A DNA stretch of 52,630 nt, the filler included, from Jimgerdemannia flammicorona (Eukaryota): the NCBI GenBank assembly GCA_003990765.1. It is 2 parts of 2 records of this genome, joined end to end, with 100 filler letters (N's around TTAATTAATTAA, not from the genome) between each part and the next. Parts side by side here need not be neighbours in the genome. Positions count along the whole stretch, not along the records: positions 26,369 to 52,630 come from RBNJ01000743.1; 1 more part is not named here. One strand, written 5' to 3'. Below are positions 1 through 52,630 of this stretch, piece after piece (the first letter of the stretch is position 1; every line of letters begins with the position of its first letter). A program made the position numbers and the translations under genes. The notes under the pieces were generated by a model. The model was not told the origin of the DNA. It made no database searches and was given only the letters and a program-made list of their open reading frames with translations.

Positions 1-542
1 CCAATGCTCCTCAGGCATCGCTCGCAGGTCCACCTCCCCCAAGGCTTCTGCCGCGAGGTTATCCATCACCTTGCGCACCCACAGCAAGTTCCCCACCTCC
101 TTCCCTCCTGGAGTCCCAGGCCGCCCCACATCCAACATCGTGGTATCAGCCCCCACACTAGCAGCCTCGTCCCACTCCTCCTCAGGGACATCCACCAGCT
201 CATCCTCGCCGACAGCTACCACCTGACCCCCCTGAGCCATATCAGGGACCCCAAATCGCACCTGCTGGGCCCCCTGCATCCGTGCGTCCTCTGTCCTCCC
301 TCGCTTCCCCACTGGGCCCCTCCTGATGAGTGGGGGCGGGGTGGCATCTGACTCTGACTCCCACACTTCCAGAGTACCATCGGCAAACAGGTCCCGGTCC
401 TGCCCCTTCTCAGCCCCCGCCTCCTTCGCCTCCACCTCCTCCTTCCCTTTGCCCGCCCAGACACTGGCCTCAGCGCCTTCAGTCACCTCAGCCTCACCCG
501 ACTTCTGCTTCCCCCCACCTTGGGTTGGCTCTTCTCTACTCT
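1..542 (-). mobile_element. GC-rich, acidic/Gly-rich coding fragment abutting the gag remnant; possibly a 5'-truncated non-LTR retrotransposon ORF1 inserted into gag
   Basis: Abrupt compositional switch at ~543. The minus strand reads as protein to the window edge (..VDVPEEEWDEAASVGADTTMLDVGRPGTPGGKEVGNLLWVRKVMDNLAAEALGEVDLRAMPEEHW). No diagnostic domain recognised. Confidence 0.3.
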
Positions 543-1264
543 TGTAATTGGGGTTGTTGTTGTGTATTCCTGTTGACTATAGTAGTTAGAACTATATTAG
601 TGATCCTTGGTGCTTATTCAATTTTTACTCCTGTTATTCTTTCCATTATATGGCCTTGAGGGTGTCTAGCAGTCCAGTATCTTTGGGCATAGGTAACCTT
701 CTGTCCCAGGTCCAGTACTGTTGGGGTAGATCGGATGGCTAAGGCAATTTCTTGATGAATGCTCTTTATGAAGGTATTCTCAGCCACTTGGTCTTGAACT
801 GCATCCAGGTAGTCAGCAAGGACTATTTGGTATTGTATTCTTGTGTAGAATGTGTTTGAGTCTTCAGACATTCCTTGGCAGATAGTATTCAATTAATCCT
901 TGAGTGCTTGTTTGATTTCGTTTATGTAGTAGATTGCTTGGAGCTAGGTCTTGAAAGCCAGAATTCTTGTTGGATTATCGGCTCCTTGTACATTAGCTGC
1001 AGTGAATGCAGTTCTTGCTGGGCCTCTGAGGCTTACAGGAAGCAAGGCTACTTGTTGTGCTGCACTTAAGATCCTTACAGTGGCATACTGCTCAAAAATA
1101 TCAATGAAGGTGATGATTGATTCGTCAGAGGTATATCCATGGAATACGGTTGGTCTCATATCTATTTTGTCTGATTGTGTTGTGTGAGTTCTTGTTGCAG
1201 TTGTTCGTTGTTCAGCTTGAAAGTGAGGGATTCATCTTGAATCACCAGCCAATGGGCACTAAGT
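543..1264 (-). pseudogene. gag: Degenerate LTR-retrotransposon gag (capsid-like) with PBS-like site
   Basis: ORFs 944-1159 and 614-892 are in frame (RPTVFHGYTSDESIITFIDIFEQYA...LPVSLRGPARTAF...ICQGMSEDSNTFYTRI...TFIKSIHQEI), broken only by TAG/TAA stops. LTR end ..GTTACA is followed by ACTTAGTGCCC, a decayed TGGTGCCC PBS. Confidence 0.7.
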
Positions 1265-1720
1265 TGTAACGTAGCAGACGCTAAGATGGGCAAGTATATC
1301 AGATTTCTTTATCTTGAATTCTTATCTTCTTGACTCCAAGAGTCAGTAGTTCCTTGAGGCCAAATGTATTTAAAGAGGTAATCCTGAAAGTCCCTTTATC
1401 AGTATACTTGTTCTTTTTCTAACACTTTCGATCTGAGGTTTATTCACTCAAAGATACTGGATTATTTATATGAGTTTGCTAGCTATGAGATAGTTACTGG
1501 GTTATGTAACTAAGTTATGAGTCATTTAACACTTTGCAAAATATTTCACTAGTTGCAAAATGCTATACTATATCGAGAAGCTCGATCTTACACTTTGCGA
1601 AATATTTTGCTAGTTATGAAATCGAGGACTGCTAACTATGTGGCTATACTACTTTGGGACTAGGTGCGATCAAGTGTCTGTTCCCTATTTCCTTTTTCCA
1701 AATCTGGCTATACTATCACA
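1265..1720 (-). repeat. Short (456 bp) 5' LTR, TG...CA
   Basis: On the minus strand it starts TGTGATAGT and ends GTTACA. Contains a TATA-like box followed by GAGTGAATAAACCTCAG (1433-1484). PBS and gag follow. Confidence 0.7.
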
Positions 1721-2383
1721 ATAAGTATGTCAGATTTCTGTATCTTAAAAACTTAATCTTCTTTGACTCTGTAGAGTTCTCAGGATATAAGAGTGGGTGA
1801 GTTCAAAGTATATCTATCCATAGACTTACTAGTTCCTTTATATTCTCTTTACTTTGAACTATTTTGATCTGAGGTTTATTCACTCTAGATATTAGAGATA
1901 TTTATATAAGTTTGCTAGCTAAATATAAGATAGCTAAGTTATGACTATATTTCCTATAAGTCACTTTTTGACATCTGCTAAAGCTTTGATAATTATCAAA
2001 ACTTTAACATCTGCAAAGTTTTCAATATTTTTGAATACTTTAACATTTGCAAAATATGACTACTATTTGTAAGACTATAGTAGTGCTCTCAATGAATCAA
2101 ATCAAATCAAAGGTCCAATTTAATTTGAAATTCAATTTGAAATCTATTTTTTAAAATATAATAACTTAACAAAAATATGTCCAAATTTAATAAGCTAAAG
2201 GTTGTTAAATTTGGACATGTTTTTATCAAGTTATTATATTTCAAAAAATAAGGCTTGAATCCGACCCTCAATTTGATTCATTTGAGAGCACTAGACTATA
2301 CTATATTTAGGAATCAAATTCAAGTATCATAATTAAATATCTATTCCCCTGATTTATATTTCTAATATAGATCAACTATCACA
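1721..2383 (-). repeat. Related, 3'-truncated LTR interrupted by a MITE
   Basis: Same TGTGATAGT start at 2383 and same TATA/AATAAA core (1869-1920). Similar AGATTTCT.TATCTT block at 1730-1770. Confidence 0.6.
2081..2293. mobile_element. hAT-like foldback MITE (213 bp)
   Basis: TIRs TAGTGCTCTCAATGAATCAAAT / ATTTGATTCATTTGAGAGCACTA. 8-bp TSD GACTATAG (2073-2080) / GACTATAC (2294-2301). Internal ~48-bp inverted repeat at 2147-2195 / 2202-2248. Confidence 0.8.
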
Positions 2384-3753
2384 ATAGTAAGAGTTAAAGT
2401 AGAAGTAATAACCAAAATAATATCTAGCTATTTAGTAAATAATATAAATTAAACTAAAGATTTAAATGATTATTAATCTATAACTATGTAAAATTAATAA
2501 TAATAAAGAAGATTATTTGACTTTATAAATTTTTAAAGAAGTTAGAATATATTTCATAATATCCTATACTTATATATCTGATAAGATAACCAGTTATAAT
2601 TATTATAACAAAGAACTCTATATATTTTAATAAAATTAAATAAGTATTATTTTATTTAAGAATATATAAAAAAAATATATAATATATCTTAAATCTATTC
2701 TTATAAAGTATATAATTAATAATTTGCTTATTGAATAGAAGTATTGAGAATATATATATAAGTATATAATATCTATTGTGGCGTTGGTTATGTATAATGA
2801 ACTTCAACTACACAGCTCAATGTGTGCCACTGGTGAAGCACGCGATGGATAACTGAATGTGTTGGTGACGTTCACGGCGGTTACGGGTCGATGGTCACAT
2901 GATTGGCTCGTTCGATTTGTGTGATAACTGATAATAGCGGGACTTCGATTGTTCGTTGGCTCAGGATGTCAATGGCTCGATTGTTTAGTGGAAAAGGTGT
3001 TGTTGCTAACAGAGGGCGGTTATTATGCTGGCTAAGTTTCCTGGCGGCGATTAACTTGGCAGCGACGGTCTTGAATTTGTGCGGCGATGACGGGCTTGCT
3101 CGTTATGCGGTCAATTAAAGCGGGCGACGGTCTTGACTTTAAGCAGTTCGTGGCGCAGTAGGGAATCATTCGGGTCAACGGTTCGGTCGAACGTTCATTC
3201 TTAACTTGAGGGCGGGTTCCTGGTGGTCGTTTGAGTATCTTGGCGGGTCTTAGACTGTGGTCCTGCTTGGCTGGGTATCCTTGGGTTCCTTGGGTTTTTC
3301 GGGTCTTGAATCTCGAATGGCGGTCTCGAATGGTGGTCCAAATGGGGGTCTGGTCTTGAATCCTTGGGTTTCCAGGTCTTGAATCTCGAATGGCGGTCTA
3401 AATGCACAGCAGTCGTAGTCTTTGGTGGACTAGTGCAGCTTTTCTTAGCGGCGGGTCTTGAACATTTTCTTTCCGTGGCAAGAGAAAATTCTTTAACTCA
3501 AACTTCCGAGTGATCCGTTGCTTTAGATTGTTATCTTGTTCTCAGAATTTATCTGGTCTCTTGGAGGCAGTGAGGTTTCTTAGTAATCCTTTTTACTTTT
3601 AAACACAAGCTGACTGACTGAGGTTTATTCACTCTAAGAATATGGATTATTTATACAAGTTTGCTAGCTAGGGGGGAGGGGGGGCACGACTAAGGCTAAG
3701 GTATACTATGTTGTTGCAAACTTCGCTATGCTATTGGCTTGCATGATGTGAAG

Positions 3754-4050
3754 GGCTGACTTGCTGACAAGATGCTGAAAACGGTGGTACTGGGTAGCAA
3801 TGCTGGATTCAGTTGTGCTGGGTAGCAATGCTGGATTCAGATGAGCTGACTTGCTGATACAGACAGATATGGATGCGGCAATTGTTGCCAGAAGCGGTTG
3901 TGGAGGGTAGCAATGCTGAAAATGGACTTGCTGACAAAATGCTGAAAATGGTGGTACTGGGTAGCAACGCTGGATTCGGATGAGCTGACATAATTGCTGA
4001 TTGTTGCCAGAAACAGTTGTGGGGGGTGGCAATGCTGAGAATGGATGCTG
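3754..4050. repeat. Degenerate tandem repeats in U3 between the accessory ORF and the LTR TATA box
   Basis: Recurrent blocks GACTTGCTGACAA.ATGCTGAAAA.GGTGGTACTGGGTAGCAA.GCTGGATTC and ATTGTTGCCAGAA.C.GTTGTGG.GGGT.GCAATGCTGA. Confidence 0.75.
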
Positions 4051-4087
4051 ACTAAAAGCTTGGTTCTCACAGCTGATAGGCGGTACT

Positions 4088-5074
4088 CTAGAGGGAATAG
4101 TGCCATTCGTCCATGGTGGGCAAATCTTGCTGGGTTGCGATTTCTTCTTCATCATATCTCTCCTCAAAAGGGGGAAGCGCTGGCCAAGAGGTGAGGGGGT
4201 AGAAAAGTGGCCAGTCATCTTCAACAACATTCTCCAACCCTTGAACAGCTTGAATGCGGACAGAGGACTGGTAGACTCTCTGTTGCTCCTCTTCTTCTTC
4301 TGAAGACTTGTTAGTTTCAGTGTCAGAGGGGGTTTCTTCAGAGGCAGGGTCTTGGAGTTCTTGGGTTTCCTCTTTAAAGACAGGAACTTCTTGGGCTTCT
4401 TCTTGATTCGGTTCCCAAATGATGAGGTGTGAATTGTGGCTGTCAGGGTGGTGGGTGATTGGAGTAGCTCCAACAGATGTCTCTATAGTGATGGGCAGTC
4501 CTTCAAATATCTCCATGAGACTCATTAGGTGGCCTTGATGGTTGTCTCGGAGTGGGGTGGTGTAAAAACCTGGCTGAGTAGGTTTGGTTTGTTGGCTTCC
4601 TATGGCGATGCAGTTGCTGCCAATAGCATTGGCTACTTCAGATTCTATCCAGTCAGCATCTTCAGTTGAAAGGTGGGAGAGGCTGCCAGCTGTTACTCCT
4701 TGCAAGTATGCTATAGCCCAGGGAATATGGCGGAAGATTTGATGGACACGGAGGGCTCTCTTGATTAGCCAACTGGTGGTTAACATTTCGGCAATGAGGT
4801 CTTCCTGGTCACCTTCTTGAGTCTCATTGCAAAGGCGGTGTCCAATTTCATAGTCATGCCAGAGGGTCATTCGTTCAGTAGTGTCTTTGAGCTATTGGGT
4901 CATTATATACTGGTAGTTGATGAAGTGTCCAAGGTCCTCAGTGTAGAAGTTCAAGTGTTTGGAAGTATCTGGGCACCAGATAGCCTTCTTGATAGCTTCA
5001 AAGATCAGGGTCTTTGGGCCAGGCAAAGGGGTAGAGCGGCGGGAGGTCTGGTTGGTTCGGCGAATGGGAGGCAT
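4088..5074 (-). pseudogene. LTR-embedded accessory ORF (~328 aa, one internal TAG), helical N-domain plus acidic tail
   Basis: ORFs 4892-5188 and 4088-4870 are in frame with a single TAG between them. ATG at 5074 with TATTTAA ~55 bp upstream. Homologous to the ORFs at 30214-31311 and 49691-50788. Confidence 0.7.
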
Positions 5075-7278
5075 TGTGTGGTAGGTACTTAGTTCTTTGG
5101 TGCCGATCTCTGAGGCGAAGTAGGGTTCCTTAAATAACGTGGTCTTCATTTTGGCTCGGATCTTCTTGTCTTCTTTTGGGATAATCACCTAATGGGTCAG
5201 GCTGTCTATTTGATTGTCACGCCATTATGTCATCTGATCTTGTGGTCACAGGGTACTCCGAATTTGGGCAGGGTCAATTGTAGATGTCAAACTATCTATA
5301 TCATTACTTAATATATTACTTATCAGTAATATATAAATATTTAACTTATTTATAATAATATAAATACTCTTTTTTATCTATATTTAATCATCTTTATTAT
5401 ATATATTAGATTACTCTAGATAAAGTAAATCTAATAAGCTAAATTATATTAAATTATAAATATAAAATTAAGATTAATCAGAATTAGGTTTAGGAGTAAA
5501 ATTCTTTTATATAGAGTTAGGTTTAGGTTTAGGGTTAGGATTTGTATTAGGTTAGTTTAGGGTTTGTTAATGATTAGGTTTAGAGTTAATATTAATAAAA
5601 ATTGATTTTAAAGTTTAAAATAGAGAAAATTATTTATTTATAAATAATATTTTATATTAATAAGTTAAAAAATATAATTTTTTATAGTTGTTTTATAGTT
5701 ATATTTAGCTATAATATAAACTAAACTATATACTATATTATATAATATTTAATAATATTCTTAGCTAAAAATAATATATAAAGATAATAATTATTATTTA
5801 AGTTTTAATCTTTTAATCTTTATAAAATTAGAATAAAGTCTAATGAGTTACATATATTAATTAATTTACTCATAATATATATAATTAATAAATATTTACT
5901 ATTGTTAGATTTATATGAATAAGTTAATTTTAATAAAAGAATCTTCTTCTTTTTCTCTTTTTTAATATATATTATTATTTTTTGAGAGAATTTTATATTA
6001 TATAATATACTTTAATCTCAGATTGTAAAACACTCTATTTAAGACTATGGTCAAAAGCATGAATGACTGAAAGCAAATATATTTTTCATACTGAGCTGCA
6101 TTATTTTATTTGATATTCTTTGTAGACTTAAGGTATTAAATTATGTTTGATGTTTATATAAATTATAGGCCTAATTTATTTCAGTATCACATACTATTCT
6201 GCCTTCGGGATTCTCTCCGAATTCATTCTGTGACTTCAATATCGTCCTTCTCTGCCTCCCCATATATGGGCATTGGGTCGTTGAATATGTAATGAGTGGG
6301 TTCGTTAGAACACAAGTCAATGGTTGCAAGAATGTCTTGGGCACCGCGCGGGGGGGGGGGGGCGTAAGTTATCTCGGCGGGTCAAATCATGTCTTGGGCG
6401 TCTGGCGCTCTCATTTTGTATTAGCTAGATGACAATCCCTTTAGCATTGCCTATATCGATTATTGTTCAATTGCATCTATTTTTACACATACGCTTTATA
6501 CATATGCTTCACACATACATTCATCGCGCATTCACATCGCGTACTCGTTTTCGCAAACGCCCTCCCTCCCTTCTCTGTGTATCCATTCGCATGTGGGCCA
6601 GTTTCACCGCGGTTTTCTCGATTTTTTTTTTTTTCCCAAATACATACATTTGAACCTCAAGTCGTCCATCTATGCGGTTCTGAGGTTCTACGCGGTCGGT
6701 TATCGTCGTCATAGTTGGTCGGGCAGAAGTGTAGTTTTTCTCTATCATTACGGCTATACATTGATGATTGTCCACAAGGGGTTGAATAAGCGTATCTTCG
6801 AGTGAGTTGGGACACGAAAACCCATTATTACATGCTAAACCCATGCAGGATTTCATTGCAAAGAAAGGTGATACCTCTCATACGCATGGGATGGCTAAAT
6901 CATACTCCGTCACAGCGAGGGTTTCTTCTTGGGCTTCATTTATGAAACTTCTTTGTTTTTGAGCTACTTGTATGGACTTTGCTGCTAAAAAAATTTTCGT
7001 GGGTTTCACGACAGATTCTTTTTTAACATATATTGCCAACTATGGATGATCATCGATCATGTGGGGGTGGTGGGGTGTTATTTTTGTTTGAAGTGTTTTT
7101 GGGCGACGTAACTTGATGATATTTTATTTCACACATCCGACCTCTCGGTGAAGGGGATTTCAGCAAAGGAGAATTGAAGTCTCTGGTGTGTGACGTAACC
7201 TCTGATGCTATCGACCACCCCCATCATGTGGGATATGCAAAATCAAATATGGTAATTAAGTAGTGCGGGTCACTTGAT

Positions 7279-7897
7279 TATATAAACAGAGCAAGCCACA
7301 ACTCCTTATCTGAGCTATCTACCCGCCAGCCGTGAAGTCCTTTTTTTTTTTTCTACCGCAGCTGTGAAACTTTATGTTTACTTTTTCTACCCCAAGCCTG
7401 AAGCTTATTTTTCTCTTTCTACCGCTGCTATGAAGGTTTTTTCTTTTCTTAATGTAGCCAATGACAGCAGGACTTTCTCAATCACTTGAACTGTTGTTAC
7501 AAAGGTAATTTACGGTCTCCGGACTTCGTGGTTTAAAGTATACTACACTGCAGACCCCAATACGCCGACTATTTTCGTATGTGCCCAAGTGCTTTGGACT
7601 TCGGTTATTTGAAGTTAAATTAGTTAGGAGAATTTCCTTTTCGAATTGCGCAGAATTTTTGTCACCTGTGCAACCTCATACATGTGATTGATTTCCATTC
7701 GCAATGGTATATATATAGCGAATTGTGACATTCCATTTCCCAGCCTAAGGAAGTCAGAGAGAAATAAGGTACGATAACTCATGCTAGCATTATATTCACC
7801 GTGCGATATGGTTTCATGTACTGGCACCTATTCACTATCGCATTGTAAAACATCATCTTTTATCGTTTGTATGGACGTATCATTCCTTCTATGTTAG
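7279..7897 (+). promoter_or_regulatory. Putative TATA box and 5'-UTR intron of the sacsin-BTB gene
   Basis: TATATAAA at 7279. Candidate donor AG|GTAATT at 7505. Acceptor TTAG immediately before ATG 7898. Confidence 0.35.
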
Positions 7898-10800
7898 ATG
7901 GTAACAATCAGCCAAAGAACTCAAAAGTTTCAACTACGAGGCAAGAGTTATAGGCAAAAGGAGCCCTTGACAGTGCGAATCAAGGGTATTCTCGCGGAGT
8001 ACCCAAAAGGTTCCCAAATTTTACGGGAGATTTTACAAAACGCTGACGATGCCAGAAGTACAGAACAGGTTTGATTCTTCTGTGAACGATTGCAACAAAT
8101 ATTTCGATAGGCCCAACGCTGAGACAACTTATACACTTATATTTTTCTTCATAGATTTTCTTACTGGATCATAATACCTATTCAACAACCGACCTCATCG
8201 ATTCTACTTTGGCGGATTACCAAGGTCCAGCCCTTCTCGCCAAGAGCAATAGCACTTTTACTGAGAGGGATTTCAATTCAGTTGAGAATCTCGGTTACAG
8301 TCTGAAGCAGGGGGATCTTGACAAGGCTGGTCGATACGGCGTCGGGTTCAATGCTGTCTACCACATGACCGACGTGCCAATGATCTTGTCCGGCGACCAG
8401 TTCATCATTCTCGATCCTCATGAGCGAGTGGATTTGGGCGAGAACCTGGGAGGCGAGAGATACAATTTCTTGGAGGACGAATTCCAGAAAGTGTTCCCAA
8501 CATCGCAGTTTGAACCTTTCAAAGTTCTAATCAGGAATTTCAATCACCCATATGAAGGTACCGTCTTCCGGTACCCTTTACGCACGAAGAATCACGCAGA
8601 ATTATCGGAAATCTCGAAGGATCCCTGTCCGGTTGAAGACGTGTCAGACATGTTCGACAAATTTCAGGTCGAGGCCGCGGAGTGTTTACTATTCTTGAAA
8701 TACTTGGAGAAGGTTTCATTTTACGAATTGCTCGACGGCGCCGCCGAACCTCAGCTGCTCTATAAAATCGAATTGCTGAACGCCGAGGAGGTCCGGCAAC
8801 AACGGCAATTGTTAGCAAAGAACGTGAAAGGCATTATGGCCAGCGCCGACGACAGCGGTGACGAAGAAATCTTTCCTCCGGTGGTCAAAGAAACTCGTCG
8901 ATCCCTATCATCGACATATATCGCCGAGGTTCTTTGCTTCTCTCACATATCAAACGATTACGAAAAATCTTGCTGGCTTGTACAGAACCATCTGGGGGAC
9001 GTGTCGAAGGCAGAGAAATATTTCCTCGAAACCCACAATATACATCTCAAAAACGATAAACTCATCCCATGGGTCGGAGTTGCCGCATGCTTGAGCAACG
9101 CAGAAAAGCTATGCGAGAGCCTGTTCTGTTTTCTACGTCTTCCTGTCAGCACACCGTTCAATGTATTCATTCACGGATTCTTCGCTATGTCTAGCAGTCG
9201 ACGCGACCTTCCGGTCCCGAGTCAGGATCAATTTGCCCCAGACGCGCGGATGGCAATTAAGGCCGACTGGAACTTGTACCTCTTCCAACACTGCATTCCA
9301 CGAGCTTGGGTGGATCTGTTGAACGCGCTGACGAAATGCGACCATCCCGACGGCAAACCGATTTTGCCGATTGAGGATTACACTTTTTGGCCGTTGGGGA
9401 TGGGCCATACAGATAGCCATCCGCGTAGCAGAAACGTTGACAGGCTATGGTCGAGTATCCTGGATGATGTCGTCATAATCATCGGTAACGAAATGACACC
9501 GGTGTTCCGAGGAATGGCGTTTGGCAGCGATATTTTCTATAGCTGGATTTCCCTCGCGGATGGTATTTTGGAAGACGAAGACGAAGACTTCCATTATCTG
9601 ACCCCATTGCTAGCACGCTGCGGCCTATCGATGATACCAAACGTTCCCAAAGATATACAAAACTCGTTGAAAAGTAACAAGGTCTCCCACAAACGTGCTT
9701 CGCCGCATCTCGTCAGGGAGCATCTGGGACTTTCGGCCGACAAATGGTCAACGATTCTCAGCGATGACGAAAAGAACAACTTGTTGAAGTATATATTGAA
9801 GGATAAAAAGTATCAAAACCTACGGGATTTGCCACTGATCCTTCTCGCCGACGCCAGTGGGATCTACGCCAGTTTCGGTGAGCCAAAACAACCGCCGATT
9901 TATGTGGCATCCAAGGAAGAACACCTTTTGTTCCAGAAATGGGAACCCCACCTCATGAACCTCTCTCTATCTCCGGTCTTTGAAACCGATGATTTTGAAT
10001 ACATGACGGAAATCGTCAATATCCGCCGCTGGTCGTTACAGGCTGGAATCGACTGTCTGAACAAGGTATTTTCCACCGTCAAAAACAAGTCAGATGATGC
10101 TATCCCATGGCCCAACTTCAATGACTATGGAATCGATCTCGGCTGGCTTAAACGCTTGTGGATATGGATTAACTCACAGCCAAAGAACAGCCAGAACAAC
10201 CTTGATTTCCTCGGTGAACTTTGGTTGATACCGACACATCAACAGTCTCTGCGAAAAGTGCAATCCACAAAGCCTTTACTTTGGCACAATCCGTCCAACA
10301 CCGTCCACCCGCCGGCAGCTATTGTCCCTTTGCTCGAAAAACTGGGATGCACGTTTATTCTCGCCGACTTTCTTGTTGAAGAAGGTTTCTCTTCAATATT
10401 TCGTGGGGTCGTTGTCGAGTGTTCAAATGCGGAAGCCGTCATGCGAGCGATCTCTACAAATATTCCTGGCGCGTTGACTGAAGTCGAAGCTCGGTTATTG
10501 AGAGAGTATCTTGCGAAATATATCCCCCTCTTGCCCACTAGCAGACTCTCCATGCCTTCACTGGACTCGCTGAAAGCCTTGCCGATCTTTCCCAAGCGCG
10601 AAAATGAAGGGTTCTATAACACGGCAATTATTTCGCCCAGCGATACTACTTGGTATGTGTTGGAATGTGCCAAGATTGGAAGTATCGTTCTCTGCGCACC
10701 TAATACTGGAATAATCGACGCCGAAACACAAGATGTCAAGTATCTCGCCCACGATGTGGCAGGCTTGGAGTACCTTGAGACCACGGAGTACCTCAGCCTA

Positions 10801-13800
10801 CATGTGATCCCTCTTTTGAAGTTCCAACCTCTTGGCGTGGTCAATGCTTTGATTGACTGCGTATTGGAGTATTTGCCTAGCATTTTGGCAAAATATAACC
10901 ATGACGTCCTTCAGCATCTCCGTGATCTTCGATTCGTTACCGTCGGCTCTATTTCTGGTGCTTCGAGCGGCAAGATACTTCCACCCACTGAAATATTCGA
11001 CAAGAATTCCGCCTTGAAAGATATCTTTATACCGAGCGAGGAAGTGTTCCCCATCGGGAAGTATGCCGCGAAGGACGTGATGTTTCAACTTCACACATTG
11101 GGTATGAACAAGGAACTCAATTGTAAAATTATCATCGATCGCGTTACATTCTATGCCAACAATTGGTCCCAAAACACGGAGCATGGACAAAAAAACATTC
11201 ATAAGGCCGCAATGGATTTTCTCCAGGCGCTCGATCGATGTTATTCGAACGTGAAGGCGACTCAAAATCCTAGCGATGTCGAAGAGATGGATGGAGTGCT
11301 ATCTAGCAAACAATGGATTCCAACGACTCAAGTAATTGGCGGTGCAGAGAAGTTGATGCTGTCGACTGCCGACAATTCCCGTGACAGAAACGACAAACAT
11401 TTAGTCTCAAAAGTTACGCCAATACTGGATTATTCTGTGAAACCAGATATTCGTCGCTTGCTAGGATGGGATAGAGATCCACCGATAGAGGTTGTGGTCC
11501 AGCAACTTTGGGCTTTGCTGAGACAATACACATCAGATGCGGCGCACGAAATTCCGAGAAACTTGGAGACAGTGTTCGAGCACCTTAACGAAATTGCAAA
11601 GAAAGGTGAGGATTCGAATATCGATCACCTAAGGAGAACCTTGCAAAACGAGGAATGGATTCCGGTCGACGGAAAACTCTACAGTCCGTCACAAGTGACG
11701 CTTTCAACTCCACCAAGGCTAGATTTGAAACCGTACGTCATGACCATCCCAAATTCGATTGGAAAATACGGAACGCTTTTCGAATGCTTTGGAGTTCCGA
11801 GTGTCCTCAATACACCGCAGTTAATCAAGATATTGCAAAACGTGAAAAACGTTGTGAAGGAGAACGAGTTGACAAAATCGGACTTGGAACTTGTGATGGA
11901 TCTTATTACGGTGATTGCGCAGGAAGGCCAGGGCAACATCAAAACCTATGGCGATCTGTTCGCGCCGTCGGATACCAACATCCTTACGCAAGTTTCTTTG
12001 CTGACATTTAACGACATCAACAAAGTCCGGCAATCGCCTTCTGAACACTTCTTTTGGAGCCACCAGCTAGTGTCACGCTCTATTAGCGAAAAACTCGGGA
12101 TACAACTTTTGAGCGGAAAATGGATGTATCGCGCTGAAAACGAGACCGAAGCCTGGGAACAGGAAGAGACATTAACAACATGCATCAGTAACCTTCTCAG
12201 AGATTATCTTGACGATGCATTATTCCGCGAATTTTTACAAAACGCTGATGACGCAAAAGCAAAAAAATTTTATATCGTCTTTGAACCGAACAATCCTCCG
12301 TTTGAGGATTTTGAAACCCTTATATCGGAGGAGATGAGGTCGTGGCAAGGCCCCGCACTGTGGCTATACAACGACGGTGAATTCAGTGATGCCGATTTTG
12401 AAGGATTAAGAAAAGTTGGCATCGGTGGTAAGAAGGCGGCTGATGGCATTCGAATTGGCAAGTTTGGCCTTGGCTTTCTAGATTGCTACCATTTCACAGG
12501 TAAATGTATAAATATATTTTCTATAAATGCCAAACAAAAAAAAAAAAAAAGCCCGCAAGAATTGTTTCTGATATACGCTTATCATCATTTATAATTCAAA
12601 CTGGCTATTTATAGATCTTCCGTCAGTTGTAAGCGGAAGCCACGCCATTTTCTTCGATCCCCACCAAAAGTATCTCCCAAGCCGAGATAGTATCAACAAA
12701 CCAGCAGGTCTCATTACAAATTTTGTCAAAGGAAATTTCGAAGACCAGTTTCGGCCATATACTCGCCTGTTTGATTTCGACATGGCGAAGCCTTTCAAGG
12801 GGACGCTGTTTCGACTCCCACTTCGAACGCAGGAGCTTGCTCGCGAAAGCAAATTAAGGAAGATATTTTACCACCCAAATCAAATCAGACGGCTACTCGA
12901 AGAATTCCAAGTTGAAGCCTTCCGCGGAGCCTTGCTATTCCTCAAACATGTCGTGGAGGTCGAGGTGTCCGAGTTAGGGCCCGACGGAAACATGACCTCG
13001 CTTTGGAGAGTAGCAGCGGAAGGATTGACCGACGATGTCAGACGCCAACGAATGGAGGAGGATAAAAACAAGGAGTATACGACCAACTTCTGTATGAATC
13101 TTCGACTCTCCGTGCAAGGGAAAGAGGATGAAACGGAAAGATGGTTGATTAGCACAAACTTTTCGAAACACAATATGGATAATGCAGAGTTGCAGAGTAT
13201 GGTGGAATTCAATGGTCTTGTCGCCCATGTTGGCATAGCCAGTATGCTCGGAACCTCACGTGAAGATTTGTCAGAACCCGCGAATAGCCTCTTCGCCTTC
13301 TTGCCTCTACCGATAACGACCAAACTCCCCGTTCATCTACACGGGTGCTTTGCCCTGACAAGCGATCGCCGGTCCCTTCTCTCACACCAAAGTAGCGCAA
13401 CCGCCAATCTTGGAACTAATTACGGGCGAAGCCAGAGTTATCTCGGTAGATGGAATGAGTACCTTCTCCGAGAACGATTACCGAAAATTCACCTGCAATT
13501 CCTTCAAGAACTCAAACTTTTGGTGTCAAACGAAGATTCTTTGACGGACGACGTCTCATTTAAACATTATTATTACTATTGGCCACAGAATGTCGAAGGC
13601 ATGTTTAACGATTATTATGGAAAGTTTTACGGTGAGGTCATGCAGAGCGGAGATCTTTTTTACACCCGGAGCAACCGCGGACAATGGATCAGCTACCAAG
13701 AGGCAGTATTCGAAGACCAAAAATTAGGTTACTCTGCCATCGAGAAAGAGGTCTTAAAACTCGTCAGCAATTTTTTAATTGGACGTAGCATCAACGTTGT

Positions 13801-16588
13801 TCAACTTCCTTTCGGGATATTGAGACACTTGCCTAATCGTCAAATAATCACGCCCGAGCTTGTCCGCGACAACATCCGGAACGCCAACAAGGCGTTTGTA
13901 GAGAAAATGGAGAAGGATGTCTTCATCGCCTTCTTCGAATATCTCCTAAGAGACAACGCCATCGCAGAGCTTAACGGATGCACTATTCTACCGCTCATGG
14001 ACATGTCATTTGGCACGTTCAGAAGGGAGCAACTTCCATTTTACATTGCGAGCGAGGAAGTAATGGCAGTTTTTCCCAATCTCTCATCACGCTTCGTGAA
14101 CCCAGGGAGGATCTCAACACCTATTATCGATAAACTTACCTCTGAAGAGGCAACTGAAGAGCTGAATGTCGAAATCGTGGACCACAATGTTTTCGTTCGA
14201 CTGGTTTCCGAAATGTTGCGCCCTGGAGATCGCTTGGTTTACGATCGTAATGGGACTAAAATCAACGACGTGTGGCTTGACAAACTTTGGGATTATCTGG
14301 ATGCGACGAAAGGTATCAATATGACAGCCTTCGCCAATATTCCAATCCTGCCGACCATCGGACCAAACGGAATGCTGGTCTCTTTGAACCCAAAGCTGCC
14401 TCTGCTCTATGAAGACTACCGTAAATCCAATATTAACGCGATTTTGACCAAAACTGGTACGCACCTCATCGACAAGCGCTATTCCAGCCGATTGTCCAAA
14501 ACTGTACTGGGATTCTCCGCGACGAATGTACTGAAATGCATACAATTGGCGAGCACAAAGGCGAAATGTTCCATCGAGGAGTTGCTGTTGCCGATAAGTG
14601 ATATTGAGCGGGACACTCTGAGGACCTTCCTCCAGGGAAACGATTATGATTTATTCGATTCACAAAGCGATCGTTCCTCTGAAACGATAGAGATCCTCCG
14701 TCAGCTGCCTATTTTTCCCGCTTTTACGTCCTCCTTGAAAGTTGTCTACAAACCCGCGATGGATTGCTACCATTTGCCGGACGATCTTTCGGTGTTTTCA
14801 GTGCGGTCCGGAATGGCTATCCTTTGCAAAGATCACACTGACCGCAAGTTTACGGCTGAAATCAACATTCCCGAACTGTCGGTTCTGGAACACTTAAGGG
14901 ACAATGTCCTCCCGTTGCTCAAAAACACACTCCCAGTTGCCAAAATCGACGAATACCAGACGTTCCTCTGCAAGGTTCTCAGTTACGTGGAGAAATCACC
15001 ACCGCTGTGCGAGATGCTAAAACAGCACCGGATCATCCCGAGCAACGAGAGACCCAACTGCAAACTTTTCAAAGCTTCGGAGCTGTACGATGAAAGGCAC
15101 CCGGTGTTTGCGGCCGTGTTTTCCAGAGCGGGAAAGTTTGTTGCGAGTAATGTCAAGACATTTTCCTCGGCGCTTACAAACCTTGGACTCAAAGCTGAAC
15201 CCAACGGATTAACGTTCATTGAGTGTGTAGACGAGGTAGTTCGCCTTTCTAATCTCGGGCAGGGTCGACCTCCAGATTACCTGGACCGGGCTGGGCATGT
15301 GGCCAATCACTTCGCCGTCAACTTTGGCTCAAGCTTTACACTAGAACCCATCCAGCTCTCCCACCTCGTTACGCAAAAGTTTATCCCCGTCAATACCATG
15401 GCCTTTGGGGCGTTACCCCCATTTGCACGTCAATTCCTTCCCTCCTCCCCGCTCACCTCCCTCTCCAAACTCTGTTTAAAAAAATATCGGAAAGTCGTAT
15501 GGACACAACGCCCCATCTTCGACGACTCCCTAAATAGCCCATCCCATTTCGTTCTTCATCAAATTCCAAGTCTCTGTGATCCGCCCGTTGATGTCGTCCT
15601 CGACCACCTCCACTGCCTATCCCACACGGTTTCTCAGAAATGTTATGGGTATCAGGCCGAATTCCGCCGTTGGCTTGGGGAAACATACCTTTTCCTCCTG
15701 GACCACTGCGACGACCCTGAATCCGAGGCCAAAATGCGCAAACGTTTTTTGTGTCTAACTCCCTTATTTTTGAACGGAGACGACCCCACGAATCGCCAAA
15801 ACTGGAAGCCAGCCAAACACCTTGTAATTGGCGAAGACTTCGATATCAACCCGCAGATGCTGAAAGTTCACGATTTCCTGCATCGTTTCGAGAAGCTTTT
15901 GCTCCTGGGCGGCGCAAAACGCGTTGATTCTCCTTCGCTGGAACCGAAACCGGACCCGAATCAACTTTCTGACGCGGAACTCGTCCGCCTCAGGTTCGTC
16001 GAGTTTCGCCACCGCAATGACGCCGTCGTCACTGGGTACAACGATGTGGTCTTCCTCGTTGGCGGCTGTCGGTTCCCAGCCTCGCGGATCCTCCTCGCCA
16101 TGACCAGCGACTACTTCAAAACATTGTTCCTTCCTAGACTTCCTGATATGAATGAGACCCGCCACGAAAACTTCCCCATAGAGATTGAGGTGCCGGACGT
16201 ATCGTCCACTGCCTTCCGCATCATGCTCGACTACCTCTATACTGGCGAGCTTATCATCACGCCCGAGGACATTGCCAAGGACAACGAATTTGAGGAGAAA
16301 AACCCTCGTCGTCAGCTGCGATTGTATCTTGACTTGCTCAAGCCTGCGAATATGTACGCACTTGATCCCCTCAAGAATGTGATTGAATCGCGAATCATGA
16401 ATGGTAGGATGATCAGAGTCGATACCGTGCTGGAAATAGAACAGTATGCCGATCAGTATCACGCCCAAGAACTTTGCAATGTTTGCCGACAGTTCAAAAA
16501 GAAAAATGAGGAATTGATCGTGATGGCACATGGGCCGTTGGCAATCGATTTGGACGAGGTGCAGGTCAACATCGTGCAGGGGGATTAA
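7898..16588 (+). CDS. Sacsin-like protein with two sacsin repeat regions (GHKL/Hsp90-like ATPase) and a C-terminal BTB/POZ domain; ~2,829 aa; exons 7898-8068, 8155-12499, 12615-16588
   Basis: Repeat 1: [55 protein letters not shown]. Repeat 2: [99 protein letters not shown]. Both GT-AG introns preserve frame (8,490 nt total). Confidence 0.92.
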
Positions 16589-18349
16589 GTATTTTGATTT
16601 TTTTGATTTTTGATTTTATTATTTATTTATTTTATTATCTTATTATTTTATTTATTTATTTTTATTTTTATATGTTCACATATTTTGCTTATCCAGTTTA
16701 GTTTCATGTTCATATTTCCCTGTCTGTTTATTAGTAGTTTCTACTTACATCTATTATTTCGAAACAGATACAAAAATTCGAAATAAAGATTCGGAACATT
16801 CCATTCTAATGCCATCTTGAGAGTGACATCTATGTCAAAAGCAAATTTGCATCATAAACATATATTGATTCAACATTCGTCTAGTTAACATCACTTCTCC
16901 TTAACCGTGCAGACGACCAAGTGAGCCTAGTGACTGTATTGTGTGAGACTCTCGAACTAAGAAGTCCTCTGTTGTGATTATATGGTTCTTGACAAAGAGC
17001 GGCATTTTTATTGATATTAAAGACACAAACCTGATGACACCACATAATGACGTTTTACATTGATTACGAGTTGTATAACTCAACATCCTCCATTCTCACA
17101 TATCTTGCCTTTCTGAAAGACACTGCTGCACCTTCTCTTATTGAATCCCAACCTCCTGATACAGCATCGTTCCTAGTTCGGCTCAAAACCGTTGCATCCG
17201 AGCCCAAGTTCAATCGGTAGGGATATCCATCATCTTTGTTGTCCCTCGTCGTGCAAACCTTTCCTTGTACCCCACTTCGTGAACTTGGGGTCCTCCACCC
17301 ACTTGCGATGGGGAGCATCGCGACGGTGCCAGCGGATGAAGAAAACGCCACCGCGTGGGGAAAGGGAGGCGGATCTGGTATGTCTTCGTCTGTTTGGGTT
17401 TGGTTGTCACATATGTTGCCAGTCAGGCTTTCGTCCTCGAAAGAGCTCACAGGTCGCAATCTCTTACCACCTCCTCACCACAATCTTGACCACCCTCGGT
17501 GTGTCAAGCAACCAGAGCGAACCGTACGTTTTGTTTGTCAGTAGGGGTACAACAATGGTAATGGTGGGCGCTATGCAGGGTTGATATGCTGAATCGGTGA
17601 CATGTGAGGAGTGGGAAATTAAGGAGAATGTCAAAGAAGACAGGAGATGGGTAAGGGATGTTTAGCCTACTTTTGTTGTAACTTGTTGCTTCATTAAAAT
17701 TTTGCTGCCCATGAAGAAAATGAATATATTTGCTCAGGCGTTGTCCTGCTCAGAGTGCTTGATGAGAGTTTAGGAGTGTGTATGTTCAAATCGAAAAAAT
17801 AAATAAAATAAAATAAAATAAAAAAACACAGGGAGGTTGACAAGTGGTATGAAGGGACGTTCGCCAGAAATATGACATATCTGGAGCGATGCTTGCATGG
17901 CGAAGGGATGAAAGGTCGCGTTGCAAGCTATTCTGTTTTCATTGTGAGGATATTTTTGTATTTGCACGTTTGGGAGATAGGTAGCAATCGCTGCGTGCTC
18001 GGATCGTTTGTCCAACTGACAAACATGTGGACTGGAAAAGGTCTGGCGCATTCCACAACACCGGGTGGTGGCCTGTAGGGATTGTTGTGCATGTCTCATT
18101 TTTGTCACGAGTTGACAAATATAATGTTTTTTGTCAATTCTTGCACACCACGCTTTGTGAGGGCCGCTGCCGCAGGCATGTGGAAAGGTTCACATTTGGT
18201 ACAAGTTGAACATTGTGGCTGTTATTGAGTGGATATGTCAAAAACGAATTCATAGTACATTGCAATTGGTTCTGTCAATTCTTTTGGAACCACCTAATAT
18301 CTCTGAAAGATGAGAAAATTTTGATATATATATTGAATATCATCATTTC

Positions 18350-21134
18350 ATTATCTATAAAAACCACTTTGAATCTGAGAATATCAAAAAGATGAATTTC
18401 AAGAGCTATTATAAGAATTAAAAAGAGACTCTCAGAACTATTGAATCTGCTCTCATAGATCTAAACTCTCTTAATAAGAAAAAGGTAAACTTATCTTTTA
18501 AAAAAAAATAATAATAAATACCATTGAGATTACAACTTAATATATAGATATATAACTTTATGTTATGTGTATTCTTTTATATCAATTTGATATCATCTAT
18601 CAATTATAATATATAAAATATATTATATTATATTATCAATAAATTATTTCTTCAATTTGATCTTTTGAATTTCTATAATAGATATCTTAAGAAATCTAAA
18701 TATTTTAAGAAGTTAAGTAAATTCAAAGTAGTTACTATATTGTCTAAAGATATATCTCTTAACTCTACTAATTATTCAAAACTTAAGATAAAAAAGCTAT
18801 ATATATCTAAAGATTCAGATTTCTCAATATTAATCAGAAGGAGCTATTAGACTTAATTTAATCTCAGTTAAATAAGTTATCATTATTAACTCTATTAATT
18901 AATTAGAACTTAAGATCTAAAAGCTTTATTTAAAAACTCAGATTTCTGAATATTATCAGAATAAGTTACTATATGTACTTAATCTATACTTAGTCAAATA
19001 AGTTATTACTTTTACTTAAGAAAGAAATCTAATATATATCTATATATTAGAATTATAGTTTAATATTCAAAAAGTCACTATAAGAATTATATCAAGATTA
19101 TAACTCAGTATTAATTATTATTTAAATATTAATACTAATATTATAGATCTAGATTATTATAAATAAGTTTAAGTCTTACTTACTAATAAAAAGAATAAAG
19201 ACTATATAGTCATATAGCTCCTTTCTCTGCTACCTTACCAGTCACAAGGTTTGGTAGACAACCTTCCAAGTCCCCTTTTCTCTATTATTACCCCTCTACC
19301 TTAGGTTGGTTTACTGTGCCTATATGGACATAGTGAGAGAAGGGCAATAGTGATAAGTTGCCCCTTTATCGGTGTCAGATTGGTGTCTTCTTCACTTTTT
19401 CATAGATTCTGATACCTTCAGCTATATCTGGGGTGTACCCGTTTTGGTGCAGTATCTTCTTTCTTTTGCCATTACCAACAAGGTATTGTCTCAGTATATC
19501 ATGGATTATATAGAGAGTCAGCTGATCTTGGGCATCAAGTGCCTAGTATAGGTTATCTGCAGGTCCTCAGTACCTATAGTGGAGCCCTCTGACTTTGTTG
19601 AGCTTCCTGGTGAGTGCAGTTCTGATATAGGTGACTGTTTTTCAGGTGTTGTTGGGATGGGAGAGGAGATGCCCATCATAAATAGGAGGATATATGATTA
19701 TGATAAACCAGTAGGGTGCTAGGCTGGGGGTAGTTATTAAGGCTGGGGTGAGTGCTGCTTCGGGGGGGCCTTTTGATTAATGTAGAGTAGTTAGATAGAT
19801 ATCACTCTTGGCTTCTTTTGGCAATTTGGTGGGTTGAGCCCCAGTCATTGGGGGGGATTGGGGGGCCTGAGTCTACTCATTTCAGGCATCTTGGCTGCAC
19901 TCAACTGGAACTGGGAGCTGATATAGTAATATAATCAAGGCCTACAGACTTGAGTAGTGGGGTATTGAGAGTCTCCTCTTATCTCACATATAAGTTCTCT
20001 ATTTATCTCATCTGAGAGAATCAGGCCCTACCCACTATAATGTACTTTGATGAGAGTTTTTTCTTTATCTATCATTCTCTTTGGGGTGGCAGAGGCTATT
20101 CTATTTGGCTCAGATATGGTCTCATACATATATTGAGGTCTTGGGCATATACTTTTGGTCATTGGCATATGGCTGAGTTCTCCCTGATAGTAGGGAGAGC
20201 ATGGTGTACAGAATGAGGTACAGGCCAACATAGGCCCTACTGTACCTAGCATGATTGAGCTGCTGGACAATAGCTAGTTTAGATTAATGGAGAGACAGTG
20301 CTTAATGAGTAGTTGGGGAGGGTTTTGGCCTATATAGTCTAGGTTTCCTTCTAATAAAAATCTGTGAGACTCTGAGTCTGTAAAATAAAAACAAAAAACA
20401 AAAAAACTATATAGTCAAAAAAGAAATCCAAATTATATAAATAATTTTAAAAAAAAGTAAGTTAACTTAAAATTACTAAAGTTAAAGAACTATTTTCAAC
20501 TAAGTAAGATTAGAATTAATTTAGTAATATTAATTAAGCAATAAGTTTATCTAAGAACTAAGTATAGGACAAACTTATCTTCAAGTATCTAGTTAAACAA
20601 AAAGAAGTTTATATACTCATTAATAGTAGAGCTGTTATAAATTTTATCAATAAAAATCTTATTAAAAATATTTAGATTCTTATTAAGTTTATACTCAAAA
20701 ATAATAAAGTAGTTATTACTAATAATATACTATATCAAATATAATTAAATATTACTAAACTATTAATTAATATATAGAAATAATATAAATAAGTAAACTT
20801 TGAGATAATATTACTTAAAGATTATAATTTGATCTTTAAAAAACTCTGACTTATTTATTATAACTTATATATTAATTGATATAAAAATAAAGTTACTTTA
20901 CTTTAAGATAAAGTTAATAATATTATCAACTATAAAGATTTAAATTACTACTCTGTTTATTATATAATATAAAAAAATATATAGTTAAGAAAATAATATA
21001 TATTTTTATTATTATTGTTTAATTTAAAATAAATTAAATTAATAAAAACATCAAATTATTACTAAAAAATTTAAAATAATATCATCTCTAATAAACTATC
21101 TAACTTATAATTTATTCAAAATATAATATTTTAG
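18350..21134 (+). mobile_element. Extremely decayed (AT-rich) Ty3/Gypsy remnant, older relative of the element at 21135
   Basis: 20520-21110 aligns by eye with 23020-23640. Example: ATACTCATTAATAGTAGAGCT vs ATTCTCATAGACAGTGGAGCT (protease LIDSGA). TTTAGTAATATT vs TTTGGCAGCACT (dUTPase FGST). Confidence 0.6.
19213..20405 (+). mobile_element. ~1.2-kb poly(A)-tailed non-LTR retroposon, copy 1
   Basis: TSD ACTATATAGTCA (19201-19212 / 20406-20417). AATAAA plus A-rich tail. Colinear with 48110-49292. Confidence 0.8.
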
Positions 21135-21525
21135 TGTAGTTTATTTCTTTTCTTTATCTTTCTTCAATATTCTACAACCTTTCAGTATTTTTCAAATACT
21201 TAGAAATTCTTTCTTAGTACTGAGCATCCTCTAGTACTTATTTAGCTAGTCACTGAATATTCTAGAAACTTATAGAACTTTATTTGTCATTATTTGTCAT
21301 CTTTGCCAAGAACTTTCCTCTTGGCATTTTCCTTTGATTTCTCAGATCCTTCTGGATTCTTCTTTTAGATCTTATATAAATATCCCCTTTGTTCTCATAA
21401 ATAAAGTCTCAGAATATTTTCTCTCAGAAATTCTTTGAGAACACTTGAATCCTTAAGTATCTCTTCAAGCTACTTAGAACCACCAGAACTAGTCACTTCC
21501 TCATTTAGAAACTAGAACCATTACA
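21135..21525 (+). repeat. 5' LTR of family 1 (391 bp)
   Basis: TGTAGT...ATTACA. TATATAAAT at ~21373, AATAAA at ~21399. PBS TGGTAGTAGCAG at 21528. Confidence 0.8.
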
Positions 21526-22624
21526 CTTGGTAGTAGCAGTTAAGTTACACCTAGCCTTATCAAGACACCTCTCAAGATATCAGTCACAACACTATAGAGG
21601 ACAACAGGTGGAATCCTTTATACAGTACCTATGGTCCAGGCAATGCCTCATACAATCAGCAAGAAGAGGAGAAACAGCAAAACCCTACTCAGTCAAACAG
21701 AGCCATCAAGAGTCTTTTGCAGACTATATTAGCTCAGATTGCTCAACTATAAGAATATATAGAAAGAAAGGAAAGTAAGGCCTCTGCTCATATCTCTACA
21801 CTACTACTGACATCAATACATCTGACAGCAGTTACTATCAAGCCTCAGAAGTCTGACACTTTTGATGGTCAAAGAGAAGAACTGTCTACCAATGCCTGGC
21901 TTTTCCAATTGAAGCAATATGGAGAACTGAACAATTTGAAAGAAGCCATACTAGTCTAATTCACTGCCACACTCCTCTGAGAGAATTCTGCCATCTGGTG
22001 GTGAAATCATATCTAGAATATCAGATTCTCTGGCCAAATCAAGACCTGGGGCAAATTCTCTGATACTATTCAAGGCCAATTCAAACCAGTCAATAGCACC
22101 AAGGCCATGTGGGATCATCTGGCAAATGTCAAACAACTCAAGTCTATACAAGCATACAATGTACAATTCCTGTCAATTCTGCTAGAATTACCACATGTCA
22201 CTGAAGATGAGAAGGTCAACAAGTATATCCAAGGCCTAAAAGGTCAAATCTGAGTTTGTGTTGAACTAGAAGAACCCAAAGACCTAGATATGGCAATAAA
22301 ATTGCTGATAGGTTTGATATCATCACCTATGATCACTGCTTTGAATAGAAGAGACTATCTTTCAACAACAACAACAACCACAGAAGGGAGGAACTCAAAG
22401 TCAGAACTGTTGGACCTGCCCCTAAGGACCTAGACACCATCGACAAGAACAAGAAAGACAAGCTTACACCTGAGGAAAAGGAGTGCCTCAAGAAGGCTGG
22501 AGTCTACTTCTTTTGCTATCAGCCTGGTCACATTGTAACTAAATGTCCCAAGAAAACTGCTGAACCAAAGAGGATCCTGGTCCTGTCCAAAGACACTCAA
22601 GGTCAACTAGTTGAATAAGAAGTT

Positions 22625-23037
22625 GTACTCAATTTCATGTGAGTCAATTCCAAGACCTAGATCCCTTAAGCACAGTCAGAAGGAGTCATTGGTTTGGACC
22701 TTCAAGCAGTACAACAAGTTACTATTCTGGCACATAAAAGAAGGCTCATTCCAACTGGCCTTTCAGTTAAAATCTCCAAGGAACATTATGCAAGAATTGT
22801 ACCAAGATCTGGCCTCAGTCTTAAGCACTCATTAGATGTTGGTGCTAGAGTCATTGACCCTGACTTCTGAGGTAAAATGCAAGTCCTGCTAGTCAACCAC
22901 AAGAACCAACCATATACTGTCAATGAAGGAGACAGAATTGCACAGCTCATTCTGGAGCGAGCCACCCTACCAGTCATCAAAGAAGTCACCAAGCTATCTT
23001 CAATTAAGTAAGATCAGAAAGGCTTTGGCAGCACTGA
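22625..23037 (+). pseudogene. dut: Retrotransposon-borne trimeric dUTPase domain (family 1)
   Basis: All five motifs visible: IGLDL, RIVPRSGL, ARVIDPDF*G, GDRIAQLIL, KGFGSTD. Confidence 0.88.
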
Positions 23038-26000
23038 TAAAGTTGCAAGCATAGCCGAGAACTGAGCCAATTCAATACTCATTTTCAAAGGTCTAGTCAA
23101 GGGACAAGAGCTAGATATTCTCATAGACAGTGGAGCTATTGAGAACTTCATCAACAAGAACCTTATCAATAAGTTCAAGATTCTCACCAAACCAGCCAGC
23201 AAGAATGGTGGAGTTATCACTGCAGATGGCACCATCTTACCAATTGACTCAATTGCTGCTAAACTTCCCCTCAAGATCCAAAAGTACTGGGAACATTTAG
23301 ATTTCGAGGTAGCACCACTAGGAGACCATGACCTGATCCTAGGTAAACCCTGGCTTATACAGCACAACCCTCAGATTAATTAGACCAAGAATGAAGTCAC
23401 CTTGATTCAGAATGGAGCCAATATTACCATCAAGTCAGATAAGACTTAGATGAGAATCCCAATTGCTACCCTTTTGGCAATTCAGTTTAAGAAGACCCTC
23501 AAAAAAGCTATCTGTACCTTTGTAGCACTGATCTGACTAAAGAAAGAAGACAAGAATCTATCAATTAGTGAAAGCATCAAGTTACTGCTGAACAAGTACA
23601 AGGATGTCTTCCTAGACAAACTACCTGGTCTACCACCTTCAAGAGACCATGACTATGAAATCAAGTTAGTACCTGATGCAGCCATACTCAAGAAGAAAAT
23701 GTACCACATATCTCTACTTAAAATTGAAGCAGTCAAGAAGGAACTCAATGAACTCATTGAGCAAGGAGCCATTCAGCCAAGCAAGTCACCCTTTGGCTCT
23801 CCAGTCCTATTTGTCAAGAAAAAAGGATGATACTCTGTGAATATGTATAGACTACCAAGTACTCAACAAGATCACAGTCAAGAACCATTATCTGCTATCA
23901 CTCATAGATCAAATCTTTGATGCTCTCAAAAATGCAAAGTACTTCACCAAGATTGATCTCACCTCTGGGTATCACCAAATTTGAATCAAGCCAGAAGATA
24001 TACCCAAGACTGCCTTCATGACCTCCTTTGGACTCTACAAATTCCTAGTCATGGCCTTTGGTCTCACCAATGCACTAGCAATTTCAAGACCTCATACAAA
24101 CTATCTTCAAGGATCAGCTCTATATCTTTGTACTTATGTACATTGATGACATTCTGATCTTCAGCAGCACTGAAAAAGAGCACCTCAAGCACATTGAACA
24201 AGTCCTCAAGATCCTCCACAAGAATAAGCTCTATGCAAAGCTCAAGAAATATGAATTTTTCAAGGACCAAGTCGAATGTCTTGGACACATTGTATCAGCT
24301 AAAGGAATTCAAGTAGACCCAAGGAAAATACAAGCCATTGAACAGTGGTCTGTACCAGCAAACCTCACTGAACTCAGGTCCTTCCTTGGTCTGGCTGGAT
24401 ACTATCATCAATTTGTCAAGAACTTCTCTGGCATTGCAGAATCTCTGACAAACCTCCTGTAAAAGGAATCCAACTCTGACCTCTATGTCTCCTATATCTG
24501 GGATACTTTCTGTCAACAAGCTTTTCAAGAACTCAAGAACTGCCTGACATGCACCTGTCCTTAGAAACATGGACCCAAACTTGAAGTTCACAGTCACTAC
24601 AGATACATCTAACTTTGTCATTAGTGCAGTCATTTCTCAAGATGATGGTCAAGGACACTGACCTATTGCCTTTGAGTCAAGAAAATTGTCCCCAGCAGAA
24701 CAAAAGCTGGCTACTCACAAAAAGGAACTCTTGGCAATTATGTATGCTCTCAAGATCTGGCGATACTATCTAGAAGGAGTTGAGTTTGACATAATCACCA
24801 ATCACAGATCCCTTCAGTACATTAACACTCAACCAACCCTTTCTTGCCAATAAGTCAAGTGGAGTCAACTGCTTCAGACCTTTACTCTAAATATCATCTA
24901 CAAGCCTGGTAAAACTCTAGTTATATCAGATGCACTTTCAAGAAGACCTGATCTTGCTGCAATTTTACAAGTCACCATGGTACCTGAATTCCTCAATTAG
25001 ATCAAGAAGGCATACAAACAAGACTCTCTGGTTCTACAATGAACACTAAGGAATTCAAGGAAAAGTACACCATTAAGGACAACCTTGTATACTATCAAGA
25101 CAAAGTATATATTCCTGCCAACCCTGAACTACAGTACAAGATTCTTCATGAACATCACAACTCTCCACTAGCTGGTTACCTTGAAACTAAGAAGACCATC
25201 AAGAATATTCAATGAGACTACTACTGGCCAAATATGCTCAAGGAAATCAAGAAGTATGTTCAAAGCTGCAATCTCTGTCAAAGAAACAAGTCAAGTAACC
25301 AAGTACCCACCAGTCTTCTGCAACCTCTGCCAATTCCAACCAAGAAGTTCAAACAAGTTACAATGGACTTTGTTGTGCAACTCCCATGAACCAAAACAGG
25401 CTATGTTGCTATTGTTGTGTTTGTGGACCATCTCACCAAGATTACAATTGCCGAGCCAACCACAACTAATGCCACTGTCCCAGAAATTGCAAGAATCTTC
25501 TTCAAGACTGTCTTCTGCCATTATGGACTTCCCTAAGTAAATATCAGCAACCATGACCCCAAGTTTACAAACCACTTCTAGTAAGCACTCTTCAAGACCC
25601 TTGGAACCCAAATTGCTATGTTCATTGCCTTCCACCCTCAAACTGATGGACAGACTGAGCAAATGAACAGAACACTTGAACAAATGCTCAGAAACTATGT
25701 GTCTTATGAGCAAGATGATTGCGACCACTATCTGACCTATGTTGAGTTTGTCTACAATAATGCTATCCAATCATCAACTGGTCTTTCCCCATTTCAGCTA
25801 CTTCATAGTCAAGACCCCAAGACCCCTGCAAGCCTAGTCTCATTCTAGCAATCCAGTCACACACAAGTCCCCACAACCCAGAACCTTATCGACAAAATGG
25901 ATTTCCTTCTCAAGATCACTACTATGAACCTGCAAAAGACTCAGTAACATCAAGCTAAGTATGCAGATAAGAAGTGGTGAGATGTTATATATAATATTGA

Positions 26001-26111
26001 TGATATGATTCTACTCAAAGCTGACAACATCAAGGCTCAATCTTAAGTCAACTGCCAGTCAGCCAAATTCCAGCCCAAGTATCTTGGACCCTTTGAGATC
26101 ACTGAGCAAGT

Positions 26112-26114
<3 letters not shown>

Positions 26115-26172
<58 letters not shown>

Positions 26173-26268
26173 GTCACTTGGACTCTATCCTTTATTAACC
26201 AGTATGCCTATCTATCTTCTATATAATACACAGTACCCTGCCCCTTCCCTTTTTTTTTTTTTTTTTTT
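26115..26268 (-). mobile_element. 3' end of a poly(A)-tailed retroposon inserted in the integrase end
   Basis: Minus strand reads AATAAAGGATAGAGTCCAAGTGACTAT followed by a ~55-nt poly(A). Shares ATAGAGTCCA with the 3' end of the 1.2-kb retroposon. Confidence 0.5.
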
Positions 26269-26368
26269 NNNNNNNNNNNNNNNNNNNNNNNNNNNNNNNN
26301 NNNNNNNNNNNNTTAATTAATTAANNNNNNNNNNNNNNNNNNNNNNNNNNNNNNNNNNNNNNNNNNNN
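26269..26368. other. Artificial contig linker (N44-TTAATTAATTAA-N44)
   Basis: Exactly 100 nt. The six-frame stop 12-mer flanked by Ns is a standard pseudomolecule spacer. Confidence 0.9.
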
Positions 26369-27167
26369 GGAGTTTCTTTGGGAATATGTCTCGAAATTTC
26401 TGAAGTAGTGGTCTGACATGGCTGTCAACTTTGGAAAAATCTTCTTCAGAGTTCTCAGGTTCTCCTTTGGATGGGCAGATGGAGATGGCAAAGAGAGGGC
26501 ATTTCTTGGCCAATTTCTTAAGTTGTAGCTTGTTGATGTGGGTGATCTTTGGTCCAGGATCACCAGAATTAAGTGGGTCCTTTTTGTCTTGTAGTTTGAA
26601 GTTGTGGTGTCCTTTCTTGATGATCAGAGAATAGTTTACCCAATCAATCATAAGGTTCTCTTATTTTAACTATAGAGTCCCAAGGATGATTTCATTGTCA
26701 GGAAGTGGTATGATTTGGAGGGTAACATGTACTTGGTAGTCACCAATTTAGAAGGGTAGATTGCAGACTTCTTTGCTAATAACATGTGAGGTTCTATCAG
26801 CTGTAGCAACTGCTTGAGTTTGCTATACTGGAGAGGTAAAGACCTTGAGTCTGTTGGCTGTCTCTTCATTGATGAAGTTGCCTGAGGCACCACTGTCTAT
26901 CATAATCTTGACAGGTGCTCAGTTGACAAAAGCCTTAAGTGTGAGCAGTTTGTCTGATTCAATGGTAGTGATTTCAGTTGTAAGAGCTTTCCTTCTATTG
27001 GTTCTTCTTTGTGCCAGTTCATTGATACAAGAGAAGTAATCATCAATTATTCGGGAAGAGTACATTCCAATGCCATGAGGGCATCAGCCACTTGGTACAT
27101 ATCCATTTTCGATCTTCTTGTAGAATTGTTCTTCTTTGCTCATGGTAGGTTGGGCTGGGGCCTTGTT

Positions 27168-27585
27168 TGATGAGCCAAATCCTTTGTATCCTCGGATAGT
27201 GGGCAGTAGTTCAGGGACTTCCTTGACTGTCAGGGTTGACTTGATTTTTTTGAATAGGATCTGGGTGATGCAGAAACCAATAGGGATCTTGAAGGGTGTC
27301 CAACTGTAGTTTCAGATGAGGACAATAATTTCACCTGTATAATCCTCATCAATGACTCCTCCTTCTACTGAGAGTCCTTTCAATACTAGGCTGCTGCAAC
27401 AGCATATTCTTCCAATATGTCCTTCAGGGATTTGGATGCTGATTCCTATATAGACTTGTTTGACTTCTTGGTTGGAAACTCTAGCTTCTTCAGCTGCATA
27501 CAGATCATATCCAGCTGCTTTTTGACTTTCTTTGGTTGGGGCCTTAGCAGTTTGTCTTAACTTGACAAAGTCCAGTGTTCTGGTG
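27168..27585 (-). pseudogene. dut: dUTPase domain of family 2 (copy 1)
   Basis: KAAGYDLYAAEEA, GRICCCSSLVLKG, GGVIDEDYTGEI, ITQILF, IRGYKGFGSS. Confidence 0.88.
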
Positions 27586-30213
27586 GTCAGGTTGTTGAGG
27601 TGGTGCAGAGTGGTAATAGTTGCTCATGTTGCTGTTTGGGGTTTCCGGTTAGGGCAGGCACTGGCCATGTATCCTATCTTTCGGCAATAGAAGCATGCTC
27701 TGCTTCTTCAGAGTTCATTCCTTTTGCCTTCGGTAAGTTTCTTAAAGGTACTTGGCTAGGTGGGTTCATGATTTCTGGTTGTCCAAGAGGTGGATGTAGA
27801 GGGAGCTCGAGATGCTTCATGCTTGGGTTCTTCTTTCTTGGTCCAAGTCTTTTCCTTATTGTTGAATTGCCTTTGAGGCAGAATTGGTCCAGCTGTTAGG
27901 ATTTGCTTGACCATAGTCTTGATTCTTGCCAGGCACCATTGTTGGTGATTACAACCAACTTGGCAGCCTTGTTCTCAGATTTTTCTAGTAAGCCATTCAG
28001 GCAGGGCATCAAATAAATGGTCTGCTCTTGTACCATTTCGTACTTCATCATTGGCGATATATCCTAGGCCAACAGTGTTCAGGAGTGACTCGAGTTTTGT
28101 ACAGAAGGTTTCGAATTCTTCTTTACCATATATATCAAATTTGAGGTTGCAGAGTTTTACTTGAGATTTGGCAATTATGGTTTTGCTGTGGTATTGAGCA
28201 ATTATGAATTGTTTAAGTCCAGGGGCTGCAAGATGGGCTCCATATCCTGGAGCATTATTTGCTGTATTCTGAGCAACTACTGCAGGTCAGGTATCCCATG
28301 TGAGGGGTTTTTCAAGAAGGGTTCACCACTATTCTTTGGCAGGTCCTTGGAGGAATGTAACAACTTAGCAGACATAGGCTGTAGTGGTAGCAAAGAGTTG
28401 TTCCAGAGTGTGGTCTTGATTGTTTGTCAGAACATGGTCAGCAACTCGCTCATTGGTCCATTGATTGGCTTCAAAGTTGGTATCAACTACACTAATGAAG
28501 CTTTGGACTTCTTGTGCAGTACCATTGAAGGTAGGTAGGCTCAGATTTTTGGTAGGTCAGGTCTGTTCAGCTAAGATAGTAATGGGTGCTGCCATTATGG
28601 CTATCTGGGCTGTGGGGTCTAGAATCTGTTGGTTTGCCATATTGTTTACTGGAGGCAGTTGGACTGCTGGTAGTGGTGTTACTGGTACTACTTGAGGTAC
28701 TGGTGCAGAGTGTGATGGGGTTCTTTGGGTCTGTGTAAGTTGCTGGAGTAGTAGTTGTGGGTCTGGAGTGAGGGCTTGACAGATAACTGTTTGTTGCTGT
28801 ATAGGTGTATTCTGTCCTGATAGAGGTACTTCTCCTTCGGTGGTATATCTGGGATTGAATTCACTGAGATACTCCTCCTCTTCTTCAGTTTGGTCCCCAT
28901 GTAATTGGGTTTGCTTGGTGTCAAAGTAGACAGAATCAGTTGTTTATCTGATTCAGATGGACTTAATTCAAAGTCAAGTTCAGGTTCAGTATTGGTTTCA
29001 GATTCAGGTAGGGCTGTAGCAGGGCCTGCTTCAGGTTCAGAGTCAGGTAGTTGATGAAGGGTTTCTCTTGCTTCTTCTTTAAGAATATGGCAGGCCTTGC
29101 TGTTCTGGAATCGGTAGTATAATGTGGTCTTGGTCCTGGTATGGTGAAAGTCGGTAGAGTTGAGCCACTTGACTACAGAGGCTTGGGCTTCATGAGGAAC
29201 TAAGGCTAGGAAGACTGCTGCTGGTTATCCTAGGTCGCTTGGATTTGTGGAGCTAACAAAACTCTTATTGAGAAGAGTAAAGAAGGCTTCAATAAGACCT
29301 TCTTCGTCTTGACTTGCTGGGTGTAGTGTAAGGAGTTCGGTGAATAGGGTTTCACCTATTTGCTGGTTTAACTGAAGTACTTCTTTCTTTGAATGAAGTT
29401 TATCCCACTTGTTGCAGATATAAAGGTCAAATTGTCTTTGTACATCAGGTTCAATTCTCTCCAGATTGTCAGATGGTTCAAGATAAATTCCAGTTTAGAG
29501 GTTGGGCTTTATACCAACTTGTAGGAATTCTCAGAAGGATTTGTAGCAGAGTGAGGAAGTGTCTTGAAGTGGAATTGGATTGTAAACCACTGCTACCAAG
29601 TTGTAAGAGGGTTGCTTTTTAGGGTAACCATTACATAGTTCTGGAAAGGTTTTCTAGAGGTTCTGGATATTCTGGAAGACCATTTTCTTATGGTCAGGAT
29701 CAATTTTGTATGGAGTACATCCTCTATGCTTATTGATTTCAAGATCAGATTGATGTCTCAACCAAAGTCTTTTTTTAGACTAGTTCTAGATGTTCAGATT
29801 TTCCGTATTTCAGGAAGTTCAAGAAACTAAGACCAGCTTAGTTGAATTGGTGTATCACTGCAGACAATACCCAATTAGGAAATTTCATGACAGAGTTAGG
29901 AGTAGGACCTAACAGAGAGTGGATTTACTTAAGAGTGGTTTGTGGGTTATTAAATAGATTTATTTGCTATTCATGATATTGCTATACTAGGAGTAGTTGT
30001 GTGGAGGGATATTGTAGGGAAGTGTTCAGGAATGTTCTTGTGTATTCGAGTCTGAGATTCTGAGGTCTGGGGGAGGGGGTATTTATACTAGTGAGGGGCT
30101 ATCTGGACTATACTGAATATAAATATAGCACTAAGTGCTCTGCTGAGTTGGAATGCAGTTATATAGTACAAGTGTGATCTGACTATACTATGACTGCTAG
30201 GCTATTTATAGGT

Positions 30214-31311
30214 TTAGGCACTGTCTGGGTAGTTTTCAATGACATCACCATCGATTGTATTATCTCTGATGAAGTAGTCATCTAGGAAGAGTGGTTTATG
30301 GATTACTTCTCCTTGTTCGCTGAGGTAATAATACATTGGAACTTCATCGCCATCCCACAGAATAGCATTGTCTGTCTCATATGCTGGATAAGGTGTTGGT
30401 GGGTGAAGGAGGGATGCATCATCTTCACTTTCATCAGGTTTGCTGTCTGCATACCTTCTGTAGATTACAGTACTATGAGTTGTGGGGTTGTAGTAAGCTG
30501 GTAACTGTAGTTCATATCGCTCATACTCAGGTGGTGGAGTGGTTGGTTCAATCTCGAGGATTGTCTGGAGGTATAGGTTGTGTTCTCCAGTCTCTTCATT
30601 GTAGTTGAAGTAATCAGAAATAAATGCAGGTTGGTATTTATACCAGTAGTCATTGTCCCAATAAGTCTTGTATGCTGTTATGAATTGTTGTAAGTTCATC
30701 AGCAAGGTTGGTAGTGTGATCAGGGTTGGCAGAGATCCTTGGCTAGAGGTCATGTCAGTGTCAGAGAGATCATTGTCTTCTGCTTCATCTTCATCGAAGT
30801 GGATTATATCATAGATATCCTTCATAGCATATCCAACTTAGGGTATTTGCAGAATGTGATCATTGGAGTGTGGGAAGGTTCTGTCTGTGGTTTCAATGTA
30901 CTCAAGGTACTTGTGGTTGAGTTCTTGTATCATGTCGTCGATTTGGCCATAGGACAGGGTAGCAACCATTTCAGCTGTAGTAACTCAGAGGTGGGGAATA
31001 ACAGTGCTATACTTATAGAAGAGTTCTCGATGTTTATGGGCGATGAGCTTCTGGTGTTGAGATATCTGAATAATGTCTGTATCATGATAGTGTTCGATCA
31101 TGTCTTCCAGGAGGCAGTCAATCTGGTAGTAGCTTGAGATTTGTCCGATTCAGTGGGCCTTGCTAAGTATGTTCAGAGCATTTCATTGGACTTCCACGAA
31201 GTAGAGGGGTGCTAGGCAATGGATATTCATGAGAGGCAGAGGGGGTGTAGCTCTATTGACAATGGCATTCCAAATGTCAGTGTGAATATGGGTATAGATC
31301 TCGGTGATCAT
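30214..31311 (-). pseudogene. LTR(U3)-embedded accessory ORF, 365 codons, acidic and Tyr-rich
   Basis: ATG at 31311 is in frame with ORF 30214-30825. 1,098 bp with no indels relative to 49691-50788. Stops are TGA/TAA at CGA/CAA positions. TATATA-like box upstream (~31381-31388). Confidence 0.8.
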
Positions 31312-31599
31312 GTTTGTGTATTTGGAAGTTGTGGTTGTTATTTGTTTTGGTTCTCTGATTCGACATATCTCAGTGCTCAGTATATATACATTTGGTCCTG
31401 ATTGGTAAGATTCTGTTTGTTTAAATCTTGTGTTCTGTGACTTTGTATTGACTCATCTTTGTATGCTGTGACTTCGGTTTGACTCAGCTTCATGATCAAG
31501 CAGAGAATTTCCAGATTTGTTCAGAGGTCACATGTGATTTCAGTGGCTTGTTCAGAGGGTGATGTGTAATTTCGGTGGCTTGGTGGTTGTACACTTACA

Positions 31600-33030
31600 T
31601 TAAGTCTAATGACTCTTTCTGATTTATATTGAGAGATCTGAATCTTCAGATATAGCTTCTTAATCTTTAGTTCTGATTACTGATAGTAGGGTTAACAGAT
31701 GTACTTTAGATAATACTGTGACTGGTCTGGCTGATTTACTTATCTTTTTAGAATATTTGGTTACAATATATTCAGTCTAGTGATAGAAGAAACATACTTC
31801 TAATATTCTTAAGTATTTTTTCTCTTCTAGAATAGACTTGGTATTCTTCTTATTTATAGAATCTAGATCTATTGAAACTAGTTCTACTATCTTAGACTAG
31901 TTCTTATAGCAGTTCTCAAAGTTATTCTTCTTACAATATTCTGTTCAAAGTGATGACTATAGATAATAATATCAAACCTATTAGCTATTCTCATGATTTC
32001 TTTAAGAGAGCTTTCTTCTAACTTAACCTTGACCACTGGCCACCCTTATGTATTTTCTTTTAGATCTCAGATATAGTAGTCTATTTTTTTATCTTCTATA
32101 ATATCAGATAGTTTTAAAAGAATTAACAGAAATTATATATTATAATTTGTATAGATTTGAGTTGCTTGATGTTTACTAATCTATCTCTGATCAGTTTAGT
32201 AACATTAGTAGACTTAAACTACTTATAGAGAGCTTTTTTGAATATTGTTTAATCTTCAACTCTTATTTCTTAATAAATAAATAAGTTAGAAAATATAACT
32301 AGAATAAATATTACTCTAGTTATAAAAACAATACTCAGACCTCAGATAACAACTCTACTTATAACTAATTTAAAAATAATTATCTCAAATAACTATTAGA
32401 ATTTCAAAATAAAGAATAATCTAACTAAGAATGAAATTTTAATCAAAAAAAGAGATTTACAGTCAAGAGAAAAAATAGCTAATATAAATACTAATCTTTC
32501 TAATATTATAAGTCAGAATTATAAAGATCAAAAGTTGAAAAAAAATAAATTTATAAAAAAAGAAATCTTCATTAATACTAAAATTACTAAATTAGACTAC
32601 AAAAAGAAAAAAAATCACAGACAAATACAGCTATATTATTGAAAATAAATTTCTACTCAAGAAACTCAAAAAGCTACTTTATAAATTTGAGAAAAAAATA
32701 CTACACTATTATTATAATAATATAGAAAATACTGAGCCAATTTACTAAAAAGTTAAACCAATTCTATCAGTATATTGTGAATAGCTTAAAAAAGAGATCA
32801 AGCAGATAAAGAAAGCTAATATTATCAAGAAGACTATCAATCTATAGTCATCACCAATTGTACTAACTTCCAAAAAAGAAAATAAATCAGGAGAATTTGC
32901 CCTAAGACTACACAAATTACAGAAAACTCAATGAAATAACCAAAAATAATTGCCAACCCCTGCTCCTCATCAGTGATATCTTGATAATGCTAGAAGATGA
33001 AGTCCAGTATTATACCATCAATACGTTTGA
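31600..33030 (+). mobile_element. Decayed Ty3/Gypsy remnant with RT N-terminus
   Basis: 32780-33025 translates ~E*LKKEIKQIKKANIIKKTINL*SSPIVLTSKKE..NYRKLNEITKNNCQPLLLISDIL. Very AT-rich. Confidence 0.65.
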
Positions 33031-33053
33031 CACCACTTCGGCCTTACCGCCGT

Positions 33054-36000
33054 TCAGTGCGGCGCCGCAACCCCTAACATCGCTGCCATCTCCACGTGTC
33101 GTTGTGACATGAGTTCCTTGGGCATGATAGCGAATATCTGCAGAATACCAAACAATGCGAATCAGTGCATGTACTAAGGAACAGATTAGGAGGAATTGAA
33201 TCTACGTACACACGTACCTTCTGCACCAACGCCACATCGTCGGCGCTGACTAGCTTCAGCAACACCCCGTCGACGAGTTGCTCGGATACAACGGACAGCA
33301 TGGTATCGGGGGGGATGTAGGATTTCCATGGCAGCAGATTCCGATAGATCTGCGTGTTTGCGGTGATTGCATCCAAGGCAAGAGATGTTTAGAACAAAGA
33401 GGGAGCACATGTATGGACCCCCACAATATCATTATATATATATATATACCTTGAAATTCCGCCAAAATACCCGATCCCTCGCCTTGATCAGGTCTAGATC
33501 CGACGGGCCTTCGCGAATAGTGATCCGTCGGACAAGGTCGACCGCACTGATCACCAGCTTCTCAAGGTACTCCATAAACGCCTTGATCAGATCCTAAGCC
33601 ACAACCATTCTATGTCAACCATCCAAACCATTTAACAACCTGTTATCATATACACGCCCCACCCGTGCCCGCGTCTACACACCTTGAAACCCGCATCCTG
33701 CTTCTCGACGTAGTATAGCACCTGCTCAACCGTATCGAGTGCATTGGTCATCTGCGCGCCGGATCCGACGTCCAGTGTGTCGATCATAGCGACGATCCTG
33801 GGGATGAGCACCTTCTCAACCAACTTATTGAGTAGGGTGGCGTCCGTATCCTCGGCACCACCGTCGTCGCGATCGCCGTAGTCTGAGAGGATGGTGTGCC
33901 ACTGCATCGTCTCAAAATTCTGCGGTGCCTGTGGCATTGTTTAGGGTGGCAGTAGGGTAGAAGTAAAGGATGGATAGAGTCAATCGTGATGACTCCATCG
34001 ACCTCAAATACATGACGGTGTGAACCATTCAGGGGCGCCCGGAACCTACCAGGAACGGGCTCCACGTGACGAGCTCGCAGCGGATGAAAAATTCAAACGC
34101 TCCAGGTAGGCTCAGACTTCCGTAGGCCTTGATGTAGTCGTCGTAAAAGTCGGACTTCCAGGTCTCGAACTTGGACTTGACGGCGGTGAGTGTGCGGAAG
34201 TCTTCCGTGACGTCCGAGAAGAGAGCGGGCAGCGTGATGGATCGGATCTCTTCTGCGGGAGATGAAGATGGAAGGGTGCGCAATGCCACATGTCAGGAGG
34301 TAGTATTGGATGAGAGCCTCCGTGCCATCACCACACATATTATACATACCAATCCGTCCTCCATCCTGCACTGTCCCCGCTTTATCCTCATCCGTCGACA
34401 TTCCCTCCTCTGCCTCCCCACCCTGCCCCCCGACTTCCGTCCTTAATGCGCGCCTTCTCTCACGCTCGCTCCTCCGCCTCGCACGTGCGGCCTTGGAGTT
34501 CCTGGATGTGATGGCCCTGCCAAATTCGTCTACTTGGCCCTCGGGCTCTTCGAGGGTCGTCAGGATGTCTAGTGGTGAGGGATTGCGGGATTAGGAGATG
34601 GGTGAGATACAGCCAAGTGTGCATCGAGTCAGGTACAGACCTTGCGGGAAGTCAGCGAAGAGGCATAAGTCGTCCAAGTCGTCCTGCCGCCGGCGCTGGG
34701 CCACAAAGTTTGTGCGTCCAAGGACAATGTCGTGGTACTCGGACTCGATCTTCTCTAGCTCCGGGAACTGATTTCCATGGGGCGTCAAAAAGGAAATTGA
34801 AAATGGGAAGCCGGCACGACGCGTCCGTCCGACCGCGCACAATCAGAACACACCCAAAGCCTTCAAACTCTCAATCCCCACAAATTGGTGCCACTCCGTA
34901 TAATCTTTACACTCACCTTAGCATCCAAGAACTCCCCCAAATCCGCGACGTAGTTCCTGACCTCCTGATAATAATTATACCTCTTCCCGCTCCTCTCAAG
35001 CTCCCTCTCCAATTCTTCCCTCCCCGCCTCAATCTCCGCGATGTCCTTCTTGATCTGCGCGAGCTGCGTACTATGGTTCCGATGCGTCTCATGCAAGGTC
35101 GACGACGTGACTGCCAGGCGCTTCATGACGTCCGTAAGGTTCGGGGCGGAGATAGTCGCTGGGACTGTTTTAGAGAGGGGTGGGTTTTAAAAAAAATGTA
35201 GGAACGGGATGGAGAGGGCATAAAGAGCGCAGCTACATACCAGCAGCTGACTCTCGTTTAGGCGGCGCGGACGCGAACCCGCCGGCCGCGACGGAGATGT
35301 CGGACTTCTTTTTGACGCCGCCCTTGCGGATGGCCTCGGTCTCCCAGCGCGTCATCTCGTCGTCGTCGTCGCCCGTTTCTTCTCTATTTAAAGAACGCAA
35401 GATCAAAAGGGAGCTGTAGTGAGCTTTGTATTCTCAAAACGATGCCCATCAGAGAAACAAGCGAATATGGACCACGCACGCGTCCTCAATGAGTTCCTGT
35501 ACACCAGCCTTCCTTCGTTTCTCCTGCTCTTTGACAGCCTTCTTGCCGAGCAACATACGCTCACCAACGTATTTCTCGTATTCTGTGAGGGCCAGATGAT
35601 GATGCTATGGGCCTAATCAATAGATTGGAGGTGCGTGAACATCAATTATTAACGCACCGTCTTACCTTCGTCTGCATCGCCAACCTCATCCTCCTCGCGC
35701 ACCAGACGCGATTCCACTTGGGTCGAAGATCCCGCCTGGATCGGAAGCGAGGTCACCGTTTGCGGAACGACGAGAAACAAATACTATAAGTGCAAGCTTA
35801 TTATTTCTCAAAAATATAACCCGACTTACAGCTATTGCCACATTGACGCCCCTCTAAACCCCAGCTCAACTTCGCTAATACCCACCTCATCCAACGATAT
35901 AAAATCCTCCTCCTTCTCGTCCCTAACTTTTACACCTTGCCTGGCAAGCTCCCTCTTCTTTTTCGCTGCGTGTATGGCTCCCGCGTCCGGAATGGCCGCC

Positions 36001-36711
36001 CCGCGCAGCGACACCCCCATGGTGGTCGGAAACTTCTCAGCTGTCAGGTCCGTGTCTGAATCAGCGGCGGGGACGATGGACTTGAGGGCGGCTGGGGTTG
36101 AGGGCGTGTTGTTGCGGAGCTGCTCCAGGGCCTCGGGCGTGTAGGAGGAAGAGGGGGGGGTCAGAGTCGCTTGGTCGAGGTGGTCTGGGACAAGGTGTCT
36201 GGAGAGGGAGGGGCGGTGAGTGGGGGTTAGTTGTGTGGGGGACGGGTGTGGAAAAGTGAGGGAAGACGTACTGGGGGAGCTGGAGTTTGCGCTCTTTGGC
36301 TAGTCGTTTGCTGGCGGCGGATTTTTTGATCTGGATGGACCCTTCTTCGCCTTCCTCCTGTGTTCGAATGGGTGGCGAATGTGATTGCTCGTTATCAAAC
36401 TGTCCGTTGATGTTAGTCAACGAGGTGAGCTACTTGCCTCGTCTCCAAAACTGAGATTAACCGAAACTGACTTCAAAGTCGATTTGGTTTTGGGCTTCTT
36501 CTCTTTCTTGGTTTCCTCGAATATTGGCTCCACGATCTCCAAAGCAACCGAATCGACTAGAGATTGCAATCAGACGTTGTTAAATTGCTCCTTATCTGAG
36601 TCGACTGTGTGAGCTAAACTATGCGCATTGAAACACACCAGCCATGTCTGTGGGGCTATCATGGTCTTTCCTGCGGATGTTTCTTGACTTTGCAGGCTTC
36701 TTGTTGAACAT
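33054..36711 (-). CDS. GC-rich sequence DNA-binding factor (GCFC2/PAXBP1/Ntr2-like) spliceosome disassembly factor, multi-exon, apparently intact
   Basis: Start MFNKKPAKSRNIRRK. Motifs IPDAGAIHAAKKKRELAR, EEDFISLD, ESRLVREEDE, EMTRWETEAIRKG, YYQEVRNYVADLGEFLDAKFPELEKIE, VDEFGR, LFSDVTEDFRTLTAVKSKFETWKSDFYDDYIKAYGSLSLPGAFEFFIRCELVTWSP, LVEKVLIPRI. GT-AG introns. Stop TGA at 33054-33056. Confidence 0.88.
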
Positions 36712-37068
36712 TGTCAGTCTTCAAGTTCAACCTCACACTTCGAGGGCTTCTCGAATACATTAGATGGCAGTCACGGGCCTTGGCGCGTCATGTCCTATTC
36801 CGAAACAGCCTTTAGCCTGAACAGTGAAAATTATTCACTTGTACCTTTCTATCAATTACATTTATGGTTTTCTGAAAACCATTCGTCGTCACCCCAAAGC
36901 TAATGATTTATAAATATATTCTCAAACGATTTGGATACATATGTATATACAAATATATATCATGACACGAAAACATGAATAAAATTGCCAAAACCGATAC
37001 CAAAGGAGAAAAAAAAAAAAAAAAAAAAAAATCCTCTAAGGTGTTCACTCCATTCAATTCCAGCATTT

Positions 37069-37286
37069 TTAGACGAACCACATTCTCTATTGTATTACAA
37101 AAAGAGAAAAACAATGATACTAAACCATAGCGTTTATAGTAGCAACATGAGATCGTATAACTTGTCCACTTACTCCTTTGAGACGTTGATTTAGAGGCTC
37201 AAAAAGCAAAGATGGATCTTCCTGACTGTCAGGAGTACGCTTGCTGTCTTCGTCGGACCATCTGCTGTAATCCTTGAGGTGGGTTC

Positions 37287-37355
<69 letters not shown>

Positions 37356-39492
37356 ACAAGCCCATTCACGATGAGTTAAAGCAAACAAATAACAACACAT
37401 ACATATCGAAATACGAACCTAATCCTATATCCAGCCATATCAGCGTAAAACACGGGCAGAACGACCGAGACAGAACGCGTGCATCGACCGTAAGTGTAGC
37501 ACAGGCGGTAGCAGAGATTTTGAAGTTCATCTGCCTCCAAATCGTATTCATCGTGGAGCACCTGATAGTGCGTTGGACGGGACGTTCCCTGAATCCCCGC
37601 ATGTGATTGAAGGACTGCGCAAAGGGGTGTGATGTTTAACATAAATCAGCTCCCAAAGCATCGCAAAAAATTTATGCAGCGTATGCCAATCCTGGCGATG
37701 GTGTGTACATATATCGAATTCCCAACTAATGGGCATGCCTCAGAAGTATGTTATCGACACTGCACATTGCACTTCTGTTCATGTTCTCCTCGACGTTGGT
37801 TAGCCTTAAGTTGCAGTGACCCTCACAAATCGTTACAACCTCCAAATCCTCCAGAAACGCATGTTTCCGAAGGAGAGGGAGGTTGTTCAGTATGTCTTCA
37901 CATAGGTAAGTTTTCACACACACACACGGCACTCACCTTCCACAATCTTGCACACCTCGATGGGGAAATACAAATCCGTCTTCTTGTTGACAATTACACA
38001 GGGCAGGCAGGCACCAAATTTTAATTGACGATTATACTGTTTCTCGAAATATTCCACCACAGTCAACTCCTTATTTGTTTGGTCGTCCTTAAACTTGATC
38101 TTATCAGCCGTCACCGACGAAACCCCGTCGATTCTATAGCGTGGGCGCTGCTCGCCACGATGTATCAGTTCGATTTCGACGCCACGATATTCCTATCAAT
38201 TTTTAAATATATATATATAATTATATATACCATAACGGGAGGACGGAACAAATGATTATAAGACAAAAAGAAGAGGAGGATGAGTTCGGTAAAGAAATCT
38301 TGCAAAGTCGATACCTTGTTAACATCATCAATTTGCCGTCTGTTAAGGCCTCTGGACCTGAGAAAATCATCTGGCCTTCTACCAAGAAATTCGGCCATCA
38401 TGTCGACAAGATTTCCGGCCCTGCGAAAGACGGCGGAGACGGCGTCTATGTTGAGCACGAGTTTTCCTGCGACAGTAAATAACATCGAAGTAAACATTTG
38501 ATGTGAGCAATCATCCATCGGTATTTGAATACGTACATGTGCTGCGCATCAACATCCAAGACCATTATGAGATCAGTGTACACCTACTGACCAGTCGGTT
38601 TTCATCCATTCCAACACCTCCCATCCTAATACTTTGGAAGGCGCCCAGCCAAACATCAAGACCGCCCCCCATTCGGATAGCGCCCTGGGAACGATAGATA
38701 TTTTTACTCGAAGCGGTGTACCGTTGTGCAGGCCATTGATGCAACATGACGTCCAAATAGTTCAAGGAACTACGATTGAGCGACTTTGTCGCTATCGGCG
38801 GGAGGCACTCCTCGGAGATAATTGTTAAGAGCGTCCATCAGGTTCGTGTTTACGAGTTCAAGGACAATTTTGTAAACATCGCTAGAACCGCTGGGGGATT
38901 TAAGTGTAACCTAGAAATTGTCATCGTCGTCGTTAGCTGGAGATAATTGATAACAATACTAAAAACTGCATCGACGCCAGATATCAAAAGAATTATTGTT
39001 GAGTGCACAATGCCACATCGTGGTGACCTACCTCAGACACAAGTTTGTCCTGCGACAGCTTCGCGTACGAGTACATGTTATTCTCGCCATCATACGCCAC
39101 GCGAATCTTACTTTGGAGGTCTTTTTCAACATATTGTCGAATAATCTGCAATGCCTTTTCAGGGGAGATCTCGTCTTTGCCAGCTTTACCAGCTTTGCCA
39201 GCTTTGCCAGCTTTGCCAGCTTTGCTGGCTTTACCAGCATTGCCAGTTTTGACGGGGGTGGGTCCCGTAAGTACCTTATTGGTTATCTTGCAGTCGTAAT
39301 GATAATGAGGACCTGCATTTGTGTACCACGTAAGATAAAAAGTGAGACTGTAAAGAGCAGAATACTAATTATGTTGAGAAAATCAGTACCTGATCTATCC
39401 CGTAGTAATTAATTTGTGCGGACGACAACGACACGGCCCTGAATGCCGACAGCGGGTCTCTTTGGAAGGGTGAGAGTAAGGTCGGTGGACAT
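37069..39492 (-). pseudogene. AGO: Argonaute gene, frameshifted and lacking L2/MID/most of PIWI
   Basis: N-domain: MSTDLTLTLPKRPAVGIQGRVVVVRTN, YHYDCKI, AYDGENNMYS. L1: GGGLDVWLGAFQSIR, GKLVLNID. PAZ: TVVEYFEKQYNRQLKFGACLPCVIV..YFPIEVCKI. PIWI C-term: [44 protein letters not shown]. Terminal RMWFV*. A 4-bp AATT duplication at ~39410 and a frameshift at ~38775. Confidence 0.9.
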
Positions 39493-40124
39493 AGTTTTCT
39501 TTGTGTGTGTGTAGAAAAATGGGGGTTACAAGGGTATACGAGCCGAGGCCGATGCCGATGCCAATGGAGTTTGCTTAACTTCAATGGCCAGTTCCTGATA
39601 TGTGATGTAATGTGTCACGTGCCAGTATGACGTACTGGCGCTGCTCGTTTCCATGTTTTCGTTTCCCTGCCTTTTCCATCATTTCCTTTGTCATTTTTGG
39701 CCCTTTTTGACTAATTAGTTCAACATGTGTCAAGCGAATGGTTGACCCCGACCACCGAATGTCTTTGTGCAGAATCCAATGGAATGATGCTCAAACACCT
39801 TAGCTTAGCATTCTGATGAACGTGGCATAGTCTATGGTCGACCTAGCAGCCTGGATTATCGATATCGCAGAAATCGAGCTGTCGCGTGGAAGAGAAATCG
39901 ATTGGTGAGTGGGCGGGAGCGGAAGGTGGTGCCTCTGTCCATGATGAATTGGAGATAGTCGTAGTCGATGACATGGCTTGGGATGGATCTTGTGGGGATG
40001 AAGATAAATGGTGGCCTTTTATTTATTATGTGTAGATATATATTGATTTGTTATAATAGGTTGCAATACTATTAGCAACAGAGGAATATATGTATAAAAA
40101 TTTATACACATTCAACGACATAAT

Positions 40125-41135
40125 GTGCTCCATTTCTACAAGCTTATCCTGTTCACAATCCGCGCTTCGGCTAGTGCGATGGTTCCCTTCTCGCCAACAC
40201 GATTCACTACAGGGGGAACGCACGGGCTGTACGTGCGCGGTCGTCAGCTGGAAGGCCAAACAAAAAACGTAACGCGCTTCGTTCCTACATACCTTGTAGG
40301 TTCAGGTTCTGCAGGCCCGTGTTCATTTTCAGCGCGTCGGCTATCCCTTCTCGCCAACACTATTATCTACAGGGAGAACGCACGGGATGTACGCGTGCGG
40401 TCGTCAGCTGGAAGGCCAAACAGACGAACTTAAAAAAACGTAACGCGCTTCGTTCCTACGTATGGCCTAGGTTCAGGTTCTGCAAGCCCGTGTTCGTTCT
40501 TAGCGTGTCGGCTAGTGCGATGGCTCCCTTCTCTCCAATACTCTTGGCTACAACGTCATTGTCAGCTAGAACACTAAGCCGATGAATTCAAAAATACAAT
40601 GCTTTTTCTTCCTGCATACTCTGTAGATACTCCGGCTAGTACGCTGGCTCCTTTGTCACCAATACCAACATCTGCAGAGGAACACATAAAATGTATGCAC
40701 ATGGTTGTCAGTTGAAATATATGGCAAATGGATGCAAAATATTATGTATCTCATTCCTACAAACTTTCTTGATTCAGGATTTGCAGGCTCGCGTTCACTT
40801 TCAATGCTTCAACTATTGCGCTGGCTCCCTCCTCATCAATACCATTATCTACAGAGGAACGTGAACCCATCGCTGTCAGCTAGAACACTAAGCAGATGAA
40901 CGCAAAATACAACGCGCCTTATTCATTCCTACATACTGCGTAGATCCAGGTTTGGCAGGCTTATGTTTGCTTTCAGCACTTTGGCTAATATGCTGACTCC
41001 TTTCTTGTCAATATGATTATCTACAGAATGGCACATATATTATATGTATGATATTTAGCTGAAATGCTAAACAGTTGAATGTAAATAAAAAATGTGCTTC
41101 ATTTCTACATATGTACTGCAGGGGTCTGAGTTTTA
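40125..41135 (-). pseudogene. RNI-like (NLRC3/ribonuclease-inhibitor-type) leucine-rich-repeat gene remnant, one repeat per exon
   Basis: 84-bp phase-1 exons 41020-40937 (NHIDKKGVSILAKVLKANISLPNLDLR) and 40848-40765 (NGIDEEGASAIVEALKVNASLQILNQE), plus damaged copies (NSVGEKG-ADALKMNTGLQNLNLQ, NRVGEKGTIALAEA). Flanked by repeated CTGTAG and GT(A/T)TGT splice sites. The 5' part is lost at the TE nest. Confidence 0.8.
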
Positions 41136-41139
41136 CAGG

Positions 41140-41195
41140 TAATGCTCTCAAATGAATTGAATCAAATTGGGATCAAATTTGATTCAATTTGATTT
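41140..41195. mobile_element. Left end of a second copy of the hAT-like MITE, interrupted by an LTR
   Basis: TAATGCTCTCAAATGAATTGAATCAAAT matches the TIR at 2081. Confidence 0.65.
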
Positions 41196-41414
41196 TGTTA
41201 GAGGGTTGCTTTTTAGGGTAACTGTTACATAGTTCTGGAAGGGTTTTCTGGAAGTTCTAGATATTCTGGAAGACTATTTTCTTATGGTCAAGATCAATTT
41301 TGTATGGAGTATATCCTATACTTATTGATTTCAAGATTGAGTTGATGTCTCAACCAAAGTCCTTTTTTGGACTAGTTCTGGATGTTCAGAATTTCTGTAT
41401 TTCAGAAAGTTCAA

Positions 41415-44400
41415 TATAAGTGCACAACCTCCAAGCCACCAAAATTGCATGGTATCCTCAGAACTAATTTGGAAACCATATGCGAGACTACAAAACAAGT
41501 TACTGAAGAGATCATCTGGTTACACGAAATATGCTAGCAAGCATGAGAACTCACCACCAAGATACAAGAATACTAGAAGAAGTACTACAACCACAAGACT
41601 AACTCTGAATCACTATAACTAGCTTGGTGTACTGTACTATTATAAAAGGAAACCAAAAGTACCAAACTCAAATTGAGACAAGAAGAACTCTATCTTATCT
41701 ACCAAAAGGTTCATGAACTATACTTATCAACTCAAGACCAAGATACACTGTGACTATACAAGACCTCATTACTTAGCAGAAGTAAAATGTATTTGAACAA
41801 CTCCATTTGCTCTATCTGTATCACCTCTGTTGGAGAGTGACAGATGCTTCATCTGAACTCAAGAAAGCCAACATCATCGAAACCAATCTCAAGCCATCCA
41901 TGTGACAGATATTACTACTAGAAATTGCCTCAGATTACAGAAAATATCACTTCTGAAAGGTTCAAACTCCCAGCTACAACATTGGGAGCCCTTGTCCTAG
42001 ATGAGAATGGCCAGTCCTCACAAATATGCCAGCAGACCAAAAAAAAAGAAAACCAAGACCTGTTATCCTTGTGCAACTACCGCCACCAAGGACAGCCTTA
42101 ATCTTACAAGAGATAGAAGTGATGATACCTTGAAACTGATGATATCAGAAGTCAGAAAACTGCTCAGACTTTGTTAGAGATGATGTCATTGATAGTGATA
42201 TCATCGAAGACTACCCAGACAGTATCTAAATCTATAAATAGCTTAGCAGTCATAGTATAGTTAGATTAGCCTTGTATAATATAACTGTAAACTGACTCAG
42301 CAGTCAGATGATCTCTTGATATATCAGATCACACTTATACTATGTGACTATATTTCGACTCAGCAAGACACTTAGTGCTATATCCATATTTAGCATAGTC
42401 CAGATAGCCCCTCACTAGTATAAATACCCCCTCTCCCAGACCTCAGAATCTCAGACTTGAAAGACTTAAAAGACTTGAACAATCTGAATACAACTCCTAA
42501 GCACTTCTCCACAATACCTCTTTATATAACTACTTCTAGTATAGCAATATCATGAATAGTGAATAAACCTATTTAATAATCCACAAACCACTCTTAAGTA
42601 AATCTGCTCCCTGTTAGGTCCCACTCCTAACTCCATTATGAAATTTCTAATTAGGCATTGTCTGTAGCGATATGCTGATTCAACTAAGCTGGTCTTAGTT
42701 TCTTAAACTTCCTGAAATACAGAAAATCCTGAACATCCAGAACTAGTCTAAAAAAGGACTTTGGTTGAGATGTCAACCCAATCTTAAAATCAATAAGTAT
42801 AGAGGATGTACTCTATACAAAATTGATCTTGACTATAAGAAAACAGTCTTCTAGAACATCCAGAACTTCCAGAAAACCCTTCCAGAACTACATAACAGTT
42901 ACTCTAAAAAGCAACCCTCTTACAACTTGGTAGCAGCAGTTTACAATCCAATTCCACTTCAAGACACTTTCTCACCCTACTACAAACCCTTCTGAGAATT
43001 CCTACAAGTTGGTATAAAGCCCAACCTCTGAACTGAAATTTATCCTGAATCATCTGACAATCTGGAGAAAATTGAACCTGATGTACAAGGACAATTTGAT
43101 CTCCATATCTGCAACAAGTGGGATAAACTTCAGTCAAAGAAAGAAATACTCCAGTTAAATCAGCAAATAGGCAAAACCTTATTCACCAAACTCCTTGCTC
43201 TACACCCAGTAAGTAAAGATGAAGAAGGTCTTATAGAAGCCTTCTTTACTCTTCTCAACAAGAGTTTTGTCAGCTCTACAAATCCAAGTGACCTAGGACA
43301 ACCAGCAGTAGTCTTTCTAGCCTTAGTTCCTCATGAAGCTCAAGTCTCTATAGCCAAGTGGCTCAACTCTACTGACTTTTACTGTACCAGGACCAAGACT
43401 GCACTATACTACCGATTCCAGAACAGCAAGGCCCACTATATTCTTAAAGAAGAAGCAAGAGAAACCCTTCATCAACTACTCAACTCTGAACCTGAAGCAG
43501 GCTCTACTACAGCTCTATCTGAATCTGAAACCAATACTGAACCTGAACTTGACTTTGAATTAAGTCCATCTGAAATCAGATATACAACTGATTCTGTCTA
43601 CTTTGATGCTGAGCAAACCCAATTACATGGGGATCAAACTGAAGAAGAGGAGGAGTATCTCAGTGAATTCGATTACAAATACACCACCAAAGGAGATGTA
43701 CCTCCATCAGGACAGAATATACCTACATAGCAACAAACAGCTATCTATTAAGCCCTTACTCCAGACCCACAACTACTACTCCAGCAACTTATACAGACCC
43801 AAAGAACACCCTCACACTCTGCATCAGTACCTCAAGTAGAACCAGTAACACCACTATCAGTAGTCCAACTGCCTCTAGCAAACAATATGGTGAACTAACA
43901 GATTCTAGACCTCATAGTCCAGGTAGCCATAATGGTAGCAACCATTACTACCTTAGCTGAACAGACCCAATCTACCAAAAATCTGAGTCTACCTACCTTC
44001 AATAGTACTGCACAAGAAGTCCAAAGCTTTATTAGTATAGTTGACACCAACTTCAAAGCCAATCAATGGACCAATGAGTGAGTTGCTGACCATATTCTGA
44101 CAAACAATCAAGACCACACTCTGGAACAACTCTTTGCTACCACTACAGCCTATGTCCACCAAGTTGTTATATTCTTCTGAGGACCTGCCAAAGAATAGTG
44201 GTAAACCCTTCCTGAAAAACCCCTCATATAGGATACCTGATCTGCAGTAGTTACTCAGAATGCAGCAAACAATGCCCCAGAATATAGAGTCCATCCTGCA
44301 GCCCCTGGACTCAAACAACTCATGATTGCTCAATACTGCAGCAAAACTATGATCACTGAATCTCAAGTAAAACTCTGCAACCTCAAATTTGATGTACATG

Positions 44401-47400
44401 ACAAAGAGGAATTTGAAACCTTCTATACAAAACTTGAGTCACTCCTGAACACTATTGGTCTAGGATATATCACCAATGATGAAGCATAAAATAGTACAAG
44501 AGCAGACTATTTATTTGATGCACTACCTGAATGGCTTACTAGAAAAATCTGAGAACAAGGCTGCTCAGTTGGTTGTGATCACCAACAATAGTGCCTGGTA
44601 AGAATCAAGACTATGGTCAAGTAAATCTTAACAGCTGGACCAATTCTGCCCCAAAGACAATTTAACAATAAGGAAAAGACTTGGACTAAGAAAGAAGAAC
44701 CCAAGTATGAAGCATCCCAAGCTCCCTCCACATTTACCTCATGGACACCCAGAAATCATGAATCCACTCAGCCAAGTACCTTCAAGAAACTCACTGAAGG
44801 TGAAAGAAATGAACTTCAAAGAAGTGGAGCATACTTCTATTGCTAAAAGATAGGACATATGGCCAGTGCCTGCCCCAACTGAAAACCCCAAACAGCAATA
44901 TGAGTAACTATTACTACTCTGCACCACCTCAATAACCTGACCACTAGAACACTAGACTTCATCAAGTTAAGGCAAACTACCAAGGCTCTAACCAAAGGAA
45001 GTCAAAAAGCAGCTGAATATGATCTGTATGCAGCTGAAGAAGCTATAGTTTCTAACTGAGAAGTCAAATAAGTCTATATAGGAATTAGTATCCAAATCCC
45101 TAAAAGATATATTGGAAGAATATACTGTCACAGCAGCCTAGCATTGAAAGGACTCTCAGTAGAAGGAGGAGTCATTGATGAGGATTATACAGGCAAAATT
45201 ATTGTCCTCATCCAAAACCACAGTTAGACACCCTTCAAGATCTCTATTGGTTTCTACATTGTACAGATTCTATTCAAAAAAATTGAATCAACCCTGACAG
45301 TTAAGGAAGTCCCTGAACTACTGCCCACTATTTGAGGATTCAAAGGATTTGGCTCATCAAACAAGGCCCCAGCCTAACCTACTATGAATAAAGAAGAACA
45401 ATTCTATAAGAAAATCGAAGATGGATATGTACCAAGTGGCCGATGCCTCCATGGTATTGGAATGTACTCTTCCTGAATGATTGATGATTGCTTCTCTTGT
45501 GTCAATGAACTGGCTCAAAGAAGAACTAACAGAAGGAAAGCTCCTACAACTGAAATCACTACCATTGGATCAGACAAACTGCTTACACTTAAAGCTTTTG
45601 TCAACCAAGCACCTGTCAAGATTATGATAGACAGTAGTGCCTCAGACAACTTCATCAATGAAGAGACAGCCAACAGACTTAAGGTCTTCACCTCTCTGGT
45701 ACAACAAACTCAAGCAGTTGCCACAGCTGATAAAACCTCACATGTTATTAGCAAAGAAGTCTGCAATCTACTCTTCTGAATTGGTGACTACATATCAAGT
45801 ATATGTTACCTTCCAAATTGTACCACTTCCTGATAATGAAATCATTCTTGGAACCCCATGGCTGAAATAAGAGAACCCTATAATCAATTGGGTAAACCAT
45901 TCTCTGACCATCAAAAAAGGATGCCACAACTTCAAACTGTAAGATGAAAAGGACCCACTTAGTTCTAGTAACTCTGGACCAAAGATCACTCACATCAATA
46001 AGCTCCAACTTAAGAAATTGGCCAAGAAATGCCCTCTCTTTGCCATCTCCATCTGCCCATCCAAAGGAGAACCTGAGAACTCTGAAGAAGATTTTTCCAA
46101 AGTTGACAGCTATATCAGACCACTACTCCAGAAAGCCTGAGATACATTTCTGAACCGAACCACAGAACCATCTGTATCTGTCATTATTAATGACCAAGAA
46201 GAATACAAAGTTAAACAAATCCTCAACAAACACAGCCACAAGAACCATCCAAATGGTACAACAACACCAGAATAAATTAGAAGGCCCTGATGAGGACATT
46301 GAAAGCTAAGAAGGGGAAAGTTGTAAGCACACAACCTCCAAGCCACCAAAATCACATGGCATCCTCAGAACTAATTTGGAAACCACATGCAAGACTACAA
46401 AAAAAGTTACTGAAGAGATCATCTGATTGCATGAAATATACCAGCAAGTACAAGAACCTACCACCAAGATACAAGAATACTAGAAGAAGTACTATAACCA
46501 CAAGACTGACTCTGAACCACTATAACTAGTTTAGTGTACTATACTATTACAAAAGGAAACCGAAAGTATCAAACTCAAATTGAGATAAGAAGAACCCTAT
46601 CTCATCTACCAAAAGGTTCATGAACTATACTTATCAACTCAAGACTAAGATATACTGTGACTATACAAGACCTCATTACTTAGCAGAAGTAAAACACATT
46701 TGAACAACTCTGTTCGCTCTATCTGTATCACCTCTATTGGAGAGTAACAAATGCTTCATCTGAACTCAAGAAAGCTGACATCATCAAAACCAATCTCAAG
46801 CCATCTATGTGACAGATATTACTACTAGAAATTGCCTCGGATTATAGAAAATATCATTTCTGAGAGGTTTGAACCCCCAGTTGTGACATTGGGAGCCCTC
46901 ACCCTAGATGAGAATGGCCAGTCCTCACAAATGTACCAACAGACCAAAAAAAAAGAGAACTAAGACCTGTTATCCTTGTGCAACCACTGCCACCAAGGAC
47001 AGTCTTAATCTTGTAAGAGATAGAAGTGATGACACCTTGAAACTGATGATATCAGAAGTCAGAAAACTGCTCAGACTTTGTCAGAGATAATGTCATCGAT
47101 GGTGATGTCATCAAAGACTATCCAGATAGTATCTAAACCTATAAATAGCTTAGCAGTCATAGTATAGTTAGATTAGCCTTATACAATATGACTGTGAACT
47201 GACTCAGCAGTCAGACAATCTCTTGACATATCAGATTATACTTGTACTATGTGACTGTATTCTGACTTAGTAAAGTACTTAGTGCTACATCCATATTTAG
47301 CATAGTCCAGATAGCCTCTCACTAGTATAAATACCCCCTCTCCTAAACCTCAGAATCTCAGACTTGAAAGACTTGAAAGACTTGAACAATCTGAACATAA

Positions 47401-47832
47401 CTTCTGAGCACTTCTCCACAATATCCCTTTACATAACTACTCTTAGTATAGCAATATCATAAATAGCGAATAAACCTATTTAATAACCCACAAATCACTC
47501 TTAAGTAAATCTGCTCCCTATTAGGTCCCACTCCTAACCCCATCATGAAATTTTCTAATTGGGTATTGTCTTCAGTGATACGCTGATTCAACTAAGCTAG
47601 TCTTAGTTTTTTGAACTTCCTAAAATATGGAAAATCCTGAACATCTAGAACTAGTCTGAAAAAGGACTTTAGTTGAGATGTCAATCTGATCTTGAAATCA
47701 ATAAGCATAGAGAACATACTCCATATGAAATTGATCTTGACCATAAGAAAATAGTCTTCCAGAACATCCAGAACTTCCAGAAAACTCTTCCAGAACTATG
47801 TAACAGTTACTCTAAAAAGCAACTCTCTTACA
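41415..47832 (+). mobile_element. Complete non-autonomous family-2 chromovirus: 1.51-kb LTRs (41415-42924, 46322-47832), gag-CCHC-dUTPase-protease, RT/RH/IN deleted, chromodomain stub, PPT
   Basis: 5-bp TSD TTCAA (41410-41414 / 47833-47837). PBS TGGTAGCAGCAG at 42928. Jump at ~46151 from the pre-RT spacer to SVIINDQEEYKVKQILNK (chromodomain start). PPT AAGAAGGGGAAAG before the 3' LTR. Confidence 0.9.
44945..45360 (+). pseudogene. dut: dUTPase domain of family 2 (copy 2)
   Basis: KAAEYDLYAAEEA, SSLALKGLSVEGGVIDEDYTG, GFKGFGSS. Confidence 0.85.
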
Positions 47833-48109
47833 TTCAAAAAACTAAGGCCAGCTTAGTTGAATTGGCATATCACTGCAGACAATATCCAATTAGGAAATTT
47901 CATGATAGGGTTAGGAGTGGGACCTAACTAGGAGCAGATTTACTTAAGAGTGGTTTGTGGGTTATTAAATAGGTTTATTTGCTATTTATGATATTACTAT
48001 ACTAGAAGTAGTTGTGTGAAGAAATATTGTGGGGAAGTGCTTCAGGAGTTGTATTCAGATTGTTCAGGTCTGAGATTCTGAGGTCTGGGAGAGGGGGTAT
48101 TTATACTAG

Positions 48110-49292
48110 CTCCTTTCTCTACTATCTTACTGGTCACAAGGTTTGGTAGGCAACCTTCCGAGTCCCCTTTCCCCTAATATTCCCCCCTCTACCTTGGGTT
48201 AGTTTGCTGTACCTGTAGGGGCATGGTGGGAGGAGGGCAAGAGTGATGAGTTGTCTCTTTATCAGTATCGGATTGGTGCTTCCTCTACTTTTTCACAGAT
48301 TTTGGTGCCTTCAGCTGTATCTGGGGTGTACCTGTTTTAGTGCAGTGCCTTCTTCCTTTTGCTGTCACCAACAAGGAGTTGTCTCAGTATGTCTTAGGCT
48401 ACATAGGGAGTTGGCCAATCTTGGGTATCAAGTGCTCAGTGTAGGTTACCTGCAGGTCCATAGTACCTGTAGTAGGGCCCTCTGGCTTTGGCAAGCTTTC
48501 CGGCAAGTACAGTTCTGACATAGGTGACTGTTTTTCGGGTAATGTCAGGATGGGAGGGGAGATGGCCATCACAGATAGGAGGAAGGGTGATTATGGTGGA
48601 CCAGTAGGGTGCCAGGCTGGGAGCGGTCATTGGGGCTGGGGCAGGTGCTGCTTCAGTGGGGCCTTTTGATTAGTGTGATGTGGTTAGATGGTAGGTGTCA
48701 CTCTCGGCTTCTTTTGGCAATTTGTGGGGTTGGGCCCTGGTCGTCAGAGGGGGTCGGGGGGCCTGAGGCTACCCATTTCAAGCATCTTGGCTGCACTCAA
48801 CTGGAACTAGAAGCTGATATGGCAATGTGATCGAGGCCTGCAGACTTGAGTAGTGGGATATTGGGAGTCTCCTCCCGCCTCACGTATGAGTCCTCTACTC
48901 ACCTTGACTGGGAGAACCAGGCCCTACCCACCATATTGTGCTTTGATGAGGGTTTTTTCTTTGCCTGTCATTCTCTTTGAGGTGGCAGGAGCTATTCTAT
49001 TTGGCTCAGGCATGGCCTTGTACATATGTTGGGTTCTTGGGTGTGCGCTTTCAGTCATTGGTGTATGGCTGGATTTCCCCTGGTGGTAGGGAGAGCATGG
49101 TATGCAGAATGAGGTGCGGGCTACTTTGTCCTGCTGCGCCTGGCATGGTCGAGCTGCTGGACAATAGCTAGCCTAGGTTAATGGGGGGGCAGTGCTTAAT
49201 GGGTAGTGGGGGAGGGTTTTGGCCTATATAGTCTAGATTCTCTTCCAATAAAAATCTGCAGGACATAGAGTCCATAAAATAAATAAAAAAAA
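48110..49292 (+). mobile_element. ~1.2-kb poly(A)-tailed non-LTR retroposon, copy 2
   Basis: 19-bp TSD GAG(G/A)GGGTATTTATACTAG (48091-48109 / 49293-49311). AATAAA plus A tail. The plus frame resembles a decayed LINE ORF2 C-terminus (PLPWVSLL..LFHRFWCLQLYLG..FC..HSTCSRALWLW). Confidence 0.82.
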
Positions 49293-49402
49293 GAGAGGGT
49301 ATTTATACTAGTGAGGGGTTATCTGGACTATACTTAATATAGATATAGCACTTAGTACCTTACTAAGTCAGAATACAGTCACATAGTATAAGTGTGATCT
49401 GA

Positions 49403-52400
49403 TGTAAGCGCACAACCTCCAAGCCACCGAAATTACATGTCACCCTCTGAACAAGCCACTGAAATCACACATGACCTCTGAACAAATCTGGAAATCACCT
49501 GCTTGATCATGAAGCTGAGTCAAACCGAAGTCACAGCACACAAAGCTGAGTCAATACGAAGTCACAGAACATAGAATTTACATAAATGGAATCTTACCAA
49601 TCAGGATCAAATACATATATACTGAGTACTGAGATGCGTCGAATCAGAGAACCAAAACAAACAACAACTATAACTTCCAAACATACAAACATGACCACTG
49701 AGATCTATACCCATATCTGTACTAACATTTGGAATGCCATTGTCAACTGAGCCACACCCCCTCTACCCCTCATGAATATCCATAGTCTAGCACTCCTCTA
49801 CTTCGTGAAAGCCTGATAGAATTCTCTGAACATGCTTAGCGAGGCCCACCGAATTGGACAAATCTCAAGCTACTACCAGATCGGCTGCCTCCTGGAAGAC
49901 ATGATCAAACACCACCATGATATAGACATCACCCAGATGTCTCAACACCAGAAGCTCATCGCCCACAAACATTGAGAACTCTTCTATAAGTATAGTACCA
50001 TTATTTTCTGCCTCCGAGTTACTACAGCTGAAATGGTTGCTACTCTGTCCTATAGCCAAATTGATGACATGATACAAGAACTCAACTACAAGTACCTTGA
50101 GTATGTTGAAACTACAGACAGAACCTTCCCACACCCCAATGATCATATCCTGCAAATGCCCCAAGTTGGATATACCATGAAGGATATCTACAATATAATC
50201 CACTTTGATGAAAACAAAGCAGAAGACAATGATCCCTCTGATGCCAACATGACCTCTAGCCAAGGATCTCTGCTAACCCTGATCACACCACTAACCTTGC
50301 TGATGAACTTACAACAATTCATAACAGCATATAAGACTTATTGGGACAATGACCACTGGCATGAATACCAATCCACATTTACCCCCAATTACTTCAACTA
50401 TAATGAAGAGACCGGAGAACACAACCTGTACCTTCAGACAACCCTCAAGATCGAACCAACCACTTTACCACCTGAGTACAAGCAATATAAACTACAGTCA
50501 CCAGCTTACTACAACTCCATGACTTATAGTACTATAACCTACAGAAGGTATACAGATAGCAAATCTGATGAAAGTGAAGATGATGTATCCCTCCTTTGCC
50601 CATCAACACCTTATCCAGCATATGAGACAGATGATGCCATCTTGTGGGACAGAGATGAAGTTCCAATATATTATTACCTTAGCAAACAAGGAGAAGTAAT
50701 TCATAAACCACTCTTCCTAGACAACTACTTCATCAGAGATGATGCAATCGATGGTGATGTCATCGAGGACTATCCAGGTAGTGTCTAAATCCATAAATAG
50801 CCTAACAGTCATAGTATAGTTAGATTAGCCTTATATGATGTAACTGTAAACTGACTCAGCAGCCAGACAATCTCTTGATATGTCAGAACACACTTGTACT
50901 ACATGACTGCATTCCAACTCAGCAAGGCACTTAGTGCTACATCCATATCTAGCATAGTCCAGATAGCCCCTCACTAGTATAAATACCCCCTCCCCCAGAC
51001 CTCAGAATCTCAGACTCGAATACACAAGAACATTCCTGAATACTTTCCCACAATATCCCTTCACACAACTACTCCTAGTATAGTAATATCATGAATAGTG
51101 AATAAACCTATTCAAATAACCCACAAACCACCCTTAAGTAAATCCACTTCCCATTAGGTCCCACTTCTAACTCCATCACGAAATTTCCTAATTGGGTATT
51201 GTCTGCAGCGATACGCCAATTCAACTAAGCTGGTCTTAGTTTCTTGAACTTTCTGAAATATAGAAAATCCTGAACATCCAGAACTAGTCCAAAAAGGGAC
51301 TTTGGTTGAGACATCAACCCGATCTTGAAATCAATAAGTATAGAGGATATACTTGATATGAAATTGATCTTGACCATAAAGAAAACGGTCTTCCAGAATA
51401 TCCAAAACCTCCAGAAACCCTTCTAGAACTATGTAATGATTACCATAAAAAGCAACCCTCTAACAACTTGATAGCAGTGGTTTACAACCCAATCCCACTT
51501 CAAGATGCTTCCTCACTCTGCTACAAACTCCTCTGTGAATTTCTACAAGTTGGTATAGAGCCCAACCTCTGAACTGGAATTTATCCTGAACAATCTGACA
51601 ATCTGGAGATAATTGAACCTAACATATAAGGATAATTTGACCTCCATACCTGCAATAAGTGGGACAAACTTCATTGAAAGAAAGAAGTACTCCGATTAAA
51701 CCAACAAATAGGCGAAACCCTATTTACTGAACTCCTTGTATTACACCCAGCAAGTCAAGATGAAGAAGGTCTTATTGAAGCCTTCTTTACTCTTCTCAAT
51801 AAGAGTTTTGTTAGCTCCACAAATCCGAGCAACTTAGGACAACCAGCAGCAGTCTTTCTAGCCTTAGTTCCTCATGAAGCCCAAACCTCTGTAGCCAAGT
51901 GGCTCAACTCTACCAACTTTCACTATACCAGGACCAAGACCGCATTATACTACTGATTCCAGAATAGCAAGGCCCACCATATTCTTAAAGAAGAAGTAAG
52001 AGAAACCCTTCATCAACTATCTGACCCTAAACCTGAAGCAGGCCCTGCTACAACCCTACCTGAATCTGAAACCAATACTGAACCTGAACTTGACTTTGAA
52101 TTAAGTCTATCTGAAATCAGATATATAACTGATTCTATCTACTTTGATGCCGAGCAAACTCAATTACATGGGGACCAAACCGAAGAAGAGGAGGAGTATC
52201 TCAGTGAATTTGATCCCAGATATACCACCAAAGGAGAAGTATCTCCATCAGGACAGAATACACCTATACAGTAACAAACAGTTATCTATCAAGCCCTCAC
52301 TTCAGACCTACAACTACTACTCCAGTAACTTACACAGACTCAAAGAACCCCATCACACTCTGCACCAGTACCTCAAGTAGTACCAGTAACACCACTACCA

Positions 52401-52630
52401 GCAATCCAACTGCCTCCAGTAAACAATATGGCAAACTAACAGATTCTAGACCTCACAGCCTAGGTAGTCATAATGGCAGCAACCATTACTGCCTTAGCTG
52501 AACAGACCCAACCTACCAAAAATCTGAGCCTACCTACCTTCAATGGTACTGTACAAGAAGTCCAAAGCTTCATTAGTGTAGTTGACACCAACTTTGAAGC
52601 CAATCAATGGACCAATGAGCGAGTTGCTGA
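49403..52630 (+). mobile_element. Ty3/Gypsy family 2, copy 3 (5' part): 2,063-bp LTR (49403-51465), PBS, leader ORF and start of gag
   Basis: TGTAAGCG..CTAACA. PBS TGATAGCAGTGG at 51469. Colinear with the reverse complement of 28440-31599. Confidence 0.9.
49691..50788 (+). pseudogene. LTR(U3)-embedded accessory ORF, 365 codons
   Basis: ATG at 49691 is in frame with ORF 50033-50788. Four TGA/TAG stops, no frameshift. CATATATA box at ~49614. Lies upstream of the LTR TATAAATA (~50978) and GTGAATAAACC (~51098). Confidence 0.82.

Follow-up and report, generated by a model that had tools for sequence, protein, structure and literature searches.

A candidate accessory gene within the U3 region of giant LTRs of a Ty3/Gypsy-type retrotransposon in Jimgerdemannia flammicorona

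Retrotransposon LTRs are regarded as non-coding and removed by masking ahead of gene prediction, so that any gene lying within an LTR would systematically escape notice. The locus analyzed here raises the question of whether a fungal element carries such a gene. Two LTRs of 2.0 kb in a 52,630-nt stretch of the Jimgerdemannia flammicorona genome (GCA_003990765.1; two joined parts with a gap at 26269-26368; "the window") each enclose a long reading frame, and a sequence-only reading had proposed that this frame and another, in a ~2.5-kb unit, form one conserved accessory gene family. We think it fairly probable that the frames in the 2.0-kb LTRs (family 2) are decayed copies of a true protein gene, accessory to a Ty3/Gypsy-type LTR element and situated wholly in U3.

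Family-2 LTRs and their elements

The extents of the family-2 LTRs were obtained by self-BLAST, and their flanks and termini were read by sequence inspection. The window contains parts of three elements, A, B, and C, with the following features.

49403..51465, + strand: 5' LTR of element C, ORF-bearing variant, 2,063 nt, with a TGTAAG start and a CTAACA end, followed by a PBS-like site and gag
50978..50985, + strand: LTR TATA box TATAAATA, conserved in all four family-2 LTR copies
51101..51106, + strand: LTR polyadenylation signal AATAAA
51466..52630, + strand: PBS-like site ACTTGATAGCAGTGG and start of gag of element C, running off the window end
29602..31599, - strand: 5' LTR of element B, ORF-bearing variant, with a 63-nt deletion after the ORF
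26397..29601, - strand: internal region of element B, with PBS, gag with a CCHC knuckle, dUTPase, and aspartyl protease (Pfam), cut by the gap at 26269-26368
41415..42924, + strand: 5' LTR of element A, 1.5 kb, ORF-less variant
42925..46321, + strand: internal region of element A, with gag, dUTPase, and protease, ending in the polypurine tract AAGAAGGGGAAAG
46322..47832, + strand: 3' LTR of element A, preceded by that polypurine tract

The LTRs at 49403-51465 (+) and 29602-31599/31600 (-) are one repeat, detected as an inverted pair (1461 nt at 87% identity). Both have TGTAAG at the 5' terminus and ACA at the 3' terminus, a TG..CA arrangement; the termini TGTAAG...CT(A/T)ACA recur in the 3' LTR of element A, while its 5' LTR opens with TATAAG (a TG>TA transition). 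The PBS-like sequence ACTTGGTAGCAG.. directly follows the 5' LTR in all three elements, and a gag/dUTPase/aspartyl-protease region lies downstream of both LTR-B and LTR-C. Pfam searches of the family-2 internal regions identified dUTPase (E = 1.1e-27) and gag-asp_proteas (E = 7.1e-08), and a CCHC knuckle is visible in the gag translation. Family 2 thus displays the PBS, polypurine tract (seen in element A), and gag-pol features of a Ty3/Gypsy-type element, even though Pfam detected no RT, RNase H, or integrase domain in the window's family-2 copies. LTR-B and LTR-C are genuine 5' LTRs of such an element, and the pair described in the sequence-only reading is real. Across 49000-52000, contig pieces from a soil-metagenome run (X1, 3276 pieces) and an organism-A run (X2, 471 pieces) covered 30 of 30 bins, which counts toward a multi-copy family. 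As a separate observation, the depth of run X8 (presumed to be RNA, which is a guess) falls mainly on 51020-51420 and 49404-49706, with little over the ORF. By eye, element C appears to sit within an older inverted LTR fragment (49293-49402).

Element A is flanked by a 5-bp target-site duplication (TTCAA at 41410-41414 and 47833-47837), and among the window copies a repeat at both ends together with a target-site duplication is seen for this ORF-less variant. The ORF is carried by two of the four complete family-2 LTRs in the window (B and C, but neither LTR of element A). LTR-A has in common with LTR-B and LTR-C only the first ~35 nt and the last ~740 nt; ~1.29 kb, including nearly the whole ORF, has been exchanged for 715 unrelated nt, and the last ~19 codons of the frame are kept (tblastn with P0003 residues 229-247, E = 7e-4). 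Since element A transposed with ORF-less LTRs, the ORF is not needed in cis. Pfam found neither RT nor integrase in its internal region (42925..46321), and element A is a non-autonomous deletion derivative that might depend on factors provided in trans.

These comparisons bear on where the LTR begins. If the true LTR were shorter, the frame might be an internal ORF lying between it and pol, with B and C being tandem or truncated structures: at its 3' end, the unit shares only ~740 nt with the proven LTRs of element A, and the window contains no ORF-bearing 3' LTR, because B is cut by the gap and C by the window end. However, the TGTAAG start of LTR-B coincides exactly with that of LTR-C, and the sequences flanking them are unrelated; the initial ~35 nt of both equal the 5' terminus of LTR-A, which follows the polypurine tract in the 3' copy and the target-site duplication in the 5' copy; and the final ~19 codons of the frame belong to the repeat in LTR-A as well. 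We therefore regard a mis-delimited LTR as very improbable. The LTR boundary (polypurine tract, then TGTAAG) is upstream of the ORF, which puts the gene in U3, gives each element two copies of it, and lets it persist in solo LTRs.

A decayed 365-codon frame and its stop-free relatives

The frame is present in both ORF-bearing LTRs.

49691..50788, + strand: copy C of the 365-codon U3 frame, interrupted by stops at codons 20, 42, 43, and 95
30214..31311, - strand: copy B of the 365-codon U3 frame, interrupted by stops at codons 43, 54, 109, and 158

Each copy spans 1,098 nt and has four internal stops, and no indel separates the two. The frame starts 288 nt past the LTR 5' end and stops ~190 nt before the LTR TATA box, placing it within the LTR and upstream of both TATAAATA (50978) and AATAAA (51101), the layout that the sequence-only reading had described. 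The separate TATA-like box that the same reading placed upstream of the ATG amounts to a TATATA string. Because the gene lies within the LTR, each transposition puts a copy of it in both LTRs, in support of the earlier proposal.

Several features of the frame point to former coding. Copy C has four stops in the coding frame as compared with 11-40 in its other five frames (8-40 overall), and when the LTR was shuffled 2000 times, open frames reached at most 216 codons, as against the 365-codon frame. The internal stops fall at seven codons, of which codon 43 alone is hit in both copies, and all seven are one transition from CGA, CAA, or TGG, in agreement with the transition-type lesions at mostly different codons noted earlier. 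When C or G is chosen at each transition difference, every stop disappears except that at codon 20, where copy B reads AGA; taking the base of copy B at transversion differences then leaves no stops in the inferred pre-decay protein. Copies B and C are decayed copies of a frame that was once open, and the copies in the window are dead.

The divergence between the two copies looks neutral, with no purifying selection visible. They differ by 133 transitions and 4 transversions (a 33:1 bias), and their identity is 87.5% in the ORF versus 89-90% in the rest of the LTR. After C/G normalization, the rates at the three codon positions are 0.259, 0.203, and 0.293. The Nei-Gojobori ratio is 0.31 (off-frames 0.64 and 0.90), a value confounded by the 33:1 transition bias, and we discarded dN/dS between B and C as a measure of selection, since transitions make up 133 of the 137 differences and position-normalized rates are similar. 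The indels between the copies as counted by eye (one of 63 nt and four of 1 nt) are confined to the 3' third of the LTR. The 288 nt before the ATG are thus as free of indels as the ORF, and the indel-free ORF, a weak sign of selection, was given no weight.

Searches of ~15 billion proteins (1.84 billion cluster representatives) returned two stop-free relatives of the family-2 protein. P0004 covers the N-terminal 128 aa, with the same start Met and 114 of 128 residues matching the inferred pre-decay protein, while P0003 covers the C-terminal 247 aa, of which 155 match (63%), with two in-frame 2-codon gaps as the only gaps. Both are gene-caller ORFs on short contigs of ~1 kb, and they carry an ascertainment bias, since protein databases admit open frames only. 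In neutral simulations to the divergence of P0003, with 1000 runs at each setting, 4 sequences stayed stop-free at kappa 2 and 14 at kappa 10. That the gene once worked rests on the length of the frame, the two stop-free relatives, and this simulation. With two credible relatives among 1.84 billion cluster representatives, and with window copies that diverged as neutral pseudogenes, "conserved", the earlier description, is too strong a word.

A third candidate relative, P0005 (E = 8.4e-6 over six stretches), was rejected as repeat-inflated noise, none of 24 Pfam rows having a stretch that passed by itself. DNA of relatives was sought with queries A2 and A3; neither the 21 and 145 pattern matches in metagenome contigs nor the 10 and 73 in viral contigs could be confirmed. 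Separately, P0010 is encoded on a 19.4-kb contig.

The same evidence was weighed against a passenger ORF, that is, a sequence captured by, or newly arisen in, a hypervariable U3, which brings the element no benefit and is open only since the active copies are young. The family-2 protein is an orphan, with neither family nor fold in Pfam or the PDB; no selection is visible between copies B and C; and U3 is modular, LTR-A having swapped ~1.29 kb for 715 unrelated nt and still transposed. LTR-A, however, sits on a non-autonomous deletion derivative to which factors could come in trans. Moreover, P0003 has remained stop-free at 63% identity with in-frame gaps only, an outcome of 0.4-1.4% of neutral simulations, the start codon is kept in P0004, and a second, independent U3 ORF of like build has several open relatives. 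We consider the passenger explanation unlikely and prefer a decayed accessory gene.

A second frame, probably in U3, and its relation to the first

The second frame belongs to a unit near the other end of the window (family 1).

2777..5291, - strand: family-1 unit of ~2.5 kb, a solo LTR candidate, single-copy in the window, GC 0.48 between AT-rich flanks
4088..5074, - strand: family-1 ORF of 328 codons, interrupted once by a TAG at codon 61; P0006, P0008, and P0012 are intact relatives
3618..3670, - strand: TATAAATA/AATAAA core of the family-1 unit, 87-89% identical with 1862-1921 and 1426-1485
3758..4060, - strand: tandem repeats lying after the ORF stop and before the TATA box (3758-3820 matches 3925-3987 at 90%)

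The ORF exists as the sequence-only reading described it, upstream of TATAAATA (3655) and AATAAA (3629), and P0006 (325 aa, stop-free) matches it at 75% identity over 99% coverage with the same start Met. The proposal that the unit is itself an LTR is less secure. In its favor are TG..CA-like ends and a ~55-nt TATA/AATAAA core common to two LTR-like units, which precede a gag-like ORF. On the other side, self-BLAST found no second copy in the window, no retroelement domain occurs in 1-8154 beside the unit, and the AT-rich flanks show no clear target-site duplication. Because the unit is single-copy in the window and has no retroelement domain beside it, its LTR status is inferred only; we take it to be a probable solo LTR, in which case the family-1 ORF would be a second instance of an ORF in U3, analogous in build.

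A closer relationship, with both ORFs belonging to one conserved accessory-gene family across two retrotransposon families, is conceivable but doubtful. Both ORFs occupy the same unusual U3 position upstream of the TATA box and AATAAA, and both proteins have the same two-part build. Smith-Waterman alignment of P0004 with the N-termini of P0006 and P0012 gave scores of 54 and 59 versus 29±5 in shuffles; these scores were reached by none of 1000 uniform shuffles and by 1-3 of 1000 windowed shuffles, and the alignment is collinear over ~112 columns. A short common C-terminal motif, EDDxxLxxPxTxxPA, was also found (hhalign E = 0.07). However, a reversed-sequence control scored 45 against the real 54 (P0004 versus P0006), a sign that the shuffle test is inflated by composition and helical periodicity, and against P0006 copies B and C from the window do no better than the shuffle mean, with 616 and 359 of 1000 shuffles reaching their scores. 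The N-terminal profiles aligned with an hhalign score of 14.2, which 25 of 150 column shuffles reached, and the profiles for both ORFs are very shallow (Neff 1.3).

The three-block alignment on which the proposed family was built can be drawn but is not significant. The best BLASTP match (E = 0.17-0.24) lies outside it, the stretch of its 30-aa block scores 11.2 bits (E = 47), and the hhalign probability of family 2 versus family 1 is 0.8%. BLASTP and hhalign thus revealed no significant sequence or profile similarity between the two ORFs, and the pairwise shuffle test was borderline. The claim of one conserved family is not supported, having failed the profile-profile comparison that the sequence-only reading had itself named as able to refute it.

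Protein build, possible function, and known systems

Whatever their ancestry, the family-2 and family-1 proteins are alike in build, with a helical N-terminal part, an acidic tail, and no membrane segment. Both tails have a net charge of -30 to -36 and a pI of 4.1, confirming the acidic tails reported earlier. In the family-2 protein, the first ~140 residues appear to form the helical part, and the ~220 residues after them a tail rich in acidic residues, aromatics, and proline (net charge -34 to -36, 15% F+W+Y, 9-11% Pro), which is probably disordered. Neither protein contains a TM-like stretch, the maximum Kyte-Doolittle 19-residue mean being ~1.05, and with no TM segment or signal peptide predicted the U3 protein is not env-like, a point on which the sequence-only reading was right. 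Searches of Pfam, PDB, Atlas, and AlphaFold gave no clue to function: Pfam has no family at E ≤ 1 for the family-2 protein, PDB profile searches with queries A4 and A2 gave no matches at E ≤ 1, and the ESM Atlas yielded no usable feature match for P0006 or P0003 (P0003 structure rows TM ≤ 0.30). The AlphaFold2 models, with mean pLDDT of 37.1 (A4) and 32.4 (A2), were too poor for a fold search.

In the mechanism that we propose, the host would be a Mucoromycota-like soil fungus and the carrier a Ty3/Gypsy-type LTR retrotransposon. Under the established mechanism of LTR reverse transcription, the U3 gene would be the 3'-most ORF of the element RNA, after pol and the polypurine tract, and would be doubled in the LTRs with each transposition and persist in solo LTRs. 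Its message could be a subgenomic or spliced 3' RNA, or transcription could begin within U3; either route would use the LTR's own AATAAA. The protein would act in trans and serve the element. As judged from composition, its acidic-aromatic tail is compatible with a transactivator or anti-silencing role; tentatively, and with rather low confidence, we suggest as its likeliest specific role that of a nuclear regulator, which would either activate the LTR promoter or counter silencing, with the tail as the effector. A more elaborate version, in which each giant LTR would be a self-contained cassette with a U3 start site, the ORF, and its own poly(A) signal, strikes us as decidedly unlikely. Under it, full elements, non-autonomous derivatives, and solo LTRs would all make a trans-acting nuclear factor, an LTR promoter activator or silencing blocker that would be a resource shared by the family, and the arrangement would have originated in, or passed between, two LTR families of one genome.

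A positional parallel is found in vertebrate retroviruses. MMTV sag (the "LTR ORF") is a retroviral gene in U3, upstream of the LTR promoter, that encodes a type II membrane glycoprotein. The family-2 ORF is likewise a complete frame in U3 upstream of LTR promoter elements, but it has a fungal host, no TM segment or membrane anchor, and no Pfam similarity, to Sag or otherwise. Spumavirus tas/bet and HIV nef lie 3' of pol and env, act in trans, and run into U3; they overlap U3, whereas the family-2 ORF is wholly within it, and the searches brought up no similarity to them in sequence or fold. An acidic activation region and a separate internal promoter are features of Tas, and a Tas/Bel1-type transactivator would be our favored functional model for the family-2 protein.

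Cer1 CERV of C. elegans, an extra retrotransposon protein that acts in nuclear export of genomic RNA in the accessible part of its description (PMC10309623), offers an alternative functional model as a likewise extra, element-serving protein, although the host differs. Among LTR retrotransposons, additional ORFs (aORFs), including sense aORFs between pol and the 3' LTR, have been reviewed as ORFs besides gag-pol that occur in most copies of a family (Vicient & Casacuberta 2020, PMC7264820). As far as the accessible text describes them, aORFs are likewise orphan, sense, downstream of pol, present in several copies, and without database similarity, but they are located in the internal region, downstream of pol or upstream of gag, whereas the U3 ORF lies inside the LTR, 288 nt from its 5' terminus. 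In the full-text literature searched, U3 or "LTR ORF" genes were described for MMTV and other retroviruses only, and no LTR retrotransposon outside the retroviruses, fungal or other, was described as having one. Our best reading is an accessory gene that the element carries in U3, a positional novelty among the additional ORFs known from LTR retrotransposons.

A gene in U3 has distinctive properties, being doubled per transposition, kept in solo LTRs, and placed beside the promoter and poly(A) signal of its element. If the protein regulates transcription or silencing, retrovirus-like accessory regulation would extend to fungal retrotransposons, and such a regulator could help explain the mobilization of non-autonomous derivatives like element A in the TE-rich genomes of Mucoromycota. 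Were the cassette arrangement true, it would be a regulatory gene in the style of a "complex retrovirus" in a fungal retrotransposon. Should the ORF be only a passenger, the modularity of U3 is still demonstrated by the replacement of ~1.3 kb with 0.7 kb of unrelated sequence.

The carrier itself has parallels in fungi. In the accessible part of a description of fungal chromoviruses, a figure legend lists an "add. ORF" of unknown function, and dUTPase-containing chromoviruses are known from Postia, Phanerochaete, and Tuber (PMC2864245). The family-2 carrier, like these, has a dUTPase, here between gag and protease; the likeness concerns the carrier element, and an LTR-borne gene is absent from those descriptions (PMC2864245). 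In viral contigs, a dUTPase-protease query matched nine loci in its dUTPase part only (35-47% identity), which we take to be unrelated viral dUTPases.

The family-2 elements and the frame in their U3

Self-comparison and a four-way LTR alignment resolved three elements (A, B and C) of one Ty3/Gypsy-type family, family 2, in the window.

Family-2 elements and LTR signals
41415-47832 (+): element A, complete insertion with a 1.5-kb LTR at each end
41195-41414, 47833-48109 and 49293-49402: older inverted family-2 LTR, host of element A
29602-31599 (-): 2.0-kb LTR of element B, then PBS and gag as in element C; element cut by the scaffold gap
49403-51465 (+): 2.0-kb LTR of element C, then PBS and gag as in element B; element cut by the window end
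50978: LTR TATA box, inside the ~740-nt 3' part common to the A, B and C LTRs
51101: LTR AATAAA, inside the same ~740-nt part

Element A is bounded by a 5-bp target-site duplication (TTCAA) and carries a PBS-like sequence (ACTTGGTAGCAG) directly after its 5' LTR and a polypurine tract (AAGAAGGGGAAAG) just before its 3' LTR. The internal regions of the family code for gag, whose CCHC knuckle is visible in translation, as well as for a dUTPase (E 1e-27 in B) and an aspartyl protease. RT and integrase were not detected in the window copies. Past the protease, element A has a short stretch that by eye resembles the end of a chromodomain, without confirmation from Pfam. Because RT and integrase were not detected and the protease runs straight into this stretch, element A looks like a deletion derivative. 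Fungal chromoviruses bearing a dUTPase are known from the excerpted text of PMC2864245, and the family-2 element is like them in this respect.

The LTRs of B and C have only their first ~35 nt and last ~740 nt in common with those of A, with a middle of ~1.29 kb in B and C versus 715 unrelated nt in A. Each of the two carries a 365-codon frame (49691-50788, +, in C; 31311-30214, -, in B), described as indel-free in the sequence-only reading. The frames are indeed collinear, with 0 indels and four internal stops each, at codons 20, 42, 43 and 95 in C and codons 43, 54, 109 and 158 in B. As had also been proposed, the stops are transition-type and mostly at different codons: every one of them lies a single transition away from CGA, CAA or TGG, and codon 43 is common to both copies. 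The remaining five frames of the same stretch contain 8-40 stops, and the longest open frame among shuffled LTRs (n = 2000) was 216 codons (mean 97). Taking the un-deaminated base at every transition difference left a single stop, at codon 20 (AGA in copy B), and taking in addition the copy B base at transversion differences left 0 stops in the reconstructed frame. The long frame in the family-2 LTR is genuine, and chance falls far short of explaining it.

The frame starts 288 nt past the LTR terminus and ends ~190 nt 5' of the TATA box, so that its claimed U3 location, inside the LTR and upstream of both TATA box and AATAAA, is borne out. The terminus itself is secure, since B and C both begin at TGTAAG with unrelated flanks, their opening ~35 nt also form the terminus of element A's proven LTRs, and LTR-A retains the final ~19 codons within the repeat (E 7e-4, tblastn). 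This remnant suggests that the ORF-less LTR variant descends from the ORF-bearing one.

Decay of the window copies and their stop-free relatives

The B and C frames differ at 137 of 1,098 sites, of which 133 are transitions and 4 are transversions. Hardly any CpG is left, and CpA and CpC have changed at ~23-24% versus ~4% for CpT. This pattern is a RIP-like or methylation-driven deamination signature; the classical RIP indices were negative in the B/C LTR comparison. Both window copies of the frame are dead. Rates per codon position after C/G-content normalisation are similar (0.259, 0.203 and 0.293) and identity in the ORF (87.5%) does not exceed that in the remainder of the LTR (89-90%), so the B-C comparison offers no support for selection. 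With a 33:1 transition bias, the Nei-Gojobori ratio of 0.31 cannot be trusted.

The coding evidence comes instead from stop-free relatives. A profile built from copies B and C, searched against 1.84 billion cluster representatives, returned three proteins. P0004 (128 aa, E 2e-65) begins at the same Met, contains no stops and has R, R, W, R, R and R at the positions of window stop codons. P0003 (247 aa, E 3e-99), likewise without stops, spans residues 115-365 and matches the inferred pre-decay protein at 155 of 247 residues, the only gaps being two in-frame 2-codon ones. Neutral simulation to the same amino-acid divergence remained stop-free in 4 of 1000 (kappa 2) or 14 of 1000 (kappa 10) runs, to be read with the fact that P0003 and P0004 are gene-caller ORFs on ~1 kb contigs, from collections that admit open frames only. 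The third protein, P0005, was rejected as repeat-inflated noise.

In public sequencing runs, the whole LTR stretch including the ORF is multi-copy, with 3276 pieces in soil metagenome X1 and 471 in X2 ('organism A'). These pieces are mostly 85-95% alike to the window, which indicates relatives rather than the same genome. Their T>C and A>G differences exceed those in the reverse direction, an excess that fits a deaminated window copy, and a loose end at 49452 in the public-run contigs reproduces the LTR-A variant.

The family-1 protein and the possible role of a U3 gene

The 328-codon ORF 5074-4088 (-) of the family-1 unit (2777-5291, -) has a single stop, TAG at codon 61. Stop-free relatives include P0006 (325 aa, 75% identity, 99% coverage), P0008 (324 aa), P0012 (331 aa) and P0010, encoded on a 19.4-kb contig. 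The ORF is followed by tandem repeats, a TATA-type box (TATAAATA, 3655) and AATAAA (3629), the arrangement also seen in family 2, as had been claimed. The unit's ties to LTRs are its TG..CA-like ends and a ~55-nt TATA/AATAAA core only; the window contains no second copy, and no retroelement domain was found next to the unit. The claim that it is an LTR of a different family, in this case a solo one, is therefore reasonable but unproven. The core (TAGCTAGCAAACT..TATAAATA..GAGTGAATAAACCTCAG) is 87-89% alike at 1426-1485, 1862-1921 and 3618-3670 (-), and a gag-like ORF of the same orientation follows the unit at 1426-1485.

The relationship between the two proteins was compared directly. BLASTP of copy B or C against the family-1 ORF reached E 0.17-0.24 at best, its top alignment being a C-terminal stretch of 15 residues, and the segment holding the claimed gap-free 30-aa block scored 11.2 bits (E 47). 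Alignment of the two small alignments with hhalign gave a probability of 0.8% and E 0.07 for a short C-terminal motif; with N-terminal parts only, a collinear 112-column alignment scored 14.2, matched or exceeded by 25 of 150 column-shuffled controls. Copies B and C scored at the shuffle mean against P0006. Intact P0004, aligned by Smith-Waterman with the N-terminal parts of P0006 and P0012, scored 54 and 59 (shuffles 29 +/- 5), values reached by 0/1000 uniform and 1-3/1000 windowed shuffles, but reversed P0006 also scored 45, demonstrating that the test is inflated by composition and helix periodicity. Common descent of the two proteins is, in our estimate, rather unlikely. The single conserved family failed the profile-profile comparison named beforehand as its refuting test; of the overall interpretation, the once-coding frame inside the U3 of an LTR survives.

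The two proteins do share a build. Each has a near-neutral N-terminal part of 130-155 residues, predicted helical from low-confidence models, followed by the acidic tail already recognized (170-220 residues, net charge -30 to -36, pI 4.1), with 9-12% proline and 7-15% aromatic residues. Neither has a TM-like stretch, as first read. Pfam, PDB profiles and the ESM Atlas gave no functional lead for the U3 ORF proteins, and their AlphaFold2 models have pLDDT of 37 and 32. The ATG has A at -3 and an A/C-rich leader in both families, by eye.

Given where it lies and how LTR elements are known to replicate, the U3 gene is the 3'-most ORF on the genomic RNA, is doubled at each replication cycle, is retained by solo LTRs and can use the LTR's own poly(A) signal. 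Our leading guess is a nuclear regulator acting in trans, with the acidic-aromatic tail as effector, on the model of Tas. Since element A moved while its LTRs lacked the ORF, the product is not required in cis, which fits a trans-acting factor and a dispensable passenger alike. An RNA-handling role, like that reported for Cer1 CERV (PMC10309623), is an alternative to a nuclear regulator.

Additional ORFs of LTR retrotransposons are well known and, in the excerpted text of PMC7264820, located in the internal region, whereas the family-2 frame lies inside the LTR U3. In the open full-text literature searched, genes inside U3 were found only for MMTV and other retroviruses. On that basis, U3 would be a new position for an additional ORF of an LTR retrotransposon, and the gene neither a new category nor part of a demonstrated conserved family.

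Other repeats and genes of the window

The window is TE-rich and eukaryotic. At 41195-49402 lies an insertion nest, in which the old inverted family-2 LTR is split by element A, a 1.19-kb repeat and element C. The two copies of this repeat (48110-49292, within the old LTR, and 19215-20398) have 81% identity and a GC of 0.50, and are possibly solo LTRs of a further family. One contig of public run X8 links the LTR end at 51465 to 49212 in this repeat via 18 other letters, which may reflect a further family-2 insertion into the repeat in a relative. The scaffold join at 26269-26368 (44 N, TTAATTAATTAA, 44 N) is artificial, with poly-T/poly-A runs on its flanks; it cuts element B short, so what lies left of the join belongs to another contig.

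The three LTR-like units with the ~55-nt core are otherwise unrelated, the promoter/poly(A) module having been kept and the rest of the LTR replaced. The gag-like ORF at ~400-1215 (-), with a PBS-like TTGGCTGGTGA ahead of it, belongs to a further LTR element; it had no Pfam match at E<=0.01 and no tblastx similarity to family-2 gag. Another decayed retroelement left a reverse-transcriptase fragment at 24079-24462 (+; RVT_1 E 4e-12), left of the scaffold gap.

A very large, intron-containing sacsin-domain and BTB gene occupies ~8000-16588 (+) as two long frames, 8155-12594 and 12572-16588, probably spliced together over a short intron near 12.5-12.6 kb. Among named relatives of its protein, one in Jimgerdemannia flammicorona ranks first (Endogonales; 40% identity), with Glomeromycota next. 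Judged by this one gene, the window probably comes from a soil fungus of Mucoromycota type. ORF pieces at 33632-36299 (-), in the GC-richest part of the window, match NTR2 (E 3e-8) and weakly GCFC (E 0.0085), and are probably a splicing-factor gene with introns.
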